From Candidatus Nanosyncoccaceae bacterium (GTDB lineage: Bacteria; Patescibacteriota; Saccharimonadia; Saccharimonadales; Saccharimonadaceae): a stretch of DNA of 64,000 nt. Both the position numbers and the translations under genes were made by a program. Positions 1 to 64,000 of this stretch are shown piece by piece. Where the stretch lies: positions 33,670 to 97,669 of the forward strand of contig JBMNHQ010000002.1 of the NCBI GenBank assembly GCA_050950465.1, read 5' to 3'. Within the stretch, counting starts at the first letter, position 1; the number at the start of each line of letters is the position of its first letter. Under the pieces are notes generated by a model. That model saw only the letters and a program-made list of their open reading frames with translations. It was not told the DNA's origin and did no database searches.

Positions 1-126
1 GCAATTGGTGGCCGGAACGGCAATACTGGTGGTTTTGCTGCAAATCCTGAGCTGGCAAAGATTGCTGGTGCTAAGGGTGGTCGAATTTCTCGACGTGGCA
101 AAGCTAAAGCTAAAACTAATGCTTAA
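1..126 (+). CDS. 3' fragment of a KGG-repeat general stress protein (YciG/GsiB-like); start lies outside the window
   Basis: Frame 1 is open from base 1: AIGGRNGNTGGFAANPELAKIAGAKGGRISRRGKAKAKTNA, with TAA at 124-126. The GGF..NPE.A...G.KGG pattern resembles the stress-induced KGG repeat. A strong hairpin follows. Confidence 0.5.
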   Translation, partial: AIGGRNGNTGGFAANPELAKIAGAKGGRISRRGKAKAKTNA

Positions 127-140
127 GCCAGTTAAAGCAC

Positions 141-176
141 AAAATAGGCCCCTGAATTGGGGCCTATTTTAGTTTT
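141..176. terminator. Bidirectional rho-independent terminator between convergent genes
   Basis: AAAATAGGCCCC (141-152), loop TGAATT, GGGGCCTATTTT (159-170): a perfect 12-bp stem followed by a T-rich run. The A-tract on the other side serves the minus-strand gene. Confidence 0.75.
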
Positions 177-649
177 TGTTTCTTAATTCTAGTAAATTTG
201 GCTTCATTGGATTGCCATTTTTGGCCACAAATTGGACAGTTATAGATCAAATCATCGGCTTGTTGGCCAGTTGATTGACAATTTGGGCATAAGCTACGCT
301 TATAGAGCCAGTTGCGATAATATTCAAGATAGTAGTCCGCAAGAGCTTGATTAAATTTTTTGACGTACCTAGGGTAAAAGTTGTGGCGACTATATTCCCA
401 AGCGGCTAGTTCTAATTTAACTAATTCGTTATCATAAAAATAACCCTCATGTTTTAATTTTGCATGAGCCAATTCATGCAGTAGAAGATGAAGTGATTTT
501 GGCGATTGATCATTGTCTTTATAAAAAAGAGTTTGACTAGCTGGCGACCAACAGAAATTGTCACCCACTATGAATTTTATTTCGGGGTGATCAGATTTTA
601 ATTGTTTAACTAATTGCTCAAGACTGTTTTCTGAGGATAGTTCTTTCAT
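164..649 (-). CDS. Small HExxH protein with C-terminal zinc ribbon (putative metallopeptidase-like; family not recognised)
   Basis: The ORF track gives 164..697, but the first 16 codons overlap the ROK gene, so I prefer the internal ATG at 649 (MKELSSEN...). Contains an HELAH motif and CPNC...CPIC cysteine pairs. Confidence 0.6.
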   Translation of the reverse strand: MKELSSENSLEQLVKQLKSDHPEIKFIVGDNFCWSPASQTLFYKDNDQSPKSLHLLLHELAHAKLKHEGYFYDNELVKLELAAWEYSRHNFYPRYVKKFNQALADYYLEYYRNWLYKRSLCPNCQSTGQQADDLIYNCPICGQKWQSNEAKFTRIKKQKLK

Positions 650-1439
650 AAATACCAATACCGTAAATGACGGCCAAATCAGGCTGCGATGCAGCAATGA
701 TACGTGGGCGATCTAGTTTGATGGGCAGTTTCTCATCCAGCAAGTCATTTAAAAGCGGTCCGTATTTAGAAAAGCTCATTCCCATACTGCCACCGATTAT
801 TATTAGTTCTGGTTGAATAATTGGTACTAACACTAAGAGGCCACGAGCAATTCGGTCTGTAATGGCTTGCCAAATACGTCTGCTGGTTATCTCTTCAGCT
901 AATTTATCATAAGCTTCGTAAATAGCCTTGCCAGAAGCAAATGATTCCCAGGTTCTAATTTTACCGTCGTATTCCAACTCGGTCATTCCGGCTTCAGAGT
1001 TAAGAAGCCCTTTTACCAACTTACCGTCTATAATAATACTTGACCCGATACCAGCTCCAATTGATAAATAGACGGCTGAACGAGGCGTTTGTGCTAGAGC
1101 GTCTACTTCGGCTAATCCAGCTAAATTAGCGTCGTTCTCAAGTGTGACTGGTACTTCAAAGGTTGATTGAAGTGCTCCAGCTAAATCAAAGTTATCCCAG
1201 TTGTCATCTAGGTTACTACACCAAGCCACACGGTTATCTTTAACCGGCCCGGGCACTCCTACAATTATCTGGTCAAAATTTAGTTTAGAGAATTGACTGG
1301 CAATTGCGGCCGTAATAACATCTGTTGCATCCGTGGCGCTATTTGGTGTCGCCATTTTAATATGATTGATAATTTCGCCGTTTTTATTAAGGCTAGCCAC
1401 AATCGTGTTAGCACTGCCGACGTCCACCGCTATAATCAT
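618..1439 (-). CDS. ROK-family sugar kinase (glucokinase-like)
   Basis: N-terminal phosphate-binding MIIAVDVGSANT, the ENDANLAGLAE region typical of ROK kinases, and a GAGIGS glycine-rich loop. Confidence 0.85.
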   Translation of the reverse strand: MIIAVDVGSANTIVASLNKNGEIINHIKMATPNSATDATDVITAAIASQFSKLNFDQIIVGVPGPVKDNRVAWCSNLDDNWDNFDLAGALQSTFEVPVTLENDANLAGLAEVDALAQTPRSAVYLSIGAGIGSSIIIDGKLVKGLLNSEAGMTELEYDGKIRTWESFASGKAIYEAYDKLAEEITSRRIWQAITDRIARGLLVLVPIIQPELIIIGGSMGMSFSKYGPLLNDLLDEKLPIKLDRPRIIAASQPDLAVIYGIGIYERTILRKQS

Positions 1440-1585
1440 TTAATTTTCTCTCCTCATTCTCTTGCTTTAGTACTACGTGTAATTAAGCGTCGTTCGGAAA
1501 AGAAAAATTGTTTTCTTTTCGCTCACTGGCTTTAATTATACACTAATTTACGCTATAATAGACTCAGTATTACGCTAAAGGGAGT

Positions 1586-2008
1586 TTGAATATGAGTATC
1601 AAAAGCGCAGTGCGCGATAGGTCATTTGTAAAATTCTTGGTGGGCGGAATTATTCTATTGACTCTAACAGGTGGTGGAATTTATCTTGTCAAGAAGTCTC
1701 AACCGGTAGCCGATAGTCAAGATGATAACAATATGTCAACGCAGCTTATTGATAGTGGGGGTGAAAATAAAGATAAGCCGATGGTGACAGTTGACTCTGA
1801 TGATGAGGCTAAGGTTTCAAATAACTCTAGTCGGCCTAGTAATTCTGACACCTTGCCGTCTGACAATATTGACGAGGGCTCCTCGGAGGTTGCTTCTGCA
1901 TCAGGGTCGTTGCCACGAACTGGTCCATTAAACACTGTATCACAGACTTTCCTACTCGGAGTCATGGTTTATAGTGTAACTTATATTATCTCTAATAGGC
2001 GTCGTTAA
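1586..2008 (+). CDS. Small LPXTG-anchored cell-surface protein
   Basis: AAGGGAG SD, then TTG 1586 or ATG 1592. N-terminal hydrophobic signal (FLVGGIILLTLTGGGIYLV), a Ser/Asp/Asn-rich disordered middle, then LPRTG (1910-1924) plus a hydrophobic helix and RRR tail. Confidence 0.8.
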   Translation: MNMSIKSAVRDRSFVKFLVGGIILLTLTGGGIYLVKKSQPVADSQDDNNMSTQLIDSGGENKDKPMVTVDSDDEAKVSNNSSRPSNSDTLPSDNIDEGSSEVASASGSLPRTGPLNTVSQTFLLGVMVYSVTYIISNRRR

Positions 2009-2010
2009 CC

Positions 2011-2039
2011 TTGAAAAAACTCTTTTAATCAGGTAAAAT
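2011..2039 (+). promoter_or_regulatory. Candidate sigma70-type promoter for rpsA
   Basis: TTGAAA (2011-2016), 17-nt spacer, TAAAAT (2034-2039). Confidence 0.5.
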
Positions 2040-2122
2040 GATTATTAATCATCGGGTGTTCTTAGGTTTTGCCTGAATTACACTTGAGGAAATACAATTA
2101 AGGAAGGAGTCTTTTTAGACTT

Positions 2123-3190
2123 ATGGCACAAGCCAAAAATGATTTAACAATGGATGAGCTGTTGGCTCAGTATGACGGAGGTAATCCTTTAGTAATCGGT
2201 GAGGTTATTGAGGGTAAGGTCCTGTCAGTAAAAAAACACGAAATCTTGATTGATTTGGGGGCACGAGGAATTGGTATGGTTCCACGACGTGAAGTCGAGT
2301 TCTCAAGAAATTTACAAGTTGGCGACAGTGTTGACGCTAGTGTGATTGATTCGGAGATGGAAGACGGTCGTGTTTTATTATCTCTTCGTAAGGCCGCAAA
2401 AGATAAGGGTTGGGAAGAGGCGATTAAAGCGATGGAGGAAGAGGAGGTTGTTGAGGTTGAGGCTTTTGATGCCAACCGAGGCGGTCTGCTGATTGAATAC
2501 GAGGGTGTACGAGGCTTCTTGCCCGTTTCTCAGTTGTCAGCTGAACATTACCCACGACTATCGTCAAATGACAAAGACGAAATTTTGCAGCGGCTAAACG
2601 CTCTTTTGGGTAAGAAGCTCAAAGTTCGGGTGATCGATGTTGATCGCAAAACTAATAAACTAATCTTCAGTGAAAAGGCTGCTGTTAAGGATAACCTAGC
2701 TGAAGTCTTTGATAAGCTAGTGGTTGGTGATGTTGTTAAGGGCGTCGTAACTGGTGTAGTTGATTTTGGTGTTTTTGTTAATGTTGAGGGTATTGAAGGG
2801 TTGATTCATATTTCGGAGATTAGCTGGGAGCGGGTTTTGAATCCAGCCGATTATGTAAAGGTTGGCGATAAGGTTGATGCTAAAATAATCGATATTGACA
2901 AGGATCGTTTAAGTCTTAGTATGAAGCAGCTAACTGAAGATCCGTGGCTAGGCGAAGTCGAGAAGTTTTCTAAGGGTTCCGAAATCGAGGGTACTATTAC
3001 ACGCATTACACCATTTGGGGCCTTTGTACAGCTAAGCCCAGCTGTAGAAGCTCTGGTACATGTATCAGAGCTCGGTAAAGGTAATGATGTTGATCCAGAG
3101 AGCGTCTTTACCCTAAATGAAAAGAAGAAGTTTCGTGTTCTGGAAATTGATAAATCAAATCGTAAGATCTCGCTATGCTTAGCTAACTAA
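2123..3190 (+). CDS. rpsA: 30S ribosomal protein S1 (short, four S1 domains)
   Basis: Four tandem S1/OB repeats, e.g. GEVIEGKVLSVKKHEILIDLG, GDVVKGVVTGVVDFGVFVNV, GSEIEGTITRITPFGAFVQL. AGGAAGGAG SD upstream. Confidence 0.9.
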   Translation: MAQAKNDLTMDELLAQYDGGNPLVIGEVIEGKVLSVKKHEILIDLGARGIGMVPRREVEFSRNLQVGDSVDASVIDSEMEDGRVLLSLRKAAKDKGWEEAIKAMEEEEVVEVEAFDANRGGLLIEYEGVRGFLPVSQLSAEHYPRLSSNDKDEILQRLNALLGKKLKVRVIDVDRKTNKLIFSEKAAVKDNLAEVFDKLVVGDVVKGVVTGVVDFGVFVNVEGIEGLIHISEISWERVLNPADYVKVGDKVDAKIIDIDKDRLSLSMKQLTEDPWLGEVEKFSKGSEIEGTITRITPFGAFVQLSPAVEALVHVSELGKGNDVDPESVFTLNEKKKFRVLEIDKSNRKISLCLAN

Positions 3191-3228
3191 TCGAAGTACA
3201 GCAAGTTGCCTACTGGGAAAGGAGAGAA

Positions 3229-5001
3229 ATGGCACAAGAAAAAATCATAAAAATGACGGAAGCTATCACCGTGAATGAACTGGCCAACAACCTCAATATC
3301 CCAGTAGGCTCTTTGATTGGTGAATTATTTAAAAACGGTATCGTGGCAACAATCAATCAAAAGATTGATTTTGAGACTGTCGAAATTATCCTTAGCGAGC
3401 TAGGTATAACCAACGTTACATTGGAGAAGGTTGCTCTCTCAGACGATATTATTAAGCGTCACAAGCTGTCAGAAAATGCTGAAGATCGACCACCGATTGT
3501 GGCTGTTATGGGACATGTTGATCATGGCAAGACAACACTGCTTGATTATCTATTAAAAACCAAGGCAGTCGAAAAGGAAGCTGGTGGTATTACACAGTAT
3601 ATCTCAGCTTATCAAACTAAATGGAAAGGTAAGTCAGTAACTTTTTTAGATACACCAGGCCATGAAGCTTTTGCGGCTGTGCGGCAACATGGTGCTTGCC
3701 TGACAGATTTAGTTATTATTGTGGTGGCAGCTGACGACGGAGTAAAGCCTCAAACAGTTGAGGCAATTAAGTTTGCTCAGAGTGCCAACGCCAAAATTAT
3801 TGTGGCCATAAACAAGATTGATAAGACGACAGCTGATATCAATCGAGTTATGAGTCAGTTATCAACTGATCATCACTTGTCACCAGAGGAGTGGGGTGGC
3901 GATACCATCATGGTGCCGATTAGTGCTAAAACTGGTCAGGGTATTGATGACCTAATGGAAGCAGTTTTCTTAGTAGCAGAGATGGAAGAGCTCAAGGCTG
4001 ATTATGATGTTGATGCCGAAGGATTGGTGATTGAATCGAAGATTGAGCATGGGCGTGGTCCAGTGGTTAGATTATTGGTTCAGCAGGGCGGTCTAAAGGT
4101 GGGTGACTTTATCGTAGCAGGTGAAGCCTATGGTAAAGTTCGAACCATGGTTAATCATCTTGGTAAGCCAATGCGTATTGCTAGACCGTCAACTCCAGTT
4201 ACGGTGACTGGGTTCAAATCTTTACCACAGTTTGGCCAGTTATTTGTTGAAACTAAGACTGAGAAAGAAGCTAAGCAATTAGCTAACAACTTGCGTATTC
4301 GTAATCAAGAAAGTGCCGCCAGTAGTAATATCACAAGTGGCGATCTTTTGAAAATGATGAAGCAATTTGATGAAGCCAAGAACTTTAATGTTGTAATAAA
4401 AACAGATGTAGAGGGCAGTTTAACTTCAGTGATTGACAGTCTTAAATTAATTGATGCTGGTAGTGAGATTAAATTAAATATCGTTGAAAGTCGAGTCGGT
4501 GACATAACCGAAAATGATATTCGTCGAGCAGTTGGTGATAATACCATTATTTATGGATTTAATGTTTCGGTGTCATCGGCTATGAAGCAACTAGCTGCAC
4601 GTTTAGGTGTGTCAATTCGAATTTATAAGGTTATCTATGAGTTGATTGACGATGTTAAGTCAGAGATGGAAAAATTACTTTCTCCAGAAATTAGAGAAAC
4701 GGAAGTCGGTCGCTTAAAAGTTAAGGGCGTGTTTAAGATAGCTCGTAATGAGCTTGTTTTAGGCGGATTGGTAACAAGCGGTCAAATAACTAGTGGCTTG
4801 GTGGCTAAAATTATGCGTAAAAGAGGATTGATAGCAGAGGCAGAGGTTATGAACGTACAAAAGAATCAACAAGACGCGAAGGATGTGATTGAGGGTGATA
4901 TGTGTGGCATGTTGTTAAAAACACACGGCAAGGTAGCGGCTGAAATTGGTGATCAAATCATTTTTGTTAAACGCGAAGTTTTAGCACGAAAAATTAAATA
5001 A
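3229..5001 (+). CDS. infB: Translation initiation factor IF-2
   Basis: G-domain motifs [24 protein letters not shown]. The C-terminal IF2 domains are collinear. GGAGAG SD. Confidence 0.95.
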
Positions 5002-5025
5002 ACTGTGTTAGAATAGTGCTTAGTT

Positions 5026-5442
5026 ATGTTAAAGTTAGACAATAATTTTTTAGCCGAACTGGGTCTTGCAGGTATGCCAGAGGATCAAAAGGGTGAGTTC
5101 CTCAAATACGTTTTAAATACATTAGAGGATAGAGTGGGACGTGAGTTAGCTATTGGTATGACGCAGCGTCAAATTGATGAATTTAAGATGCTCAATAAGG
5201 GCGATAGTAGCTTCGTAGCTCGGTGGCTAACTGAATATGATCCAACTTATAGTTCGAGTGATATGTTTTTGAATATGCAGGAGTCTCTAGGTTTAGACCC
5301 AGCTGACCCGAAGTTGCTACTACAGTATGCCTCAGCACGATGGCTAACCTTAAACCGACCAGACTATGCCCAAGTAGTGGCTGATAATATGCAGGCTATT
5401 CGACAAGAAATTATTGCTAACCGTGATCAGCTATTAGGATAA
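5026..5442 (+). CDS. Hypothetical protein (helical, no recognised motif)
   Basis: 138-aa ORF with normal composition, occupying the only open frame between infB and fmt. Its 3' end overlaps the convergent fmt by 9 nt. Confidence 0.55.
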   Translation: MLKLDNNFLAELGLAGMPEDQKGEFLKYVLNTLEDRVGRELAIGMTQRQIDEFKMLNKGDSSFVARWLTEYDPTYSSSDMFLNMQESLGLDPADPKLLLQYASARWLTLNRPDYAQVVADNMQAIRQEIIANRDQLLG

Positions 5443-6315
5443 AAAGTTGTTGATATATTGTTGGGCGGTAGTTGGTTTACCGCTTGGGCTTAGAACAGTT
5501 TTAATATTCAAGTAGTTGTTATCTTTACAGCGGATGGATAATCTCGTATCTGGCTTTTCTCCAACCGTTGCTTTTAATACAACAATCTCTCTGTCTCGGT
5601 ATCTTAGACGGGATTTTGGCCAAATATTATAAGCCCTAATTTGACGTTCCAGTTCTTGTGCGGTGTATAAGGTAGGATTGAGAATTCCGTCAGATTTTTT
5701 AATCATGTGACAAAAGGTGGCCTTATTGTGGTCTTGCGGTCTAGCCTCGAGTCCATTTTCAATATCCGCAAGAGTTCTAATTAACAGGTCATTGCTTAGA
5801 CTAATTAGTTTGTTATTTAATTCAACAATTGTTTCTTTGCCAGTTAGTTTAAGTTTGGCTTGGCTATAAACTGGACCAGCATCGACTTCGTTGACAAGTA
5901 ACATGATACTAACCCCTGTTGCTTTATCGCCAGCCAATATGGAGCTGATGATTGGTGATGGGCCACGATGCTTGGGCAGGAGTGATGGATGAACGTTGAT
6001 TATCCCGTTCTTGAAAGCAGTAATAACATCTTCGGGGATGATTTTACCAAACATAGCAAGTATGCCAGTTTGACCGGTTGTATTAGCCACAGCCTGACGG
6101 ATGTCATCTTTATTAGCAACCTCAAAAACTTTTATATTTGATTTCAGAGCCAGTTGCTTAACCTTAGTGGGTCGTTTTTTTCGTCCTCGACCGCTAATCA
6201 AATCAGGCTTAGTAATAACGGCTTCAATTTCAAAATCTGAATTTATCAAACCATGCAGAATTTCTGCACTAAGATCTTCAGTCCCGAAAAATACCAGCGG
6301 CGACAACCTTGTCAT
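5434..6315 (-). CDS. fmt: Methionyl-tRNA formyltransferase
   Basis: Formyltransferase core with INVHPSLLPKHRGPSPI (SLLP motif) and a C-terminal tRNA-binding domain. Classic def-fmt order. Confidence 0.9.
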   Translation of the reverse strand: MTRLSPLVFFGTEDLSAEILHGLINSDFEIEAVITKPDLISGRGRKKRPTKVKQLALKSNIKVFEVANKDDIRQAVANTTGQTGILAMFGKIIPEDVITAFKNGIINVHPSLLPKHRGPSPIISSILAGDKATGVSIMLLVNEVDAGPVYSQAKLKLTGKETIVELNNKLISLSNDLLIRTLADIENGLEARPQDHNKATFCHMIKKSDGILNPTLYTAQELERQIRAYNIWPKSRLRYRDREIVVLKATVGEKPDTRLSIRCKDNNYLNIKTVLSPSGKPTTAQQYINNFLS

Positions 6316-6838
6316 AATTTACCTTTCTTAATCTACCTTCCTTGTTTAATTTATAAAAAGCATCAGGTTGATCCTTGATGTGATCGACAAATGGGATGCC
6401 ATTTAAGTGGTCAATTTCGTGCTGCAGTGTGCGCGCCATAAAACCGTCAGCTTTAAAAAAGATTGTTTTGCCATCTTCGGTTTTGGCTTTAACCTTAACT
6501 TTAGGGAAGCGCGCTACTTTACCGTAGAAATCAGGTACGCTTAAGCAGCCTTCAAAATCGACTTCTTTTCGTCCGCTAGCTTTAATAATTTCCGGATTAA
6601 TTAAAGCGGTAAAGTCTTGCTTGGTAGAATCTTCTCGAATGATAATAATCCGTCGCATTATGCCGATTTGTACCGCTGCTAGAGCGCTACTAATTTCGTT
6701 TGGTCTACTATTTTCCCAATCAATCGCGGCTTGTTTCATAGCAGCGATGTCTTTACGTACGCCATCGTCAATTCTAATTACTGGATTAGATTTTTGCCTA
6801 AGTCTCTCATCGGGTAAGGTGACGATTAATTTTTTCAT
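6278..6838 (-). CDS. def: Peptide deformylase
   Basis: Metal-ligand motifs EGCLSVP and QHEIDHLNG. I prefer the ATG at 6838 (MKKLIVTLPD...) over the ORF-track start at 6931, which runs into priA. Confidence 0.9.
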   Translation of the reverse strand: MKKLIVTLPDERLRQKSNPVIRIDDGVRKDIAAMKQAAIDWENSRPNEISSALAAVQIGIMRRIIIIREDSTKQDFTALINPEIIKASGRKEVDFEGCLSVPDFYGKVARFPKVKVKAKTEDGKTIFFKADGFMARTLQHEIDHLNGIPFVDHIKDQPDAFYKLNKEGRLRKVNYDKVVAAGIFRD

Positions 6839-6851
6839 AGCTTTAAGTATA

Positions 6852-8783
6852 TCAGAGAAGACTCTCGGGGTCGATATCGTATTGCCAATTAGTATTCGGC
6901 AATAATTTGATAATGTCCTGCAGAGTAGCACGTTTTTTAGATTTTATAATCAATTGCCAATTGTAGCGATTCCGTAACTTCTCGTAAAAAGCTGGTGCAG
7001 GCCCAATGACCTCGACTTGCGGATAGTCTTTTTTGATTTGATTAGCCAGCTTAGCCGTTTGAGAAATGCAACTAGCCTCAGTTTTATAAGCAACTTTTAA
7101 TTTTAGTAAATAGGTAAAAGGGGGATAATTTAACTGTTGCCGCTTTTTAATAGTTTCTTTATAGAATGCTTGATAGTCTTGTTCTAGACCAAGCTGAATA
7201 CTGGTCTGCTGTGGTTGATAAGTTTGGACAATGACTCGAGTGGGTTTGTCATCGCGGCCAACACGACCAACTACTTGGGCGATTTGCTGGAAATTACGTT
7301 CCTGAGTAATGTAGTCTGGTATAGACAAGCCGGCATCGGCCTGCACAATACCAACAGTTGATAGGTTGGGCAAATTTAAGCCCTTAGTAATAACTTGAGT
7401 ACCTATTAAAATATCAACCTCACCATCCACTAATTGTCGGTACATCTTGTCGATTGTCTGAAGTCTACTACTGTCTGCATCAAAGCGGGCGATTTTGGCT
7501 TTAGGAAATTGACGTCTTACTTCACGCTCAATTAGCTTAGTACCAATACCAGTGTTATCTATCTCACTTGATTGACAGACTGGACAATTAAGAGGGGCTC
7601 GCATCTTGTATCCGCAAAGGTGGCAAACTAGCTTAAAGTAATCGTGATGCAGGATCAGTGGCACGTCGCATTTTGGGCAGGTGGCTGCCCAGCCACAATC
7701 ACGACAAATTGTGGCACTGCTTGAACCACGGCGGTTATGAAAAATTAGGGCTTGCTCACCAATAATCAGGGAGTTTTTTATGGAGCTGAGTAGCTGATTA
7801 GAGAGAAAACTATGGTGGCTAAAATTAGATTTTTTTGTCATATCAACTAATTCCATTTGAGGTGGTTGAACAATTTTAGCTGGTTTAGTCAAAGTGATAA
7901 TCTGATTTTCAGTGGCTTTTGCTAGCCAGTAATCAGCTACCGGTGGCGTGGCACTGCCTAGAATCAGTTTTGCTCCTGAGTGCTTTGCTAATACGGCGGC
8001 TACACGGCTGGTTTGATAGCGCGGGTTCTTGTCCTGCTTTAAGCTAGATTCATGAAATTCATCAATCACAACTAATCCTAGATTTGGTACGGGTGCGAAA
8101 ATTGCCGATCTGGCGCCGATTACTACTACGGGATTTGTTGAATTGAGACAAGTCTGCCAGTTGATATGCCGTTCGGCTTCGGTTAGTCCAGAATGAAGTA
8201 GAATAATTTTCTCAAAATACGACTCGAATTGGTTTATTAACTGTGCAGTGAGGGCAATCTCTGGCACTATAATAATTACACTTTTTTGCTGATTAAGAAT
8301 TTGTTTAGCAATTTCAAGATAAACAGTTGTTTTACCCGAACCGGTTATGCCATGCAGCAATGTGGTGGTATTATTTGAGTGGATAATTTTATCTATAGCA
8401 ATTCTCTGTTCTGGAGTTGGTATAAGTTGATGGGTTTTGTGCTTTATCGACTGGTCGTGCTTTTTAAATCGACGTTTCTTAGTCAACCCAGTTGGCAGGG
8501 CAGATTTTAGAACTTGTGGTAGTGGTGAACAATAATATTGACTAATCCAATCTAAGGTCTTTACTAAACTACGGGGCAGAGGGGTGGAATCAACAGTAGT
8601 GACAATCTCTTTAGTGGTAAAGTTTGGTTTAGTAGCGGTTGCGAAAATTACACCTGTAGTTAGTTTTTTACCTAGTGGAACGACGACAACCTGCCCAATT
8701 GGAAGCTTGCTGACATAATGGTATGTCAGAAGATCTTGGTTTTTAACTGCCAGCTGACTGGTTGCCACTAAATAATAGTGCAT
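6852..8783 (-). CDS. priA: Primosomal protein N' (replication restart helicase PriA)
   Basis: Walker A GITGSGKT, a DEFH box, and the Cys-rich zinc insertion CRDCGW..CPKCD..CHLCG..CPVCQ typical of PriA. Confidence 0.9.
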   Translation of the reverse strand: MHYYLVATSQLAVKNQDLLTYHYVSKLPIGQVVVVPLGKKLTTGVIFATATKPNFTTKEIVTTVDSTPLPRSLVKTLDWISQYYCSPLPQVLKSALPTGLTKKRRFKKHDQSIKHKTHQLIPTPEQRIAIDKIIHSNNTTTLLHGITGSGKTTVYLEIAKQILNQQKSVIIIVPEIALTAQLINQFESYFEKIILLHSGLTEAERHINWQTCLNSTNPVVVIGARSAIFAPVPNLGLVVIDEFHESSLKQDKNPRYQTSRVAAVLAKHSGAKLILGSATPPVADYWLAKATENQIITLTKPAKIVQPPQMELVDMTKKSNFSHHSFLSNQLLSSIKNSLIIGEQALIFHNRRGSSSATICRDCGWAATCPKCDVPLILHHDYFKLVCHLCGYKMRAPLNCPVCQSSEIDNTGIGTKLIEREVRRQFPKAKIARFDADSSRLQTIDKMYRQLVDGEVDILIGTQVITKGLNLPNLSTVGIVQADAGLSIPDYITQERNFQQIAQVVGRVGRDDKPTRVIVQTYQPQQTSIQLGLEQDYQAFYKETIKKRQQLNYPPFTYLLKLKVAYKTEASCISQTAKLANQIKKDYPQVEVIGPAPAFYEKLRNRYNWQLIIKSKKRATLQDIIKLLPNTNWQYDIDPESLL

Positions 8784-8870
8784 GGCTAGTATTATACCTC
8801 GTGCGGTAATTTAAATTCTCGAAAAGACTAAACAAGCTTTTGTTTTACTCTCGAATACTAGTAGCATATC

Positions 8871-8879
8871 TGATAAAAT
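8871..8879 (+). promoter_or_regulatory. Extended -10 promoter element placed for a leaderless transcript
   Basis: TGaTAAAAT at 8871-8879. The ATG at 8886 lies exactly 7 nt after the -10 hexamer, and there is no SD in between. Confidence 0.4.
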
Positions 8880-8885
8880 AAGCAT

Positions 8886-9542
8886 ATGTATTTTGAGAGT
8901 CGAGCTGAGGCTGGTGAGATCTTGGGAAAGAAGTTATACGAGCAGTATCGTTATGAAAACTGTGCGGTTCTGGCTATGAATAACGGTGGTGTATTAGTGG
9001 GACAGAAAATAGCTTCTCATCTACGCACTCTCCTGATGCTTTTAGTAACAGAAAGTATCGAGGTGCCAGGCGAAGGTTTAACATTTGGCTCGGTTTCGCA
9101 AAGTGGTAATTTCACTTATGATGGTGGTCTATCTCGCTTTGAAATTGCGGGCTATACTAGTGAGTTTAATAGTTATCTACAAGAGAAGAAACGCGAGGCT
9201 TTTCAAAAAATTAATCGTTTGATTGGTGATGCTGGTACAGTTGATACCGCAATGCTAAGGGGTCGAAACGTTATTTTAGTTAGCGATGGCTTTGATGCTA
9301 AAACTTCATTTGAGGCGGTATTAGATTTTCTTAAACCAATTAGGGTGCAAAGAATTATTGCTGCTTCTCCCGTTTCTTGTACAGCAGCGGTAAACAAATT
9401 ACATGCTCTAGTGGATGAGATTCACATCTTAGACGTCAAGGCTAATTATATTAGCACAAACCATTATTATGACGACAATAACATTCCTGAACAAGAAGAA
9501 ATAATTAGCTTCATTAGCCAAAATATATTAAATTGGCAATAA
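8886..9542 (+). CDS. Phosphoribosyltransferase-family protein (function unassigned)
   Basis: The N-terminal F.sRaEAGe.L...L pattern and a VILVSDG PRPP-loop-like acidic/hydrophobic motif resemble 'putative phosphoribosyltransferase' proteins. Confidence 0.65.
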   Translation: MYFESRAEAGEILGKKLYEQYRYENCAVLAMNNGGVLVGQKIASHLRTLLMLLVTESIEVPGEGLTFGSVSQSGNFTYDGGLSRFEIAGYTSEFNSYLQEKKREAFQKINRLIGDAGTVDTAMLRGRNVILVSDGFDAKTSFEAVLDFLKPIRVQRIIAASPVSCTAAVNKLHALVDEIHILDVKANYISTNHYYDDNNIPEQEEIISFISQNILNWQ

Positions 9543-9599
9543 AGTCTTGGAAAAATGTTGTAAAAAGTGTAAACTAGAATTAATGAAGAAAAGGGACTT

Positions 9600-9899
9600 A
9601 TGCTAGACGTATTTATAACATCGAGGGTGCGCCGCAAAATTGTGGTGGTCTATGCAAAGTACCCCGATTTCCGTACCCACGTTAGGGGACTGGCAAAGCT
9701 TATCAAAGAGGATCCGGGTAATATTCAGCGTGAATTAAAACGACTAGAGAATGTCGGCTTCCTGCGATGTGAACGTAAGGGTAATTCGCGAGTCTACTCT
9801 GCTAATAAGCAATTTTTAATTTTTAAAGAATTACAAAGTATTGTGATAAAAACTCAGCAACACGCTGCTAAGAAAAGAGCCTCAAGAAGAGCTAGCTAG
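9600..9899 (+). CDS. Small winged-helix (ArsR/MarR-like) DNA-binding protein
   Basis: The HTH-wing pattern LAKLIKEDPGNIQRELKRLENVGFLRCERKGNSRVY plus a basic tail. Its stop lies 1 nt before the recJ GTG. Confidence 0.6.
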   Translation: MLDVFITSRVRRKIVVVYAKYPDFRTHVRGLAKLIKEDPGNIQRELKRLENVGFLRCERKGNSRVYSANKQFLIFKELQSIVIKTQQHAAKKRASRRAS

Positions 9900-9900
9900 C

Positions 9901-11541
9901 GTGGATGGGTCAGATTTAATTGATTTATTATTAGATAATCGCCATGTTCTGCCCGACCAGCGGATAGATTTTTTGCAGCCTAAATATAGTGCCATAGAGA
10001 AATCAGACCCATTTGGTTTGCCAGATATGTTAAAAGCAGTTGGGCGACTAGAGGTGGCTTATAAACAACAAGAATCAATTTTAATCTACGGTGATTATGA
10101 CTCCGATGGCGTGACTGCTACAGCCTTACTAGTTGACGGTCTTGCCAGTCTTGGTTTTAAAAAAGTTTCGTATCACCTACCTAATCGATTTACTGAAGGG
10201 TACGGTATGAATTCAGAAGTCATTAAAAATCTTAATCCGATACCGAACGTTATTATAACAGTAGATTGTGGCAGCACTAATGTTTCGGAAGTTGATTTAG
10301 CTAACAAGCGTGGCATTGACGTGATCGTGACCGATCATCATCAAATTGGCGATACGGTGCCTAAGGCGATAGCTGTAGTTAATCCAAATCGTCCCGAAAA
10401 CACATATCCCAATCCGCACCTCTCTGGCGTGGGTGTGGCTTTTAGTCTTATTAGAGCTTTACAGCAGCGGCTTAAAACTCTGCCTCAGGGGCAAGAAAAA
10501 TGGTTGCTTGACTTGGTGACAATTGGCACAGTGGCTGATTTAATGCCTTTATTGGGGGAGAATCGAATTTTAGTAAAGTATGGTTTGATAGTATTGAAGA
10601 AGACTCGTCGTCTAGGAATAAAATATCTACTCAGTTTAAGTGGCTTAACGTCTGATAATCCTAGTGCTGATATGGTTGCGTTTGGTTTAGGGCCACGATT
10701 TAATGCAGCAGGGCGACTGGACAATGCTGAATTAGCACTAAATGTCCTAATGGCTAAAAGCTCTGCCAAGGCTAAGGAGGCAGTAGAGCAGTTGGAATAT
10801 TTGAATCAGAAACGCCGCGCCTTGCAGGATAAAATTTATCAGGAAGCGTTTAAGCAAGCTGAGGAAAATGATGACGCTGTTTTAGTCTTGAGTGGTCAGA
10901 ATTGGCATGAGGGCGTGGTTGGTATTGTGGCTTCTAAAATCATGGAGCAGTTTAGCAAACCAGTGTTCATATTGCAAAACAAAGACAATGTTATCAAAGG
11001 TTCAGCGCGGAGCTTTGGCGATTTTTCAATTGCTGCGGCGCTTCAATCGATGCCCGACATAATTGAAAAGGGTGGTGGTCATGCTGCAGCTGGCGGTTTG
11101 ACTTTGAAAGCTGATAATCTACTAGAGTTCACCAAACGAATTAACGCCTTTTATAAAGAGCAAGGGTTAACTAACCAGTTGCGATTTCTTCAACCAAAAG
11201 TTGATGCAAATTTGCCTGATTTACATCTTCTAACTCTTAGTTTTTATCGGCAAATGGAACAATTAGCGCCATTTGGCGTCGGTAATCCTGAGCCAATATT
11301 TGAAGTTCAAAATTTGCGAGTTAAGCGAGTGCAAAAACTTGGTCGTGATGCTAAGCATCTCAAGCTAAATTTAGTTGATGAGCAGGGTGTGGTGATGGAT
11401 TTTCTAGGTTTTAATTTGGCAGAAACCTATACTAACCTTAAAGAAGGTGACTCAGTTAGTGCTGTCTTTAATCTCACTTTAAACGAATGGCAGGGGCGAC
11501 AATCAGTTGAGGGGCGTTTAATCGATTTGTTGATTGGTTGA
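9901..11541 (+). CDS. recJ: Single-stranded-DNA-specific exonuclease RecJ
   Basis: DHH-family motifs GDYDSDGV, TVDCGS, VTDHH and the DHHA1 motif GGGHAAAGG. GTG start. Confidence 0.9.
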   Translation: MDGSDLIDLLLDNRHVLPDQRIDFLQPKYSAIEKSDPFGLPDMLKAVGRLEVAYKQQESILIYGDYDSDGVTATALLVDGLASLGFKKVSYHLPNRFTEGYGMNSEVIKNLNPIPNVIITVDCGSTNVSEVDLANKRGIDVIVTDHHQIGDTVPKAIAVVNPNRPENTYPNPHLSGVGVAFSLIRALQQRLKTLPQGQEKWLLDLVTIGTVADLMPLLGENRILVKYGLIVLKKTRRLGIKYLLSLSGLTSDNPSADMVAFGLGPRFNAAGRLDNAELALNVLMAKSSAKAKEAVEQLEYLNQKRRALQDKIYQEAFKQAEENDDAVLVLSGQNWHEGVVGIVASKIMEQFSKPVFILQNKDNVIKGSARSFGDFSIAAALQSMPDIIEKGGGHAAAGGLTLKADNLLEFTKRINAFYKEQGLTNQLRFLQPKVDANLPDLHLLTLSFYRQMEQLAPFGVGNPEPIFEVQNLRVKRVQKLGRDAKHLKLNLVDEQGVVMDFLGFNLAETYTNLKEGDSVSAVFNLTLNEWQGRQSVEGRLIDLLIG

Positions 11542-11572
11542 TTGACGTTATGCGTTCTTGTAGCTTTTTCGG

Positions 11573-11601
11573 TTGTCAAAAGTTGTTTTATCTAGTAAAA
11601 T
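11573..11601 (+). promoter_or_regulatory. Candidate promoter for rpsU (near-leaderless)
   Basis: TTGTCA (11573-11578), 17 nt, TAAAAT (11596-11601). The ATG at 11610 is only 9 nt past the -10 and has no SD. Confidence 0.5.
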
Positions 11602-11609
11602 TATAAGAT

Positions 11610-11825
11610 ATGGTACAAGTTACAAGAAAAGATGAGAAAGAAGCTAACGAAAATTTGATTCGTCGCTTTAACCGAAAGGTATTGCAAAGTGGAGTTTTAT
11701 CAACTAAAAAGGAAACGATGCGATTTGAAAAGCCAATTTCCAAGACTGAACGACGCACTAAAGCAATTATTTCAAAACAGCGCAAAACTGATAAATTAAA
11801 TAAAATTAAGCTCGGATTACGCTAA
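11610..11825 (+). CDS. rpsU: 30S ribosomal protein S21
   Basis: MVQVTRKDEKEANENLIRRFNRKV... has typical S21 length, basic composition and N-terminal pattern. Confidence 0.9.
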   Translation: MVQVTRKDEKEANENLIRRFNRKVLQSGVLSTKKETMRFEKPISKTERRTKAIISKQRKTDKLNKIKLGLR

Positions 11826-12274
11826 TGAGCTTAAAAGCGACAATCAATCAGGATTTGAAGGTCGCTCTACGAAGCGGTGACCATTCCACCTGTGACACTT
11901 TGCGGCTTCTTAAAGCTGAAATCTCTAATCAAGAGATAGCTTTGGGTGTGCGCGAAGCAGGTTTGACGGACGAACAAATTGAGCAATTGATAATTAAAGA
12001 GGCTAAAAAGCGTCGCGAAGCAGCAGAGCTTTATGAGCAAGCTGGTCGCAATGAGTTAGCTACCAACGAATTAGCGGAGTTGGCAATTTTAGAAAAGTAC
12101 TTACCAGATCAACTGTCGGATGATGAGGTTGTAGCGACGATTGAAGAAATTTTTAAAGACATCGAACCGGTTATGCCTAATATGGGGAAAATAATTGGTG
12201 CAGTTAAAGCCAAGCTCGGCTTGGCTGCTGATGGAGCAACGATAGCGCGATTAGTTAAGGAGCGATTAAAGTAA
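11825..12274 (+). CDS. GatB/YqeY domain protein
   Basis: Collinear with the YqeY family (INQDLKVALRSGD..., KRREAAELYEQAGR, EKYLP). TAATG overlap with rpsU. Confidence 0.85.
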   Translation: MSLKATINQDLKVALRSGDHSTCDTLRLLKAEISNQEIALGVREAGLTDEQIEQLIIKEAKKRREAAELYEQAGRNELATNELAELAILEKYLPDQLSDDEVVATIEEIFKDIEPVMPNMGKIIGAVKAKLGLAADGATIARLVKERLK

Positions 12275-12831
12275 TGATTTTGTTTTTTGGTTTAGCAGGT
12301 TCGGGTAAAAGCACGCAGGTAGAGCTGTTGGCTGAGGAGATGAATTGGATCCACTTTAGTATGGGAGCCTATTTGCGCTCGATTGAAGATCCAAAGGTTC
12401 AGAAACAAGTTGCTACTGGCGAGATGGTAGACAACAAAATTACCAATCAGGCCATAATCGATGCTTATGAGATGGCAACTCAGTCAGGGCAAAAGTTATT
12501 GATCGATGGTTATCCGCGTCAAAAGAGTCAAGCTGACTGGTTAATCAAGAACGCAGACGCTTATAAAGTAGAAGCTGTAGTAGTAATTGATGTAGAAGAA
12601 GCAGAGATTCGTAAGCGGTTATTAGACCGTGGTCGAGTAGATGATAACGACGAAGAAGCAATTAAGCTTCGTTTTGATATTTTTCGTAATGAAACTGTAA
12701 AAGTAATTGAGCAATTCAAGCAAAAACAAATTCCGGTTTATCATGTTGATGGCAATGGTACGATTGAACAAACTCATAGAAAACTCATGAAAATTATCAA
12801 AGAACATGTTGCAGCCACAAAAAACACCTGA
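12274..12831 (+). CDS. adk: Adenylate kinase (short, no zinc lid)
   Basis: P-loop GLAGSGKSTQ, IDGYPRQKSQ (the DGFPR-type motif), and RGRVDDN..IK.R lid arginines. Ends in TGA. Confidence 0.8.
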   Translation: MILFFGLAGSGKSTQVELLAEEMNWIHFSMGAYLRSIEDPKVQKQVATGEMVDNKITNQAIIDAYEMATQSGQKLLIDGYPRQKSQADWLIKNADAYKVEAVVVIDVEEAEIRKRLLDRGRVDDNDEEAIKLRFDIFRNETVKVIEQFKQKQIPVYHVDGNGTIEQTHRKLMKIIKEHVAATKNT

Positions 12832-13561
12832 ACAAATTGAAGCAATGCGTCAAGGTGGTCGAATTTTAGCGACCATTTTAAATGATTTAAAAGACTACAT
12901 TACCCCTGGTATGACGGGTGTGATGGTTGACCAATGGGTTGGTAAACAAATTGCCAAGCATGGTGCCGAGCCAACTTATAAGGACAAAAGCGTTAATTTT
13001 CCAGGCAATATTTGTATTTCAATCAATGATCATATTGTCCATTCGATACCAAATGATTTGCCTTTCGAAGTTGGTGATCTAATCGGTTTTGATTTAACAA
13101 TCACTTATAAAAATATGAAAGTTGATTCAGCCTTTACGGTGTCATTGAGTGAGGAGCCAAAGGGGGCTAAAAAACTTTTACTCACGCAGACTGAGCGAGC
13201 GTTATACGCTGGCATTAATGCGGTTAAGGCGGGTGCGAGAGTCGGTGATATTTCATCAGCGATTGAGAAGGTCTTAAGGAAAGCAAAATTGGGTGTGATA
13301 CGTGAGTTAATTGGTCATGGTGTTGGGCAAGACATGCACATGCCGCCAGATATTCCTAATTATGGTAAGGCAGGAACTGGACCGGTTATATCCGTGGGTG
13401 ACACCCTAGCGATCGAGCCGATGGCAACCTTGGGTGGTAATCGAATCATAGTTCAACCAAATGGTTGGGATGTAGTAACGGCCGACGGATCGTTGGCGGC
13501 TCATTTTGAGCACACTGTGTTAGTTTTAGCTGACGGTTGTGAAATTTTGACGCAATTATAG
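12806..13561 (+). CDS. map: Methionine aminopeptidase type I
   Basis: Pita-bread fold motifs: HGAEPTYK, metal-ligand regions FDLT..DSAF, GHGVG, LAIEP, HFEHTVLV. Confidence 0.9.
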   Translation: MLQPQKTPEQIEAMRQGGRILATILNDLKDYITPGMTGVMVDQWVGKQIAKHGAEPTYKDKSVNFPGNICISINDHIVHSIPNDLPFEVGDLIGFDLTITYKNMKVDSAFTVSLSEEPKGAKKLLLTQTERALYAGINAVKAGARVGDISSAIEKVLRKAKLGVIRELIGHGVGQDMHMPPDIPNYGKAGTGPVISVGDTLAIEPMATLGGNRIIVQPNGWDVVTADGSLAAHFEHTVLVLADGCEILTQL

Positions 13562-13663
13562 TTTGTTAAAGATAGCCTTTAGCGATATAATAAGACGTAT
13601 AAATGAAAAGAAAAGTCATTTTCTTTTTCGGATACGAAATATTACACGGAGTATAATATAGGC

Positions 13664-14872
13664 ATGCAAAACAACAATCCTAGACTGTCGGTCGGCATCG
13701 ATATCGGTACTAGTCGGGTACGCGTTGTCGTCGGACAAAAAGATAATGAAGGTGATTATTCAATTGTTGGTGTTGGCGAAGCGCCGACTACTGGTATGCG
13801 CAAGGGTGCTGTGGTTGATTTGAACGGTCCCGCTAAAGCTGTTGACGAAGCATTGATGCAGGCTGAGAGGATGTGTGGTGTAGAAGTTAACCAAGCCGCC
13901 TTTAACATCAATGGCTCAACTATACTATCAACTAAAGCATCTGGTATGGTAGCAGTTGCTGGTAATGAAGTTTCCGAAGAGGATGTGTTTAGATTAGAAG
14001 ATGTAGCTAAGGTTGGTAAGGTACCGGCTAACCGGACAATTTTGTCAATCGTACCGCATGATTACGCGCTTGACGGTCAGTCTGATATTAAAGATCCAAT
14101 CGGCATGGTTGGCTCAAGACTAGAGATTATGGCAAGTGTTGTTTCGGTTATGACTCCACAGTTTCAAAATGTCACACGGGTAGCAGAAATTATTAATTTG
14201 GCAATCAGCACAGTTGTACCATCGCCTGTAGCAGCGGCGCAGGCAGTGTTGAGCGAGGCTGAACGTGAAAATGGCGTTTTGCTATTAGATTTTGGGGCAG
14301 CTACAACTGGAATGGCAATTTATGAGGAGGGCGACTTAAAATTTGTTTCAGTTTTGCCAGTTGGCTCTAATAATCTGACGAACGATTTAGCAATTGGTTT
14401 ACAAACTACGCCAGAAGTGGCAGAGATTATAAAACTTGGTCACGCTGATGCGATAGAAACAGCGCGTGACAAACAAGTTTCAGTTAGGCACAACAAAATT
14501 AATCACGAATTTAATTTAGGTGTAGTTGATGAAGTCGCCGAGGCTCGGCTAGACGAGATTTATGAGATGATTATATCGCAGCTCAAGAAAGCTGGTTATC
14601 TTGGCAAACTGCCAAGTGGTGTGGTACTAGTGGGGGGTGGCGCTAAGTTGAAAAACATTACCGATTTGACTAAGGAAAAACTTGGTTTAGCGACTCGCCT
14701 AGCGCAGCCAGTTGGACTGAAGGGTGTGGCGGATAAGGTTGAGTCACCTGATTTTGCTACGGCGGTTGGCTTGATGATAATGGATAGTGTTGAATCGGTG
14801 TCAGCTAGTATTAGTGAGCATAAACCTAGCTTATTTGCCAAGTTGTTTGGAATATTTAAATCGAATCATTAA
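13664..14872 (+). CDS. ftsA: Cell division protein FtsA
   Basis: Actin-like ATPase with GIDIGTSRVRVVVG and VLVGGGAKL motifs. Immediately upstream of ftsZ. Confidence 0.9.
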   Translation: MQNNNPRLSVGIDIGTSRVRVVVGQKDNEGDYSIVGVGEAPTTGMRKGAVVDLNGPAKAVDEALMQAERMCGVEVNQAAFNINGSTILSTKASGMVAVAGNEVSEEDVFRLEDVAKVGKVPANRTILSIVPHDYALDGQSDIKDPIGMVGSRLEIMASVVSVMTPQFQNVTRVAEIINLAISTVVPSPVAAAQAVLSEAERENGVLLLDFGAATTGMAIYEEGDLKFVSVLPVGSNNLTNDLAIGLQTTPEVAEIIKLGHADAIETARDKQVSVRHNKINHEFNLGVVDEVAEARLDEIYEMIISQLKKAGYLGKLPSGVVLVGGGAKLKNITDLTKEKLGLATRLAQPVGLKGVADKVESPDFATAVGLMIMDSVESVSASISEHKPSLFAKLFGIFKSNH

Positions 14873-14904
14873 AAATGATATACTAGGATAAATGGGAGAA
14901 GAAA

Positions 14905-16089
14905 ATGCCTGAAGTAAAACCAACAGAAATTGAAACCTACGCCAGCATAAAAGTTGTTGGTGTTGGCGGTGCCGGTGGATCGGCTGTTAACCGCATGAAA
15001 GAAGCTGGGCTCAAGGGAGTGCAGTTTATTGCGATGAATACTGATGCTCAGGCACTGCATAATTCTCTAGCAGATGAGAAAATTCATTTAGGCAAAGGCA
15101 CAACCAATGGTTTGGGTGCCGGTGCTGACCCAGTGAAAGGTGAGTCGGCTGCCAATGAATCACGTGACGCCATTAAGGATGCTCTAGAGGGTGCCGACAT
15201 GGTTTTTGTAACAATCGGTGCTGGTGGTGGTACTGGTTCAGGCGCTGGACCAATTGTAGCCGAGATTGCTCGTGAATTGGGCGTATTAGTGGTTGGTGTA
15301 GCGACTCGACCATTTTCGTTCGAGGGTGCTAAGCGCAAACAAAATGCTGATTTATCTATCGATCGTCTGCGTCGGCAAGTAGACACATTGATTACTATTC
15401 CAAACGATCGACTATTGCAAACAATTGATCGCCGTACGCCACTATTGGAAACCTTCAAGATTGCCGATGATGTTTTACGTCAGGGTGTGCAGGGTATCTC
15501 CGAACTTATTACTGAGCATGGTTTAATCAATCTCGACTTTGCTGACGTTAAAGCTGTTATGAGCAATGCTGGATCAGCTCTCATGGGTATTGGTCGAGCT
15601 AGCGGCGATAATCGCGCGACCGAAGCTGCCAAGCAAGCGATTGAATCACCGCTGATTGAGGTTTCAATTGATGGTGCTAAGGGTGTTCTATTCAATATCA
15701 CAGGTGGTTATGATATGAGTATGAGCGAAGTCCAGGAAGCGGCCGACCTGATTACTGCTTCGGTGGCACCAGATGCCAACATCATCTTTGGTGCAACGCT
15801 TAAGCCTGAGATGGAAGATGAGCTGGTTATCACAGTGATTGCAACTGGCTTTGATTCGGCCTACTATAACGACGACATTGAAACTCCAGTTCTGGATACT
15901 ACTGAGGAGGTAGAAAAGCCAGCGGTTGAACCCGATGTAACAGAAATTGATTTAGATCTTGATAAAGACGAGCGTGAGCAGATAAAAGCTGACTTTGCTA
16001 ATGATGACGAATCTAATATTTGGGTAACGCCCGATGACGATGAGTCAGACACTCCAGCCTTTTTGCGTCGTCGTAATAAAAAGAAGTGA
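14905..16089 (+). CDS. ftsZ: Cell division GTPase FtsZ
   Basis: GVGGAGGSAVNRM, NTDAQAL, the tubulin signature GGGTGSGAGP, an acidic linker, and the C-terminal DTPAFLRRR peptide. Ends in TGA. Confidence 0.97.
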   Translation: MPEVKPTEIETYASIKVVGVGGAGGSAVNRMKEAGLKGVQFIAMNTDAQALHNSLADEKIHLGKGTTNGLGAGADPVKGESAANESRDAIKDALEGADMVFVTIGAGGGTGSGAGPIVAEIARELGVLVVGVATRPFSFEGAKRKQNADLSIDRLRRQVDTLITIPNDRLLQTIDRRTPLLETFKIADDVLRQGVQGISELITEHGLINLDFADVKAVMSNAGSALMGIGRASGDNRATEAAKQAIESPLIEVSIDGAKGVLFNITGGYDMSMSEVQEAADLITASVAPDANIIFGATLKPEMEDELVITVIATGFDSAYYNDDIETPVLDTTEEVEKPAVEPDVTEIDLDLDKDEREQIKADFANDDESNIWVTPDDDESDTPAFLRRRNKKK

Positions 16090-16355
16090 TTATGAGAATA
16101 ATAGTTGTTTATCGTGAACGTAGTGACTACGCTAGAACGGTGGAAGAGTTTTTGCATGATTTTAAGTACCAAACTGGTGGCGAAATCGAAACTCTTGATC
16201 CTGATACGCGTGAGGGAATTGGTTTTTGTCAAGCTTATGGAATCGTCGAGTATCCGACTCTCATCGCGATTGACTATTCTGGTGTAATGCAGCAGATGTG
16301 GCGGGGCCTACCTTTACCTCGTATTAGTGAGTTAAGCTATTATAATCAGCCTTAA
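16086..16355 (+). CDS. Small thioredoxin-fold-like protein without CxxC, translationally coupled to ftsZ
   Basis: GTG/ATG start overlapping the ftsZ TGA. YGIVEYPTLIAID resembles the cis-Pro beta-strand region of Trx-fold proteins, but there is no redox cysteine pair. Confidence 0.5.
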   Translation: MIMRIIVVYRERSDYARTVEEFLHDFKYQTGGEIETLDPDTREGIGFCQAYGIVEYPTLIAIDYSGVMQQMWRGLPLPRISELSYYNQP

Positions 16356-16409
16356 TCTCCATATTACATATTACACAATAAACTTACTTAAAAATCTGTA
16401 CCAAAACCC

Positions 16410-16438
16410 TTGTGCTTATTTACTTTTCGTGTTAGATT
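16410..16438 (+). promoter_or_regulatory. Candidate promoter of giant surface-protein gene copy 1 (identical copy at 47342-47370)
   Basis: TTGTCA-like TTGTGC (16410-16415), 17 nt, extended -10 TGtTAGATT (16430-16438). It lies inside a ~145-bp block repeated base for base upstream of copy 2. Confidence 0.5.
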
Positions 16439-16498
16439 AAATGTAGCTACTAAGTGTAGTGTGTAAACAATAAATATTCAGGGGAAGGGTTATCTCTG

Positions 16499-19400
16499 TT
16501 GAAATTAGTTACTCGCAAACTAACTAAGTTTCAACCTAAACTTAAATCAAGTTTTAGGTTAGGGTTTAAGTTTGGCTTCAAGATTCACACTAAACACAAA
16601 ACCTCACAAATATTACGTAGTGGTATTATATTAACTTCTCTTATACTTATTACTTTCTTAACACCCATGTTAAAGAAAACGTTTCAACCTCAAACAGTCA
16701 GTGCTGAAACTGTCACTAAGACTTGGCAGTTAAATCAAAACTCTGGCTATAACTACGACTACAACAACTACGAAATCGAACAAACTGCTACTGGGGCTCA
16801 GCTTAAACAACTACCAAGTTCGATTACTTTAACTGCGGATGAGGATAATTTGCTTGAGAGTTGGGGTCTAAGCGCTGGAACTGGGGTTGTCTCAATTATC
16901 GACGACCCATCTAGTGGCGGCACAGGTAAGGTTTATAGCGCCACTGGTCGTAATACTTTATACTCCAAATTTTATATACCGATTAACCCTGACCTCACTT
17001 ATACCCTAAATGGTAGATTCAAATCAGTTGGGGTGGGTGGGGAATCTAGGATATATTTTGGGCTTTATCCTAGCACTAAGCTCTATAATCAGTATAGTGC
17101 ACATAGTCGTCGCGAATATTTGGCTTTTGGTGATACTGCTACCATTTCTAATTACGACGATTTAACTATTACAGTTCAGCCTAGCGCTGACTTGTCGACT
17201 TGGAACCAGGGTGGGGTTGATGTCAGTCATAGACGCCTCGTAGGCTTTTATTTTGACGGTCAGACCAATAAGCTACCAGATTTTATCATACGCCCTCAGG
17301 GAATGGTTCTGAGTGATGTTGACCCAGCTCAAGGAGCTTATTCGACTGCTAGTGGCACGACTATCAATCTTAACGTACCGATTCCACCAGAAGTGCAGAC
17401 TAAAATAATTGCAGGAACAACTAAAATTAAGAACCATGCGGATGGTGCAGCTTATCTTTATGCGGCAGCCTATAACTCATTAGTTCCCACGTCGTCGTAT
17501 GCCAACTTTTCTGGTGCTGTAACTGGCACAAATACTAATTTAATTATTGCACACAATCTGTTTCCTTACGAGACCAATTGGGCGAAAATAGGCCTTATAT
17601 TAAATTATAATCAGGACGAAAACTTCACTACTAACTTCGACGACATCTCTCTCACCATCACTGGCTCTCAACCAATGTATTCATGGCAGTCACCAGCTAT
17701 TGGGCCACCATATAGTCAGTATGTCAGTGGCCAACTAATATCCATGAGTCATACCCTTGGTTCTGGCTCATCAGACAGTGTTAAATACCAAATCTCATTA
17801 GATGATGGCAAAAGTTGGTTGTATTACAACACAACCACTAACGCCTGGGAAAGTGACCTGTCTCAGCACATAGCTAACACAGAGAACCTTTATAGTACTC
17901 CTCTTATTCGTGACCATGGTGCTAACAAAGCCAATACTATCGACGAAATCAACGCTAACCTAAACAAATTACCAGCTACCGATGGTATCAAATTCAAATG
18001 GCGAGCCTTCCTAGAATCCAACGGCACACAGCAAGTTGAACTCCAATCAGTTACCCTTACGGCTAATAACCTTGATCCAACTATCACATCCGTCACACCT
18101 AGCATTGGTCAAACCACTGGTGGTGATACTATCACTATACGTGGCAGTGGCTTCTCTAACGATGAGTTTGAGTACTTTGTTGGTACTTGTGGTATGACTA
18201 AAAGCGGCAAGCTTTACTGCTGGGGTGATAATAGCCGTGGTAAGTTAGGTGATGGTACTTTCGTTTCTCGATCTGACAAACGTCCAATCGCTCAAGGTGA
18301 AGTTCCTATTACCACAATTTTTACACAAATCGTTAATAGCTGGTATCACATGTGTGCCCTTGGCGACGATAACGAAATCTACTGCTGGGGTGACAATCAA
18401 TATGGCCAACTAGGGGATAACACTTATGACAATCGTAATATTCCAACCAAAGTCAACAAAGGTGCTATCCCAGCTGGTGCTAAAATTGCCAGTATCTCGA
18501 CCGGCTTTCATCACACTTGTGTCTTAACTCAAGATGACAAAATGTATTGCTGGGGTCTAAATGATACTGGCCAACTGGGTGATGGCACTACCGACAATAG
18601 TCCTCTGCCAGTTGAGGTTAATCGCGGAGCCATTCCTACATCGGTGAGAATTAGAAGTCTACAAACAGGCTGGATGTCTAGTTGTGTCCTAGCGGGCGAT
18701 AATAATGTCTACTGCTGGGGAGACAATCGATACGGCCAGCTTGGTGATGGTACTACTGGCAGTAAGGCATCTCCAGTGCTTTTGTCTCAGGGCCAGCGCG
18801 ATCCGAGCTTTAATATTTCTCAATTATCTACAGGGGCCCACCATGCCTGTATAAAAGACAGTGATAATAAGAGCTACTGCTGGGGATTAAATACCTATGG
18901 TCAACTTGGCGATGGTACTTTGTTCAACAAAACTAGCCCAACAGCTGTTACTCAGGGGGATATGCCCAATCAAGACATTAAGCAAGTTGTGGCTGGTTAT
19001 CGGAATACTTATGTTATTGGCTCCGACGATAAGCTCTATGTCTGGGGACACAATGAACGTGGTTCGGTAGGTGACGGGACTTTTACAAACAGAAGCGCCC
19101 CAACTCTGACTCTATTGCCATATAGCTTGGGCACGGTTGTCAGTATGGATCAGTTTGCCTTTCGTAGTGTCGCTGTTTTGTCTAACAATCAAGTATACGC
19201 TTGGGGAGTAGCCAGTGGCTTTCTTGGCGACATTGTGTCGGGAGATCAACCTCTTCCTGTCCGCGCCAGTCGTTCATCTAACCAAGTCAAATTCGACAAC
19301 ACCTACGCACCCTACGTTGAGCGCATCTCACCATATAAACTACGAGTCAGAAACCCAGCACACGATGAGGGTATAGTAAGTGTCACCGCTACCAACTCCA

Positions 19401-22400
19401 CTGGCGAGACTACCACCAAAGCCGATTCTTACACCTACGAAAACCCCACCACACCAGAGATAACTAGCATCTCACCCAGCGAAGGTCTGATTTACGGTGG
19501 CGAAGAAGTCACTATCACTGGCATTAATTTAGATAATATGAAGTGGAAACAGGTGGCAGCTGGAGGCTCTCATGCTTGTGCTATTGGACTAGATAATAAT
19601 GTTTATTGCTGGGGACTAAACAGCTTTGGTCAACTTGGCAATGGTAACAACAACAACTCTAATATTCCCGTTGCTATTTCCCAAGGTGATATACCTACTA
19701 GTGTGACGATTCAGCAACTCTCGGCTGACAGCTATCATACCTGCGCTCTTGGTTCAGACAATAAAGCTTATTGCTGGGGGCGGAACAATTATGGCCAACT
19801 CGGTGATGGCAATAGTGGTTCTAGCGCTGATAAATCTACTCCAGTCGCCGTTCTTCAGGGCGCCATCCCAACTGGCGTCACCATTCAGCAAATCTCGGTT
19901 GGTGGCTCTCACACCTGCGTCCTTGGTTCAGACAATAAAGCTTATTGCTGGGGAAATAATTACCATGGCCAGCTTGGTAATAACAAGAGTGGTGGTAGTC
20001 AATTCTCGTACGATAATAATATTGATTCTTCAACTCCAGTTGCTGTTATCCAAGATAATGTCCCTACCGATATAGTTTTCCAACAAATTACAGTCGGTGG
20101 CGGTCATACCTGCGCTCTTGGTTCAGATAATAAAGCTTATTGCTGGGGGAGTAATAGTAATGGTCAGCTTGGTGATGGCACTACTAATAACAAAACCACT
20201 CCAGTCGCCGTTCTTCAGGGCGCCATCCCAACTGGCGTCACTATCCAGCAACTCTCGGCTGGCACCTCTCATACCTGCGCTCTTGGTTCAGACAATAAAG
20301 CTTATTGCTGGGGGCGGAACAATTATGGCCAACTCGGTGATGGCAATAGTGGTTCTAGCGCTGATAAATCTACTCCAGTCGCCGTTCTTCAGGGCGCCAT
20401 CCCAACTGGCGTCACCATTCAGCAAATCTTGGTTGGCACCTCTCACACCTGCGCTCTTGGTTCAGACAATAAAGCTTATTGCTGGGGATTTAATTGGGGT
20501 GGTCAGCTTGGTGATGGCACTACTAATAACAAAACCACTCCAGTCGCCGTTCTTCAGGGCGCCATCCCAACTGGCGTCACCATTCAGCAAATCTTGGTTG
20601 GCACCTCTCACACCTGCGCTCTTGGTTCAGACAATAAAGCTTATTGCTGGGGGAATAATAATAACGGTCAGCTTGGTGATAGCACTATAACCAACCGTAT
20701 TACTCCAGTACCTGTTAAAACCGCCAATTATTCGGTTGCTTTCGGTGATATTTCAACTCAACAAATTGTCTCATTAGTTAATACTCAAGTGAAAGTTGTT
20801 GCGCCAGCTCATCAATTTGGTGTCAAAGATATTAGTTTGACTCATACTATAATGAATCATACGAGTAGCACATTATCCAGTGCGTATAACTATATTAATC
20901 CGTCAGCACCTGTAATTGCGTCAGTTAATCCTAAAACTGGAGTGTCTGCTGGTAACATTAATGCGACAGTTCAAGTTGAAAATTCGTCGAACCTTAAAAT
21001 AGCTGATGATCTTGTGCAAATAACCACTGGCACCTCTCATACCTGCGCTCTTGGTTCAGACAATAAAGCTTATTGCTGGGGGCGGAACAATTATGGCCAA
21101 CTCGGTGATGGCAATAGTGGTTCTAGCGCTGATAAATCTACTCCAGTCGCCGTTCTTCAGGGCGCCATCCCAACTGGCGTCACCATTCAGCAAATCTCGG
21201 TTGGTGGCTCTCACACCTGCGTCCTTGGTTCAGACAATAAAGCTTATTGCTGGGGATTTAATTGGGGTGGTCAGCTTGGTGATGGCACTACTAATAACAA
21301 AACCACTCCAGTCGCCGTTCTTCAGGGCGCCATCCCAACTGGCGTCACCATTCAGCAAATCTCGGTTGGTGGCTCTCACACCTGCGCTCTTGGTTCAGAC
21401 AATAAAGCTTATTGCTGGGGATATAACAATCATGGTCAACTTGGTGATGGCGCTGGTAGTGCTGGTGATTATAAAACCACTCCAGTCGCCGTTCTTCAGG
21501 GCGCCATCCCAACTGGCGTCACTATCCAGCAACTCTCGGCTGGCACCTCTCATACCTGCGCTCTTGGTTCAGACAATAAAGTATATTGCTGGGGATACAA
21601 CTTTCTTGGTCAACTTGGTGATGGCACCAAGACTAATCGCACCACTCCTGTCGCCGTTTCCCAAGGTGATATACCTACTAGTGTAACGATTCAGCAACTC
21701 TCAGTTGGCAGCAACCATGCTTGTGTTCTTGACTCAAATAACCAGGTTTACTGTTGGGGACATGGTGGCTACGGTCAGCTCGGTGATGGCACTACGATCG
21801 ATAGCACTAGTCCAACTGCCGTTCTTTCTGGTGATATACCTACTAGCGTAACGATTCAGCAAGTTTTTGCTCTCGGAGCAGAAATATACAATGCTTATAC
21901 CTGCGCTCTTGGTTCAGACAATCGTGTCTATTGTTGGGGTTGGAATAGCTACGGTCAACTCGGTGATGGTACTGCTACTCAACGTAATGTCCCTACGGTC
22001 ATCCTTCCGGGTGTTATTCCTATGGATGTTATTTTTCAACAAATTGTTGGTGGCGGTTTTCACACCTGTGCCCTCGACTCAACTGGTAAAGCCTATTGTT
22101 GGGGACACAACGAATATGGTCAACTCGGCACCAACCAAGTAGGCGACCCAGACGATCTCACAGACATCTCAGCCAGTCGTTACACCCCCGCCTATGTCAT
22201 GATGAAGTCCGATCCACTGGAAGTAAGCTTTGGTACCACTGCTGAACACACCGCCGGCACAGCCGGACTAGCTACAGCCGTCTCATCATTCACCGTACCC
22301 GATGGCCAATACTACATCCCAGGCACCACTACACTAACTCTTAACACTCCAGCCCACTCTGTTGGTCCCGTAGCCGTAGTAGTTAAGAACGCTGATGGTC

Positions 22401-22540
22401 AATCTAGCTCTAACACCATCGCCGCTGATGACTCTAATAAGTACACCTACACCAGTGTCCCCGATGCCCCAACTAACCTAACCGCCAATGCTACACCAGT
22501 CACTAACCAAGGCATCAACTACAACATCAATCTAAGCTGA
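16499..22540 (+). CDS. Giant surface protein, copy 1: membrane anchor + beta-rich N domain + three IPT/TIG domains each split by a 7-bladed RCC1 propeller; reading frame stopped by TGA inside the FN3 domain
   Basis: TTG start after GGGGAAGGG. Basic N-terminus plus a hydrophobic helix (IILTSLILITFLTPML). There are 21 RCC1 signatures (YCWGxNxxGQLGDG) arranged 7+7+7, and IPT strands (ITSVTPSIGQTTGGDTITIRGSGF ... VKFDNTYAPYVERISPYKLRVRNPAH..YTY). TGA at 22538-22540. Confidence 0.9.
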   Translation: MKLVTRKLTKFQPKLKSSFRLGFKFGFKIHTKHKTSQILRSGIILTSLILITFLTPMLKKTFQPQTVSAETVTKTWQLNQNSGYNYDYNNYEIEQTATGAQLKQLPSSITLTADEDNLLESWGLSAGTGVVSIIDDPSSGGTGKVYSATGRNTLYSKFYIPINPDLTYTLNGRFKSVGVGGESRIYFGLYPSTKLYNQYSAHSRREYLAFGDTATISNYDDLTITVQPSADLSTWNQGGVDVSHRRLVGFYFDGQTNKLPDFIIRPQGMVLSDVDPAQGAYSTASGTTINLNVPIPPEVQTKIIAGTTKIKNHADGAAYLYAAAYNSLVPTSSYANFSGAVTGTNTNLIIAHNLFPYETNWAKIGLILNYNQDENFTTNFDDISLTITGSQPMYSWQSPAIGPPYSQYVSGQLISMSHTLGSGSSDSVKYQISLDDGKSWLYYNTTTNAWESDLSQHIANTENLYSTPLIRDHGANKANTIDEINANLNKLPATDGIKFKWRAFLESNGTQQVELQSVTLTANNLDPTITSVTPSIGQTTGGDTITIRGSGFSNDEFEYFVGTCGMTKSGKLYCWGDNSRGKLGDGTFVSRSDKRPIAQGEVPITTIFTQIVNSWYHMCALGDDNEIYCWGDNQYGQLGDNTYDNRNIPTKVNKGAIPAGAKIASISTGFHHTCVLTQDDKMYCWGLNDTGQLGDGTTDNSPLPVEVNRGAIPTSVRIRSLQTGWMSSCVLAGDNNVYCWGDNRYGQLGDGTTGSKASPVLLSQGQRDPSFNISQLSTGAHHACIKDSDNKSYCWGLNTYGQLGDGTLFNKTSPTAVTQGDMPNQDIKQVVAGYRNTYVIGSDDKLYVWGHNERGSVGDGTFTNRSAPTLTLLPYSLGTVVSMDQFAFRSVAVLSNNQVYAWGVASGFLGDIVSGDQPLPVRASRSSNQVKFDNTYAPYVERISPYKLRVRNPAHDEGIVSVTATNSTGETTTKADSYTYENPTTPEITSISPSEGLIYGGEEVTITGINLDNMKWKQVAAGGSHACAIGLDNNVYCWGLNSFGQLGNGNNNNSNIPVAISQGDIPTSVTIQQLSADSYHTCALGSDNKAYCWGRNNYGQLGDGNSGSSADKSTPVAVLQGAIPTGVTIQQISVGGSHTCVLGSDNKAYCWGNNYHGQLGNNKSGGSQFSYDNNIDSSTPVAVIQDNVPTDIVFQQITVGGGHTCALGSDNKAYCWGSNSNGQLGDGTTNNKTTPVAVLQGAIPTGVTIQQLSAGTSHTCALGSDNKAYCWGRNNYGQLGDGNSGSSADKSTPVAVLQGAIPTGVTIQQILVGTSHTCALGSDNKAYCWGFNWGGQLGDGTTNNKTTPVAVLQGAIPTGVTIQQILVGTSHTCALGSDNKAYCWGNNNNGQLGDSTITNRITPVPVKTANYSVAFGDISTQQIVSLVNTQVKVVAPAHQFGVKDISLTHTIMNHTSSTLSSAYNYINPSAPVIASVNPKTGVSAGNINATVQVENSSNLKIADDLVQITTGTSHTCALGSDNKAYCWGRNNYGQLGDGNSGSSADKSTPVAVLQGAIPTGVTIQQISVGGSHTCVLGSDNKAYCWGFNWGGQLGDGTTNNKTTPVAVLQGAIPTGVTIQQISVGGSHTCALGSDNKAYCWGYNNHGQLGDGAGSAGDYKTTPVAVLQGAIPTGVTIQQLSAGTSHTCALGSDNKVYCWGYNFLGQLGDGTKTNRTTPVAVSQGDIPTSVTIQQLSVGSNHACVLDSNNQVYCWGHGGYGQLGDGTTIDSTSPTAVLSGDIPTSVTIQQVFALGAEIYNAYTCALGSDNRVYCWGWNSYGQLGDGTATQRNVPTVILPGVIPMDVIFQQIVGGGFHTCALDSTGKAYCWGHNEYGQLGTNQVGDPDDLTDISASRYTPAYVMMKSDPLEVSFGTTAEHTAGTAGLATAVSSFTVPDGQYYIPGTTTLTLNTPAHSVGPVAVVVKNADGQSSSNTIAADDSNKYTYTSVPDAPTNLTANATPVTNQGINYNINLS
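18175..19265 (+). repeat. RCC1 propeller 1 of copy 1 (7 blades, approximate bounds)
   Basis: Seven (Y/V/A)(C/V/A)WG..N..G.LGDG motifs: KLYCWGDNSRG, EIYCWGDNQYG, KMYCWGLNDTG, NVYCWGDNRYG, KSYCWGLNTYG, KLYVWGHNERG, QVYAWGVASG. Confidence 0.85.
19541..20720 (+). repeat. RCC1 propeller 2 of copy 1 (7 blades, approximate bounds)
   Basis: Seven CWG blades. Several are nearly identical at the DNA level to each other and to blades of propeller 3. Confidence 0.85.
21011..22140 (+). repeat. RCC1 propeller 3 of copy 1 (7 blades, approximate bounds)
   Basis: Seven CWG blades, from KAYCWGRNNYG through KAYCWGHNEYG. Confidence 0.85.
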
Positions 22541-23263
22541 ACAGCACCAGTCAGTGATGGCTATAGTCCTATCACTGACTATCTCATAGAGTACTGCATT
22601 AGTAATAGCTCTGGTGTCTGTAACCCATCTCCAGAAGGGGACTGGACTATCTACAATGATGGCACCAGCACTAATACCAGTACTACCATAAGCTCTCTCC
22701 CAGCTAGCCCATCAGCCTACTATACCTTCAGAGTCTCAGCTATTAACAACATCGGCACTAGCCAACCTAGTAACACTCCTACAGTCCAAACTAGCTTCAT
22801 CACACTGTCTTCATCAGTTGACACTGTCACTATTAACATCAACCCATCAGCCAGTGGTAGTACTAATACCTTCTCATCCACTACCCATAATCTCATAGCC
22901 AACTCTAACACCAACTACAACATCACACTATCTATGCCTAGTACCACCCAAACTCTATCCAATGGCACTCACACCATTAACCCCACATCAGCTAATGCCT
23001 CCAATCCTCAATTAGACCTCCCAGCCAACACTTGGGGTTACCGACTCAATAACACTACCTTTGGCACCACTACTACCATAGAGACTAATGTCCCTAATAG
23101 CCAATACACTTGGGCTCAAGTTCAACAGAGCACCACACCAGACCTCATCTACACTGGCACAGGCAATCACACCTTCCCAGTCTACTATGGCTTAAAGGCT
23201 AGCCACACCCAAGCCTCTGGTACCTATACTGGCACTGTTACCTATACAGCTACGACGCAGTAG
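22541..23263 (+). pseudogene. In-frame 3' continuation of copy 1 (rest of FN3 domain + Thr-rich C-terminal domain) cut off by the single TGA
   Basis: There are 723 nt (241 codons) in the same frame as 16499, with no further stop until TAG at 23261-23263. The segment is near-identical to 54015-54737 of copy 2 at a constant offset of 31474. Confidence 0.85.
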
Positions 23264-23379
23264 GGGGCTAGGATAAACAATTTGCGAGTCGTGTTAGATA
23301 ATGGTACGGCCATTGACTTTTTATAGTTTTTGTGATACATTAGAAGTATCTAACAAACAAAAACAAAAAGGATCAATAA

Positions 23380-23607
23380 ATGTCAGAAAAATTTACAAAG
23401 GTTGGTTTCAAATCAGGAGAAACCGATTACACCACCCTTGAAGAAGCAGATAAGTCAAAGCGGAACGAGATATCAAAACAGACGCCTGAAGAATTTGCAG
23501 AAGATCAAGAGCGAATTAGAGAGTTCAAAGAATTTTCCGAAATGATTGTGGGAGCAACTGCTTTAGCACTTGAATATAATCATGCAAGGGAAGTAGAAGC
23601 AGCTTAA
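23380..23607 (+). CDS. Small acidic hypothetical protein
   Basis: 75-aa ORF with an AAGGA SD 8 nt upstream. Candidate promoter TTGACT(23313-23318)-17-TACATT(23336-23341). No recognisable motif. Confidence 0.5.
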   Translation: MSEKFTKVGFKSGETDYTTLEEADKSKRNEISKQTPEEFAEDQERIREFKEFSEMIVGATALALEYNHAREVEAA

Positions 23608-23638
23608 GGTTAGCGAAGTAGAAGGGGAAAACAAAAAT

Positions 23639-26155
23639 ATGTCAATAATTAAACAAAAGATTCTCGGTTTCATCGGTCGGCACCGTCTGCTAGTGTTTTC
23701 GCTATTTATTGCAATCTTATTGCCGATAGCGACTAGTGCGGCTGGTGACGTGAAAATCCGCATGATCAGTGATGGTCAAAAATACTTAAGAAATGCTGCT
23801 ACTGGCAAATATATGACGGCCAATCGTATGCTTGGGCCAAATGGTGAGGTTTATTTCTGCGCCAATAAGGGGTTGCGCGGACCGGACTATTTATCGCGCG
23901 GCTCTTATGGCACATACACCTCGCCTCAAAAAATGGGTGATTTACCCAAAAAGGTCCTTTTGTTAGGTTATCCAAATCGTCAGATAGCTGGCTTTAACGA
24001 GAGCGAGCAGTACCATATTACGCAAAATGCCTTCTGGGCAAGCTCAACTAATTATGTAGTAAACGCTAAAAACACAGTCGGGAATTTGCGTGCAACATCA
24101 TATGTTAACGGCAAGGCTCGAAATGAACAGATTTTGCAGGCAGTTAAGGATCTTTATAATCACGCTGTCAGCACCAATATTGCTGAGTTTAATCCAAGCC
24201 TAACCTTGAATTCGGCGCCTCAGGCTACATTAAAGGGCGATATCTTTGTAGCAGGCCCCTTTTCAGTTACTGGCAAAAACGTCAGGTCGGCTAATCTCGC
24301 ACTGAGTGCAACCGGTGTTAACAACGCTAGATTTTACAATGAGCAAAATCAAACTATTACCCATATTGGTCTTGGACAGAAATTTTACATAAGTTTTCCT
24401 AAGCTAGGTAATAGTCTAAAGGGTACGGCAAACATTAATCTAAGCGGTAAGCAATCTTACTTAGAGGGATTGATTTATAAGCCACCGCAAAGCAATATGC
24501 AAGACATGGCGACATTGGAGGTTGTTGAGACGGCCGCCAATTTAAATACAGCTGCTAAATGGGAATTGACTCCATCTGGTCGTGTCGAAATACTTAAAAT
24601 TGATGCTATTTCTTCAAAACCCCTCTCTGGTGCGACGTTTGAGATTTATAACTCTTCTGGACAAAAAGTTTATTCAGCCGTAACTGATAATAGTGGAAAA
24701 ATTACCTCTTCAAATTTAAACGCTGGTAAATACACTTTCAAAGAAACAGTAGCGCCATCGGGCTATTATCTAAATGATAGAGTTGGCACAGTTGAAATTA
24801 AAACTAATGGCGAGTTGGTGCGCGCCAGTTTGAGTAATCAACCAATTCCAGACACACCTATTCAGATTAAAAAAGTGGATGCTAACACTAAGACAGTCTT
24901 GCGTGGTGCAAAGATTGAAGTACTCAATTCTAATAATGTCAAAGTATTTTCAGGTCTAACCGACAATAATGGCATAGCTGAAGTTGGCCAGCTCAAGGCT
25001 GGTAAATATACTTACAAAGAAGTTGAGCCACCTGCTGGCTATTATCATAATACCAACACTTATGACTTTACTATTAACCCAGGCGATAGCCTAAAGGTAC
25101 TAACCATAGAGAATACCGCTGTAAAGAAAATAACCGTCTGTGATTTAACTAGTCGATCTATGGTGACAATTGAAGAGACTAAGTTCGATTCTGCAAAATA
25201 TTCTAAAAATCAAGACGACTGTACAAGCATTGAAGTCTGTGACCTGACAACCCGTAAGTCTACTACCATCATCAAAACAGCCTTTGATAAAACCAAACAC
25301 TCTAACAACTGGGATGATTGTACAAGCATCGAGGTCTGCGATTTAACAACCCGCAAACCAGCTACCATCATCAAAACAGCCTTTGATAAAACCAAACACT
25401 CTAACAACTGGGATGATTGTGAGTCGATTAAGGTCTGTGATCTAAAAACTCGCAAATCGGTTACCATCATCAAAACAGCCTTTGACAAAACTAAGCACTC
25501 TAATAACCTAGACGACTGTACAAGCATTGAAGTCTGTGACCTGACAACCCGTAAGTCTACTACCATCATCAAAACAGCCTTTGATAAAACCAAACACTCT
25601 AACAACTGGGATGATTGTACAAGCATCGAGGTCTGCGATTTAACAACCCGCAAACCAGCTACCATCATCAAAACAGCCTTTGATAAAACCAAACACTCTA
25701 ACAACTGGGATGATTGTACGGAAACTAAGGTATGTGAGTTGGATAGTAAAAAAGTAATTACGATTGTAGAATCAGCTTTCGATCCAGCTAAACATTCACG
25801 CAACTTAGAAGACTGTAATCTTAAGATTGAAGTTTGTGAGTTGGAAACCAAGAATATCATCATCATCGACGAAACAAAGTTTGATTCCGTCAAACATTCA
25901 AAGAATCTAGAAGATTGTATTCCGAAAATCGAAGTTTGTGACCTAAACACTAAACAGATAGTTACTATCAAAGAGGCAGACTTTGATGAAACCAAATATT
26001 CCAAGGATCATGAAGACTGTCTCTCGACTCCAGCTGAACTGCCAAAAACTGGTCCACTGGAAACCGTGGCTGCATTGATTGCCATCACCGCTGTTAGCTT
26101 GTCGATTACCTACTGGTATAAATCAGCTCAAGCAGTTAAACAGATTAAGCGCTAA
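23639..26155 (+). CDS. LPXTG-anchored adhesin: signal peptide, thioester (TED/TQXA) domain, two SpaA/Cna-B prealbumin-like domains, nine 33-aa Cys-bounded repeats
   Basis: Signal LLVFSLFIAILLPIATSAAG. VYFCANKG (Cys74, nt 23858-60) with LLGYPN and HITQNAFW (Gln129, nt 24023-25) match thioester-domain motifs. Two copies of the G.kYt.kEt.aP.GY pattern. LPKTG at 26039-26053, then a helix and a basic tail. Confidence 0.85.
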   Translation: MSIIKQKILGFIGRHRLLVFSLFIAILLPIATSAAGDVKIRMISDGQKYLRNAATGKYMTANRMLGPNGEVYFCANKGLRGPDYLSRGSYGTYTSPQKMGDLPKKVLLLGYPNRQIAGFNESEQYHITQNAFWASSTNYVVNAKNTVGNLRATSYVNGKARNEQILQAVKDLYNHAVSTNIAEFNPSLTLNSAPQATLKGDIFVAGPFSVTGKNVRSANLALSATGVNNARFYNEQNQTITHIGLGQKFYISFPKLGNSLKGTANINLSGKQSYLEGLIYKPPQSNMQDMATLEVVETAANLNTAAKWELTPSGRVEILKIDAISSKPLSGATFEIYNSSGQKVYSAVTDNSGKITSSNLNAGKYTFKETVAPSGYYLNDRVGTVEIKTNGELVRASLSNQPIPDTPIQIKKVDANTKTVLRGAKIEVLNSNNVKVFSGLTDNNGIAEVGQLKAGKYTYKEVEPPAGYYHNTNTYDFTINPGDSLKVLTIENTAVKKITVCDLTSRSMVTIEETKFDSAKYSKNQDDCTSIEVCDLTTRKSTTIIKTAFDKTKHSNNWDDCTSIEVCDLTTRKPATIIKTAFDKTKHSNNWDDCESIKVCDLKTRKSVTIIKTAFDKTKHSNNLDDCTSIEVCDLTTRKSTTIIKTAFDKTKHSNNWDDCTSIEVCDLTTRKPATIIKTAFDKTKHSNNWDDCTETKVCELDSKKVITIVESAFDPAKHSRNLEDCNLKIEVCELETKNIIIIDETKFDSVKHSKNLEDCIPKIEVCDLNTKQIVTIKEADFDETKYSKDHEDCLSTPAELPKTGPLETVAALIAITAVSLSITYWYKSAQAVKQIKR
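25124..26020 (+). repeat. Nine tandem 99-bp (33-aa) coding repeats, consensus IEVCDLtTrK..TIiKtaFDktKHSnN.dDCts
   Basis: Read directly from the translation. Repeats 2-3 and 5-6 are DNA-identical, reflecting a ~297-bp higher-order duplication (about 25210-25410 = 25507-25707). Confidence 0.9.
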
Positions 26156-26172
26156 GAATATTTCATAAAATA

Positions 26173-26203
26173 AAAAGCACTCTGAACTCAGAGTGCTTTT
26201 TTG
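26173..26203 (+). terminator. Rho-independent terminator of the adhesin gene
   Basis: AGCACTCTGA (26176-26185), loop AC, TCAGAGTGCT (26188-26197), then a TTTTTT run. Confidence 0.8.
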
Positions 26204-26220
26204 TGATAGAATGTAATACT

Positions 26221-27051
26221 ATGAAACCAATTACTAAAGCTATCGTCCCAGTTGCGGGATGGGGGACTCGCCGCCTGCCAATCACTAAAGCTATTGAAAA
26301 GTGTATGCTACCTATAGGCAATCGACCAATTGTTGACTTTGTAGTTGAGGATTGTGTCAAAGCTGGCGTTAAAGATATTTATTTTATTATTAGTCCCGGG
26401 GTAACTCAGTTGAAAGACTACTACTCGGTGAATGATAATTTAGAGCATTATCTTGAAAAGAACAATAAGACTGATTATATTAAGCAAGTTCGTCCACCAA
26501 AAGGCGTTAATTTTCATTACATAGAGCAGGATGTTAATCGAGATCCACGTTATGGCACAGCTATTCCGGTTAGTTTGGTATTGCCCAAACTAGATAAAGA
26601 CGAGTCAGTTGTGGTCTTGATGGGAGATGACTTTACCTATAATGCCGATGGTAAAAGTGATGTCCAGAAGATGATTAATCAGGCGGGGGCTGGGCAATCA
26701 GTTATTTTAGGTGCTAGAATTGATCGCTCCGAAGTGGGGCGTTACGGTGTGATTGAATTGGACGACCAACATCATTTTGTGCAAATTGTTGAAAAACCGA
26801 CGCCAGAAGAGGCACCAAGTAATATGATAAACATTAGTAAATATTTATTGTCACCCGAAGCCTTAAGATTAATTGGTGAATATGCCAAACGTGACGATAT
26901 TATTGGGGAGTATTATATTACTGTACCACTAAACCAGTATGTTGAGCAGGGAGGCCAAATGAAAGTGGTGCCAGCTGATGGACAGTATTTGGACGGTGGT
27001 AGTGTTGAGGGTTGGTTGCACGCCAATCGAGTAGTTTTGGGTGATATCTGA
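26221..27051 (+). CDS. galU: UTP--glucose-1-phosphate uridylyltransferase-like nucleotidyltransferase
   Basis: The AIVPVAGWGTRRLPITKAIEKCMLPI motif (GxGTRxLPxTK) and VEKP. I prefer the ATG at 26221 (MKPITK) to the ORF-track start at 26203, which sits inside the terminator. Confidence 0.8.
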   Translation: MKPITKAIVPVAGWGTRRLPITKAIEKCMLPIGNRPIVDFVVEDCVKAGVKDIYFIISPGVTQLKDYYSVNDNLEHYLEKNNKTDYIKQVRPPKGVNFHYIEQDVNRDPRYGTAIPVSLVLPKLDKDESVVVLMGDDFTYNADGKSDVQKMINQAGAGQSVILGARIDRSEVGRYGVIELDDQHHFVQIVEKPTPEEAPSNMINISKYLLSPEALRLIGEYAKRDDIIGEYYITVPLNQYVEQGGQMKVVPADGQYLDGGSVEGWLHANRVVLGDI

Positions 27052-27066
27052 CTTGATTAGTAGGGT

Positions 27067-27095
27067 TTGCCAAAAGGTTATTTTTTTGGTATAAT
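27067..27095 (+). promoter_or_regulatory. Near-consensus promoter for rplU
   Basis: TTGCCA (27067-27072), 17 nt, extended -10 TGgTATAAT (27087-27095). Confidence 0.6.
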
Positions 27096-27123
27096 CCAGC
27101 GTTGTAATATTTTAAGGAATTAA

Positions 27124-27432
27124 ATGAGAAAAGCAGTCATCAAAGTTGGCGGCAAACAATATCTTGTCGCTGAAAAAGAGACCCTCTTGGTGGATCTCCT
27201 CCCTGAAGGTACCGAAGAGCTCGAACTTGATGCGCTACTTGTAATTGATGGTGACGACATCAAGGTCGGCACACCAACGGTCAAGGGTGCTAAGGTTAAG
27301 GCTAAGGTCACCGCACCTTTGGTTAAGGGTGATAAAATTCGGATTATTCGCTACAAAGCCAAAAAACGAGTTCATAAAGAAATGGGACATCGTCAAAAGT
27401 ACAGTGCGATTGAAATCGTTTCGATAAAATAA
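27124..27432 (+). CDS. rplU: 50S ribosomal protein L21
   Basis: MRKAVIKVGGKQYLVAEKETLLVD... and KIRIIRYKAKKRVHKEMGHRQ are typical of L21. Confidence 0.92.
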   Translation: MRKAVIKVGGKQYLVAEKETLLVDLLPEGTEELELDALLVIDGDDIKVGTPTVKGAKVKAKVTAPLVKGDKIRIIRYKAKKRVHKEMGHRQKYSAIEIVSIK

Positions 27433-27439
27433 TCTTATG

Positions 27440-27470
27440 AAAACAGCCAGTTTTAACAAGGCTGTTTTTA
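27440..27470 (+). terminator. Terminator after rplU
   Basis: AAAACAGCC (27440-27448), 11-nt loop, GGCTGTTTT (27460-27468), with trailing T/A. Confidence 0.6.
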
Positions 27471-27523
27471 ATTGGTGGGCAATATTTTTTATTCTGCTTG
27501 TGGTACAATAGGAAGGAGGAATT

Positions 27524-28288
27524 ATGGCGACAGTAATAGCAGTAACTAATCAAAAGGGCGGCGTAGGCAAGACGACAACAGCTGTTAATTTAGCTTATTA
27601 TTTAGCAAGATTAGGAAAGAAGACCTTATTAATTGATTTTGATCCACAAGGAAATACGACTAGTGGTTTTGGTGCAAATAAATCAGAGATGACTCTAACC
27701 GTGTCTGATGTGTTGCTAGGCAAGGCAAGTTTAATGGAGGTGGTTATTGAGACACCTTACAAGAATTTATTTTTAACCCCAGCTGTCTCGACCTTAGCTA
27801 ATACTGAGGCAGAGTTAAATCAGGCAGAGCGACGATTCGGTCGATTGCGTCGTGCAGTTACTGATATGGAGGCCGAATTTGATTTTGTTTTGATTGATTG
27901 TCCTCCAAGTTTGAGTCTATTAACGGTCAATGCATTGATCGCGTCGGATTATGTGATTCTTCCTGTGCAGACTGAATTCTATGCGCTAGAGGGGTTGAGT
28001 CAGCTCCTTGAAACGATGAAAATCATACGCGGTGGCATGAACCCCGATTTACAGCTTTTAGGCGTTTTGCCAACTATGGTTGATAGCCGAACAGCACTAT
28101 CGGGGCAAGTTCTACTAGAGATAAAGCGCTTTTTCAAGAATAGGGTTTTTGAAAGCGTGATCCCTCGCAATGTACGTTTAGCGGAAGCACCCAGTCATGG
28201 TGTGCCAATTGGAGAATATGATCGTTTTTCAAAAGGTGCTCGGGCATATAAAGCTCTGGCCAAGGAGGTGATAAAGCGTGTCGGCTAA
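27524..28288 (+). CDS. parA: Chromosome partitioning ATPase ParA/Soj
   Basis: Deviant Walker A NQKGGVGKTTTAVNLA, DCPPSL, and the ParA-type C-terminus. GGAAGGAGG SD. Confidence 0.92.
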   Translation: MATVIAVTNQKGGVGKTTTAVNLAYYLARLGKKTLLIDFDPQGNTTSGFGANKSEMTLTVSDVLLGKASLMEVVIETPYKNLFLTPAVSTLANTEAELNQAERRFGRLRRAVTDMEAEFDFVLIDCPPSLSLLTVNALIASDYVILPVQTEFYALEGLSQLLETMKIIRGGMNPDLQLLGVLPTMVDSRTALSGQVLLEIKRFFKNRVFESVIPRNVRLAEAPSHGVPIGEYDRFSKGARAYKALAKEVIKRVG

Positions 28289-29156
28289 GAAAAAAGCTCT
28301 TGGTCGTGGTTTTGAGTCGTTAATTCCAACGGAATTATTTGATGAGGAGTTCGACCCAACTAGTCGGCAAGACGAGAGAGTGTCACGGCTAATAAAAGTC
28401 AAGCTCAACCTAATTGAACCAAATACCGATCAGCCTCGTAAAAAATTTGATGAAGTGGCTCTAAATCAACTTAGTGAGTCGATTAAAGTACATGGTGTTC
28501 TGCAACCAATTGTGGTGGTGCAAAAAGGTGATAAATACCAGATTGTTGCTGGTGAGAGACGCTATCGTGCATCAATTTTGGCCGGCAAGAAGACTATTCC
28601 AGCAATTGTACGAAAATTATCCGACCAAAACCGACTAGAATTGTCATTAATTGAAAATGTCCAACGTAGCGACTTAAGTGTGATTGAGGTAGCGACTAGT
28701 TACTTAAAGTTGCGTGATCAATTTAATCTAACTTTAGCGGAAATTGGTCGCCGCGTAGGTGGTAAATCTCTCGGGGCGATTAGTAATACCTTGCGCTTAC
28801 TTCGTTTACCAAAGCCAATTATTGAGGCACTAGACGATGGTCGTCTAACAGAGGGTCAAGCTAGACCATTGATTGGCTTGGATGAAAATGTGGCCTTGGA
28901 AATCGCTAACAGTATTGAGAAGCACGATTATTCAGCACGTCAGGTAGAGGACTTAGTCAAGAAGATGAGGACTCAATCAAAGAAATTGGTTAAAAAACCA
29001 GTAAGAAGTGTTTTTGCTGATTTTGAAAAATCTTTATCAGATCGTCTTCAAGCTAAAGTAACGGTAAAACCAAAACGTGATGGTTCGGGACGAATTGAAA
29101 TCTCCTACAAGAACCAGACCGAACTAAATCGTCTAAAAAAAGCATTGAACAATTAA
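28278..29156 (+). CDS. parB: Chromosome partitioning protein ParB/Spo0J
   Basis: LGRGFESLIP N-terminal motif, the ParB box GERRYRAS, and an HTH (LTLAEIGRRVGGKSLGAISNTLRLLRLP). GTG start overlapping parA. Confidence 0.92.
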   Translation: MSAKKKALGRGFESLIPTELFDEEFDPTSRQDERVSRLIKVKLNLIEPNTDQPRKKFDEVALNQLSESIKVHGVLQPIVVVQKGDKYQIVAGERRYRASILAGKKTIPAIVRKLSDQNRLELSLIENVQRSDLSVIEVATSYLKLRDQFNLTLAEIGRRVGGKSLGAISNTLRLLRLPKPIIEALDDGRLTEGQARPLIGLDENVALEIANSIEKHDYSARQVEDLVKKMRTQSKKLVKKPVRSVFADFEKSLSDRLQAKVTVKPKRDGSGRIEISYKNQTELNRLKKALNN

Positions 29157-29161
29157 ATAAA

Positions 29162-29788
29162 TTAGAAAGATCGTAACTTTGTAATTGGCCACCAGCGTAA
29201 AACGACTGGCCCGACGATGTTATAGATTGGCACAGTGCCAAGGCCGTTACGTGAATCGAATGAGTTGTTGCCGTCGCGGTGATCACCTACCACAAAAATC
29301 GTTTTAGCAGGCACGACAGTATCTAAATCGCCAGCTACAGGCGAACGAGGCTGGTCTTTAATGCCTTGATCAGGACTGAATCCATCAGGGTTGTCGTTGT
29401 TATAAACGGTGATGGTGCCATTCTCAATCACAACCCGCTCGCCGGCAAAGGCGATAACGCGTTTGACTAGATATTTGTTTTTTTCATTTGGCCCAGAGTT
29501 ACTCCCAGAATTCTGAAAAACAATTACTTGACCACGCTTGGGCATATAATCAGTGTTTTTAATTTGTGACCAAGTGTGGGGTAAGCGATTAACAATAATT
29601 CGCTCACCGTTGTCGAGAGTGTCTTCCATACTTATACCAACTACACTGTAACTTCTAAAGACAAAGGCATTAACTAACAGGGTTCCGACTACTACGGCAG
29701 CGACAAAAACCATTAAGTTGCTAATGTCGCGCAGTTTATTCGAGCGATTTATATTGATTGTGCTCATACTTATTCCATTATATACCAA
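29162..29788 (-). CDS. lepB: Signal peptidase I
   Basis: N-terminal TM helix, GISMEDTL (Ser box), KRVIAFAGE (Lys box), GDHRDGNNSFDSR (box E). Confidence 0.88.
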   Translation of the reverse strand: MVYNGISMSTININRSNKLRDISNLMVFVAAVVVGTLLVNAFVFRSYSVVGISMEDTLDNGERIIVNRLPHTWSQIKNTDYMPKRGQVIVFQNSGSNSGPNEKNKYLVKRVIAFAGERVVIENGTITVYNNDNPDGFSPDQGIKDQPRSPVAGDLDTVVPAKTIFVVGDHRDGNNSFDSRNGLGTVPIYNIVGPVVLRWWPITKLRSF

Positions 29789-29811
29789 TTACGTTTTAAT
29801 TTTTATTTTTT

Positions 29812-31503
29812 ATGGTTTTCCGTTATACTTATAGATTGTTAATGAAAGTAAAACGTCCAACATCAGTCGATGGTTTTATTCCAGTAAAACGCCAAAATAA
29901 AGCGCCTAAGATTAAGGGCGGTGTTTCTATTCAAACTAACAAATCTATAGTTAACAAGAAGGTTCCGTCTGAATCGATTCAATTGGAGTCAGTTAAAACT
30001 CGAAAAACAGTGGCTAGCGAAAAGATTAAAGACCTGCCACCGATTGACATCGACGATAGTAATAAGAAGCCTTCTAGGCACTTACGTAAGAAGCGTCAAG
30101 CTGGATTTGGTAAGACTAAGAAGAAGCGTAGCGGGTTAGTGCGATTTATAATTTCATTAACTGTTTTAGTAGTAGGCGCCTGTGCGGTTTATGCTGGCAT
30201 GTACACTTATAAGATTGCCCAAGTTTCTAGCAAAGTGTTTACTGGCAGCTGGGCTGGCTTGTTTGTGCATAAGCCACTGAAGACTGACAGCAATGGTAGA
30301 ACCAATGTGTTGGTTTTTGGTACGGCTGAAGACAGTGAGGATGGCAAGCATGGTGGGGCTAACTTGACCGATTCTGTTATGGTGATTAGTTTCAGTAAAG
30401 ATGACGATGATATGGCAATGCTGAATTTGCCACGCGACCTCTGGATAAAGCATGAAAAAATCTGTACTGTTGGCTATCAGGAGAAGCTCAATTCAGTCTA
30501 TTTTTGTGCTTCTGATGATGGCAAAAATGAATTGGCTGGTGCTGAAGCATTGATGCGCAAAGTTACAGAAATAACTGGAGTTGAATTACAATATTATGTT
30601 CATTTGAATTTCAGTGCAGTTATTGGCTTAGTTGATGCGGTCGGTGGGGTTGATGTCGATGTGATGGGTTACGGGCCGGTACCAAGAGGAGTTAAGCCGG
30701 GGAGTATCTTAGATCGTAATTTTGACTGGAAATGTGGTGGTAAGTGTTATTACGTTAAGTATGAACCTGGTGTGCATCATATGGATGGTGAGCATGCTTT
30801 AGCGTTCATTCGTGCTCGTAATGCCAATGGTGGTTATGGCTTGCCCAATTCCAATTTTGATCGTGAAAAAAATCAACAGAAGGTGGTTAATGCTCTGATG
30901 GCGAAGATGATGACAGCCGGTACCCTGAGTGACTACAACAAATTCTCCAAGATTCTCGATACAGTTGGTGATAATTTACGCACCAATTTCTCTTCAGACG
31001 AGGTTCAGTCAGCTATTAGGCTTGCTAAAAAAGCTAAATTTAGCAGTGGGCGCTCCATAACATTGGTTGGTACTGGTGTAAATTTACTAACGACTGGTAA
31101 TATGTACGGTAAATCTTCGGTTTATCCAAAAGCCGGTTTATTTGATTATGAAGCAATTAAGAAACATGTTACCAAGGAGCTGTTGGATGCTGGTTTGTCA
31201 GAAGAGGCTGCTAGAATAGGTGTTTTTAACGCCAGTGGCGAATCGGGTGTGGCTAAGAATTTGGCTGACAAGCTAAAGGAAAATAATATCAATGTGGTTC
31301 AGGTAGGCAACGCTCCTAAAACCTGCTCACCCGAAACACCTACTGCAATTGTTCAGTTAGGCGAAGACTCTAAACCTAAAACTTTAGCTAGATTACGCAG
31401 AGTGGCAAGTGGTCGTAAGATTGATTGTCAACTCGAGTTTGATTATGACAGAACATTAGATTTTATAGTCATCATTAATAGTCTGGAGCCGACGAATGAT
31501 TAG
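29812..31503 (+). CDS. LytR-CpsA-Psr (LCP) family cell-wall glycopolymer transferase with C-terminal LytR_C domain
   Basis: TM helix, LCP core (NVLVFGT..D.....NLTDSVMVISF, NLPRDLW, FIRARN) and a C-terminal IGVFNASGESGVAKNLADKL domain. An alternative start exists at 29842. Confidence 0.85.
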   Translation: MVFRYTYRLLMKVKRPTSVDGFIPVKRQNKAPKIKGGVSIQTNKSIVNKKVPSESIQLESVKTRKTVASEKIKDLPPIDIDDSNKKPSRHLRKKRQAGFGKTKKKRSGLVRFIISLTVLVVGACAVYAGMYTYKIAQVSSKVFTGSWAGLFVHKPLKTDSNGRTNVLVFGTAEDSEDGKHGGANLTDSVMVISFSKDDDDMAMLNLPRDLWIKHEKICTVGYQEKLNSVYFCASDDGKNELAGAEALMRKVTEITGVELQYYVHLNFSAVIGLVDAVGGVDVDVMGYGPVPRGVKPGSILDRNFDWKCGGKCYYVKYEPGVHHMDGEHALAFIRARNANGGYGLPNSNFDREKNQQKVVNALMAKMMTAGTLSDYNKFSKILDTVGDNLRTNFSSDEVQSAIRLAKKAKFSSGRSITLVGTGVNLLTTGNMYGKSSVYPKAGLFDYEAIKKHVTKELLDAGLSEEAARIGVFNASGESGVAKNLADKLKENNINVVQVGNAPKTCSPETPTAIVQLGEDSKPKTLARLRRVASGRKIDCQLEFDYDRTLDFIVIINSLEPTND

Positions 31504-32326
31504 GGCTTTTTTAACTTATTCATCCTCAAAGAATCGTCGTCGTGATTTGGCTAGTAAGATTGTTTATATTGCATTGAATATTGCTTTGGTGGCGAGTATA
31601 GCTATATCTTTGATTGTTTTCTCATCAATTTGGTTAGCAATATCCTTGCTAGTCTTAAGTAAGTGGCGAGTTTTTGCTGTTAAGCCACGTTTCTGGTGGG
31701 CTAATATGCAATCAAATGCAGTTGACTTTATTGTGGGTCTAGGATACATCGTTTATTTATCGCAAATTCCTCTGGGAAGTTATATTAGTCAAGGGATTGT
31801 TACGGTTTTATATATTTTCTGGTTATTGATTGTAAAGCCACGCTCTAGTCGAGTTTGGGTGGTGGTGCAGGGTCTGGCGGCTATGTATATGGGAGTGAGT
31901 TCACTACTGATAATTGGTTCAGATTGGCCCCAATTCTTAGTATTAGGTCCATCAATATTGGTCTGTTTTATAGCACAGCGTCATATATTGGCGGCTCACG
32001 ACATAGAGAATGTTAATTATTATGCTGCTTTGGGTGCCATGATTAGTGGGGAAGTGATGTGGGTGTTGGGCCACTGGGTCGTGTCCTATAATCTACCGCT
32101 AAAAGGACTTTATTTAGTTCAGCCTGCGATAATCTTAGTTTTATTGATGATTGTCGTCGAATTAGTGATAGAATCTATCTTGAATGAACCAGAAAAAAGT
32201 GGTGCAAAAACTAAGAGTGGCTGGCTGGATGACTTACGTCCAGTTCTTTTGCCGATTGGTTTATGTCTAATTACAGTTTTAATCTTGATGATATTCTTCA
32301 CTAAGCCGCTGGTAGGTAACATTTAA
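31496..32326 (+). CDS. Polytopic integral membrane protein (unassigned)
   Basis: About seven hydrophobic helices in the translation. The start overlaps the LCP stop, which suggests translational coupling. Confidence 0.6.
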   Translation: MIRAFLTYSSSKNRRRDLASKIVYIALNIALVASIAISLIVFSSIWLAISLLVLSKWRVFAVKPRFWWANMQSNAVDFIVGLGYIVYLSQIPLGSYISQGIVTVLYIFWLLIVKPRSSRVWVVVQGLAAMYMGVSSLLIIGSDWPQFLVLGPSILVCFIAQRHILAAHDIENVNYYAALGAMISGEVMWVLGHWVVSYNLPLKGLYLVQPAIILVLLMIVVELVIESILNEPEKSGAKTKSGWLDDLRPVLLPIGLCLITVLILMIFFTKPLVGNI

Positions 32327-32346
32327 CTCTATAAGAAAGGGGTCGT

Positions 32347-33510
32347 ATGGATCCGGAAGTAGGAAAAAAATCAAACAACAAAGCTACTATAGTTGCTTTG
32401 GTAATTTTTGGGTTGGTAGCAATACTTAGTATAGTGGTTTATTTTAGCGGTTGGCTAGATAATAAATCTGATCAATTAGTGACCGATCGGTCAAAAATAA
32501 ACATCTCGGGGTCTGGCGATAAAAACTCCTATCAGTTTGCCGAGCAGAAAATATCTATTAGTGATGTGGTCGATAAGGTGTCACCGAGCGTGGTTTCGAT
32601 TTTGACAACCACAAATTCAATGACATTTTGGGGTGAAAGCTCTGTTCAGCAAGGGGCGGGCAGTGGAATAATTTTGTCAAAAGATGGTTATATACTAACC
32701 AATAAGCATGTAGTGAGTGGAGCAAAAGCGGTAGTGGTGGCTTTAGCTAATGGTGAAACTTATGATGACGTTGAGATACTGTTTCTAGACCCAATGAATG
32801 ATTTGGCCTTCTTAAAAATCAATAATGTCAACAACTTAACTCCGATTGAAATTGGCGATTCAAAAACCATCAAGGTTGGGCAACCAGTCTTGGCGATTGG
32901 TAATGCACTAGGTGAATATCAAAATACCGTAACTGATGGAATTATTTCAGGGGTTGGAAGGAATATTGTCGCTCAGGGCGGTAATGGCTATGGTGCAGTT
33001 AAATCTGAAGGTTTGAGCGACCTAATTCAGACTAATGCGGCGATTAATTCAGGTAACTCTGGTGGTCCACTGGTAAATGCTGGTGGACAATTAATCGGTA
33101 TTAATACGGCAGTTGCGCAAAATGCACATGGTATTGGCTTTGCGATTCCAGTTGGTGCTGCTAAAGGCGTAATCAAGCAATTAGGACGAGACGATTCAAA
33201 TATTAGACGGGGTTATATTGGTGTTAGTTATATGGAGATTACTCCTACAGTAGCAAAACAACGTAATTTAGCGCGATCACGTGGTGCAATTATTAGTCAA
33301 AATGGCGTTATGTCAGGCTCACCAGCCAAAGCAGCTGGCCTGCGCGAAGGTGATATCATTACCAAAGTTAATGATAGTGATATCGGAGTGGTTGGTAGTG
33401 TAGCAACGTTGGTGGCCGAATATAGCCCTGGTGAAATAGTTGAGCTGATAATCTTACGAGATGGCTCTGAGCAGGCTATTAAAGTTGAGGTTGGTCAGTA
33501 TACTGACTAA
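32347..33510 (+). CDS. htrA: HtrA/DegP-family serine protease with one PDZ domain
   Basis: N-terminal TM helix. Catalytic triad contexts TNKHV, NDLAFLK, GNSGGPLVN. C-terminal PDZ (GLREGDIITKVND). Confidence 0.9.
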   Translation: MDPEVGKKSNNKATIVALVIFGLVAILSIVVYFSGWLDNKSDQLVTDRSKINISGSGDKNSYQFAEQKISISDVVDKVSPSVVSILTTTNSMTFWGESSVQQGAGSGIILSKDGYILTNKHVVSGAKAVVVALANGETYDDVEILFLDPMNDLAFLKINNVNNLTPIEIGDSKTIKVGQPVLAIGNALGEYQNTVTDGIISGVGRNIVAQGGNGYGAVKSEGLSDLIQTNAAINSGNSGGPLVNAGGQLIGINTAVAQNAHGIGFAIPVGAAKGVIKQLGRDDSNIRRGYIGVSYMEITPTVAKQRNLARSRGAIISQNGVMSGSPAKAAGLREGDIITKVNDSDIGVVGSVATLVAEYSPGEIVELIILRDGSEQAIKVEVGQYTD

Positions 33511-34382
33511 TGAGCTTGTGCTGCGGTGATGTAGTTGGTGCGTTTGATGTTTTTGAAGTCGTTTCGTTGTAATTTCTCAGTAATTAATTTTTGTTGACGC
33601 GGGTCTGATTCAAGGATTAGCCAACCGTTGGGATGGAGATTTCGCTGATCTTTAATTTGATCAATCAGCTGGCTGATTAGAGTTAGTCCATTATCGTCAG
33701 CAAAGAGGGCCGATTTTGGTTCAAATTCAACTTCTGCACCTATCTCCCACGCGGTCGATACATAGGGCAGGTTTGCAGTGATAATGTCATATTTTTCAGT
33801 AATATTTTCCAACAAATTGTTTCGAATAACTTTTGTGTTCATGGCCCCTAGTTTAATTTGATTTTGTCGACAAATCTCTAGTGCCTTTGGGTCTATATCC
33901 GATAAGGTGGTCCTATAAGGTATTTCAAGTTGATTAAGCTCTAATGATAAACTCAAGCCAATTACGCCCGAGCCGCAACCAACATCAGCGATTTTAATTG
34001 GTCGAGCATCAATTGTTTTGGAAATGTTTATAGCTTGCTCGACTAATTCTTCAGTCTCTGGGCGGGGTATTAATACATCTGGCGAGACGATAAAATCATA
34101 GCCAAAAAATTCCTTTTGTCCAGTAATGTATGCCACTGGATAGCTAACAGCTCTTTTTTGCAATAGTCGATTAGCTATTTTTTGTTCGTCTATAGTTAGA
34201 GTTGCTTCTGGATGAGTGTGTAAGTTAATACGTTCTACGTTTAAGACATGGGCTAAAATTAGCTCAGAGTCTAGCTGTGGCGTAACAATACCATTAGACT
34301 TTAAGTACTGGCTAGCTTGCTCGAGCCATTTGCCACGATTAGTGGCTGTCTTCGTCATCATTAGCGATAAGTTCTTGCTCAT
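33507..34382 (-). CDS. prmC: Release factor glutamine N5-methyltransferase PrmC/HemK
   Basis: SAM motif [11 protein letters not shown] and catalytic NLPY (NPPY type). Downstream of, and overlapping, prfA. Confidence 0.85.
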
Positions 34383-35415
34383 AGAGCTTGAGCTTCTCTA
34401 GTAAATCTGCAATATCACCATTCATGGCAGCAGGAATATTGCTGCGGGTATAGCTGATGCGGTGGTCAGTGATACGGTCTTGAGGAAAGTTATAGGTACG
34501 GATTTTTTCACTGCGATCGCCTGAACCAATCAAACTACGCCGCTTACTGCTCAATTTAGCTTGTTCTTCTTCTAATTTAGCTTGAAGCAGGCGACTGCGT
34601 AGGATACTCATGGCCTTAGTCTTATTCTTTATCTGTGATTTTTCATCTTGATTGGCTACAACAATACCGGTTGGTAAATGAGTAATGCGAACAGCTGAGT
34701 CGGTGGTATTAACACTCTGACCGCCGTGTCCACCCGAGCGAAAGACGTCAATTCTCAGATCACTGGGATTGATTTCTATATCGGTTTCTTCGGCTTCTGG
34801 TAAGACTGCGACCGTAACGGTGCTGGTATGAATGCGGCCTTGACTCTCAGTCTCTGGTACACGTTGCACGCGATGTACGCCTGATTCAAACTTGAATGTA
34901 CCATAAGGTTTAACACCATTAATTTTAAAGATCACTTCCTTATAACCACCGGCATCATTAAAACTTTCGCTTAACAGTTCGGTGTGAAAGTTATTTTGTT
35001 CGCAGTAGCGCAGATAAGCTCGGTAAAGTTCGGCTGCAAACAACCCAGCCTCGTCACCACCAGCGCCGGCGCGAATCTCCACCATAGCGTTTTTATTATC
35101 ATTCGGATCTGCGGGAGTTAAAATCTGTGTTAGTTGCTGATTGGTTTGTTTAAGTTTTTGCTCAATTTCCGTTAATTCTTGTTGGGCCAGCTCGGCTAAT
35201 TCGCCATCATCGCTAATCACTAACTTTTGCGTCTCGTCTCTCTGTGTGGTAAGTGATTCACTTTGTTTTACGAGATCTAAGATCTCTGTTAATTCACTCA
35301 AACGACGCATTTTGTTGGCATAGTCAGGGTGATTAAAGGCATTGGGCCCGCTTGAGAAGGCGGTTAGCTTATTCTTCTCGTCTAATAGTTTAGTTTTATC
35401 AATTTGTAATCTCAT
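34339..35415 (-). CDS. prfA: Peptide chain release factor 1
   Basis: PxT-type motif in [17 protein letters not shown] and GGQ in [24 protein letters not shown]. Confidence 0.93.
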
Positions 35416-35460
35416 AGAAGTCTCTTATTTGGTTTTTAGTATAAATCATTTAATGAAATA

Positions 35461-35490
35461 AAACACATCTCCTTGACTAGAGATGTGTTT
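35461..35490 (-). terminator. Terminator between rpmE and prfA
   Basis: AAACACATCTC (35461-35471), 8-nt loop, GAGATGTGTTT (35480-35490): an 11-bp perfect stem, with a T-rich tract downstream on the minus strand. Confidence 0.6.
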
Positions 35491-35503
35491 CAAGAAAACT
35501 AAG

Positions 35504-35929
35504 CTATTTGCTTTTAGATTCAGTTTTTGTGGCTTTTTTAGCCTTAACAGCTGACTTCTTTAGTTTTTCAGCTTTTGTAGCTGGTTTGCTTTCAGCTTCC
35601 TTAACCTTTTTTACTGGCTTTTTTGCAACTTTTTTAGTCTTTTTTGCGGCGACCTTCTTAGCCATTTCAGCTTGATGCTTTTTGGCAGCCTCAGCCTGCT
35701 TCTTAAAGCGGTCAACTCGACCTTCGGTATCGATGATCTTCTCTTCACCAGTGAAGAAAGGATGCGAAGCGCTGGAAATATGAACTTTAACTAGTGGATA
35801 TTCATTTCCATCTTCCCACTTGATAGTTTCTTCGCTAGGAGCGGTGCTTTTAGTCAAGAAACTAAAACCGGCTGCTTCGTCGCTAAATACGACAAGCCGA
35901 TATTCTTTAGGATGTATACTGCTTTTCAT
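35504..35929 (-). CDS. rpmE: 50S ribosomal protein L31, type B (no CxxC), with ~60-aa Lys/Ala-rich C-terminal extension
   Basis: [10 protein letters not shown]...[16 protein letters not shown] is the L31 core. It is followed by [36 protein letters not shown]...KSK. Confidence 0.88.
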
Positions 35930-35969
35930 AATCCCCGGATTTTAGAGGAAATTATCTGATTTGTCAAAC

Positions 35970-35998
35970 TTGACTAGGGTGGGCTTGTTTGTTAGAAT
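35970..35998 (+). promoter_or_regulatory. Near-consensus promoter for rpsB-tsf, leaving a ~85-nt leader
   Basis: TTGACT (35970-35975), 17 nt, TAGAAT (35993-35998). ATG at 36087 with an AAAGGAG SD. Confidence 0.6.
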
Positions 35999-36086
35999 TG
36001 TGAACGTAATAAATTTAATGACACAGTCTGTCGTTTTCTCCTGCCGAGTAAGGTAGTGGCGATGGGCGAGGTAAAAGGAGTACAAA

Positions 36087-36818
36087 ATGAGTGATGTTAA
36101 GATTGACATCAAAGCTTTGCTTGAAGCGGGCGTGCACTTTGGTCATAAGACCAGTCGTTGGCACCCCAAGATGGCGCCATATATCCATTCTAAACGGGGC
36201 GATACTCACATTATCGACCTAACCAAGACGGTCGAGGCGCTTGACGTAGCACTAGACGCTGTTTCAGCAGCAGTGGCTAAGGGTGGTAAGATTCTTTTTG
36301 TTGGTACTAAGAGTCAAGCTAAAGACGAGGTTAAACGTGTGGCGGAAGCTACTGGGCAACTTTACGTTAATGAACGCTGGGTGGGCGGTACGCTGACGAA
36401 TCACAAGACAATTGGTCTGCAGATTCGTAAATTACATAAACTAGAAAAGCAAATTGCCACGGGCGAGTTAGAGCGGCGCTATTCTAAATTGGAGGTGCAG
36501 CGTGTTCAGGAAGAAATCGACTCCTTAAATGAGCGCTATGGTGGTGTTAAGGCTATGACCAGCAAGCCAGCAATGCTAGTAGTAACCGATGCTATTGTTG
36601 AACGCAATGCAATTAACGAAGCCAAGAAAGTTAACATTCCAGTAGTGGCTTTCTGTGATAGTAATACTGATCCAGTTGATATTGATTACGTTATCCCAGC
36701 CAACGATGATGCAATCAAGGGAATACAACTTATACTAGGCTATTTTGAAGAGGTGATTTTGGCAGCTAATAAGAATGTTAAGGCGGCCACTCCAATAGCT
36801 AAAAAAGAAGGGAAATAA
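36087..36818 (+). CDS. rpsB: 30S ribosomal protein S2
   Basis: LLEAGVHFGHKTSRWHPKM and VVTDAIVERNAINEAKKVNIPVVAFCDSNTDP are S2 signatures. Confidence 0.95.
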   Translation: MSDVKIDIKALLEAGVHFGHKTSRWHPKMAPYIHSKRGDTHIIDLTKTVEALDVALDAVSAAVAKGGKILFVGTKSQAKDEVKRVAEATGQLYVNERWVGGTLTNHKTIGLQIRKLHKLEKQIATGELERRYSKLEVQRVQEEIDSLNERYGGVKAMTSKPAMLVVTDAIVERNAINEAKKVNIPVVAFCDSNTDPVDIDYVIPANDDAIKGIQLILGYFEEVILAANKNVKAATPIAKKEGK

Positions 36819-36821
36819 AAG

Positions 36822-37427
36822 ATGGCAAAATTTACAGCAGAAGACATTAAGAAGTTAAAAGATTTAACTGGCGTTGGTTTAACCGATGCACGTGAAGCTT
36901 TGCGCGAAGCCAATGGCGATTTTGATAAAGCTCTCAAAGCGATGCGCGAAAAGGGCATGACTAAAGCTGAAAAACGAGGTGATCGCGAGACTCGATCAGG
37001 CATAATCGACAGTTATATTCACGATGGTCGTATTGGCGTGCTGGTAGAGATTAACTGCGAAACTGATTTTGTAGCGCGCACTGAAGAATTTAAAGCCTTG
37101 GCACATGAAATCGCTTTGCAAGTGGCCGGTATGAATCCAGCTTATGTTTCACGCGAAGCGGTGCCAGCGGAGGAGGTTGAGCGCGTTAAAGCTGAAATTA
37201 TCGCCGCTAATGGTGACAAGCTAGACAAAAAACCAAAAGAGATTGTCGACAAGATTGTCCAGGGTCAAGTTGATAAACACTTTGATGAATTAATCTTGCT
37301 TAACCAAGTTTATTTTAAAGATACAACTAAGACAATTGAAGATTTAGTTAAGGAAACTATTGCTAAGCTAGGCGAAAACATTACTGTTCGTCGTTTTGCT
37401 AGGATGGAAGTTGGTTTAGACGTTTAG
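36822..37427 (+). CDS. tsf: Elongation factor Ts (short form)
   Basis: UBA-like N-terminus IKKLKDLTGVGLTDAREALREANGDFDKALKAMREKG and the core INCETDFVAR. Confidence 0.92.
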   Translation: MAKFTAEDIKKLKDLTGVGLTDAREALREANGDFDKALKAMREKGMTKAEKRGDRETRSGIIDSYIHDGRIGVLVEINCETDFVARTEEFKALAHEIALQVAGMNPAYVSREAVPAEEVERVKAEIIAANGDKLDKKPKEIVDKIVQGQVDKHFDELILLNQVYFKDTTKTIEDLVKETIAKLGENITVRRFARMEVGLDV

Positions 37428-37444
37428 TTTCAAAACAATCAATA

Positions 37445-37477
37445 AAAAATACCCTAGAATTGTTCTAGGGTATTTTT
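37445..37477. terminator. Bidirectional terminator between tsf and the convergent orphan gene
   Basis: AAAAATACCCTAGAA, 3-nt loop, TTCTAGGGTATTTTT. The 11-bp GC-containing stem is flanked by A- and T-runs. Confidence 0.8.
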
Positions 37478-37487
37478 GTGTAACAGT

Positions 37488-37844
37488 TTATGAGATTGAA
37501 AGAATAGCGTCTTTAATAAGTTTATCGTCTTTGGATAAGCGACCAATAGTGTTAATTTCATCAGCACCGAAAACTTCGTCGGCAGCTGGCTCAAATTGAA
37601 CTGATTTTAATTTGCGCCAAACGTCATTGGCATAACCTAATAGGGTGTTATTCTCAGTATATTCTAGGCCACGATAAAAGCCGTTCTCACTAGGTAAAAA
37701 TACCTTATAAAGAGGGGTCTTTTCAGGATATTTCTCTGATTTCAGTTTATTGACCGTCACAGTGGTGACTTTATCCGATTGTGGCATCACTAGCTCACAG
37801 GTGTAAGAGCTATAAATAAGTTTGTCAGTGGTCTTTTTTGACAT
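37488..37844 (-). CDS. Hypothetical protein (orphan, opposite strand inside the rpsB-tsf-frr block)
   Basis: 118-aa ORF with an AAGGA SD 6 nt upstream on the minus strand. No recognisable motif. Confidence 0.55.
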   Translation of the reverse strand: MSKKTTDKLIYSSYTCELVMPQSDKVTTVTVNKLKSEKYPEKTPLYKVFLPSENGFYRGLEYTENNTLLGYANDVWRKLKSVQFEPAADEVFGADEINTIGRLSKDDKLIKDAILSIS

Positions 37845-38003
37845 TTATTTGTTCCTTGTTTGTTTTTGCATGTCTATATTTTCATATTAGCACAAAATAG
37901 CAGAAAAGTCAATAGTAATGTCACTTTTTAGAAAAAATAAAAGGCCAAAAACACAAGGTGATTATGATATACTATGTTCAAGAGAAAGATAGGAGTTCGC
38001 AAG

Positions 38004-38558
38004 ATGTTTGACTTTAAAAAATATCAAGTTGAAATGACCAAGGTGGTTGACTTTTTAGTAGATAAAATGAAGACTGTTCGAACTGGTCGCGCCCATCCCG
38101 ATATGCTAGATAGCGTTCGAGTTGAGGTTTATGGCACTTTACTTCCCTTAAACCAAGTAGCAAATGTGGTGGTGACTGATGCACAATTGTTGACTGTGAC
38201 ACCATTTGATACCAATAATTTACAGACAATTGCTGAAGCGATTCGAGCCGATCGTAGTTTAGGCTTTAATCCTAGTGATGACGGTCGAGTGGTGCGAGTA
38301 CCAATTCCGCCACTAACTGAAGAGCGTCGTCGTGAAATTGTCAAACAAACGCGCGAAAAAGTTGAAGAATCAAAGGTGTCAGTACGCAATCTCCGTCAAG
38401 ATGCTATAAAGGATATTAAAAAACTAAAAGACTCTAAGTCAATTTCCGATGACGAAGCCCATCGATTAGAAAAAAACGTTCAAGAATTGGTTGATGAAAC
38501 CCAGGCCAAAATTGAGGCCGAATTTGCCGCTAAGGAAAAGGACCTAATGACGATTTAG
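38004..38558 (+). CDS. frr: Ribosome recycling factor
   Basis: Collinear with RRF (VRTGRAHPDMLDSVRVEVYG, PIPPLTEERRREIVK). I prefer the ATG at 38004, preceded by AGGAG, to the ORF-track start at 37974. Confidence 0.92.
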   Translation: MFDFKKYQVEMTKVVDFLVDKMKTVRTGRAHPDMLDSVRVEVYGTLLPLNQVANVVVTDAQLLTVTPFDTNNLQTIAEAIRADRSLGFNPSDDGRVVRVPIPPLTEERRREIVKQTREKVEESKVSVRNLRQDAIKDIKKLKDSKSISDDEAHRLEKNVQELVDETQAKIEAEFAAKEKDLMTI

Positions 38559-38575
38559 TCGTTATCGATAGAATA

Positions 38576-39721
38576 ATGTTGATCTTGGGCATCGTTGTTG
38601 GTTTACTGGTATTGTCTTTTTTGGTGGCTCTACACGAGTTGGGACATGCTTTAGCAGCGCATCACAGTGGCGTTAAAGTGGAGGAATACGCAATCGGCTT
38701 TCCGCCTAGTTTGTGGACGAAGAAACTTAAATCGGGTGTTGAAATTAAACTAAATGCTCTGCCGATTGGTGGTTATGTTAAGTTGCAAGGCGAATATGAC
38801 GCTGCTAATAATCTAGGCGATTATGGTCGAGCTGGCTATTTGGGCAAGACTAAGATTTTGTTTGCCGGTGTAGTGGTTAATTTTCTGACAGCATGGCTAA
38901 TTTTATCAATTCTGGGAATTACTGGCATGCCAATAGCTTTACCTAATCAATTTCGGTTTAAGGACGACAAGTTAATTACTTCGGCTGTTCAGGTAGCTGA
39001 TTTAGAAGAAGGGGGGCCGGCTGACTTAGTAGGTTTACGACGTGGTGATGAAATCTTGACTTTCGCCAATGTGTCCATTGATGTGCCAGAAAAATTTGCC
39101 GATTTAACGACTGAGAAAGCTGGTCAAACGGTGCCGATTTTAATTAGGCGCGCTGGTGAGGAGCAAACTTTACAGATAAAAGTTCGCGGGGCCGATAAGC
39201 CAGACGATAAAGGTTTCGTTGGAATCTATCCAGCACAGCAAAGTTGGGTGAGGACTAAGTGGTATAAAGCTCCAGCTTTTGGCTTGGCAACCACGGTGCA
39301 GTTTAGTTGGGAAACACTCAGGGGGGTGGGGCAGCTGTTTGTCAGTTTTTTCGGTGGTATTATTCAAAAAATTAGCCTCAATCCAGCTGTACGTCAACAA
39401 GGTAGCGAAAATCTAGCTAAAGCGGGCGACTCCGTGGCTGGCCCAATTGCGCTTTTGGGTTTAATTTTTCCATCATTGATCGGGTCAGATATGACGACTT
39501 TCTGGTTCTTTGTGGCGTTAATTTCATTAACTCTGTCAGTTATGAACCTATTGCCAATTCCGGGTTTAGATGGTGGCCGTTGGATGACAATGACAATTTT
39601 CCGTTTAGCTAGACAGAAATTAACTAAAGAGCGCGAAGAAAAAATTCAAACTGTTGGTGTAACTATTTTATTAGGTATAATGATTTTGGTGGTAATAAGT
39701 GATGTCTTTAAAATCATCTAA
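38576..39721 (+). CDS. rseP: RIP site-2 metalloprotease RseP (M50)
   Basis: HELGHAL, a central PDZ (GLRRGDEILTFANV), and NLLPIPGLDGG. Confidence 0.88.
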   Translation: MLILGIVVGLLVLSFLVALHELGHALAAHHSGVKVEEYAIGFPPSLWTKKLKSGVEIKLNALPIGGYVKLQGEYDAANNLGDYGRAGYLGKTKILFAGVVVNFLTAWLILSILGITGMPIALPNQFRFKDDKLITSAVQVADLEEGGPADLVGLRRGDEILTFANVSIDVPEKFADLTTEKAGQTVPILIRRAGEEQTLQIKVRGADKPDDKGFVGIYPAQQSWVRTKWYKAPAFGLATTVQFSWETLRGVGQLFVSFFGGIIQKISLNPAVRQQGSENLAKAGDSVAGPIALLGLIFPSLIGSDMTTFWFFVALISLTLSVMNLLPIPGLDGGRWMTMTIFRLARQKLTKEREEKIQTVGVTILLGIMILVVISDVFKII

Positions 39722-40493
39722 AAAAACTGACTCTAAAAAGTCCTCGACTAAACTGTCTCGACGTCAGAAAGTTTGGGCGATTTTCTCAATATCACTTTGG
39801 GTCAGCTTGGTCTATATTATCGCTAGTGGCGCGGCATTTATAATTATATTACTGATGGGAAAATTAGGCTGGTTGTCGGCTCAACAAGAAGCATTAACCA
39901 CAGCCATAAGCGGATTGGTCACTTATCTAGTATCCTTGGGCCTATTGTTTTTTGGTATTCATTTGGCTAAGAAATACCCAGAAAAATTTGCTATTTTAGG
40001 AATTAAAAAAGAGGATTGGGCGTTTGGTGGCTGGTTGACTTGGCAGCAGCTGTTTTTAGGTGTGGCGGCCTTCATAGTGGCAATGGTGGCAATGGTGTTA
40101 GTATTATCATTTGTAAGTCAATTTATTCCTGGTTTCAACCTTGAGCAGGCTCAAGACATTGGTGTGAGTCCGCATTCAATTTATAAACGAGTCGATATGT
40201 TAATGGTCTTTTCTTTGTTAGTTGTAGCGGCGCCAATTTGTGAGGAATTGGTTTTTCGTGGATTCCTGTATGGCAAATTACGTCAAGTCTCCTCAGTTGC
40301 AATCAGTACAATTATCACCAGCTTATTATTCGGCTTAGCTCATTTGCAACCCAATGTAGCGGTAGTGACTTTTGTTATGTCAGTAGTAATGTGTTTATGT
40401 CGCGAAGCCACAGATTCAATTTATCCAGCGATAATTGTTCATATGCTAAAGAATGGGATTGCTTTCGCACTCTTATTTATTGTGAAAGTTTAA
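39699..40493 (+). CDS. CPBP-family intramembrane glutamic endopeptidase (CAAX protease-like)
   Basis: Motifs CEELVFRGFLY (EExxxR), FGLAH (FxxxH) and IVHMLKN in a polytopic membrane protein. Confidence 0.8.
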   Translation: MMSLKSSKKTDSKKSSTKLSRRQKVWAIFSISLWVSLVYIIASGAAFIIILLMGKLGWLSAQQEALTTAISGLVTYLVSLGLLFFGIHLAKKYPEKFAILGIKKEDWAFGGWLTWQQLFLGVAAFIVAMVAMVLVLSFVSQFIPGFNLEQAQDIGVSPHSIYKRVDMLMVFSLLVVAAPICEELVFRGFLYGKLRQVSSVAISTIITSLLFGLAHLQPNVAVVTFVMSVVMCLCREATDSIYPAIIVHMLKNGIAFALLFIVKV

Positions 40494-40508
40494 TCAGAAA
40501 GGAATCAA

Positions 40509-41753
40509 ATGAAAAGAAGTGAGTTGTATATTAAAACTAGTAAGACAGCACCAGTTGATGAAGTGGCAAAAAATGCTCAGCTTCTGATTCGAGCTGGCTT
40601 TATTTATAAAATTATGGCGGGTGTTTATGCTTACACGCCATTGGGGCTGGTGGTTTTAGAAAAAATCAAAAAAGTTGTTCGTGAGGAGATGGATAAAATT
40701 GGTGGTCAAGAGATATTAATGACCAGCTTGCAGCCTGCTGATTTATGGAAATCAACGGCGCGCTGGGATGACGAGGCAGTCGATATTTGGTTTAAAACTA
40801 GGTTGAAAGACGAGACAGAGATTGGGCTGGCTTGGTCGCACGAAGAAGCAATTTTGGGTATGTTGCGTCACCAAATCAAGAGCTATAAAGATTTGCCAAT
40901 ATCAGTTTACCAATTTCAGACCAAGTTGCGTAACGAGCTTAGAGCCAAAGCTGGCATTATGCGTGGTCGCGAGTTCTTGATGAAAGACATGTATTCATTG
41001 CATGCTACTAAAGAGGATTTAGACGATTATTATCATCGGGTAATGGAAGCTTATAAACAGGTTTTTGCTCGACTGGGTCTGGGGGATAGAACTTTTGTAA
41101 CTTTTGCCAGCGGTGGTGCATTTACTAAATTTAGTCATGAATTTCAAACAATTTGTGAAGCAGGTGAGGATATTCTCTATATTAATCGTGAGAAGAATGT
41201 GGCAGTTAATGAGGAGGTGCTAGAAGAAGCTTTAACGGAGCTAGGCTTGACGAAGAATCAGCTAGAAAAAGTTAAATCGGCTGAGGTCGGTAATATATTT
41301 AACTTTGGTACAGAAAAATGTCAGCAAATGGAGGTTTATTTTACCGATCAGACTGGTGAAAGGCGACCGGTTTATTTAGCTTCATATGGTATTGGTATTT
41401 CGCGCCTAATGGGCGTGATAGCAGAAATTTTTGCTGATGAAAAAGGTTTAATTTGGCCAGAAATTATTGCTCCGGCTCAAGTTTATTTAATTAGTATTGG
41501 TGAAGTGGCAAATAAAAGGGCGAATGCTCTGTATCAGGAGCTGCAAGAGTTGGGTGTTGAGGTAATTTTTGACGATCGTGATGAGAGACCTGGCGTTAAG
41601 TTCGCTGATGCCGAGCTTATGGGTGTGCCATATCGAGTTACTTTGAGCGAGCGCTTGGGTGATCAAGTGGAGTTGCTGGAGCGGGCTAATAATAAACAAA
41701 ATGTATTGACAGCTAGTGCGCTTATTGCTAAACTAAAAGCAAATAACATTTAG
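40509..41753 (+). CDS. proS: Proline--tRNA ligase, bacterial-type core lacking the INS editing domain
   Basis: Collinear with bacterial ProRS: LLIRAGFI..aGVY...PLG, YQFQTKLRNELRAKAGIMRGREFLMKDMYSLH, SHEFQ..CEAGED, VGNIFNFGT. Only ~35 aa sit where the INS domain normally lies. Confidence 0.88.
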   Translation: MKRSELYIKTSKTAPVDEVAKNAQLLIRAGFIYKIMAGVYAYTPLGLVVLEKIKKVVREEMDKIGGQEILMTSLQPADLWKSTARWDDEAVDIWFKTRLKDETEIGLAWSHEEAILGMLRHQIKSYKDLPISVYQFQTKLRNELRAKAGIMRGREFLMKDMYSLHATKEDLDDYYHRVMEAYKQVFARLGLGDRTFVTFASGGAFTKFSHEFQTICEAGEDILYINREKNVAVNEEVLEEALTELGLTKNQLEKVKSAEVGNIFNFGTEKCQQMEVYFTDQTGERRPVYLASYGIGISRLMGVIAEIFADEKGLIWPEIIAPAQVYLISIGEVANKRANALYQELQELGVEVIFDDRDERPGVKFADAELMGVPYRVTLSERLGDQVELLERANNKQNVLTASALIAKLKANNI

Positions 41754-41756
41754 AGG

Positions 41757-41786
41757 CAATTTCGAGTCCAACTCGAAATTTAATTT
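41757..41786 (+). terminator. Terminator after proS
   Basis: CAATTTCGAGT (41757-41767), loop CCA, ACTCGAAATT (41771-41780), followed by TAATTT. Confidence 0.55.
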
Positions 41787-41818
41787 GCTGAAAAAGCAAA
41801 AGAAAGAGAATAGTTGAA

Positions 41819-42280
41819 ATGGCTAAGAGGGTTTATAAACTGACCCAAAAAGGGTTAGATAAGTTAAGTGCCGAGTTGAAAGAGTTGAAGTCGCAACGGG
41901 GTGAAATTGCTGAGAAAATCGCTTCAGCTCGAGATTTCGGTGATTTGAGTGAAAACGCCGAGTATGATGCAGCTCGGAGTGAACAGGGCGTATTAGAAAC
42001 TCGTATTGCTGAGATTGAAAATATCGTGGCGAATGTTGAGATTATTAAGAATGGCGCTAGTAGTCAGGTTAGTCTTGGTAGTGAGGTTGAAGTTAAAGAC
42101 TCAAAAGGTAAAAGTCGAGTTTTCCACGTTGTTGGTGCGGTTGAAGCCAATCCATTAGAAGGTAAAATCAGTAACGAATCGCCAATTGGTCAGGCTCTTT
42201 TGGACAAGATGGTGGGCGATGATTTTGTAGTTGAAACACCAAAAGGCGCAACTAAATATCAAATCGTTGCGGTTCGCTAG
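41819..42280 (+). CDS. greA: Transcription elongation factor GreA
   Basis: N-terminal coiled coil with DLSENAEYDAARSEQ, and a C-terminal FKBP-like domain (SNESPIGQALLDKMVGD). Confidence 0.92.
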   Translation: MAKRVYKLTQKGLDKLSAELKELKSQRGEIAEKIASARDFGDLSENAEYDAARSEQGVLETRIAEIENIVANVEIIKNGASSQVSLGSEVEVKDSKGKSRVFHVVGAVEANPLEGKISNESPIGQALLDKMVGDDFVVETPKGATKYQIVAVR

Positions 42281-42322
42281 TTTTTATTCTCATAAAACTG
42301 CTTTTTAAGGTATAATCATGAC

Positions 42323-43831
42323 ATGGCAACATTAAGTGATTATCGAGATGAAAGGCTAAAAAAACGCCAAGCGCTGTTGGATTTAGGCTTCAATCTTTAT
42401 CCTAGCGACAGTCATCGTACAATATTGGCGCAAGAGATTATTAATGGATTTGACAAATTATCAGGTCAAACTGCTACCGTAGCAGGGCGAATTAAATCAC
42501 TACGTAAGTTTGGTAAAATTGCTTTTGTGGTGGTTGAGGATATTAGTGGGCGAATTCAGTTATTTTTAAGCCAACAATCTCTGCAAGACACGGATGCAAA
42601 GAGGGGTTTTATCGGATTGGGTGATATAAACTTACTTGACAGTGGCGATTTTGTTGAGGCTACTGGAGAAATTATTAAAACCAAAACTGGTGAGATTTCA
42701 CTTGGTGTAAAAACTCTGCGCCTACTCGCTAAAACCTTACGCCCAATACCAAATGACCAAGATGGTTTTACTGACAAAGAACAGCGTTTCCGTCGACGGT
42801 ATCTTGATATGAATGTTAACCCAGAAGTGCGTGAGCGTTTTGTGCGTCGCGCTAAGTTTTGGCAAGCGACGCGTGATTTTCTAAATCAGCGTGGTTTTGT
42901 GGAAATTAATACGCCAGTTTTAGAGCATACCACCGGTGGAGCTGATGCGGCTCCATTTGTGACGCATATGAGCGCGCTGGATGAAGAGTTTTATTTGCGT
43001 ATTAGTCACGAATTACCTCTGAAGCGCTTAATTGGCGGTGGCCTAGAAAAAGTTTATGACATCGGTCCGCGTTTTCGTAATGAGGGTCTGACTGACGAGC
43101 ATCTACCAGAGCATGTGGCGATGGAGTGGTATATGGCTTATGCCAACTGGGAAGACGGTATGAAATTGATGGAAGAAATGTACACCTATGTTTTGAAGGA
43201 AACTTTTGGCACATTGAAGTTTTCAATTGGTGAGCACGAGGTTGATATGTCTAAAAAGTGGGAGGTGTGGGATTATGCTGAAACTATCAAAAAGCATTAT
43301 AACATCGATGTTTACGAGGCGAGTTTAGATGAGATTAAAGCCACTCTTAAGAAGGCTAATCTTGAGGTGGAGGAAACGGAAAACCGAGCGCGTGGTATTG
43401 ATAAGCTTTGGAAGGCAGTTCGTAAAACTGTCGTTGGCCCAGTCTGGTTAGTTAATACACCAAAATTTATTTCACCGTTGTCTAAATCTAACCCAGATGA
43501 CGATCGAGCCACTGAGCGTTTTCAAGCGGTAATTGGTGGCAGTGAGTTGGGCAATGGCTACTCTGAATTAAATGATCCAATTGATCAACTGGAGCGTTTC
43601 AAGGAACAGCAGGCTATGCGTGATGCAGGCGATGAAGAGGCGATGATGCTCGATATTGATTTTGTGGAAATGTTGGAATATGGCATGCCACCGACTTGTG
43701 GCTGGGGTTATAGCGAGCGAGTATTTTGGCTGTTTGAAGACGTCTCAGCAAAAGAGGGGGTGCCATTTCCACAGCTCCGACGCGAAATTGATGGTGTAAC
43801 GCGAAAGATTTATCCCGATGTCGAGCTCTAA
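42323..43831 (+). CDS. lysS: Lysine--tRNA ligase (class II)
   Basis: OB anticodon-binding domain (GRIKSLRKFGKIAFVVVED.SGRIQLF), FRNEG, GGSELGNGYSELNDP, YGMPPTCGWG. Confidence 0.93.
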   Translation: MATLSDYRDERLKKRQALLDLGFNLYPSDSHRTILAQEIINGFDKLSGQTATVAGRIKSLRKFGKIAFVVVEDISGRIQLFLSQQSLQDTDAKRGFIGLGDINLLDSGDFVEATGEIIKTKTGEISLGVKTLRLLAKTLRPIPNDQDGFTDKEQRFRRRYLDMNVNPEVRERFVRRAKFWQATRDFLNQRGFVEINTPVLEHTTGGADAAPFVTHMSALDEEFYLRISHELPLKRLIGGGLEKVYDIGPRFRNEGLTDEHLPEHVAMEWYMAYANWEDGMKLMEEMYTYVLKETFGTLKFSIGEHEVDMSKKWEVWDYAETIKKHYNIDVYEASLDEIKATLKKANLEVEETENRARGIDKLWKAVRKTVVGPVWLVNTPKFISPLSKSNPDDDRATERFQAVIGGSELGNGYSELNDPIDQLERFKEQQAMRDAGDEEAMMLDIDFVEMLEYGMPPTCGWGYSERVFWLFEDVSAKEGVPFPQLRREIDGVTRKIYPDVEL

Positions 43832-44084
43832 GAAAATTTCAAAACGTCAATTTAGCAAGAATTTTAAGATAACTGTTTTAGCTTTAGTAGTATTGACAGC
43901 CTTTGTCATGGTCTTGATTTTGACTACCAAGTGGCGTACCGAAGTTGACAAAAAAACTGTGTCTTCTTCGGAGACCGACATCGAACAATCGACCAGTGTA
44001 GATTATGATAAAAATCAGATTCTAATTGACACAACTGCTGAACCATTAGAAATAATTGAATTACCATCTTTAGAAGCTAAATAA
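43818..44084 (+). CDS. Small single-pass membrane protein (hypothetical)
   Basis: 88-aa ORF with a basic N-terminus and one hydrophobic helix (ITVLALVVLTAFVMVLILTT). Overlaps the lysS end by 14 nt. Confidence 0.45.
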   Translation: MSSSKKISKRQFSKNFKITVLALVVLTAFVMVLILTTKWRTEVDKKTVSSSETDIEQSTSVDYDKNQILIDTTAEPLEIIELPSLEAK

Positions 44085-44104
44085 AAATAAGGGGGAATTA
44101 TCTC

Positions 44105-45931
44105 ATGCGAAAAACTCTAAAATATTATCGGCAAGTGATTACTAGATCATTTTTGGTATTGGTCTTATCGATTATCCTAGGTGTTGGTCTGTCGACATCA
44201 GTTTGGGCTGGGGTGGATGATTTTTATTTTGATAGCTTAGATGTTGAGTATCACTTGTCAGTTGATGAAGAGAATCGCTCTGTCCTTAAAGTTAAGGAAA
44301 CTTTTGTGGCAGTTTTTCCTGATTTTGACCAAAATCGCGGTATGGTGCGAGCAATTCCCTTGTCCTATCAAGGTCACTCGCTTAATCTTAAACTTGGCGA
44401 AGTTTATCGTAATGGTGGAGTTGCTCCCATAGCTAAAGACTCAATTGAAAATGGTTTTAGGCGACTGGAAATTCGTGATGATAGCTATATTCATGGCAAA
44501 AATACTTTTGAAATAAACTATACGATGCATGACACAACCCTGTCACCACAGGACAATTTATCAATTCAGGAGCTTTATTGGGATGTTAATGGCACGGGCT
44601 GGGGACAACCTTTTGAGTCAGTTCGAGCAACAGTGTTTTTAGAAGATGGCTTAATTAACAGACTAACTGGTGAGTCGGCTTGCTATACGGGCTATGAGGG
44701 ATCAAACGCAAAGGATTGTTTGATAGAACGTACACCGGAGGGCGGTTTTATAATAGAGACTCTCGAGCCGTTGTCGCCACGACAGAATCTAACTTTTGCA
44801 ATTGGTTTTCAGGCGGAGACTTTTGAACCTTACCAGATGACTAATGTACAGAAAATTCTAGTTGTGGTTGCTAAGATTATGCCAATTGTTTTACTAGCAG
44901 CGTTGATAGCACTCACTATCAAGCGTGTCAAACTTGGTGGTGGTGCTAAAAAAGATGCAGCTATTGCTACTCAATATATACCACCGAAGGGTATCGACGT
45001 GTTGCAATCAGCCACCTTACTTAATGCTACAACCAAAGCAGCTACAGCCACGCTGATTGATTTGGCTGTGCGACATAAAATTAACATCAAAGAAGTCGAA
45101 AAGCCTGGTCTATTTGGCCTAAAAAGTAAAAATTACAAGATAGAAGTAATTGACACCAAAGACCTAACACCTAATGAAATATTGATTTTGCATAGCTATC
45201 TACAAAAAGAGGTTGAGGTTGGTAGTAGTCGCGAACTGAAAAAAGACGAGAGCGATACAAGAATCGCTACTGGTGTGCAAGCGGCACAAACTACAGCTTT
45301 CAATGAGCTGAAAGAGTTGAAATATTATCAAGAAGCCCCAGAAAAAAAGAAATTAATTATGGCATCAATAATAATTATGTTACTATCGATTACCCTAACG
45401 ATTTTTGGCGGCTGGCTAAGTTCCAACTATTTGATTGACAAAGAGGGTCTTTGGCTGCCGTTTGTGGCTATGGCTTTAGTTGTGGCTAGTGTGGTGATTT
45501 TGATATCCTTTGCCACGATGCGGTTAAGAACTAACAAGGGTGCTGATGTTGTGCATTATCTAAAGGGTCTAGAACAATATATCAAATTGGCTGAAACTGA
45601 GCGTTTGGCGTTTAATCAGTCGGTCGATACAGCACAAACCGTATCAGGTAAAACCGATACAGAACGTCGAGTGGTGTTGTACGAGAGAATTTTGCCCTAT
45701 GCTATGTTGTTCAACTTGGAAAAAACTTGGAATAAGGTGCTTGAAGCGGTTTATCAAGAAGCCGGCGTGACGCCAGATTGGTACATCGGAACGGGTAGTT
45801 TTTCGGCTAGTGACTTTTCGAAGAGTATGTCAGACTTCTCGAGTTCGTCTAGTAGCTCATCAAGTAGCGGCTCGTCGGGCGGTGGCTCGTCTGGTGGCGG
45901 CGGTGGTGGCGGCGGCGGTGGTGGTTGCTAG
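44105..45931 (+). CDS. DUF2207-like membrane protein with poly-Ser/poly-Gly C-terminal tail
   Basis: Signal/TM, an extracellular beta-rich N-domain, central TM helices, and a C-terminal SSSSSSSSSGSSGGGSSGGGGGGGGGGGC tail as commonly seen in the DUF2207 family. GGGGGA SD. Confidence 0.7.
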   Translation: MRKTLKYYRQVITRSFLVLVLSIILGVGLSTSVWAGVDDFYFDSLDVEYHLSVDEENRSVLKVKETFVAVFPDFDQNRGMVRAIPLSYQGHSLNLKLGEVYRNGGVAPIAKDSIENGFRRLEIRDDSYIHGKNTFEINYTMHDTTLSPQDNLSIQELYWDVNGTGWGQPFESVRATVFLEDGLINRLTGESACYTGYEGSNAKDCLIERTPEGGFIIETLEPLSPRQNLTFAIGFQAETFEPYQMTNVQKILVVVAKIMPIVLLAALIALTIKRVKLGGGAKKDAAIATQYIPPKGIDVLQSATLLNATTKAATATLIDLAVRHKINIKEVEKPGLFGLKSKNYKIEVIDTKDLTPNEILILHSYLQKEVEVGSSRELKKDESDTRIATGVQAAQTTAFNELKELKYYQEAPEKKKLIMASIIIMLLSITLTIFGGWLSSNYLIDKEGLWLPFVAMALVVASVVILISFATMRLRTNKGADVVHYLKGLEQYIKLAETERLAFNQSVDTAQTVSGKTDTERRVVLYERILPYAMLFNLEKTWNKVLEAVYQEAGVTPDWYIGTGSFSASDFSKSMSDFSSSSSSSSSSGSSGGGSSGGGGGGGGGGGC

Positions 45932-45982
45932 CCAAACCTCGGTAAATCGGGTACAATTAATTTATTCAAGAAAGAGGTCGCT

Positions 45983-47281
45983 ATGTTAGATATAGATTTT
46001 ATTCGTAATAATCCTAAGCTTGTTCAAGAGAATGCTGTCAACAAAGCTGTTGAGGTTGATGTTGATGCTTTATTAAAATTGGATAGCAAAGTCCGTCAAA
46101 TCAAGACTTCAATTGATGAGCTGCGTCAAGAGCGCAATAAGCTTTCAGGCAAAAATAAAAATACCCGCCCGAGCGAGGCGGATTTAGCCAAAGGACGAGA
46201 ACTAAAAGATCAATTGGCTAAGCTAGAGGCTAAGTTAGCTGAGTTAGAACCAGAGTATATTAGTTTGTGGAAAAAAGTCCCAAATATGGCCGAACCAGAT
46301 GTGCCAGTTGGTTTGAGTGAAGAGGAGAGTATTGTCACTAAAACTGTTGGCGAGCCGACTAAGTTTGATTTTAAGCCCAAGAATCATGCTGAAATTGCCC
46401 AAGCAAAAGGTTGGCTCGATAAAGAGCGGGCTACTAAGGTAACTGGTAGTCGTTTCGCTTACGTCAAGGGTGATATGGCACGGTTGTCGTGGGCGATGAT
46501 GCAATGGGCGGCCGATCAGCTAACTGACGAATCGGTTATTACTAAAGTGGCTAAAGATGCTGAGCTTGATGTCTCAACTAAGCCATTTACGCTGGTTTTT
46601 CCACCATATATGATTAAAACCGATGTCTACGATGCTATGGATCGTCTTGAGCCACACGAAGACCGCTATAAGATTGATGGTCAAGAGTTGTGGTTGCAAG
46701 GTAGTGCTGAGCATGTCTTAGGCAGTATACATATGGATGAGATTATTCCAGAAGCCGATTTGCCACTGCGTTATCTTGGTTATGCTACTAGCTTCCGCCG
46801 TGAAGCGGGGACTTACGGTAAGGATATGGAGGGGATTATTCGGATGCATCAGTTTGATAAGCTCGAAATGGAAAGCTTGACGACCAAAGAAGTTAGTCGC
46901 GACGAGCATTCACTGATGATTGCCTTGCAAGAACACTTAATGTCACAATTAGAACTGCCGTATCGGGTATTAAACAAATGCACTTTCGATATTGGCAAGC
47001 CAAACGCTCGTGGTGTAGATATTGAAGTTTGGCTACCTGGGCAGGATAAATACCGTGAAACTCATACAGCTGACTATATGACTGATTACCAGACTCGACG
47101 TCTAAGCACGCGCGTGCGTCGTACAGAGGGTGGGGAGGTGGAGTTACTTCACACCAACGATGCCACTGCGTTGTCGCAACGACCACTGATTGCTATTATT
47201 GAGAACTTCCAAACCAAAGATGGTAATGTAATTGTGCCTAAGGTTTTGCGTCCCTACATGCAAAACCGCGATAAAATTTAG
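45983..47281 (+). CDS. serS: Serine--tRNA ligase
   Basis: N-terminal coiled-coil arm and a class II core (SFRREAGTYGKD, RMHQFDKLE, GSAEH-type motif, TNDATALSQRPLIAI). Confidence 0.93.
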   Translation: MLDIDFIRNNPKLVQENAVNKAVEVDVDALLKLDSKVRQIKTSIDELRQERNKLSGKNKNTRPSEADLAKGRELKDQLAKLEAKLAELEPEYISLWKKVPNMAEPDVPVGLSEEESIVTKTVGEPTKFDFKPKNHAEIAQAKGWLDKERATKVTGSRFAYVKGDMARLSWAMMQWAADQLTDESVITKVAKDAELDVSTKPFTLVFPPYMIKTDVYDAMDRLEPHEDRYKIDGQELWLQGSAEHVLGSIHMDEIIPEADLPLRYLGYATSFRREAGTYGKDMEGIIRMHQFDKLEMESLTTKEVSRDEHSLMIALQEHLMSQLELPYRVLNKCTFDIGKPNARGVDIEVWLPGQDKYRETHTADYMTDYQTRRLSTRVRRTEGGEVELLHTNDATALSQRPLIAIIENFQTKDGNVIVPKVLRPYMQNRDKI

Positions 47282-47341
47282 TAGATAAGTATACTCTTCC
47301 ATTATACCATAAGCACTATAAAAAGTCCATAGCCAAAACCC

Positions 47342-47370
47342 TTGTGCTTATTTACTTTTCGTGTTAGATT
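47342..47370 (+). promoter_or_regulatory. Candidate promoter of giant surface-protein gene copy 2 (identical to 16410-16438)
   Basis: Same TTGTGC-17-TGtTAGATT, in a block identical to 16401-16545. Confidence 0.5.
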
Positions 47371-47430
47371 AAATGTAGCTACTAAGTGTAGTGTGTAAAC
47401 AATAAATATTCAGGGGAAGGGTTATCTCTG

Positions 47431-50400
47431 TTGAAATTAGTTACTCGCAAACTAACTAAGTTTCAACCTAAGCTAAATAAAGCAACACAGTTTAGGTTAG
47501 GGTTTAAGTTTGGGTTTAAGTCTAAGGCTAACTCAGTTCAAAGCTCTAGCCCTAACTCTAATCTAAGCCTAAAGACTAATTATGGTTTTAAGATAAAAAC
47601 CAAACACCAAACCAACCAAACCCTAAGACTAGGACTAACACTAGCTTCACTCATACTCATAACCTTCCTATCACCTATACTAAAGAAGACCTTCACTCCA
47701 CACACAACTAACGCTACTACCATAACTAAAACATGGCAGTTAAACCAGAATATTCCCACTCAATACGATTACAACACACATGAAATTGAACAAACCGCTA
47801 CTGGCGCTAGACTAAAACAACTACCAAGCTCCATCACACTTACGGCTGATGAAGAGAGTTTCTTTGATGTGTGGGAGCCATATTATGGCGGTGGGCAAAC
47901 TTCAATAGTTGACGACCCTTCCAGTGGTGGTAATGGTAAAGTGTATAATGTTGCTAATCATGTTCAGCTTTTCTCTAATTTCTTTGTACCAATTAATCCA
48001 GATTTTACTTATACTATAAGTGGAAGATTTAAGTCAGTTGGTGCAGGTGGTGAATCTATGGTGTATTTTGGTCTTGCACCATATGATAAAAATTATTATC
48101 AACCAAACTTTATACAGCGGAGTGATTACCGTGCTGTTGGCGATACGGCCACTATTGCTAATTATGATGATTCAACTATCACAGTTCAAGCTGGCGTAGA
48201 TTTATCGACTTGGAATCAAGGTGGAGTGGATTTAGCTGTTGATCGTTTAATTGGCTTCTATTTTGATGGTCAGACTGACAAATTACCAGATTTTGTCATA
48301 TCGCCTCAAGAGTCTGGTTATTATTATAGTACAGATCCGACTAGAGGGGCTTATTCCACTGCTAGTGGTACAACCATTAATCTTAATACACCGATTCCGC
48401 CTGAAGTGCAGGCTAAAATAAACTTAGATGTAACGAAGATTAAGAATCATATGGGCGACTCTACATATCTTTATACAGCAGCTAAGTCAAAACTTATTCC
48501 CGCTAATATATACACTACCTATTCGGGTAGTATAACTGGCATAAATACTAGCTTGGGTCAAAATATACATAACTCATTCCCATACGAAACCAATTGGGCA
48601 AAAATAGTTATCTTACTCAACTATGGTCAAGATCATAATTATGCTACCAACTTCGACGACATCTCTCTCACTATCACTGGTTCTCAACCAATGTATTCAT
48701 GGCAGTCACCAGCTATTGAGCCACCATATAGCCAATACGTTAGTGGTCAACTAACATCTATGAGTCACACGCTTGGCTCTGGCTCATCAGACAGTGTTAA
48801 ATACCAAATCTCATTAGATAATGGCAAAAGCTGGCTTTATTACAACACGACCACTAACGCTTGGGAAAGTGACTTATCTCAGCGAGTATCAAATAGTAGT
48901 ATTTATCGCATTACTACCATCCGTGACCACGGCGCCCTCAAAGCCAATACTATCGAAGAAATCAACGCCAACTTAAACAAGTTACCAGCCACCGATGGCA
49001 TCCAATTCAAATGGCGCGCCTTCTTAGAGTCCAACGGCACTCAGCAGGTTGAACTCCAATCAGTCACTCTCACAGCCAATAACCTTGATCCAACTATCAC
49101 ATCCGTCACACCTAGCATTGGTCAAACCACTGGTGGTGATACTATCACTATACGTGGCAGTGGCTTCTCTAACGATGAGTTTGAGTACTTTGTTGGTACT
49201 TGTGGTATGACTAAAAGCGGCAAGCTTTACTGCTGGGGTGATAATACTTGTGGCCAACTAGGTGATGGCACTTTTACTAGCCGTTTAGATAAACGACCAA
49301 TCGCTCAAGGTGAAGTCCCAACCACTACAACCTTCACTCAGATTGTTAAAGGCTGGCTACACATGTGTGCTCTTGGCGACGATAACGAAATCTACTGCTG
49401 GGGTGACAATCAATATGGCCAATTGGGCGATGGTGCTTTCGACAACCGCAACATTCCAACTAAAGTCAACAAAGGCGCCATACCAGCCAGTGCTAAAATA
49501 ACCTCTATTTCTACAGCTTATTACCACACCTGTGCTCTAACCCAAGACGATAAGATGTATTGTTGGGGGCAAAATGACCTCGGTCAACTCGGTGACGGTA
49601 CCACTGACAATCGCTCACTACCAGTTGAAGTTAACCGTGGTAATATCCCAACATCAGTTAGAATCAGAAGTCTGCAGACTGGCTGGAAGCATAGCTGTGT
49701 CCTCGCTGGCGATAATAACGTCTATTGTTGGGGTCGAAACACTCTTGGTCAGCTCGGTGATGGTACTACTACTCATAGATCATCTCCAGTCCTTGTAATT
49801 CAAGGTCAGCGTGACCCTAGCTATAATATTACTCAATTATCCGTCGGTGCTCACTATGCCTGTATCAAGGATACTGATAGTAAAGCCTATTGTTGGGGTC
49901 GAAATGTTGATGGTGAATTAGGTAGCGGAATTACATCAAACTACGAAACTAGCCCAGTCGCTATTGCCCAAGGAGTTATGCCTGATCAAAATATTAAAAC
50001 CATCATGGCAGGCTATTGGAGCACTTATGCGATTAGCTCTGATGACAAACTTTATGCTTGGGGGCATAACGGAGACGGTTCCTTAGGTGATGGCACCACT
50101 ATAAATCGCAATACACCAATATTAGTCTCGTTACCGTACAGTTCTGGTGTAAATATCTCTCATACTAATTTCTGGTGGCGCTCTGCTCGAGTTACTGTGT
50201 CTAATGGACATCATTATATTTGGGGATTAAACAATCATGGCCAATTAGGTGATGGCACACAAACTAGCTACCACACACCAACCCACATCCGCTACTCCAC
50301 TAACCAAGTCAAGTTTGGTGACAACTACGCACCACAAGTTGAGCGTATTTCACCATATGAACTGCGTGTCCGAAACCCAGCGCATGAAGCTGGAGTAGTA

Positions 50401-50553
50401 GGAGTAACAGCCACCAACTCAACTGGCGAGACTACCACCAAAGCCGATTCTTACACCTACGAAAACCCCACCACACCAGAAATAACTAGCATCTCACCTA
50501 ACGAAGGTCTGATCTACGGTGGCGAGAAGTCACTATATCTGGCACTAATTTAG
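47431..50553 (+). CDS. Giant surface protein, copy 2, 5' part (anchor, N domain, IPT1 with nested 7-blade RCC1 propeller, start of IPT2), ended by frameshift
   Basis: TTG start in a context identical to copy 1 and collinear with copy 1 throughout. After ...ITSISPNEGLIYGGE the frame runs out (KSLYLALI, TAG 50551-53) because of a 1-nt deletion relative to copy 1. Confidence 0.9.
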   Translation: MKLVTRKLTKFQPKLNKATQFRLGFKFGFKSKANSVQSSSPNSNLSLKTNYGFKIKTKHQTNQTLRLGLTLASLILITFLSPILKKTFTPHTTNATTITKTWQLNQNIPTQYDYNTHEIEQTATGARLKQLPSSITLTADEESFFDVWEPYYGGGQTSIVDDPSSGGNGKVYNVANHVQLFSNFFVPINPDFTYTISGRFKSVGAGGESMVYFGLAPYDKNYYQPNFIQRSDYRAVGDTATIANYDDSTITVQAGVDLSTWNQGGVDLAVDRLIGFYFDGQTDKLPDFVISPQESGYYYSTDPTRGAYSTASGTTINLNTPIPPEVQAKINLDVTKIKNHMGDSTYLYTAAKSKLIPANIYTTYSGSITGINTSLGQNIHNSFPYETNWAKIVILLNYGQDHNYATNFDDISLTITGSQPMYSWQSPAIEPPYSQYVSGQLTSMSHTLGSGSSDSVKYQISLDNGKSWLYYNTTTNAWESDLSQRVSNSSIYRITTIRDHGALKANTIEEINANLNKLPATDGIQFKWRAFLESNGTQQVELQSVTLTANNLDPTITSVTPSIGQTTGGDTITIRGSGFSNDEFEYFVGTCGMTKSGKLYCWGDNTCGQLGDGTFTSRLDKRPIAQGEVPTTTTFTQIVKGWLHMCALGDDNEIYCWGDNQYGQLGDGAFDNRNIPTKVNKGAIPASAKITSISTAYYHTCALTQDDKMYCWGQNDLGQLGDGTTDNRSLPVEVNRGNIPTSVRIRSLQTGWKHSCVLAGDNNVYCWGRNTLGQLGDGTTTHRSSPVLVIQGQRDPSYNITQLSVGAHYACIKDTDSKAYCWGRNVDGELGSGITSNYETSPVAIAQGVMPDQNIKTIMAGYWSTYAISSDDKLYAWGHNGDGSLGDGTTINRNTPILVSLPYSSGVNISHTNFWWRSARVTVSNGHHYIWGLNNHGQLGDGTQTSYHTPTHIRYSTNQVKFGDNYAPQVERISPYELRVRNPAHEAGVVGVTATNSTGETTTKADSYTYENPTTPEITSISPNEGLIYGGEKSLYLALI
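49189..50300 (+). repeat. RCC1 propeller 1 of copy 2 (7 blades, approximate bounds)
   Basis: Seven CWG/AWG/IWG blade motifs, from KLYCWGDNTCG to HHYIWGLNNHG. Confidence 0.85.
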
Positions 50554-50573
50554 ATAATTTTAAGTTTAAACAA

Positions 50574-53500
50574 ATGGCTAAATCAGGTGGACCAACTAAT
50601 CACAACTGTGTTATTGGTCTAGATGGTTGGGTTTATTGTTGGGGGCGTAATGAATCTGGTCAACTTGGTACTGGCGATACCAATAGCCGCTCTACTCCAG
50701 TTGCTATCCAGCGTGGTGAAATACCAGCCGATGCTACTATTGAGTCTCTCTACATTGGTGGACGCCATGGTTGCGTTATTACTGACGCAGGCGATGCTTA
50801 CTGTTGGGGTGAAAACAACTCTGGTCAACTTGGTAACGGTCTATCAGGTGGGAGGGGTGACTCATTTGACCTTGGTATTGATCAGTCTACTCCAGTAGCT
50901 GTCCAACGAGGTATTATACCAACTAACGTTAAATTTTCCCAAATGGCCTTAGGCGGTGATGCTAGCGTCAATGGTTCTCCACCTGAGCACACCTGCGCCC
51001 TCGACTCAGCAGGTCAAGCCTACTGTTGGGGATATAACTACTATGGCCAACTCGGCACTGGTAATACTACTAGCTCCAATATCCCAGTTGCCGTCCAGTC
51101 TAATGACCTTGGCCACGCTCTCTATGGTAAGACTATTACCCAAATCACGGCTGGCTACTCTCACACCTGCGCCCTCGACTCAGCTGGCCAAGCCTACTGT
51201 TGGGGAAATAATTACCATGGTCAACTTGGTACTGGTGTGAGTGGTGGTGTCTCATATTATTATGATGACGGTATTGACTTCAACGTCCCAGTCCCCATCA
51301 AAGCTAATGACCCAACTGACGCTCTCCATAACAAAACCATCACCCAAGTCATAGCTGGTCGGCAGCACACCTGCGCTCTCGACTCAGACGGTAAGGTCTA
51401 CTGCTGGGGGTATAATAACTATGGCCAACTCGGCACTGGTAACGCCACTGACTTCAACGTCCCAGTCCCCATCAAAGCTAATGACCCAACTGACGCTCTC
51501 CATAACAAAACCATCACCCAAGTCATAGCTGGTCGGCAGCACACCTGCGCTCTCGACTCTACTGGCAAAGCCTACTGTTGGGGATATAATCAATATGGTC
51601 AACTCGGCACTGGTAATAGCACTAGCTCCAATGTACCAGTTTCCGTCAAAGCTGACCAACCAACCGATGTTCTCTACGGTAAAATTATTACGCAAATCAC
51701 AGCTGGTGGCTATGACACCTGCGCTCTCGACTCAGCTGGCCAAGCCTACTGTTGGGGATATAACTACTATGGCCGGCTCGGCATTGGTAATAATACTAGC
51801 TCTAATGTCCCACTACTAGTCAAACCAGGCTATCTCATCTACTTTGGTGGTACACCAACTAGCTTGGGTCTCTATCCAACTGGTAATAACACTAAATTAA
51901 CCAGTATTGAACTTAAAGTCATATCTCCAGCTGTCAGTGGACCGGCTACTGTTAATATTACTCTTCACTCTACTACTACCAACACTACCTATAACACCCT
52001 CAACCAAGTCTACACTTTCATTAGTCCACCAACTCCAATTATCACCCAAGTCATTCCTAACGCTGGCTCAGCTAATGGCAATACTGCCATAAGAGCTACT
52101 AACTTATCTAACCTCAAGTTAGCCGATGATTTTACTCAAATTACAGCTGGTGGTAGTCACACCTGCGCTCTCGACTCAGATAATAAAGCTTATTGTTGGG
52201 GAGGTGGCTACTCTGGTCAACTCGGCACTGGTAATACTAACAACTCTAATGTCCCAGTCCTCGTCAAAGCTGATGACCCAACTGACGCTCTCTATGGTAA
52301 AACCATTGCGCAAATCACCGCTGGCAGCTCTCACACCTGCGCCCTCGATTCCACCGGCCAAGCCTACTGTTGGGGGCATAACCAGTATGGCCAACTCGGC
52401 ACTGGTGATACCACTAACTCCAACGTCCCAGTCGCCGTCCAGTCTAACGACCCAACTGACGCTCTCTATGGTAAAACTATTACTCAAATCACGGCTAGCC
52501 AGCACCACACTTGCGCTACTGACTCCACTGGTCAAGCTTACTGTTGGGGAAGAAACGGCTTTGGCCAACTCGGTAATGGCGATACTAACGACTCCAATGT
52601 CCCAGTTCTAGTTGAAGCTAATAATCCAACTGATGCTCTCTATGGTAAAACCATTGCGCAAATCACCGCTGGCACCTCTCACACCTGCGCTCTCGATTCC
52701 ACCGGCCAAGCCTACTGTTGGGGATATAACGGCTCTGGCCAACTCGGCACTGGTGATACCACTAACTCCAACGTCCCAGTCGCCGTCCAGTCTAACGACC
52801 CAACTGACGCTCTCTATGGTAAAACTATTACTCAAATCACGGCTAGCCAGCACCACACTTGCGCTACTGACTCCACTGGTCAAGCTTACTGTTGGGGAAG
52901 AAACGGCTTTGGCCAACTCGGTAATGGCGATACTAACGACTCCAATGTCCCAGTTCTAGTTGAAGCTAATAATCCAACTGATGCTCTCTATGGTAAAACT
53001 ATTACCCAAATCACGGCTGGCACCTCTCACACCTGCGCTCTCGATTCCACCGGCCAAGCCTACTGTTGGGGATATAACGGCTCTGGCCAACTCGGCACTG
53101 GTGATACCACTAACTCCAACGTCCCAGTCGCCGTCCAGTCTAACGACCCAACTGACGCTCTCTATGGTAAAACTATTACTCAAATCACGGCTAGCCAGCA
53201 CCACACTTGCGCTACTGACTCCACTGGTCAAGCTTACTGTTGGGGAAGAAACGGCTTTGGCCAACTCGGTAATGGCGATACTAACGACTCCAATGTCCCA
53301 GTTCTAGTTGAAGCTAATAATCCAACTGATGCTCTCTATGGTAAAACTATTACCCAAATCACGGCTGGCACCTCTCACACCTGCGCCCTCGATTCCACCG
53401 GCCAAGCCTACTGTTGGGGGCATAACCAGTATGGCCAACTCGGCACTGGTGATACCACTAACTCCAACGTCCCAGTCGCCGTCCAGTCTAACGACCTAAC

Positions 53501-54737
53501 TGACGCTCTCTATGGTAAAACCATTGCGCAAATCACCGCTGGCAGCTCTCACACCTGCGCCCTCGACTCCGCTGGCCAAGCCTACTGTTGGGGATATAAC
53601 TACTATGGCCGGCTCGGCACCAAACAATCGGGCATCGACTTATCTATGCAGCGTTACACCCCCGCCTATGTCATGATGAAGTCCGATCCACTGGAAGTCA
53701 GCTTTGGCACTACAGCTGAACACACCGCCGGCACAGCTGGACTAGCCACAGCCGTCTCGTCCTTTGATGTTCCAACTGGTCAGTATTACATCCCAGGCAC
53801 CACTACACTAACCCTTAACACTCCAGCTCACTCTGCTGGTCCCGTAGCCGTAGTAGTAAAGAACGCTGATGGTCAATCCAGCTCTAACACCATTGCCGCT
53901 GACAACTCTAATAAGTACACCTACACCAGTGTCCCGGATAGCCCAACCAACCTAACCGCCAATGCTACACCAGTCACTAACCAAGGCATCAACTACAACA
54001 TCAATCTAAGCTGGACAGCACCAGTCAGTGATGGCTATAGTCCAATCACTGACTATCTCATAGAGTACTGCATTAGTAATAGCTCTGGTGTCTGTAACCC
54101 ATCTCCAGAAGGGGACTGGACTATCTACAATGATGGCACCAGCACTAATACCAGTACTACCATAAGCTCTCTCCCAGCTAGCCCATCAGCCTACTATACC
54201 TTCAGAGTCTCAGCTATTAACAACATCGGCACTAGCCAACCTAGTAACACTCCTACAGTCCAAACTAGCTTCATCACACTGTCTTCATCAGTTGACACTG
54301 TCACTATTAACATCAACCCATCAGCCAGTGGTAGTACTAATACCTTCTCATCCACTACCCATAATCTCATAGCCAACTCTAACACCAACTACAACATCAC
54401 ACTATCTATGCCTAGTACCACCCAAACTCTATCCAATGGCACTCACACCATTAACCCCACATCAGCTAATGCCTCCAATCCTCAATTAGACCTCCCAGCC
54501 AACACTTGGGGTTACCGACTCAATAACACTACCTTTGGCACCACTACTACCATAGAGACTAATGTCCCTAATAGCCAATACACTTGGGCTCAAGTTCAAC
54601 AGAGCACCACACCAGACCTCATCTACACTGGCACAGGCAATCACACCTTCCCAGTCTACTATGGCTTAAAGGCTAGCCACACCCAAGCCTCTGGTACCTA
54701 TACTGGCACTGTTACCTATACAGCTACGACGCAGTAG
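50574..54737 (+). CDS. Giant surface protein, copy 2, 3' part (rest of IPT2 with 7-blade propeller, IPT3 with 9-blade propeller, FN3, C-terminal domain)
   Basis: The frame is open from 50502. Translated from 50526 it reads EVTISGTNLDNFKFKQMAKSGG..., collinear with copy 1 (EVTITGINLDNMKWKQVAAGG...). The ATG at 50574 is internal and has no SD. Contains 16 CWG blades and an FN3 domain (about 53931-54262) with the LSWTAP tryptophan intact. Confidence 0.9.
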   Translation: MAKSGGPTNHNCVIGLDGWVYCWGRNESGQLGTGDTNSRSTPVAIQRGEIPADATIESLYIGGRHGCVITDAGDAYCWGENNSGQLGNGLSGGRGDSFDLGIDQSTPVAVQRGIIPTNVKFSQMALGGDASVNGSPPEHTCALDSAGQAYCWGYNYYGQLGTGNTTSSNIPVAVQSNDLGHALYGKTITQITAGYSHTCALDSAGQAYCWGNNYHGQLGTGVSGGVSYYYDDGIDFNVPVPIKANDPTDALHNKTITQVIAGRQHTCALDSDGKVYCWGYNNYGQLGTGNATDFNVPVPIKANDPTDALHNKTITQVIAGRQHTCALDSTGKAYCWGYNQYGQLGTGNSTSSNVPVSVKADQPTDVLYGKIITQITAGGYDTCALDSAGQAYCWGYNYYGRLGIGNNTSSNVPLLVKPGYLIYFGGTPTSLGLYPTGNNTKLTSIELKVISPAVSGPATVNITLHSTTTNTTYNTLNQVYTFISPPTPIITQVIPNAGSANGNTAIRATNLSNLKLADDFTQITAGGSHTCALDSDNKAYCWGGGYSGQLGTGNTNNSNVPVLVKADDPTDALYGKTIAQITAGSSHTCALDSTGQAYCWGHNQYGQLGTGDTTNSNVPVAVQSNDPTDALYGKTITQITASQHHTCATDSTGQAYCWGRNGFGQLGNGDTNDSNVPVLVEANNPTDALYGKTIAQITAGTSHTCALDSTGQAYCWGYNGSGQLGTGDTTNSNVPVAVQSNDPTDALYGKTITQITASQHHTCATDSTGQAYCWGRNGFGQLGNGDTNDSNVPVLVEANNPTDALYGKTITQITAGTSHTCALDSTGQAYCWGYNGSGQLGTGDTTNSNVPVAVQSNDPTDALYGKTITQITASQHHTCATDSTGQAYCWGRNGFGQLGNGDTNDSNVPVLVEANNPTDALYGKTITQITAGTSHTCALDSTGQAYCWGHNQYGQLGTGDTTNSNVPVAVQSNDLTDALYGKTIAQITAGSSHTCALDSAGQAYCWGYNYYGRLGTKQSGIDLSMQRYTPAYVMMKSDPLEVSFGTTAEHTAGTAGLATAVSSFDVPTGQYYIPGTTTLTLNTPAHSAGPVAVVVKNADGQSSSNTIAADNSNKYTYTSVPDSPTNLTANATPVTNQGINYNINLSWTAPVSDGYSPITDYLIEYCISNSSGVCNPSPEGDWTIYNDGTSTNTSTTISSLPASPSAYYTFRVSAINNIGTSQPSNTPTVQTSFITLSSSVDTVTININPSASGSTNTFSSTTHNLIANSNTNYNITLSMPSTTQTLSNGTHTINPTSANASNPQLDLPANTWGYRLNNTTFGTTTTIETNVPNSQYTWAQVQQSTTPDLIYTGTGNHTFPVYYGLKASHTQASGTYTGTVTYTATTQ
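50580..51830 (+). repeat. RCC1 propeller 2 of copy 2 (7 blades of ~58 aa, approximate bounds)
   Basis: Seven YCWG.N..G.LG.G motifs. The blades carry an extra DPTDAL(Y/H)(G/N)KTI segment not present in copy 1. Confidence 0.85.
52248..53639 (+). repeat. Tandem array of four 348-bp units (two RCC1 blades each) inside propeller 3 of copy 2
   Basis: The AATGTCCCAGT unit starts recur at 52248, 52596, 52944 and 53292, an exact 348-bp period. The two central units differ at only a few bases, and the flanking units are more diverged. Confidence 0.9.
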
Positions 54738-54805
54738 GGGGCTGGTCAGTCATGACTAAAAGTAGTAAAATAGGAGTGTTTCAGACAAATACCTAAAGGA
54801 GCAAA

Positions 54806-55192
54806 ATGGCGAAAGATTTAGAAATTAACGCAATTAAATACGAGCTTGATGAGCAAATTAAAAAATATGCTGATAAGAAGTTAAAAAAACTTTACGGTTA
54901 TTTGCCACGTCATGCTGGTAAAAGCGCTAAAATCAAAGTTAATCTAGAGAAATTATCTAAGAAGCGTGATGATCATTTTCAGGCGACCGTTGTTGTGACC
55001 GTCCCAGGGAAAACTCTGACTGCCAGTGGCAATGCTACTAATATGGCAGCTGCAATTGATATCGTACAATCTAAGATGCTCTCGCAAATTCGACGTTACA
55101 AAACCGAGACCATTCCTCAGCTTGGCAATCGAACTGAGTTGTTTGTTGGTCTAAAACGTCGATTATTTCGTGACCGCTCCAACGAAGGGTGA
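54806..55192 (+). CDS. hpf: Ribosome hibernation promoting factor / RaiA family (short form)
   Basis: The S30AE-family pattern: I....el.e.ikkY...Kl.kl......a.v.v.l.k........a.v.v.vpg..l.a. AAAGGAG SD. Ends in TGA. Confidence 0.8.
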   Translation: MAKDLEINAIKYELDEQIKKYADKKLKKLYGYLPRHAGKSAKIKVNLEKLSKKRDDHFQATVVVTVPGKTLTASGNATNMAAAIDIVQSKMLSQIRRYKTETIPQLGNRTELFVGLKRRLFRDRSNEG

Positions 55193-55296
55193 TTTTTAGT
55201 GGTTTTGGTCTTTAAAAAAATGGCCAAACACCGTATAATTAGACAGAGTAGAATTATTAAAGTTTAATTCAGAATTGGATGAAGGGTTAGGTACCG

Positions 55297-57921
55297 ATGG
55301 CTAGTGGTAGCAAAGTTCTAAATAAAATTTTTGGTGATCCGCAAAAACGGAAGCTAAAACAACTACAAGCAAAGGTGGATAAGATCAATAGCTTGGCGGA
55401 TAAATATGCCAAAATGTCAGATGCTGAGCTTAAAAAACAGACAGATGTCTTAAAGAAACGCCTAACTAAGAAAACGGTTACTTTAGATACAATCTTACCT
55501 GATGCTTTTGCCGTAGTACGTGAAGCTTCAGAGCGCATGCTCAAAATGCGACCCTTTGACGTTCAATTAATCGGCGGTATGGTGTTGCACGAAGGTAATG
55601 TCGCTGAGATGAAGACTGGTGAGGGTAAAACCTTGGTAGCAACTATGCCAATTTATCTCAATGCTTTGGAAGGTAAGGGTGTTCATTTAGTAACTGTAAA
55701 CGACTATTTAGCGCAGCGTGATGCTGGCTGGATGGGTAAAGTTTATAATTTTCTGGGTTTAAGTGTCGGCGTAATTATAAATGACGCCTCGTACATTTAC
55801 GATCCGTCCTATCATAGTGAGAAACACGACGATCCACGCATGAAGCCACTGAAGCCTTGCACGCGCAAAGAAGCTTATGATGCCGATGTGACTTACGGCA
55901 CTAATAATGAGTTTGGTTTCGATTACCTACGCGATAACATGGTTAATGATGTCAATTTGTTACGTCAGCGTGAGCTTAACTTTGCTATAGTTGACGAAGT
56001 TGATTCGATTTTAATTGACGAAGCTCGTACACCATTAATTATCTCAGCGCCAGCGGCCGACAATCCTGATAGCTATCGCCAGTTTGCTCGCATAGCTGCT
56101 CAGTTAGAGGGGGATGATTACGAATTAGATGAGAAGCATCGCAGTGTGGCTTTGACTGACAAGGGTGTAGAAAGAGTTGAGCAACTACTGGGAATCGACA
56201 ACTTATATAGTCCAGAGCACGTACGCTTGATTTATCATACTAATCAAGCCATCCGAGCCGAAACCTTGTTTAAGCGCGATCGAGATTACGTTGTTACCAC
56301 TGGTGGTGAGGTTATTATTGTTGATGAACACACTGGTCGTTTGATGCAAGGTAGGCGCTATAATGAGGGCTTACATCAGGCAATTGAGGCTAAAGAGGGT
56401 GTCAATGTTTTGCAAGAAAGTATGACTTTGGCGACGATTTCGTTCCAGAACTATTTTCGCTTATACAATAAACTCTCGGGTATGACCGGTACGGCTATGA
56501 CTGAAGCAGAAGAGTTTCAGCAAGTTTATGGCTTGGATGCCTTTGAGATACCACCAAATCGAAAGCTAGTCAGGATTGATCATGATGACCTGATTTACAA
56601 GACAGAAGATGGCAAATACCGCGCGATTGTTGAAGCGGTTAAAGAGCATCACAAAGCTGGTCGTCCAGTTTTAATTGGTACCGGCTCAATTGCTAACAAT
56701 GAATTACTTGCCTCCTATCTCGATAAGGCCAAATTGTCTTATGAACTGCTCAATGCTAAGAATAACGAGCGTGAGGCAGCGATTATAGCTAAGGCTGGTC
56801 AGAAGGGTGCAATTACTCTGGCTACCAATATGGCAGGACGCGGTACGGATATTGTTTTAGGGGAGGGTGTGCGTGAATTAGGTGGTTTGGTGGTGATTGG
56901 TTCAGAGCGTCACGAATCGCGTCGGATTGACAATCAGCTGCGTGGACGTGGTGGACGCCAAGGTGATCCAGGCGAAACTCAGTTTTTTGTTTCCACCCAA
57001 GATGATTTAATGCGGATTTTTCAAGGCGAGCGAATTTCAATGTTGATGGAACGCTTAGGTGTTGATGAGGATACTCCAATTCAAAACAAGGCGGTTTCTA
57101 AGACAATTGAGATGGCGCAAGCACGAGTTGAGGGATTTAACTTTGATACTCGTAAAAACGTAGTTCAGTACGATAACGTAATCAATCGTCATCGTCGTGT
57201 AGTTTATGGTATTCGTCGTAAGATCTTGGAAGGTGATGATATAAAACCAGAAATTACCCGTTTAATTCGTGAGAAAGCTGAAGAGTTGGTGATACTACCA
57301 GCTAAACTGAACCATGATTTTCAAGATAGTTTTGAGGCTCTAAGTGATAATCTAAGTGAGGCAAAAATCGCTAAAATTGGTGATATGGGTAAAGAGGTTG
57401 ATCGTCGTCGAGCAGCCAAAAAATTAATCCAGCAAGCCTATGATGATAAAGAGAAAGAGATTAGTGCTGAGATCATGCGTAAGGTGGAGCGTGAGGTTTA
57501 TCTACAGGTGCTTGATACGCTTTGGATGCAGCATCTGGAGAACATGCAGTATTTGCGTGAAGGTATTCATTGGCGCAGCATCGGTCAGCGCGATCCTCTA
57601 GTTGAATATCGTTCTGAATCACAGAAACTATTTAATGGTTTACAAATCAATTTACGTGATGAAGTTTTGGGTGTTATGTTGAACTTAACCAAGCAACAAA
57701 TTACACCTGGACTAACCGATGAGAAGTATCAGACCGAGCTGACTGATGCGGCCAAGGGGGCGGTTAGTAAGGGTGTTAATGAAATTTCTTCTGGTGAAAG
57801 AAACCGTGATGACGATTTTAAAAAGAAGCCTAGTCGGTCTAGTGCTAAAAGGGGTGGAACGAAGGTGGTGCGCCGAAAGAAAAAGGCGCAGCGGGCAAAA
57901 CGTAAAAAAGGTCGTCGCTAG
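55297..57921 (+). CDS. secA: Preprotein translocase ATPase SecA
   Basis: MKTGEGKTLVATMP (Walker A), DEVDSILIDEARTPLIIS (DEAD-like), TNMAGRGTDI, LRGRGGRQGDPG. The basic C-terminal tail has no Cys-rich zinc motif. Confidence 0.96.
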   Translation: MASGSKVLNKIFGDPQKRKLKQLQAKVDKINSLADKYAKMSDAELKKQTDVLKKRLTKKTVTLDTILPDAFAVVREASERMLKMRPFDVQLIGGMVLHEGNVAEMKTGEGKTLVATMPIYLNALEGKGVHLVTVNDYLAQRDAGWMGKVYNFLGLSVGVIINDASYIYDPSYHSEKHDDPRMKPLKPCTRKEAYDADVTYGTNNEFGFDYLRDNMVNDVNLLRQRELNFAIVDEVDSILIDEARTPLIISAPAADNPDSYRQFARIAAQLEGDDYELDEKHRSVALTDKGVERVEQLLGIDNLYSPEHVRLIYHTNQAIRAETLFKRDRDYVVTTGGEVIIVDEHTGRLMQGRRYNEGLHQAIEAKEGVNVLQESMTLATISFQNYFRLYNKLSGMTGTAMTEAEEFQQVYGLDAFEIPPNRKLVRIDHDDLIYKTEDGKYRAIVEAVKEHHKAGRPVLIGTGSIANNELLASYLDKAKLSYELLNAKNNEREAAIIAKAGQKGAITLATNMAGRGTDIVLGEGVRELGGLVVIGSERHESRRIDNQLRGRGGRQGDPGETQFFVSTQDDLMRIFQGERISMLMERLGVDEDTPIQNKAVSKTIEMAQARVEGFNFDTRKNVVQYDNVINRHRRVVYGIRRKILEGDDIKPEITRLIREKAEELVILPAKLNHDFQDSFEALSDNLSEAKIAKIGDMGKEVDRRRAAKKLIQQAYDDKEKEISAEIMRKVEREVYLQVLDTLWMQHLENMQYLREGIHWRSIGQRDPLVEYRSESQKLFNGLQINLRDEVLGVMLNLTKQQITPGLTDEKYQTELTDAAKGAVSKGVNEISSGERNRDDDFKKKPSRSSAKRGGTKVVRRKKKAQRAKRKKGRR

Positions 57922-57929
57922 GAGGTAAA

Positions 57930-59216
57930 TTGAAGCATCGAGTTTCCGAGGTTGTTTTAAAAAATGGTGCCCGCGGGCTTCTAATTGACGTGCCGGACGC
58001 TACAGTAATGGAGTTCGAGTTTCAATTTCGAGCTGGACATCGTCTGACGCGTTCCGAAAAGATCTATCAAACTGCCCATGTAATGGAGCATATGGCGTTT
58101 GGTGCTAATCGTGAGTTTGACAGTGAGCGTGAATTCACGACTGAATTCTCAAAAAATGGCGCTCGTCACAATGCCTACACCTCTGATTTCACAATGGGCT
58201 ATGTAGCATCTTGTGCGGATTTTGAGTGGGAGCGCATATTGCGACTACAGCAATTGGCAATCTGTTCACCTCAATTTAGTCAAGAGCAGCTCGAAGCAGA
58301 GAAGGGTAATATTCGTAATGAGTTGTCAGGCTTACTAATGCACGATGTAGTTCTGCTGTGGCCTCGACTCGAGCAGGCCTTGGGTGGTAAGACTATGACA
58401 TTAGAGGATCAGATTAAAACGATCGATAATATTACCTTAGATGACGTCGTTGAGCATCATACACTGACGCACACTATTCAAAATATGCGCTTTATCATCG
58501 CAGGGAAAATCACTGGCAGACGTAATCAAATTAAAAAAATCCTCGAATCATGGGAATTACCAGCAGGTGAGTGTTTGGAGATTCCTTTTGATGAATATCA
58601 GAGCAGCAAGCCAGTTTTTGTTTCACGTAGCGAATCAAAAAGTTTAACTTATGGTCTAACTATTTCACTGCCTCGGGTATTAACACAATCTGAACAGCAC
58701 GCACTGCGCGCTTTGAATCATATCCTGACAGGTACACTGTATTCACGTCTTTTTGGTAAGGCGCGTGAGCGAGGATTGACTTATAATATGCGTTTTAATT
58801 CGACCTTAAGTCATTATGAGACTTGTTGGGAGTTAAATGGTAAAGTAGTACCAGAAATGGCTGATGAATTGATCGATTTAATTGTTGCTGAGCTAAAATT
58901 GGCAGCTGAAAAGGGTGTGACTGACGATGAAATCGCCAACACTGAATCATATCGCTTAGGTGCTTTTCAGATGGGTCTTCAGACGGTTGGGGCGATTGTA
59001 GATTTCTATTCTGGAGCTTATTTCAGGAATGACGAGATCATCAATTACAAACAAATACCGGAGGCTTTCCGTAGCGTTACCAAGCGACAAATTAATAAGT
59101 TGCTGCGTGATTTCTTGACTAATGGTCGCTGGGTTTTCGGTGTAGTGGGTAATACGAACATGCGTTTAGTTCGTCGTAATAACGAGAAGTTTAAGGAGGT
59201 GTTGCTTAATGCCTAA
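57930..59216 (+). CDS. M16-family (pitrilysin/insulinase-like) zinc peptidase
   Basis: Inverted zincin motif HVMEH (HxxEH) near the N-terminus and a two-domain length. TTG start 5 nt after GGAGG. Confidence 0.8.
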   Translation: MKHRVSEVVLKNGARGLLIDVPDATVMEFEFQFRAGHRLTRSEKIYQTAHVMEHMAFGANREFDSEREFTTEFSKNGARHNAYTSDFTMGYVASCADFEWERILRLQQLAICSPQFSQEQLEAEKGNIRNELSGLLMHDVVLLWPRLEQALGGKTMTLEDQIKTIDNITLDDVVEHHTLTHTIQNMRFIIAGKITGRRNQIKKILESWELPAGECLEIPFDEYQSSKPVFVSRSESKSLTYGLTISLPRVLTQSEQHALRALNHILTGTLYSRLFGKARERGLTYNMRFNSTLSHYETCWELNGKVVPEMADELIDLIVAELKLAAEKGVTDDEIANTESYRLGAFQMGLQTVGAIVDFYSGAYFRNDEIINYKQIPEAFRSVTKRQINKLLRDFLTNGRWVFGVVGNTNMRLVRRNNEKFKEVLLNA

Positions 59217-60516
59217 AGCTATTGTGATTGCTGGTTATGGGCTAGAAGGGCAGAGTGCTTATAAGTATTTAAGTCGATTATATCCGTCGGCTAAGTTTAC
59301 GATTTATGATCAAAAAGCTACACCCAAGATGCCAATTCCAAAAGGGGTAGAGTTAGTTTGTGGCGATGAGGTTGACTTTGGAGCAATAAAAGCCGATATG
59401 ACTATTAGAACACCGTCGATTTCGCCTAAACGATTTTCTTCCGAGGCTCACGTAACTTCTGTGACGAATCTGTTTTTTGAGCGCTGTCCAGCGCCAATTA
59501 TTGGTGTGACCGGTACAAAGGGTAAGGGTACGACTTGCGGTTTGATTACCGCAATTTTACAGGCGGCAGGTAACACGGTGCATCTAGTGGGTAATATTGG
59601 TAAGCCAGCTCTAGATACCCTAAACCAAATAAAATCGACTGATATTGTAGTCTATGAGCTAAGTAGCTTTCAGTTGTGGGATATGCAATATAGCCCAAAA
59701 GTAGCAGTAGTTCTAATGGTTGAACCTGATCACTTAGACATACATATCGATCAAAAAGAGTATGTTGAGTCCAAGGCTAATTTGCCTCGCCTTCAAGGTC
59801 CGGGTGATATAACAGTTTGCCACCCAACCAATAAATTGTCGAATCAAATTGCTAAAACTAGTCAGGGTAAAATAGTCCATTATGGTGTCGTTGATGACGG
59901 TGGGGCCTATGTTAAATCGAACAATTTTTTTGTTCATAACCAGATGATATGTCCAGTAAGTGATTTGACGATTGTAGGACAACACAATGTTGAGAATGCT
60001 TGTGCAGCAATCACGGCTGTACTTAGTTTTACGTCCAGTTGGCCGGCTATAGCACGGGGTCTAAAAGATTTTACAGGCTTGCCGCACCGTCTAAAATATC
60101 TGCGCACTTTACGAGGCGTAGATTACTATGACGATAATTATTCCACTCAGCCCGAGGCAGCAATCGTGGCCGTACGTGCCATAACACAACCAAAGATTCT
60201 TATCGCTGGTGGTCACGATAAGGGGGCGGACTTTACCCACTTGGCGGATGAAATACAAAAATCCGGTTCGGTTAAAAAAATCTTATTAATTGGCGACACT
60301 GCTAACAAAATTAAAACGGCATTAGAGCGAGTTGGTTTCACAAAAACGGAAATAATTCAGGGGAAAAATCTGAAAGAAATTGTTGTTTTGGCGCAATCGT
60401 ATGCAACTTCTGGGGATGTGGTACTAATGAGCCCAGCTTGTGCTAGTTTTGGACTGTTTCGTGATGCAACTGATCGGGGTGAGCAATTTATTCAAGCTGT
60501 GGCGGAGCTAAAATGA
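59209..60516 (+). CDS. murD: UDP-N-acetylmuramoyl-L-alanine--D-glutamate ligase
   Basis: Mur ligase P-loop GVTGTKGKGTT, central domain DHLD, and C-terminal PHRLKYL...AGGHDKG. Confidence 0.9.
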   Translation: MPKAIVIAGYGLEGQSAYKYLSRLYPSAKFTIYDQKATPKMPIPKGVELVCGDEVDFGAIKADMTIRTPSISPKRFSSEAHVTSVTNLFFERCPAPIIGVTGTKGKGTTCGLITAILQAAGNTVHLVGNIGKPALDTLNQIKSTDIVVYELSSFQLWDMQYSPKVAVVLMVEPDHLDIHIDQKEYVESKANLPRLQGPGDITVCHPTNKLSNQIAKTSQGKIVHYGVVDDGGAYVKSNNFFVHNQMICPVSDLTIVGQHNVENACAAITAVLSFTSSWPAIARGLKDFTGLPHRLKYLRTLRGVDYYDDNYSTQPEAAIVAVRAITQPKILIAGGHDKGADFTHLADEIQKSGSVKKILLIGDTANKIKTALERVGFTKTEIIQGKNLKEIVVLAQSYATSGDVVLMSPACASFGLFRDATDRGEQFIQAVAELK

Positions 60517-61613
60517 GTTTAAAGCAGGTAGCTGAGGCAATCTCTGAGTTAAAAGCTGAGATTTTACAGGCGGTTGGCCAGTTAGAAATTGACGCCAAAA
60601 GTAAAGAATTGGAGTCTTTGGACGCTAGGGTGGCGGACAGTTCAATCTGGAATGATGTCGAAAAGGCTCAGGCTTTGATTCGAAAGACTAACAATTTACG
60701 AGCTCAGATTGAGCCTTGGCAGGTATTAAGAACTCAAATAGTTGATCTGGATGAATTATTAAAAGAGATGGCCGATGAGTCTTTAGAACAGGAATTTACT
60801 AGTCAATTAAAAGGCCTGCAAGAGGATTTTAAAAAACTTAAAACTGACCTGTTGTTTAGTGGCGAATACGATGATCATAATGTTATTTTAAAAATCAGTT
60901 CTGGCGCCGGTGGTACCGAAGCACAAGATTGGGCATCGATGCTAGAGCGAATGTATTTACGTTGGTGTGAACGTTCAAACGTTAAAGCAGAGCTGATTGA
61001 TCGAAGTGTTGGTGAAGAGGCGGGTATAAAAAGCGCCACTTATGGTTTGAGTGGTGTTAATGTTTATGGTCGAATGAGAGGTGAGCACGGTGTTCATCGC
61101 TTGGTTCGTTTAAGCCCTTTCAATGCTGATAATTTGCGACAGACTAGTTTTGCCTTAGTAGAGATATTGCCGGATATTGATACGCCAGATGAAGTTGTGG
61201 TTGCTCCAGAGGATTTAAAGATTGATGTTTTTCGAGCTGGCGGTCATGGTGGACAAAGTGTCAACACGACCGACTCAGCAGTGCGAATTACTCATTTACC
61301 AACAGGATTAGTAGTGGCGATTCAAAATGAAAGGTCGCAATTACAAAATCGTGAAAAGGCTATGCAGATTTTACGTTCAAAATTGATTCAGATGCAGCTG
61401 GAGCAGAGTGCAGCCAGTATTAGTGAATTAAAAGCAACTGAGTCGGCTAGTTGGGGAGCACAAATTCGTAACTATGTCATGCATCCATACACTATGGTTA
61501 AAGATACTCGTACGAAATATGAAGAAAAAGACGTGACGGCGGTGTTGGATGGAAAAATCAATGAGTTTATGATGCGTTATCTGGAGTGGTCGGTGGCAAA
61601 TAGCTTGAAATAA
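60513..61613 (+). CDS. prfB: Peptide chain release factor 2, encoded in one continuous frame (no programmed +1 frameshift)
   Basis: SPF motif in HRLVRLSPFNA and GGQ in [24 protein letters not shown]. The N-terminal domain is contiguous with the rest. ATGA overlap with murD. Confidence 0.93.
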   Translation: MSLKQVAEAISELKAEILQAVGQLEIDAKSKELESLDARVADSSIWNDVEKAQALIRKTNNLRAQIEPWQVLRTQIVDLDELLKEMADESLEQEFTSQLKGLQEDFKKLKTDLLFSGEYDDHNVILKISSGAGGTEAQDWASMLERMYLRWCERSNVKAELIDRSVGEEAGIKSATYGLSGVNVYGRMRGEHGVHRLVRLSPFNADNLRQTSFALVEILPDIDTPDEVVVAPEDLKIDVFRAGGHGGQSVNTTDSAVRITHLPTGLVVAIQNERSQLQNREKAMQILRSKLIQMQLEQSAASISELKATESASWGAQIRNYVMHPYTMVKDTRTKYEEKDVTAVLDGKINEFMMRYLEWSVANSLK

Positions 61614-61639
61614 GGCGCTTAAGCTTGGTACAATGAAAT

Positions 61640-62326
61640 ATGAGTATGATTTTATTCGATCGAGTTTCAAAAATCTACACTGGCGCCAGTGATGCTTCGC
61701 TTGACCGAATTAGTTTGCATGTCAAGGCTAAAGAGTTTGTGATTGTTATTGGAGCGAGTGGTTCGGGTAAGTCAACCTTGCTGAAATTAATTACACGTGA
61801 ACTTAAACCTAGTTCAGGAAAGATTGTAGTGGGGGGAATTGACTACGATAATTTAGCTGATCGTTACATCCCTTTGTTGCGTCGTCGGATTGGTGTGGTT
61901 TTTCAAGACTTTAAGCTTTTACCACATCGGACGGTTTTTGAGAATATTGCTTTTGGGCTAGAAATCGCTGGCCTAAGCAATCGCGAAATCAAGAGTGCTG
62001 TACCTAAAGTGATTGATTTAGTTGGTTTAACTGGGCAAGAAAAGGCCTTTCCGCATCAGCTATCGGGTGGCGAAAGACAGCGTGTAGCAATTGCGCGAGC
62101 AGTAGTGCGTCAACCAAAAATCCTTTTGGCTGATGAACCGACTGGCAACCTTGACCCAAAACATTCTTGGGATATTGTGAATTTATTAGAGAAAATTAAT
62201 GAATACGGCACAACGGTGCTTCTAACCACTCACAATGTTGAGATTGTTAACAAACTTAAGCGTCGAGTTATAACGATTGATGACGGTAAAATTGCTTCTG
62301 ACGAATCGGAGGGGACTTATCGATGA
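61640..62326 (+). CDS. ftsE: Cell division ABC transporter ATP-binding protein FtsE
   Basis: Walker A GASGSGKST, signature LSGGERQR, Walker B ILLADEP. Upstream extended -10 TGgTACAAT at 61626-61634. Confidence 0.92.
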   Translation: MSMILFDRVSKIYTGASDASLDRISLHVKAKEFVIVIGASGSGKSTLLKLITRELKPSSGKIVVGGIDYDNLADRYIPLLRRRIGVVFQDFKLLPHRTVFENIAFGLEIAGLSNREIKSAVPKVIDLVGLTGQEKAFPHQLSGGERQRVAIARAVVRQPKILLADEPTGNLDPKHSWDIVNLLEKINEYGTTVLLTTHNVEIVNKLKRRVITIDDGKIASDESEGTYR

Positions 62327-63309
62327 AAAAGCGCTCAGGAAAGGCTGGCCTAAAGACCAAACAAAGCTCAAGACGTCGCTGGATAACTTTTCGACGGATT
62401 GTGCGCTATGGTGTTAGTAATTTCTTCCGTAACGCTTGGTTGTCAGCTGCTTCAACTCTAATCATGACGGTTGCTTTGATGATAGTGTTAGTGGCGTTAG
62501 TGGCGTCAAAAACCTTAACTAGTACAGTTGAGGTCTTACGTGACACGGTAGAAATGTCGATTTACGTTAAGGGTGATATAGATGAGGGTTCGATTAAGAC
62601 TATAAAGAACGATTTGGAAAATCTGGGGAGTGTTAGGGGGGTGCAGTATATTTCTCCTGGGGAGGCTAAACAAGAGACAGCTCAACAGATTGGCTATGAC
62701 GCAGATACGATTAAGGCTTTTAATTATTCTAAAAATGTTCTGCCTGGTACGTTTCGTATTCAAGTGGAGGACATCAACGATCCGTCTGAACTAGAGTCAT
62801 TTGTGGCTGAGAATAAGACTTATCAGAAATTTGATTCAGGTGATCCGCCATCATTCTCATCAGAGCGACGAATTGCAATTGATCGCATCGCTCAAGTCTC
62901 AAAGTTTATTGAAAAGTTTGGCTTGTTGGCAATCGGAGTTTTCTTAATTATTGCGATACTATTTGTCTTTAATACAATTCGTATGGCTATATTTAATCGC
63001 AAGAGTGAAATTTATATGATGCGCCTAATCGGTGCTGAGCATAGCTTTATCCGAGGACCATTTATTATTGAGGCAGTTATGACTGGATTGTTTGCTGGGG
63101 TAATTTCAACAATTGCTCTTTATGTAATTCTGTCATTAATCGATCGTGAGCAGGTATTGAACTACGGTATTATGATAGATAAGGCGCTAGATATGATGCA
63201 CGCCAACTGGCCAATAATCCTAATGGGTGTTTGTTTACTGGGCTCTGTGGTGGCAATTATCTCCTCGATGTTAGCCACTAGGCGCTATCTCAAGGACCAA
63301 GTTGAATAG
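62323..63309 (+). CDS. ftsX: Cell division permease FtsX
   Basis: ATGA overlap with ftsE. TM1, a large extracellular loop, then three C-terminal TM helices (FtsX topology). Confidence 0.88.
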   Translation: MKKRSGKAGLKTKQSSRRRWITFRRIVRYGVSNFFRNAWLSAASTLIMTVALMIVLVALVASKTLTSTVEVLRDTVEMSIYVKGDIDEGSIKTIKNDLENLGSVRGVQYISPGEAKQETAQQIGYDADTIKAFNYSKNVLPGTFRIQVEDINDPSELESFVAENKTYQKFDSGDPPSFSSERRIAIDRIAQVSKFIEKFGLLAIGVFLIIAILFVFNTIRMAIFNRKSEIYMMRLIGAEHSFIRGPFIIEAVMTGLFAGVISTIALYVILSLIDREQVLNYGIMIDKALDMMHANWPIILMGVCLLGSVVAIISSMLATRRYLKDQVE

Positions 63310-63327
63310 TTTTGTTTTTATTTTGTA

Positions 63328-63357
63328 TTGACAAACATAAGTGGTTTGTAGTATAAT
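63328..63357 (+). promoter_or_regulatory. Consensus sigma70 promoter for the PcsB/EnvC-like gene
   Basis: TTGACA (63328-63333), 18 nt, TATAAT (63352-63357). Confidence 0.65.
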
Positions 63358-63413
63358 GGAAGCATAGTATTAGCCTGATTATTGCTAGCTAGTAGTATAA
63401 AGGTTTGGAATAA

Positions 63414-64000
63414 ATGAAACAAAAACAGTCAAGCAACACAAAATCACCATCCTTATCTAAATCGACTCTATCAGTCGTAGCTTTGGTGTTGTTGATTGGC
63501 AGTAGTATAGTCTATTCGAATACCGTCAAAGCCAATAGCTACGAGGCGCAAATAAAGGCTTTACGTGACCAAAATAAGCAATATGAGGCACGAGCAGCAG
63601 AGCTTAGGGTTTATGCCGGCAGTCTATCTGAGGAGATTGCTCGGCTGGATGCTGAAAAACGCGTTATCTTAGAGCAGATTGCTGCAACCACAAAGCGTCT
63701 AGAAGAGTTAGCGGCTGATATCACACAGGCTGAAAAGGATATTGAGTCTAATCAAGAGGCTCTTGGTATAGTCATTAAAGATATGTATATGGCGAGTCAG
63801 ATTACGCCATTAGAGCGCCTAGCTAGCAGTAAGACTATTTCTGATTACATTGATGAAGAGACTCAGCGTAGCAATATGCAGCGTGCGCTGGTTGATAAAG
63901 TTGATGAAATTGATGCTCGAAAAAAAGAATTAGAAGAAAAGAAAAAAGAATCCGAGCAGGTTTTAATTAGTCAGCAGTCGCAGCGTGATGATTTAGCTGC
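63414..64000 (+). CDS. 5' part of a secreted coiled-coil protein (PcsB/EnvC-like FtsEX-associated murein hydrolase or activator); continues past the window
   Basis: Not in the ORF track because it is open-ended. ATG at 63414, signal peptide (STLSVVALVLLIGSSIVYSNTVKA), then a long heptad-rich coiled coil (YEAQIKALRDQNKQYEARAAELR...), with no stop through 64000. It sits directly after ftsEX. Confidence 0.6.
   Translation, partial: MKQKQSSNTKSPSLSKSTLSVVALVLLIGSSIVYSNTVKANSYEAQIKALRDQNKQYEARAAELRVYAGSLSEEIARLDAEKRVILEQIAATTKRLEELAADITQAEKDIESNQEALGIVIKDMYMASQITPLERLASSKTISDYIDEETQRSNMQRALVDKVDEIDARKKELEEKKKESEQVLISQQSQRDDLA

Follow-up and report, generated by a model that had tools for sequence, protein, structure and literature searches.

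Two giant RCC1-propeller genes with probably gene-conversion-homogenised ends in a wastewater Saccharibacterium

Introduction

How can two giant genes of one small genome have identical ends and strongly diverged middles? This question is raised by a wastewater Saccharibacterium (TM7) in which the window (the whole 64-kb stretch of DNA that was analysed) contains two giant RCC1-propeller genes, arranged as direct repeats with essential genes between them. A sequence-only reading of this DNA had attributed the identical ends to gene conversion and had interpreted the pair as a two-cassette variable antigen system. Here, both proposals are evaluated by comparison of the two loci with each other, with related genomes and with metagenome contigs.

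Results

Layout and integrity of the two loci

Locus 1 is flanked by ftsZ on its 5' side and by a 75-aa gene on its 3' side, while serS lies directly upstream of locus 2 and hpf and secA follow it (all features given below are on the + strand). Both loci are full-length, with an identical promoter, SD and TTG start in each, and encode giant proteins of 2250-2440 aa. Their GC content is 45-46%, versus 41% in the flanks.

The giant gene of locus 1 (16499-22540; open-reading-frame list, Pfam matches and blade count) runs for 2013 aa to a premature TGA, and the same 2013-aa gene was called in a separate assembly (contig L087). It encodes a basic N-terminal tail, a hydrophobic helix (~16610-16672), a ~460-aa N-domain without known family, TIG-like linkers and three 7-bladed RCC1 propellers. 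The TGA nonsense codon (22538-22540) replaces an fn3 Trp codon that reads TGG in locus 2 (54012-54014), and is followed by 240 more open codons, up to a TAG at 23261-23263. This lesion had been recognised in the sequence-only reading, which missed the interruption of locus 2. There, a 1-bp deletion near 50526 (GGCGAGAAG versus GGCGAAGAAG) stops an N-terminal open reading frame of 1040 aa (47431-50553); the frameshift site (50518-50533) reads GGTGGCGAGAAGTCAC, one A less than GGTGGCGAAGAAGTCAC of locus 1. A downstream open reading frame of 1387 aa (50574-54737) encodes RCC1 propellers 2 and 3 (7 and 9 blades), fn3 and the C-terminal domain (CTD), and restoration of the frame by one base gives a continuous 2435-aa locus 2 protein. 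A contig from a separate assembly (L001) was identical to the window up to 50670, including the frameshift. Locus 2 also contains a tandem array (348-bp x 4, 52186-53594, 94% matches).

TGA ends 9 of 42 housekeeping genes and both RF1 and RF2 are encoded, indicating that this organism uses TGA as an ordinary stop and ruling out an alternative code with TGA as Trp or Gly. A slippery heptamer was absent at 50526; programmed frameshifting was therefore rejected and the frameshift was read as a deletion. Neither lesion involves a simple-sequence repeat: a point substitution created the TGA, while the frameshift falls within GAAGAAG. Since each is broken once in this strain, the giant genes may be decaying there, rather than functioning.

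Protein architecture

Pfam profiles RCC1, RCC1_2 and WD40_RLD (PF00415, PF13540, PF25390) matched above their gathering thresholds (E 1e-61 to 1e-240), and profile searches confirmed all three domain types expected from the sequence (RCC1, TIG and fn3). Locus 1 has 21 RCC1 blades (7+7+7) and locus 2 has 23 (7+7+9). The blade lengths first reported, 52-53 versus 58 aa, were incorrect: blades are 55 aa in propeller 1 of both loci, alternate between 55 and 58 aa in locus 1 and are 58 aa in locus 2. A basic N-terminal tail and hydrophobic helix, followed by TIG, RCC1 and fn3 domains, agreed with the proposed identity as surface proteins, and supported a predicted secretion or surface location of the giant proteins. 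An LPXTG anchor was not found at the C-terminus of either giant protein, both of which end in ...GTVTYTATTQ. A neighbouring 838-aa TED/SpaA protein has an LPKTG motif and a TM helix.

A protein-database search with the N-terminal 560 aa returned P0035 alone, outside its LamG_3 domain, and also missed the window's own proteins. When the C-terminal 361 aa were used, even the window's own proteins were not returned, and a GTDB genome scan with these 361 aa yielded no relative. Comparison of the CTD with small secreted subunits gave an hhalign probability of 99.9% (E 1e-32). Nearly the whole NF058581 CPR_Pam_pilin_C profile was matched, at E<=0.01, by 31 of the 32 small subunits (best E 2.4e-7), at scores of 24-30 bits that are under the curated cut-off of 55 bits; the CTD of the window scored 12.5 bits (E 0.12) against the same cut-off. 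These scores, all sub-threshold for the curated family, suggest that the small subunits are distantly related to CPR Pam pilins, and would place the CTD in a family related to NF058581 rather than in NF058581 itself.

Foldseek searches of the PDB with the CTD model (pLDDT 95.3) gave CsuE, the PapG pilin domain, FimA and PapE as best matches; these top matches are chaperone-usher pilins and tip adhesins, with weak scores (E>=0.08, TM 0.35-0.43). Foldseek with a two-domain model gave nothing informative, and a PDB sequence search with an fn3+CTD profile returned fn3 domains only. The Pfam WxL profile (PF13731) did not match the CTD or P0016 (E<=1), nor P0137 (E<=0.1). P0137 is called 'WxL domain-containing' in UniRef, and a 302-aa protein neighbouring a small subunit showed a weak WxLIP_PGBD match (E 0.015).

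In a relative (L102), a giant gene is located directly upstream of three small-subunit genes. Ca. Mycosynbacter amalyticus has the same three-subunit operon, which is not its pam operon (P0137 is WP_260763664.1; pam comprises WP_260763277 to WP_260763289), and no giant gene adjoins the operon copy that was inspected in this species. The 64-kb window contained no pam operon, and no CTD copies other than those of the two giant genes.

Identical blocks shared by the two loci

The 5' block consists of 139 bp (16401-16539) that match 47333-47471, directly 3' of serS, exactly. It holds a promoter candidate (-35 TTGTGC, 16410-16415; TG-extended -10 TAGATT, 16433-16438), a ~60-nt leader, the SD GGGGAAGGG (16481-16489), the TTG start (16499) and the first 13.7 codons (MKLVTRKLTKFQPK), instead of the ~16 shared codons originally counted. 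The left edge of identity is sharp, at 16401; the right edge, previously placed at 16545 (47477 in copy 2), had to be moved inward because of mismatches at 16540 and 16543. A generic sigma-70 scan did not flag the candidate promoter, since its -35 fits only 3/6; its candidacy derives from a position that is conserved in other species. Relatives L007 and L103 keep the leader, the SD and the start, and the leader is 91% identical to that of L103 over ~100 bp. As this conservation is between species, selection adds to the identity of the 5' leader. A structured RNA in the shared leader was considered and set aside, with 0 Rfam matches at gathering thresholds and a fold z-score of -0.14; RNAalifold on 4 sequences was uninformative. 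Leader pattern scans of a metagenome collection, evidently one without these samples, gave one chance match (L104).

The 3' block (22475-23269; copy 2, 53949-54743) covers fn3 (~22517-22780), the 157-aa CTD (22790-23260), and the stop plus 6 nt. At a constant offset of 31474, only 2 differences were found in 795 bp: 22540 A/G (TGA versus TGG) and 22570 T/A (cct/cca). The exact stretch of 699 bp (22571-23269; 54045-54743 in copy 2) ends 6 nt past the TAG stop. The near-identity described earlier for 22541-23263 and 54015-54737 was thus reproduced, with 22570 as the single difference, and the mostly synonymous character ascribed to changes in the preceding ~400 bp was borne out over 22178-22474 (~300 bp; pS 0.30, pN 0.036). 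A third block had been missed when only two were counted: a 169-bp identical run (18065-18233; copy 2, 49078-49246) spanning a TIG-like strand and the first RCC1 blade.

Divergence along the genes

Overall aligned identity of the two genes was ~71%, with 50-70% in the cores. In 2000 permutations of mismatch positions in the alignment, the longest identical run was 43 bp, while runs of 693, 169, 65, 59 and 51 bp were observed, thus excluding chance. NG86 dS was 0 in the 3' block, 0.03 in the 169-bp block, 0.05 in 22475-22570 and 0.38-0.73 in adjoining regions, and reached 1.6-3.5 (saturated) in the N-domain and propellers. The youngest tracts are adjoined by older ones whose divergence is intermediate. 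The RCC1 cores were as diverged as had been claimed, and the insertion noted in the N-terminal tail of copy 2 amounts to ~26 aa relative to locus 1. Divergence of the N-terminal ~500 codons was real but not uniform, with 93-100% identical protein encoded by 17661-18233. Uniform divergence, named beforehand as the pattern that would speak against conversion, was not what the alignment gave: dS was ~0 in three blocks versus a saturated background, a contrast that only recent non-reciprocal recombination explains well.

Relatives and variants among samples

The two loci are separate, as the sequence-only reading had it: their unique junctions were recovered in other assemblies, from several samples. 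These included the junctions of ftsZ with locus 1 (L087), of serS with locus 2 (L001, L004), of the 3' block with the 75-aa gene (L111, L112, L114-119) and of the 3' block with hpf (L092, L094 and others). Contigs L092, L094, L100 and L101 come into 3' copy 2 from the hpf side; L002, L003 and L005 end inside 5' block copy 2, and L001 and L004 read through into locus 2. L111 and L001 are a single 27.5-kb contig (23143-50670) that begins in the tail of locus 1 and reaches the core of locus 2. These metagenome contigs indicated two separate loci, neither of them an assembly duplication. At the exact 3' block, L087 ends (22697) and L111 begins (23143) exactly 127 nt inside the repeat.

In a related genome (ERZ2647956 NODE_20), two paralogs shared ~76% identity at their 3' ends and matched the 3' ends of the window at ~82%; within the window, the 3' block is 100% identical. 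Likeness within the window's genome thus exceeds that between genomes, and the un-homogenised 3' ends of the relative indicate that homogenisation is lineage-specific. Locus content differs among close relatives: no such gene occupies the serS site in L008, and the architecture is shorter in L007.

Samples are polymorphic for the TGA: L087 and L113 carry it, and L095 has TGG in a locus-1-type haplotype without the stop (T22474-G22540-T22570). In L113, the locus 1 flank is an exact match to the window, with the same TGA and locus 1 alleles from 22339 to 22570; 22045-22312 carries 49 substitutions and is 87% locus-2-like. L093 matches 6.7 kb of flank with 0 mismatches and shows a third mosaic, with a core that is only 78% identical. 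Instead of conversion between the two loci, both variants may reflect co-occurring strains, short-read assembly or a third paralog that lies beyond the window. The search for chimeric alleles proposed earlier did find reciprocal core/flank combinations, in L095 and L110, and L099 looks chimeric as well. All of these contigs come from short-read assemblies and run through the exact 699-bp repeat, which makes them indistinguishable from mis-joins.

Discussion

Proposed origin of the identical ends

The giant genes are likely to be old paralogs, each with its own promoter, whose ends have been homogenised by gene conversion between two direct-repeat loci. Conversion, the earlier explanation of the identical ends, is supported by the contrast between dS ~0 in the blocks and saturation elsewhere, and by the ~76% identity of the relative's 3' ends. 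Modules needed in common by the two proteins would have been homogenised by repeated conversion: the 139-bp stretch of promoter, leader and signal-peptide N-region, the TIG/first-blade junction (169 bp) and fn3 with the pilin-like CTD (699-795 bp). The putatively ligand-facing N-domain and propellers would meanwhile stay saturated with substitutions. Presumably only non-crossover products survive, because a crossover between the two repeats would cost the cell 31 kb of essential genes. We infer the direction and mechanism of transfer from the sequence pattern. Genomes that are otherwise identical differ in the patches just upstream of the 3' block, which suggests that recombination is ongoing and draws on more than the two sequences of the window.

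The homology of the CTD to operon-encoded small subunits points to a docking module, which most likely attaches the giant protein to a shared surface fibre or complex; such common docking would be the reason why both paralogs keep the same tail. The giant proteins are probably adhesins for host contact. A more speculative extension, which we consider rather doubtful in its entirety, is that they are interchangeable 'heads' on one Pam/WxL-like fibre, with the 3' module as a FimH/PapG-like pilin-type acceptor that would insert into a filament or complex made by the conserved three-subunit operon. Conversion might then keep the heads compatible, with the loci serving as repair templates for each other, and on/off switching by point mutation, together with patches in distal blades, might change host specificity among otherwise clonal episymbionts.

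Alternative explanations

The alternative that survives best, although we judge it unlikely, is that the mosaics, and perhaps the identical blocks, derive mainly from DNA of other strains or from paralogs elsewhere, with exchange between the two loci playing a minor part. The L093 and L113 variants occur in neither locus of the window, the GC content of the loci deviates from that of the flanks, and locus content varies among close relatives (L008, L007), all of which fit this possibility. However, a 699-bp identity within one genome, between genes with differing cores, still needs intragenomic exchange.

Cassette-type antigenic or adhesin variation, in which programmed conversion guided by conserved ends swaps variable cores, appears improbable. 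It would account for conserved ends around a variable middle, for the reciprocal core/flank combinations in L110 and L095 and for the patch variants of L113 and L093 in otherwise identical backgrounds. However, both copies are full-length with the same promoter, SD and start, which leaves no expression-site/silent-donor logic, and the 64 kb contained no promoterless or truncated donors. Moreover, the youngest tracts homogenise constant modules rather than cores, a relative is without homogenised ends, neither a recombinase nor a G4 or comparable element was seen, and the chimeric contigs cross a repeat that exceeds Illumina read length. With both genes interrupted in addition, the two-cassette antigen system of the sequence-only reading was not upheld.

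A recent whole-gene duplication with very rapid diversification of the middle by selection, and without conversion, would explain the sharp limits of homology at 16401 and 23269, which resemble those of one duplicated unit. It is very unlikely, because positive selection does not saturate synonymous sites (dS 1.6-3.5 versus 0, with intermediate steps) and because the relative's two paralogs are equally diverged and at other genomic sites. An assembly artefact, in the form of one duplicated locus or of blocks equalised by consensus collapse or polishing, is the least credible alternative: although the cores are highly repetitive and short-read assemblies break at repeats, each unique junction was found in assemblies from several samples, one contig (L111 = L001) runs from the tail of locus 1 into the core of locus 2, contigs end exactly k-1 (k=127) inside the exact block, as a true exact repeat predicts, and cores that are 50-70% identical are not duplicates.

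Comparison with known systems

The closest analogue of the proposed conversion between paralogs is babA/babB of Helicobacter. In H. pylori, babA, babB and babC are full-length paralogs at separate chromosomal loci, whose divergent middle is framed by N-terminal and C-terminal homology regions, the latter of >90% identity; intragenomic conversion generates chimeric alleles, and genotypes vary between strains (PMC4552749). The giant genes show the same layout: each is full-length, they occupy separate loci, and a divergent middle lies between conserved 5' and 3' regions. The 3' identities within the window, to the relative and within the relative's pair resemble bab-type concerted evolution. Bab proteins are ~75-kDa outer-membrane proteins of a diderm, whereas the giant RCC1-propeller proteins measure 2250-2440 aa and belong to a monoderm-like CPR cell. 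Furthermore, bab switches by CT-repeat slippage, whereas the lesions found here are a nonsense codon and a 1-bp deletion without simple repeat, and the conversion proposed for the window genes concerns their constant modules rather than their cores.

In Haemophilus influenzae, hmw1A and hmw2A are two unlinked loci for large paralogous adhesins with similar export-related ends and divergent binding regions. HMW proteins are two-partner-secretion substrates, with hmwB and hmwC at each locus, and 7-bp promoter repeats drive their phase variation. The window genes resemble this pair as large paralogs at two loci with common ends and divergent middles, but partner genes and 7-bp promoter repeats were absent at both. 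In the cassette systems pilE/pilS of Neisseria, vlsE of Borrelia, tprK of Treponema and MgPa of Mycoplasma genitalium, one expression site is combined with many silent partial donors, and conversion diversifies variable regions. Segmental non-reciprocal recombination on surface genes with conserved flanks is common to these systems and the giant genes, which differ in being two complete, promoter-bearing genes whose recent tracts homogenise constant regions. Adhesin paralogs with homogenised ends are thus familiar in bacteria; what is new here is the phylum and the protein architecture.

The CTD of CPR Pam pilins accepts a donor strand (bioRxiv 10.64898/2026.03.03.709456). As in the tip adhesins FimH, PapG and CsuE, a single predicted C-terminal pilin-like Ig domain follows a large adhesive part in the giant proteins, and an operon encodes the small homologous subunits, a feature shared with the Pam pili of Ca. 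Mycosynbacter amalyticus. In contrast to Pam pili, similarity to NF058581 is below the cut-off, the operon is not pam, and a filament or donor-strand exchange is putative for this family.

Implications

Exact repeats of 139 bp to 699 bp fragment or mis-join short-read MAGs at these genes. To our knowledge, host recognition and holding by Saccharibacteria have so far been linked to type IV pili and the new Pam pili only. Giant RCC1-propeller proteins, with a tail homologous to pilin-like small subunits, are concrete candidates for host contact. Their variable parts differ between samples with 100% identical housekeeping flanks, which makes a link between a surface fibre and strain-level host range testable. 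Intragenomic recombination thus shapes surface genes even in the reduced, ~1-Mb genomes of CPR bacteria.

Two giant genes share a mosaic of identical and diverged segments

Both giant RCC1-propeller genes lie in the same (direct) orientation within the window. Locus 1 (16499-22540, forward strand) is a single ORF of 2013 aa, whose frame is open beyond the TGA as far as 23263, while locus 2 (forward strand) is a split ORF pair, 47431-50553 (1040 aa) and 50574-54737 (1387 aa). At the 5' end, 16401-16539 and 47333-47471 showed no differences and the left edge was sharp; the sequence-only reading had extended this exact repeat to 16545, but mismatches occurred at 16540 and 16543. Its observation of near-identical 3' ends at a constant offset of 31474 was borne out: 22475-23269 had two mismatches to locus 2, at 22540 (TGA versus TGG) and 22570, with an exact run of 699 bp (22571-23269) that ended 6 nt past the stop. 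A codon-aware alignment of the loci, which were 71% identical overall, contained a third exact block of 169 bp (18065-18233) and further identical runs of 65, 59, and 51 bp. After permutation of mismatch positions, the longest run was 43 bp, a value that was never exceeded. The pattern seen in the sequence holds and is far from random; conserved ends describe only the termini of what is, with its internal exact block, a mosaic.

Synonymous divergence (dS, Nei-Gojobori, locus 1 versus locus 2) was 0 in the 3' block, 0.03 in the 169-bp block, 0.05 in 22475-22570, 0.38 in 22178-22474, 0.49 in the second TIG-like region, 0.73 in 17661-18064, and 1.6-3.5 in the N-domain, propeller 1, and the cores. 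Protein-level selection cannot yield identity at synonymous sites. Judged from sequence, the earlier proposal of gene conversion between two putatively expressed paralogs is well supported. Since ParAB, ribosomal proteins, EF-Ts, RRF, RF1, and three aminoacyl-tRNA synthetases are encoded in the 31 kb separating the loci, crossing over between the repeats would be expected to kill the cell, so that only conversion products would remain.

A related genome (ENA ERZ2647956 NODE_20) carried two family members in unrelated genomic contexts, with 3' ends ~82% identical to those of the window. Because the 3' ends of these paralogs were only ~76% identical to each other, the identical tails in the window reflect recent, lineage-specific homogenisation and are not a fixed property of the giant-gene family. 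Across species, conservation covers the leader, SD, TTG start, and first 14 codons, and the 5' block is subject to both selection and conversion. A near-perfect inverted repeat, GTTGAAATTAGTTA-N9-TAACTAAGTTTCAAC (16497-16535, 47429-47467), encloses the TTG start and was conserved in NODE_20 and, with changes, in a 90% relative (L007). This repeat might occlude the start codon; the fold of the region was not unusually stable overall (z = -0.14).

Independent contigs and population variants

Assembly duplication, which could have produced two similar loci, was checked with independent contigs. Contigs with 99.97-100% identity to the window, found in several samples (JGI, Logan, and ENA), backed every junction, and the second locus is not an artefact. 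A 236-kb contig (L087) ran from upstream through locus 1, including the TGA, to 22697, and L111 and L001 formed one 27.5-kb contig from 23143 to 50670 that included the frameshift of locus 2. The 3' block was entered from the hpf side by L092 and others, and from the locus 1 flank by L112 and L114-L119. Many contigs ended within the 139-bp 5' block, and ends at 22570+127 and 23270-127 are those that a k=127 de Bruijn graph produces at an exact repeat. In contigs from a large number of separate samples in JGI, Logan, and ENA (L001-L006, L087-L119), one of them labelled HEND19, the housekeeping DNA of this organism was 100% identical, which points either to a widespread and very clonal population or to related sample series.

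Several contigs carried other mosaics. L113 was of locus 1 type in its flank, its TGA, and its alleles at 22339-22570, and combined these with a patch (22045-22312) of 49 substitutions that was 87% like locus 2 and included variants absent from both window loci. L093, without mismatches across 6.7 kb of hpf-secA flank, showed a third mosaic (22171-22474), and its core was just ~78% identical to locus 2. In L095, locus 1 alleles were accompanied by the TGG codon (22540) and by T at 22570, thus indicating that locus-1-type sequence without the stop exists. Core/flank combinations of L110 and L095 were reciprocal; as both contigs cross the 699-bp repeat, they may be mis-joins. Mixing of the window's two loci cannot yield the novel variants or the T-G-T haplotype. 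Relative to the window, L087 contained a 6-site patch whose sequence also occurs in other blades of this gene; the patch could reflect blade-to-blade exchange or repeat mis-assembly.

Both giant genes are broken in the sequenced strain. In locus 1, the TGA (22538-40), an ordinary stop in this organism, replaces a conserved fn3 Trp codon and truncates the protein. Locus 2 misses one base near 50526 (GGCGAGAAG versus GGCGAAGAAG), restoration of which gives a 2435-aa protein. In NODE_20 (L103, 9780-10020; coverage just ~7x), a giant RCC1 gene was likewise split, by an in-frame TAA where the blade consensus is CAA (KTIL*VS versus KTI.Q), a third single-lesion interruption in the family.

Protein architecture and genomic context

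The suggested RCC1, TIG, and fn3 domains were all matched in Pfam searches (RCC1, RCC1_2, and RCC1-like-domain repeats with E down to 1e-240, TIG, and a C-terminal fn3). Locus 1 encodes 21 blades (7+7+7) and locus 2 encodes 23 (7+7+9), its nine-bladed third propeller resulting from a tandem array (52186-53594; 4.0 copies of a two-blade, 348-bp unit, 94% identity) that represents either recent expansion or an uncertain assembly repeat number. Each protein begins with a basic tail plus a single hydrophobic helix. The N-domain (~460 aa) gave no family match; its sole relative was the retrieved protein P0035, outside the LamG_3 domain of the latter. G+C content was 45.4-45.9% in 16401-23269 and 47333-54743 versus ~41% in surrounding housekeeping DNA.

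SerRS assigned the organism to a Candidatus Saccharibacteria species, with nearest GTDB representatives at 90% and 80% amino-acid identity. Locus 1 is preceded by ftsA and ftsZ and followed by a 75-aa ORF and an 838-aa thioester/SpaA protein with an LPKTG sorting signal (23639-26155). A 99-bp tandem array in the latter gene (25103-25894) had internal breaks in several contigs, and the L112 version (739 aa) was 297 bp (3 units) shorter, through either copy-number polymorphism or assembly collapse. Locus 2 is flanked by serS and hpf-secA. The giant gene was absent from the serS site of the 80% relative (L008, 7682-8280) and present there, with the same leader and a shorter N-terminus, in the 90% relative (L007, 11297-12043), whose signal region leads almost directly to TIG/RCC1 without the 460-aa N-domain. 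The serS-secA interval shows gene gain and loss among close relatives.

A shared pilin-like tail

The 157-aa C-terminal domain (CTD) of both proteins showed full-length homology to the mature region of ~200-aa secreted proteins (hhalign probability 99.9%, E 1e-32) that are abundant in Saccharibacteria. Of 32 such small proteins, 31 matched NCBIfam NF058581 'CPR_Pam_pilin_C' at E<=0.01, all under the curated cut-off; the window CTD gave E 0.12. In a relative (L102), three small-subunit genes come directly after the giant gene, and behind them lies the gene for a 302-aa protein with weak WxLIP/fn3-like matches. Ca. Mycosynbacter amalyticus has the same operon (201+205+200+304+278 aa) apart from its pam operon. 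This conserved Saccharibacteria operon (L121, CP045921, 8715-12339; L102, 11397-15460) encodes three ~200-aa secreted Pam-pilin-C-like subunits, one with a weak SCPU match (E 0.012), then a ~303-aa protein and one with an Ig domain; it is not the published pam operon and appears to be uncharacterised. No small-subunit gene was found in the 64-kb window.

Top PDB matches of a pLDDT-95 CTD model were chaperone-usher subunits and tip adhesins (CsuE, PapG pilin domain, FimA, PapE), all weak (E>=0.08, TM 0.35-0.43). In Pam pilins, the CTD is a truncated, donor-strand-accepting Ig domain (bioRxiv 10.64898/2026.03.03.709456). With modest confidence, we infer that the common tail docks both giant proteins to a single surface fibre or complex.

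The proposed two-cassette variable antigen system was not supported, because no silent donors were found in the 64-kb window, recent tracts homogenise constant modules, and each gene carries a disrupting lesion in this strain. The giant-gene pair is of the same kind as the Helicobacter bab paralog family (PMC4552749), its closest analogue among known systems; the phylum and protein architecture of the pair are new. The most interesting leads are the mosaicism at strain level and the tail that resembles a pilin.

Follow-up and report, generated by a model that had tools for sequence, protein, structure and literature searches.

RCC1-like propellers within split IPT/TIG domains of a giant putative surface protein from a Saccharibacterium

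Introduction

The closest described systems are the RTX adhesins, among them AhLap of Aeromonas hydrophila, FrhA of Vibrio cholerae and MpIBP of Marinomonas, in which split domains project ligand-binding domains (PMC12077191; 10.1101/2025.09.30.679566; PMC12970687). These ligand-binding domains are recognized by a split Ig-like base together with adjacent N and C termini; there are three heads in AhLap, and an Acinetobacter adhesin has six CBMs. Heads made of propellers are not mentioned in the two papers from which this description is taken (PMC12077191; 10.1101/2025.09.30.679566).

The recognition and binding of bacterial hosts by Saccharibacteria and other Patescibacteria are called largely unknown in the abstract of PMC11623550. 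An RCC1 propeller is present in the Saccharibacterial minor pilin PilX2 (PMC11623550). So far, type IV pili alone have been implicated in host binding by these bacteria. Here we describe a gene (copy 1) and its paralogue (copy 2) from a window of 64,000 nucleotides, which is the whole stretch of DNA that was analyzed.

Results

Layout of copy 1

The features of both genes are listed in Table 1. The ORF of copy 1 is identical to P0001, which is deposited as 'MAG: IPT/TIG domain-containing protein [Candidatus Nanosyncoccaceae bacterium]'. We read the leader and the hydrophobic helix, from their sequence, as a putative export signal or signal-anchor; the leader is kept in copy 2 and in the relative P0002. 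The N-terminal domain (~455 aa) had no matches in Pfam, NCBIfam or the PDB, and only one partial homologue.

A first-pass annotation of the window had proposed three IPT/TIG domains, each cut by a complete RCC1 propeller with seven blades. The peptides that it quoted were located at the positions given, and the plan is borne out by Pfam half-matches, which become full-length once they are spliced. The three inserts have 7/7/7 blades as counted from motif spacing: the RCC1 repeat signature (PF00415, PF13540 and PF25390) is present as seven YxWG motifs per insert with a spacing of 51-65 aa.

TGA, which terminates copy 1, is an ordinary stop codon in the window (5 of 23 genes). An alignment of positions 22051-23269, which includes the stretch past this codon, shows 94% DNA identity to copy 2. 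The neighboring TED/SpaA gene ends with LPKTG, a hydrophobic helix and a basic tail.

Table 1. Features of copy 1 and copy 2 (positions in the window).
Feature	Position	Strand	Source or evidence
Copy 1 ORF, 2013 aa, TTG start	16499..22540	+	Candidatus Nanosyncoccaceae MAG
Basic N-terminal leader KLVTRKLTKFQPKL...FRLGFKFGFK, then one hydrophobic helix GIILTSLILITFLTPML	16499..16669	+	sequence read directly
N-terminal domain, nearly orphan	16700..18067	+	database searches
TIG1 N-half, strands A and B, aa 526-555	18074..18163	+	Pfam TIG 1-29; canonical TIG HMM 3-32; AF2 strands E5-11, E21-27
Propeller 1, seven RCC1 blades, aa 556-926, 2+2 strand 'velcro' closure	18164..19276	+	Pfam, YxWG motifs, AF2, Foldseek
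TIG1 C-half, strands C to G, aa 927-983	19277..19447	+	Pfam TIG 31-84; canonical TIG HMM 33-89; five AF2 strands
TIG2 N-half, aa 985-1014	19451..19540	+	spliced Pfam match, canonical TIG HMM
Propeller 2, seven blades, aa 1015-1408	19541..20722	+	Pfam, YxWG motifs
TIG2 C-half, aa 1409-1468	20723..20902	+	spliced Pfam match, canonical TIG HMM
TIG3 N-half, aa 1469-1497, weakest of the three	20903..20989	+	canonical TIG HMM 2-25, i-E 0.0026
Propeller 3, seven blades, aa 1498-1904	20990..22210	+	YxWG motifs
TIG3 C-half, aa 1905-1987, ~20-aa loop added after strand C	22211..22459	+	spliced Pfam match, canonical TIG HMM
Premature TGA; TGG (Trp) in copy 2	22538..22540	+	comparison with copy 2
In-frame stretch past TGA: fn3 and ~130-aa C-terminal domain	22541..23263	+	Pfam, copy 2 alignment
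Copy 2 first ORF: leader, N-terminal domain, split-TIG unit 1 (7 blades), start of TIG2 N-half	47431..50553	+	
1-nt deletion vs copy 1, GCGAAGAAG -> GCGAGAAG, frameshift within TIG2 N-half	50524..50525	+	
Copy 2 second ORF: propeller 2 (7 blades), TIG2 C-half, split-TIG unit 3 (9 blades), fn3, C-terminal domain	50574..54737	+	

Profile searches

A Pfam search with the whole protein matched WD40_RLD (E 2e-240, 6 stretches) and RCC1 (E 2.7e-182, 20 stretches). TIG was matched in 3 stretches, the best of which spans just profile positions 1-29 of 84. Domain tables list proteins of this kind as 'IPT/TIG domain-containing' with truncated TIG matches, and the nesting is hidden. Constructs in which the TIG halves were joined and the propellers deleted were searched with PF01833 (gathering score 20.9 bits). 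Unit 1 then matched over positions 1-84 of 84 (59.7 bits, E 2.8e-16) and unit 2 over 1-73 (47.0 bits, E 2.6e-12); the match of unit 3 over 1-79 is barely above the gathering score (22.3 bits, E 1.3e-4). When the halves were searched separately, the N-half alone covered 1-29 and the C-half alone 31-84. Judged by these profile scores, the match of copy 1 is far beyond chance.

The same split is evident with a canonical TIG HMM, for which 433 contiguous TIG domains were taken from other proteins. Each unit has two collinear half-matches to this HMM, which flank the RCC1 insert as the first-pass annotation had anticipated: 3-32 (aa 526-555) and 33-89 (aa 928-983) in unit 1, 3-43 (aa 985-1027) and 33-89 (aa 1411-1468) in unit 2, and 2-25 (aa 1469-1492) and 32-89 (aa 1925-1987) in unit 3. 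All six units of the window break at position 32/33 of the HMM. In the reverse test, an HMM made exclusively from spliced halves recovered the 433 ordinary TIG domains end to end.

Structure models

AF2 modeling covered unit 1, with shallow alignments of 8 and 6 sequences. The model of the unit in context (pLDDT 87, pTM 0.85) has 7 TIG strands and 28 propeller strands (2 + 6x4 + 2), and the pLDDT of its TIG part is mostly 73-87. Because the pTM is higher than the ~0.80 that is possible from the propeller residues alone (370 of 462), the TIG part seems to be confidently placed. The spliced halves, an artificial construct, were modeled as one seven-stranded sandwich (pLDDT 85.5), and the TIG strand pattern is the same in both models. 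Structure prediction hence agrees with the earlier proposal of one IPT-like sandwich, and we infer from the in-context model that the two TIG halves of one native unit touch each other.

A Foldseek search with the insert of unit 1 found UVR8 (TMt 0.85-0.89) as well as HERC2, RPGR and RCC1 (0.65-0.83). The spliced unit 1 resembled the IPT/TIG domain of EBF1 (TMq 0.71, TMt 0.75), the IPT domains of MET and plexins (TMq 0.72-0.79), and also the TIG domain of CAMTA1 and domain D of CGTase; the alignments to the IPT/TIG domains of EBF1, CAMTA1, MET and plexin span 86-101 of 94 columns.

As modeled, the insert of unit 1 is a closed seven-bladed RCC1-like propeller, in which the first two and the last two strands make up a common closing blade. 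The chain is predicted to exit the TIG sandwich after strand B, in the B-C loop, to make the propeller and then to return for strands C to G. With entry and exit through one closing blade, the chain ends of the propeller should adjoin. RCC1 proper is known for guanine-nucleotide exchange on Ran; this activity is not expected for an extracellular bacterial RCC1-like propeller.

Relatives with the composite unit

The composite TIG/RCC1 unit was found in 11 loci, labeled Saccharibacteria nearly throughout, and also in no fewer than 11 giant proteins from metagenomes, with as many as 8 units each. Those relatives that are named carry the annotation 'IPT/TIG domain-containing' or 'hypothetical'. 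Across 55 units from other genomes, HMM position 31 is the most common end of the N-part and position 34 the most common start of the C-part, and the insert has a median length of 384 aa. The head count varies from 1 to 8 per relative, and intact multi-unit relatives reach 6,773 aa. Locus L019 has the order [TIG][N]7b[C][TIG][TIG], and P0075 and P0096 likewise have a split unit amid complete TIGs. Where one split unit is flanked by complete TIGs, as in L019 and P0075, its halves can pair only with each other. The composite unit in these sequences is a mobile building block, present either as tandem duplicates or in alternation with ordinary TIGs.

Copy 2 and gene lesions

Copy 2 (47431-54737) had been assigned the same plan as copy 1. 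This is correct for the three split TIGs; however, the blades number 7/7/9 and a 1-nt deletion breaks the frame. The 9-blade unit arose through a 348-nt tandem repeat, and propellers 2 and 3 of copy 1 have common 300-nt blade cassettes, with up to 96% DNA identity. The identity between the two copies is 100% in the TIG1 N-half and 95% in the TIG3 C-half, and 51-57% in propellers 2 and 3. The TIG2 C-half and the TIG3 N-half (32-33%) are as divergent as the heads, so that the divergence of the paralogues takes the form of a mosaic block that extends beyond the heads. The P0002 gene contains an in-frame TAA. The three closest genes (copy 1, copy 2 and P0002), which have one disruption apiece, may be decaying.

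Discussion

Proposed function and alternatives

We think it probable, though by no means certain, that the product of copy 1 is a giant Saccharibacterial surface protein, either secreted or anchored in the membrane, in which the split-domain plan presents the propellers as multivalent host-adhesin heads. The leader with its one hydrophobic helix and the presence of fn3 and TIG domains, both of which are common among extracellular proteins, hint at an extracellular location. A search for LPXTG or another recognized wall anchor found none; the tail of copy 2 ends with ...GTYTGTVTYTATTQ. A sortase-anchored Gram-positive adhesin was considered and rejected on the grounds that this tail has no C-terminal LPXTG. 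The three TIG Ig-like domains, arranged head to tail, are a short stalk, and the three propellers would project sideways from its axis as ligand-binding heads. The known split-domain design of RTX adhesins leads us to read the protein as a multi-headed adhesin, which is probably host-binding, and the 'three ligand-binding heads' of the first-pass annotation can reasonably be inferred from this precedent. A multivalent adhesin would most likely target the surface of the episymbiont's bacterial host. Alternatively, the N-terminal or the C-terminal domain could hold the real activity.

The specificity of the heads would be diversified by swapping of blade cassettes together with duplication. A speculative extension, with a small chance of being right, is a Saccharibacteria-specific family of multi-headed adhesins for host recognition, in which heads would be reassorted by recombination of blade cassettes, expression would be turned on and off by single nonsense or frameshift lesions and the head repertoire would set the host range. 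Such cassette recombination would explain the nearly identical (96%) cassettes, the growth from 7 to 9 blades and the mosaic paralogues.

Other readings of the architecture have to be weighed against nesting. The C-half of one unit and the N-half of the next are contiguous in sequence, and these two could form a circularly permuted or strand-swapped sandwich, with the propellers as beads between and no insertion at all. The AF2 model of a single unit is compatible with this arrangement because it offers no alternative partner. We consider it very improbable: the linker from strand G to the next strand A has about five residues (NPTTP), which from Ig topology would be too short for the length of the sandwich and which is the normal linker of tandem TIGs; the N-half that comes first and the C-half that comes last would have no partner; and L019, P0075 and P0096 have one split unit amid complete TIG domains. 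It is hardly credible that the RCC1 and TIG repeats were scrambled in the assembly. Although the gene is highly repetitive and MAG-derived, the cut point is repeated in six units of the window, and an artefact is contradicted by 55 further units, which are spread over 11 independent genome loci and no fewer than 11 metagenomic proteins.

The nested architecture could also have a function other than adhesion, such as self-assembly or organization of the envelope, in an S-layer-like or scaffold role, or the binding of nutrients or other epibiont proteins. As seen from the PDB matches, RCC1-like propellers serve as general platforms for protein binding and have no set ligand class, our searches found neither a wall anchor nor a ligand site, and the N-terminal domain is an orphan. 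We find such a role somewhat unlikely, given that the projected domains would be ligand binders by the split-domain criterion of known adhesins and that 1 to 8 heads and mosaic sequences are more in line with a variable recognition protein than with one that forms a lattice. It is also unlikely that we see pseudogenes in decay or repeat-driven relics, with the three-headed protein no longer produced in the organism. The lesions themselves argue for decay: copy 1 has TGA, a normal stop here, in place of TGG; copy 2 combines its 1-nt deletion with an odd 9-blade unit; and the P0002 gene has its TAA. On the other hand, each gene has a single lesion in 2,000-2,400 codons and long frames are open elsewhere; the stop in copy 1 comes after all three units, so that a three-headed product would still result; and there are multi-unit relatives that are intact at lengths of up to 6,773 aa. 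Furthermore, these repetitive genes come from short-read MAGs, in which errors of consensus or assembly, or variants in the population, could mimic lesions.

The arrangement had been described as one that cannot be assigned to a known family. The pairing of TIG with RCC1 indeed appears undescribed, whereas the split-domain plan is known from RTX adhesins. What appears to be new, within a general design that was known before, are the parts (TIG and RCC1 propeller), the lineage and the site of the cut. The advance is an incremental one in architecture and not in principle. It takes the 'split domain' rule for recognizing ligand-binding domains beyond Gram-negative RTX adhesins, to a Saccharibacterial protein that has neither RTX nor type I secretion features and to heads of a new class. 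It also provides candidate recognition proteins, a recurrent giant family with 1 to 8 heads and boundaries that are sharp enough for expression tests.

Comparison with known systems

P0009 from Bacteriovorax stolpii resembles copy 1 in that the TIG and RCC1 Pfam families occur within one extracellular protein. It differs in having about ten contiguous TIGs, none of which is split, followed by one C-terminal propeller. Extracellular RCC1-type propellers with seven blades are also found in PilX2 and in proteins named phage tail fibres, and BLIP-II of Streptomyces is a secreted seven-bladed propeller of the RCC1 type and a known binder. It is our own reading that the propellers of PilX2 and of the tail fibres have a role in recognition. 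In PilX2, the phage tail fibres and BLIP-II the propeller is terminal or stand-alone and not nested in an Ig-like domain.

The Sema-PSI-IPT receptors (plexins and MET) share with copy 1 a seven-bladed propeller head and an IPT/TIG stalk. Their propeller has the Sema and not the RCC1 fold; it is N-terminal, in series with the IPT domains, and there is one head per chain. In integrin beta the beta-I domain is nested in the Ig-like hybrid domain, and in Gram-positive pilus tip adhesins such as RrgA a vWA domain is nested in Ig-like domains. As in copy 1, the binding head sits in a loop of an Ig-like 'leg' domain; unlike in copy 1, it is single and has the vWA fold, and the families are unrelated.

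RTX adhesins and copy 1 have in common a rod of tandem Ig-like sandwiches, a whole domain that interrupts a sandwich, and several heads per molecule. In agreement with the split-domain criterion of PMC12077191, a domain with adjacent termini is predicted to project from a split Ig-like stalk domain; a ligand-binding role of the projected domain is suggested by analogy. RTX adhesins come from Gram-negative bacteria and are secreted by the type I route. They carry a retention module, BIg extenders, Ca2+ linkers and a C-terminal RTX beta-roll, all of which are absent here. Membership in this family was rejected, as Pfam identifies TIG, RCC1 and fn3 only, the N terminus consists of a leader and one hydrophobic helix, and there are no RTX nonapeptide repeats at the C terminus. 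The heads of RTX adhesins are CBM, vWFA, PBD or beta-roll domains of ~17-28 kDa and not propellers of ~40 kDa, and the cut in their Ig-like domains either follows the first strand or precedes the last two, whereas here it follows IPT/TIG strand B. By analogy, then, the protein of copy 1 and copy 2 would work like the split-domain RTX adhesins without being a member of their family.

Each IPT/TIG domain of copy 1 is split around an RCC1 propeller

The first-pass annotation had claimed that three IPT domains in the copy 1 protein are each interrupted by a seven-blade RCC1 insert, and the peptides it quoted were all found in place. A Pfam scan of the whole protein returned WD40_RLD (E 2e-240), RCC1 (20 stretches) and TIG. 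In this unspliced protein TIG was matched at best over profile positions 1-29 of 84, as expected of a domain that is truncated or split. When the propellers were deleted in silico and the spliced halves were scanned against Pfam, PF01833 was matched over positions 1-84 of 84 in unit 1 (E 2.8e-16), 1-73 of 84 in unit 2 (E 2.6e-12) and 1-79 of 84 in unit 3 (E 1.3e-4). Scanned singly, the N-half of unit 1 matched TIG positions 1-29 and the C-half positions 31-84. The halves are separated by 370, 394 and 407 residues in units 1, 2 and 3, and each insert contains seven YxWG blade motifs with a spacing of 51-65 aa. The spliced matches and the blade motifs together bear out the claimed architecture.

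An HMM built only from the spliced halves recovered 433 contiguous ordinary TIG domains over their full length from 24 unrelated TIG-repeat proteins. A canonical TIG HMM, made from these 433 domains and run on the native proteins, gave split TIG matches on either side of each propeller of copy 1 (see table), the check that the annotation had proposed, and the same split pattern in copy 2. In every unit the TIG sequence breaks off after 'GxNF', which ends strand B, and resumes with 'VxFG', which opens strand C.

Positions of the main features (window coordinates unless marked aa)
Feature	Position	Strand	Remarks
Copy 1 ORF	16499-22540	+	2013 aa, TTG start
Basic leader	16499-16590 and 47431-47520		also at the P0002 N-terminus
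N-terminal domain, copy 1	16700-18067	+	about 455 aa (aa 68-523), almost orphan
N-halves, copy 1	aa 526-555, 985-1014, 1469-1497
C-halves, copy 1	aa 927-983, 1409-1468, 1905-1987
Unit 1, copy 1	aa 526-555; aa 928-983		canonical TIG HMM 3-32; 33-89
Unit 2, copy 1	aa 985-1027; aa 1411-1468		canonical TIG HMM 3-43; 33-89
Unit 3, copy 1	aa 1469-1492; aa 1925-1987		canonical TIG HMM 2-25; 32-89
Lesion, copy 1	22538-22540		TGA where copy 2 has TGG
C-terminal domain	54330-54734 (copy 2); 22860-23260 (copy 1, beyond stop)		about 130 aa
TED + SpaA prealbumin-like protein	23639-26155	+	838 aa
99-nt tandem repeat	25220-25719		in the TED/SpaA gene, five copies
Lesion, copy 2	50524-50525		one A lost inside the TIG2 N-half
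348-nt (two-blade) tandem repeat	52186-53594	+	four copies, 94% identity
Lesion, P0002 gene	about 9799-9801 of L081		in-frame TAA; the repeat pattern suggests Gln

Structure models of unit 1

The AlphaFold2 model of unit 1 (aa 524-985, 8-sequence alignment) had a pLDDT of 87 and a pTM of 0.85. According to DSSP, the N-half of this model contributes two strands, the insert 2 + 6x4 + 2 strands and the C-half five strands. The predicted insert is a seven-bladed propeller, in which the closing blade is assembled from the first two and the last two strands; because of this closure the propeller termini should be adjacent, as insertion into a loop requires. The pTM exceeds the value of about 0.80 attainable by the 370 propeller residues alone, which suggests that the TIG part of the model is placed confidently relative to the propeller. 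In a Foldseek search the unit 1 model matched UVR8 (TMt 0.85-0.89) and also the RCC1-like domains of HERC2, RPGR, RCC1 and RCC2.

The spliced TIG1, modeled from an alignment of six sequences from the window only, reached a pLDDT of 85.5, with strands at the same positions as in the in-context model. Its Foldseek matches, which span nearly the whole length, were the IPT/TIG domains of EBF1, CAMTA1, MET and plexin and domain D of CGTase (TMq 0.67-0.81). In the spliced construct the halves fold as one predicted IPT sandwich; in the native chain their contact is probable, as judged from strand patterns, pLDDT, pTM and this construct.

Permuted domains or split domains

The C-half of one unit and the N-half of the next are contiguous in sequence, and the two could in principle pair as permuted domains, separated by bead-like propellers. 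The linker at this junction (NPTTP, about 5 residues), however, is a normal tandem-TIG linker and is probably too short for the length of a sandwich. The permuted pairing also leaves two halves over, the N-half of unit 1 and the C-half of unit 3. Furthermore, in relatives one split unit can be flanked by complete TIG domains; this is the case in the genome-scan locus L019, which reads [TIG][N]7 blades[C][TIG][TIG], and in the database protein P0075. We therefore reject the permuted pairing and retain the split IPT/TIG domain with an inserted propeller. An assembly artefact was also considered as the origin of the arrangement and rejected.

Distribution of the split unit

The closest homologue, the database protein P0002 (43% identity), has the same plan without the N-terminal domain. 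A genome scan that took one genome for each species gave 80 RCC1 loci, 11 of which contain the split unit; one of them (L006) has three units in a row. Nine of these 11 loci are labeled Saccharibacteria, Saccharimonadales or Microsaccharimonas, and the other two come from one 'uncultured bacterium' MAG. Loci from Gemmatimonadota and Actinoplanes were dismissed as bearers of the unit, as they encode plain RCC1 propellers without a split TIG; one Eiseniibacteriota locus gave a weak N-half match only.

An exhaustive profile search of 1.84 billion representative proteins yielded 233,404 RCC1 relatives, and at least 11 proteins among the best 150 of these carry the split unit. P0047 has 8 units and P0075 has 6, the latter in alternation with ordinary TIG domains. 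The named proteins with the unit (three from Candidatus Saccharibacteria and one from a MAG labeled Sporolactobacillus) are annotated as 'IPT/TIG domain-containing' or 'hypothetical'. The last of these, the multi-unit protein P0089 (6137 aa, 'MAG: Sporolactobacillus sp.'), may owe its label to a binning error or may reflect a real transfer.

In 55 units from different genomes the N-part ends most commonly at HMM position 31 and the C-part starts most commonly at 34. Inserts have a median length of 384 aa, and seven blade motifs are present in 37 of these 55 units. One cut point throughout fits a single insertion event, which was presumably followed by duplication of the composite unit. Two further proteins from the representative search, P0080 and P0170, have about 12-14 blade motifs between a TIG N-half and C-half, which suggests variants with two propellers in one TIG domain.

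Comparison of the two copies and their lesions

Copy 2, which occupies 47431-54737, has the leader, the N-terminal domain and the three split units of copy 1. The annotated statement that it follows the same plan holds to this extent, but four copies of the 348-nt two-blade repeat raise the blade count of its third insert from seven to nine. This insert could form a propeller of nine blades; alternatively, the repeat could have expanded recently in a gene that is already dead, or the assembly could be at fault. Identity between the copies is 100% in the TIG1 N-half, 71% in propeller 1, 51% in propeller 2, 32% in the TIG2 C-half, 33% in the TIG3 N-half, 57% in propeller 3 and 95% in the TIG3 C-half; the paralogues are hence mosaic, conserved towards both ends and divergent in between. 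Propellers 2 and 3 of copy 1 share 300-nt blade cassettes that are up to 96% identical.

Each of the three closest genes (copy 1, copy 2 and P0002) has exactly one disruption. Beyond the TGA of copy 1 the frame stays open for 240 more codons, which encode an fn3 domain and the C-terminal domain. Recoding of TGA as Trp was ruled out, since TGA serves as the stop in 5 of the window's 23 ordinary genes. The lesions could reflect pseudogenisation, on/off variation or errors in the MAG consensus or assembly.

Gene setting and flanking domains

A public database protein titled 'MAG: IPT/TIG domain-containing protein [Candidatus Nanosyncoccaceae bacterium]' has exactly the sequence encoded by the copy 1 ORF; it comes from a 495-kb contig and places copy 1 in the phylum Saccharimonadota. 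The neighbors are ordinary chromosomal genes, with ftsA and ftsZ upstream and a thioester-domain/SpaA protein and a nucleotidyl transferase downstream. Shorter ORFs in other + strand frames lie within the repeated coding sequence of copy 1 and were treated as repeat shadows. The C-terminus of the TED/SpaA protein shows LPKTG, a hydrophobic helix and a basic tail; the protein therefore resembles an adhesin of a Saccharibacterium that is anchored by sortase and binds covalently.

Copy 1 begins with a leader and one hydrophobic helix. The very basic leader before the helix, (M/L)KLVTRKLTKFQPKL...FRLGFKFGFK, is common to copy 1, copy 2 and P0002, with 90% DNA identity between copies 1 and 2. It may act as an export or sorting signal specific to this lineage. 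For the N-terminal domain, Pfam gave only a sub-threshold match to GH81 (E 0.0049), and neither a credible PDB match nor an NCBIfam match was obtained. A word-index search of 5.8 billion sequences, which distant relatives could escape, gave one partial homologue of 252 aa.

An fn3 domain and the C-terminal domain follow the third unit. The latter, which has a TWGY motif and the end G.Y.GTVTYTA, is conserved in the database proteins P0080 and P0145. Pfam gave only a faint match to DUF4402 and a PDB profile search gave nothing; an assignment as a WxL-like wall-binding domain, based on these motifs, was dropped as unsupported by either. A role in wall binding is pure speculation.

Proposed working and comparison with known systems

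Lined up, the three TIG domains would make a short rod. Ig topology would put the B-C loop of each sandwich at its N-terminal pole, and each propeller would therefore emerge sideways near a domain junction. The propellers probably serve as binding heads, a reading suggested most strongly by the literature on split-domain adhesins, in which the ligand binder juts out of a split Ig-like domain and typically has adjacent termini; one adhesin has three such domains and another six (PMC12077191; 10.1101/2025.09.30.679566). Because Saccharibacteria have an episymbiotic lifestyle, our best guess for the target is the host surface. An RCC1 propeller also occurs in a Saccharibacteria minor pilin (PMC11623550), and others are present in proteins named as phage tail fibres.

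The annotation had regarded the arrangement as not assignable to a described family. This stands insofar as a literature search of limited coverage, on RCC1 with Saccharibacteria, Patescibacteria, the TIG domain or domain insertion, gave no description of the nesting; proteins with it are already in public databases. The split-domain plan itself, however, is known from RTX adhesins, and we consider the TIG(RCC1) nesting a sound and useful observation. Copy 1 would work like the split-domain unit of RTX adhesins, yet it falls outside their family. [quoted passage not shown] P0009 of Bacteriovorax, an ordinary TIG+RCC1 protein, has no split TIG, in contrast to copy 1. Plexin and MET also combine a propeller with IPT domains; there the two are arranged in series, whereas in copy 1 the propeller lies inside the IPT/TIG domain.

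Follow-up and report, generated by a model that had tools for sequence, protein, structure and literature searches.

The in-frame TGA that interrupts copy 1 of a giant surface-protein gene in the window (the whole 64,000-nt stretch of DNA that was analysed) is probably a recent, still segregating nonsense allele in a gene family that recombines and is prone to lesions, and an ordinary truncation rather than a recoding signal. The stop stands at a codon that is sense in the homologs, it is a true terminator, its state is derived and the allele is real at the assembly level, which is the profile of a young pseudogene. The mutation would be a recent TGG-to-TGA transition that hit one of two paralogous giant surface-protein genes, and the pristine sequence behind it may be explained by the youth of the mutation together with repeated gene conversion of the last ~0.8 kb.

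The premature stop and the decoding of UGA

The site and its counterpart in copy 2 are defined by the following features.

16499-22540, + strand: truncated ORF of copy 1 (2013 aa; NCBI MGI6612334.1)
22538-22540, + strand: derived in-frame TGA (from TGG, Trp), codon 2014 of 2254 in copy 1, in strand B of the sole FN3 domain
22541-23263, + strand: in-frame remainder of copy 1 (240 sense codons and TAG)
54012-54014, + strand: TGG (Trp), the copy 2 equivalent of the mutated codon
22475-23269, + strand: near-identical tract of copy 1 and copy 2 (twin at 53949-54743), with two differences only, at 22540 and 22570

The initial annotation had set a TGA at 22538-22540 against a TGG at 54012-54014 in copy 2, and both the sequence and the reading frame agreed with this. 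The lesion is a G-to-A transition at position 22540 (TGG to TGA) in one of two giant paralogs that have the same orientation and lie 31.5 kb apart. The source is an NCBI MAG of an uncultured Candidatus Nanosyncoccaceae bacterium (Saccharibacteria), in which the 2013-aa product is annotated. Beyond the TGA, the frame of copy 1 is open from 22541 to 23260 and is closed by TAG at 23261-23263. This continuation had been given as 241 codons in frame; the open frame was confirmed, and the count was corrected to 240 sense codons, 241 including the stop. The 240 residues show 100% identity with the copy 2 protein, in agreement with the earlier statement that no further stops or indels occur downstream. 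Besides TGA/TGG, the two copies differ over 22475-23269 by a single synonymous T/A substitution (22570 in copy 1, 54044 in copy 2).

The truncated ORF encodes a basic N-terminus, a hydrophobic anchor, TIG domains and many RCC1 repeats, and a ~520-aa region of copy 1 had no family match. The remainder at 22541-23263 covers the larger part of the FN3 domain, together with a C-terminal domain of 160 aa that is all-beta. The FN3 domain was recognised by Pfam fn3 (E = 4.3e-9 in copy 2 and 7.7e-6 in the copy 1 tail) and by an AlphaFold model (pLDDT 88) with Foldseek matches to the FN3 domains of titin and myomesin (E ~1e-5). Its tryptophan is conserved in the cleanly aligned FN3-bearing homologs (P0024, P0025, P0026 and P0036); in P0027 the site reads LAWNAP and the alignment is displaced by a 13-residue insertion. 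Pfam, the model and the homolog alignment together uphold the proposal that the lost codon is the conserved FN3 tryptophan. For the C-terminal domain, a PDB fold search gave no match at E <= 1e-3, and an alignment-based GTDB scan recovered only distant (30-40%) relatives that are uninformative for the Trp codon. Between the copy 1 tail and its sister-lineage ortholog, dN/dS was 0.17. With RF2 ending translation at codon 2014, the predicted 2013-aa product would keep the N-terminal anchor and all RCC1 propellers, and would lack the conserved 160-aa C-terminal domain as well as most of its only FN3 domain.

Both release factor genes were located in the window.

60513-61613, + strand: prfB (release factor 2, which reads UGA; NCBIfam TIGR00020, 447.5 bits against a cut-off of 370)
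34339-35415, - strand: prfA (release factor 1)

TGA had been described as a genuine stop in this genome, with RF2 encoded at 60513-61613. The TIGR00020 match above the cut-off verified the latter, and TGA terminates 9 of the 41 other ORFs of at least 150 aa, in all nine of which another in-frame stop follows within 1-17 codons. Only at the TGA of copy 1 does a long open frame continue behind an in-frame TGA, and every Trp codon is TGG. These results show that UGA is a normal, RF2-read stop codon in this organism. A changed code (UGA as Trp, table 4) or selenocysteine insertion at codon 2014 of copy 1 is extremely improbable, although the ancestral residue is Trp and UGA is decoded as Trp in one Patescibacteriota family, JAKLIH01 of the class Minisyncoccia (PMC13092985). 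That family belongs to another class. Both proposals are opposed by the presence of a prfB that scores over its cut-off, by the nine ORFs in which TGA is the terminator and a further stop follows closely, and by the use of TGG for all other Trp codons. Selenocysteine is further disfavoured in that neither SECIS nor any other Rfam family was found at threshold in the window, and in that the homologs and the ancestor have Trp, neither Cys nor Sec. No tRNA genes were found in the window, and no tRNA-Trp in any of the other loci examined.

The TGA allele across assemblies

The TGA was reproduced in two JGI contigs. One of them (L007, JGI 3300060823) equals the window over 17.8 kb except for six bases at 20430-20455. 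The other (L028, JGI 3300060803) extends from copy-1 SNPs across the TGA and the entire repeat and reaches the unique flank with a 75-aa ORF and SpaA. This evidence consists of assembled contigs, and the MAG and the JGI contigs possibly come from one project and hence are not fully independent. Sequence unique to copy 1 includes a 15-nt insertion at 22144-22158 and the flank beyond 23270.

An assembly or consensus error, in which the true copy 1 has TGG and the A came from misplaced or erroneous reads, had been listed among the explanations. The source is a MAG, and the site lies within the ~0.8-kb near-identical tract (22475-23269), where short-read contigs break or mis-join. Such an error is nevertheless highly improbable. 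Repeat collapse cannot yield TGA, because no other copy in the window carries it. In the window, L007 and L028, the A at 22540 is phased with copy-1 SNPs on both sides, 66 nt upstream (T22474) and 30 nt downstream (T22570), and L028 is anchored on both sides in unique sequence. The phased TGA in L007 and L028 effectively refutes this option.

The TGG allele, which was to be sought in related strains, was found in L020, L021 and L024 and also in L083 from another sample; copy 2 and L091 likewise have TGG at the homologous codon. L020 is the syntenic ortholog of the sister lineage, in which an intact 2340-aa ORF with TGG precedes the same 75-aa and SpaA genes. L083 (JGI 3300049643) equals window positions 22136-23269 (1134 nt) except for G at 22540, and combines the copy-1 SNPs and T22570 with TGG. 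Four local haplotypes (H1-H4) were distinguished, and TGA was confined to one of them. Contig joins over the 699-nt exact repeat at the end of the tract are unreliable, L083 and the contig L012 each having the 'wrong' flank, and the copy-1 haplotype with TGG in L083 may belong to the copy-1 or the copy-2 locus.

At the level of assembled contigs, these comparisons show that the TGA allele is real in the DNA and placed at the copy-1 locus, that it is derived relative to the intact syntenic ortholog, and that it is polymorphic between samples, because the same copy-1 haplotype occurs with TGG in another sample. A new nonsense mutation and a polymorphism within the population had been offered as separate possibilities, and both gained support, the former from the recurrence of TGA in L007 and L028 and from the intact TGG ortholog, the latter from the copy-1-type haplotype with TGG in L083. 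Because it was found on two upstream backgrounds, that of the window and that of the L028 mosaic, the TGA must be old enough to have passed through a recombination event, unless L028 is partly chimeric.

L012, which has a copy-2-type body, TGG and the copy-1 flank, was considered as a repaired copy-1 allele and rejected, arbitrary resolution of the repeat being expected. We did not rely on it because the contig with the copy-2 flank from the same sample (L086) starts bare at the repeat end, and because another sample shows the mirror-image join (L083 and L078). An exact-pattern scan for the site (with N at 22540 and 22570) in metagenome and genome contig collections returned no hit, these collections evidently being without the relevant samples or species. 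In a homolog search the best matches were the sister-genome paralogs, at 73-74% identity, and near-identical alleles were not returned.

Downstream hairpin and readthrough

The TGA is followed by a hairpin that has a twin in copy 2.

22549-22580, + strand: hairpin, 8 nt past the TGA (10 Watson-Crick pairs plus G.U and G-C, 8-nt loop)
54023-54054, + strand: twin of the hairpin in copy 2 (A at 54044 gives a G/A mismatch)

Functional readthrough would mean that Trp-tRNA decodes the UGA-A, aided by the hairpin, at a useful rate, so that isoforms of 2013 aa and 2254 aa are made. A near-cognate tRNA would restore the ancestral Trp, and the hairpin at 22549-22580 is stable (91-nt fold, dG -28.9 kcal/mol, z = -2.4), with T at 22570 giving copy 1 a G.U pair that copy 2 does not have. 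Background readthrough of UGA by Trp-tRNA reaches a few percent in E. coli (~2-4% in a reporter; PMC10570021), and tRNA-Trp variants with a 4-bp anticodon stem increase readthrough in bacteria (PMC13092985). We nevertheless regard functional readthrough as very unlikely. The stop lacks conservation, since TGG stands in all relatives and, in another sample, on the same haplotype. As for the hairpin, the TGG copy already has it, neither L020 nor L021 conserves it, and only 5 bp of it are left in the sister lineage; by chance, about one such hairpin would be expected in the window. The A at +4 also occurs at three of the nine ordinary TGA terminators, and RF2 is present. The site thus has neither the stop conserved among orthologs nor the site-specific, conserved stimulatory structure that mark programmed readthrough. 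To our knowledge, a downstream hairpin has no established stimulatory role in bacterial UGA readthrough.

For an ordinary nonsense allele, any full-length copy 1 product would depend solely on background reading of UGA by the near-cognate Trp-tRNA, and the ancestral residue would thereby be restored. Such background readthrough of the copy 1 UGA is possible, and there is no sign of programming. Copy 1 resembles the leaky UGA that yields the A1 readthrough protein of phage Q-beta in that its UGA is followed by A and that the near-cognate tRNA-Trp would insert the residue of the intact gene. Q-beta, however, has a conserved stop and an extension that it cannot do without, whereas the copy 1 stop is a polymorphic novelty absent from all relatives.

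Gene conversion and lesions in the giant-gene family

Within the near-identical tract, 22571-23269 is an exact repeat of 699 nt, and identity ends 6 nt past the stop codon. The 3′ ends of the paralogs are 99.7% identical in the window and 100% identical in the sister genome, compared with 86.7% between the lineages. Similarly, dS between lineages was 0.435, as against one synonymous difference between the window paralogs. Judged from these identities, gene conversion has homogenised the final ~0.8 kb of the paralogs in two separate lineages, and the tract at 22475-23269 is its footprint in copy 1. Because this homogenisation is repeated, the tail of copy 1 would not be free to decay independently. 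The initial annotation had argued from the intact tail that the lesion is very recent or is not a true null. Recency was supported, but the argument itself needs revision, since gene conversion of the 3′ ~0.8 kb confounds it: a clean copy 1 tail is weak evidence for function, because gene conversion would keep a dead tail clean.

Copy 2, which had served as the intact reference, proved to be split by a 1-bp deletion.

47431-50553, + strand: copy 2 N-terminal piece (1040 aa; MGI6612361.1), its TAG end reached after the frameshift
50525-50526, + strand: site of the 1-bp deletion in copy 2, between these two positions (GGC GAA GAA GTC in copy 1, GGC GAG AAG TC in copy 2)
50574-54737, + strand: copy 2 C-terminal piece (1387 aa; MGI6612362.1) with RCC1 repeats, FN3 and the C-terminal domain

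The open frame of the C-terminal piece begins upstream of the annotated ATG. An identical 1040-aa ORF was called in JGI 3300060680 (L014), so that the deletion was reproduced in a second assembly, and neither of the two copies in the window is intact as assembled. A third paralog, in the sister genome (L026), contains an in-frame TAA. We call the family lesion-prone because of this TAA and the deletion in copy 2, which fits a very large mutational target (754 single-step routes to a stop codon in copy 1) under weak or fluctuating selection. Programmed -1 frameshifting at the copy 2 lesion was rejected, as GGT GGC GAG AAG TCA contains no slippery heptamer. P0025 (370 aa), one of the sister-genome matches of the homolog search, was considered as another split copy; it is cut by a run of N inside an otherwise open 1828-aa frame and was not counted as a lesion.

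These lesions can also be read as contingency or phase variation, in which the paralogs are exchangeable cassettes that lesions switch off and gene conversion restores or reshuffles, giving ON/OFF and antigenic variants of a host-attachment protein. Each copy in the window has one lesion, at different positions, and the third sister-genome paralog has its TAA; homogenisation of the 3′ ends is seen in two lineages, the copies also share 90% identity at their 5′ ends with ~130 nt of upstream sequence included, and mosaic haplotypes (L028, L082, L091 and L083) occur across samples. We consider this reading unlikely. A substitution and a 1-bp deletion in the non-repetitive GAAGAA are not reversible high-frequency switches, and neither lesion lies in a homopolymer or short tandem tract. 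Each copy owns a start and an upstream region, which does not suit an expression site with silent cassettes; the mosaics may in part be assembly chimeras, and plain neutral decay with ordinary gene conversion fits the same data. A broader proposal is also quite doubtful, namely that the Nanosyncoccaceae giant RCC1-FN3 genes form a gene-conversion-driven variation system for host attachment by the episymbiont, with TGA/TGG and the 3′ mosaics as snapshots of ON/OFF and antigenic states and background readthrough by Trp-tRNA giving a low-level 'leaky OFF'.

Conserved ends with divergent middles, identity within a genome far above that between lineages, mosaics among samples and the coexistence of defective copies are likewise known from Neisseria pilE/pilS, Borrelia vlsE and the Mycoplasma genitalium MgPa repeats. 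Non-reciprocal transfer between paralogs, as in pilE/pilS, is indicated here by the homogenisation and by the mosaics H1-H4, some of which may be chimeric. One expression locus with promoterless silent cassettes, on the other hand, is not what we found, because neither copy lacks a start codon or an N-terminal anchor, and their upstream regions are homologous. Unlike those systems, the window has full-length paralogs only, with no dedicated expression site, and no recombination-initiating motif was identified; the relation is put forward as a likeness. As a single derived, segregating transition with no other damage, the TGA of copy 1 resembles ordinary nonsense alleles and young pseudogenes of bacterial surface genes, from which it differs in that its tail is shielded by gene conversion with a paralog that is itself frameshifted.

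The value of these observations is mostly practical. A premature stop in a MAG that looks 'too clean' can be real, recent and polymorphic, and gene conversion between paralogs can imitate selective upkeep of a dead tail. Where giant genes are repeated, both points call for care in calling pseudogenes and in claiming recoding. Biologically, the point is a modest one. The attachment factors of Saccharibacteria, which live as obligate episymbionts, are poorly known. The giant, N-terminally anchored RCC1-FN3 family, whose members swap their ends, vary from sample to sample and frequently bear a single lesion, is a reasonable candidate for variable host-interaction proteins.

The RCC1-type giant genes of Oscillospiraceae likewise encode extracellular proteins of great length that consist mainly of RCC1 beta-propeller repeats (bioRxiv 10.1101/2023.11.21.568195). 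Those proteins exceed 10k aa and are described as lacking membrane anchors, whereas the proteins studied here have 2.2-2.3k aa and combine an N-terminal anchor with TIG domains, one FN3 domain and a Saccharibacteria-wide C-terminal domain.

The TGA site and the truncated protein

Copy 1, the upstream giant RCC1-FN3 gene, reads ...AAT CTA AGC TGA ACA GCA CCA... at 22529-22549, in the frame of the ORF at 16499..22540, and the copy 2 counterpart of its TGA (22538-22540) is TGG (54012-54014), as the initial annotation had it. Past the TGA come 240 further in-frame sense codons, rather than the 241 counted initially, before a TAG at 23261-23263; the encoded 240 residues are identical to those of copy 2. 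At the DNA level, 22475-23269 and 53949-54743 showed just two mismatches, the stop itself at 22540 (A/G) and a synonymous one at 22570 (T/A). Directly upstream (22180-22474) the two genes differ at 31 sites, most of them third codon positions, and identity broke down 6 nt past the stop codon. Because identity elsewhere is only ~77%, "copies" is a loose label for diverged paralogs whose ends are homogenised. The 5′ ends (16370-16582 vs 47301-47520, including ~130 nt upstream of the TTG starts) were 90% identical and the next ~2 kb 77%; the gene starts, like the ends, may be homogenised or constrained.

The product of copy 1 is a 2013-aa protein (MGI6612334.1). The residue lost to the TGA is the strand-B tryptophan of the FN3 domain.

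Architecture of the giant protein, N- to C-terminus
Copy-1 protein: basic N-terminus, then a hydrophobic segment (judged from the sequence)
Copy-1 protein: ~520 aa without a family match
Copy-1 protein: TIG domains and numerous RCC1 repeats
Giant protein: one FN3 domain
22781-23260 in copy 1, 54255-54734 in copy 2: C-terminal domain, 160 aa

The C-terminal domain gave a confident all-beta model (pLDDT 90), for which a PDB fold search returned no match at E <= 1e-3. It has weak similarity to the fibre subunits EcpA, BPSL1626 and Ena, and is homologous to standalone ~200-aa proteins bearing signal peptides. Its relatives came from 44 GTDB genomes, the majority of them Saccharibacteria/Patescibacteria.

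Origin and distribution of the TGA allele

The initial annotation had listed an assembly or consensus error among its options. The TGA recurred in two JGI contigs: L007 (3300060823, 236 kb), which equals window 4905-22697 save six bases, and L028 (3300060803), which spans the copy-1 SNPs, the TGA and the complete repeat and reaches the unique flank with the 75-aa ORF and SpaA gene. In all three assemblies, the window included, A22540 was linked in phase to copy-1-specific bases lying 66 nt before it and 30 nt after it. Repeat collapse cannot account for the TGA, because no other copy carries it. An assembly error is thus effectively excluded, and the TGA is real.

Over 17.8 kb, L007 departs from the NCBI MAG that holds the window only at those six bases, which cluster at 20430-20455 within an internal RCC1 repeat, which points to intragenic conversion or repeat-assembly ambiguity. 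In L028, the first 540 nt (~ window 22010-22540) carry the TGA allele on a mosaic background: the stretch equivalent to 22139-22312 looks like copy 2 or a third paralog, lacks the 15-nt insertion (22144-22158) and shares an MMKFDPL motif with P0025 of the sister genome. From 22339 on, L028 is pure copy 1.

The sister lineage (ENA ERZ2647956, NODE_24; L020) has an intact syntenic ORF of 2340 aa with TGG, upstream of the 75-aa and SpaA genes, and TGG also stands in the 3′ end of the second paralog there (L021) and in L024. The TGA is therefore the derived state. Local haplotypes were typed at 20 diagnostic positions on contigs anchored in the hpf flank.

Local haplotypes around the TGA site
H1: copy-1 SNPs, TGA, T22570; window, L007, L028
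H2: copy-1 SNPs, TGG, T22570; L083 (JGI 3300049643)
H3: copy-1 SNPs at 22420-22474, TGG, A; L091, with L082 as a further mosaic
H4: copy-2 SNPs, TGG, A; window copy 2, L012, L084

The TGA was confined to one background, and the same background occurred unmutated elsewhere: L083 matched window 22136-23269 over 1134 nt save for G at 22540. The site is therefore polymorphic. H2 is a real haplotype, since G22540 and T22570, 30 nt apart, are not buildable from the window copies by a normal-k de Bruijn graph; contig joins across the exact 699-nt repeat cannot be relied on, so H2 may occupy either locus. Of the origins proposed initially, fresh nonsense mutation and population polymorphism are both supported. 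The copy-1 TGA is a nonsense allele that is real, derived and still segregating, in one paralog of a giant surface-protein family.

In sample 3300049643, the body of L083 (1-1134) is of copy-1 type yet continues into the copy-2 flank, and the copy-1 flank contig (L078) begins bare. Its mirror image, L012/L073 (1-1871, sample 3300049641), has a copy-2-type body on the copy-1 flank, the other flank again beginning bare at the repeat end. These joins are either mis-resolved repeats or real recombinants.

Decoding of UGA

Nine other ORFs of >=150 aa in the window terminate in TGA, each with a backup in-frame stop 1-17 codons on; three of these nine share the A at +4 seen in copy 1 (UGA-A). The Trp codon is TGG throughout, prfB (RF2; 60513-61613) scored over the NCBI cut-off, prfA (RF1) lies at 34339-35415 (minus strand), and no Rfam family, SECIS included, reached threshold in the window. 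Within Patescibacteriota, UGA-to-Trp reassignment has been reported for family JAKLIH01 (class Minisyncoccia) alone (PMC13092985). Because of the backed-up TGA ends, TGG-only Trp, prfB, the lack of SECIS and this restricted reassignment, UGA is a stop codon in this organism, as the initial annotation stated along with RF2.

Eight nt past the TGA lies a hairpin of 10 Watson-Crick pairs plus G.U and G-C (91-nt fold, dG -28.9 kcal/mol, z = -2.4). Its twin in copy 2 follows TGG (22549-22580 and 54023-54054), it is down to 5 bp in the sister lineage, and one such hairpin per window is about the chance expectation; these points and the ordinary +4 A argue against programmed readthrough. Eight hairpins with >=10 perfect pairs occur in the window; only the twins lie in coding sequence, and the remaining six sit between genes and look like terminators. 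In an E. coli reporter, Trp-tRNA decoded UGA at a background level of ~2-4% (PMC10570021), and tRNA-Trp variants with a 4-bp anticodon stem increase readthrough (PMC13092985). Because of such background decoding, a small quantity of wild-type full-length copy-1 protein is plausible; any such protein is an inevitable side product, not something designed.

Gene conversion and lesions in the giant-gene family

Paralog 3′ ends were 99.7-100% identical within each of two lineages, whereas the same 729 nt were 86.7% identical between them. This excess of within-lineage identity reflects concerted evolution by gene conversion. Between lineages, dS was 0.435 and dN/dS 0.17, and the window paralogs differ by a single synonymous change; the C-terminal module is under long-term constraint. 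Because conversion homogenises the 3′ ends, the lack of decay past the TGA gives little information on whether the copy 1 tail is still read. Its clean tail had been taken initially to mean a recent lesion or one that is not a true null; recency stands, on partly different reasoning.

Copy 2 is also damaged. Where copy 1 has GGC GAA GAA GTC, copy 2 has GGC GAG AAG TC, one base being lost between 50525 and 50526, which breaks it into ORFs of 1040 aa (47431..50553) and 1387 aa (50574..54737). This lesion is reproducible, because the 1040-aa ORF was also called on JGI contig L014 (sample 3300060680); the deletion site has no slippery heptamer. With copy 2 split and the TGA in copy 1, neither giant gene in the window is intact. 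The ~40 other genes of the window showed no lesion, so that damage concentrates in these giant genes. Copy 1 has 754 single-step paths to a stop, 199 of them transitions, and 38 TGG codons.

At least two more giant paralogs lie on NODE_20 of the sister genome. In one of them (L026, 9829-10001), a lone in-frame TAA leaves pieces of 1266 + 520 aa, at a site that is Q or R in sibling repeats. The second was considered as a split gene and rejected, its apparent break being an N-run. N-runs lie exactly over giant-paralog bodies in the ENA contigs (L021, 2364-8523; L027, 9268-9734), may be masked or scaffold gaps, and made one giant gene seem absent and another split.

In this family, gene conversion maintains the likeness of the paralog ends and single lesions are frequent among members, and the copy-1 TGA is a fresh example of an already known kind of event. 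That lesions together with conversion constitute a system for varying host-attachment proteins seems improbable; the only evidence for it is the mosaic contigs, at assembly level.

The gene shortly downstream of copy 1 (23639-26155) encodes a thioester-domain/SpaA-type adhesin ending in LPKTG and a membrane anchor. It contains internal ~110-nt repeats, and its product varies in size among samples and relatives (838, 739 and 706 aa).
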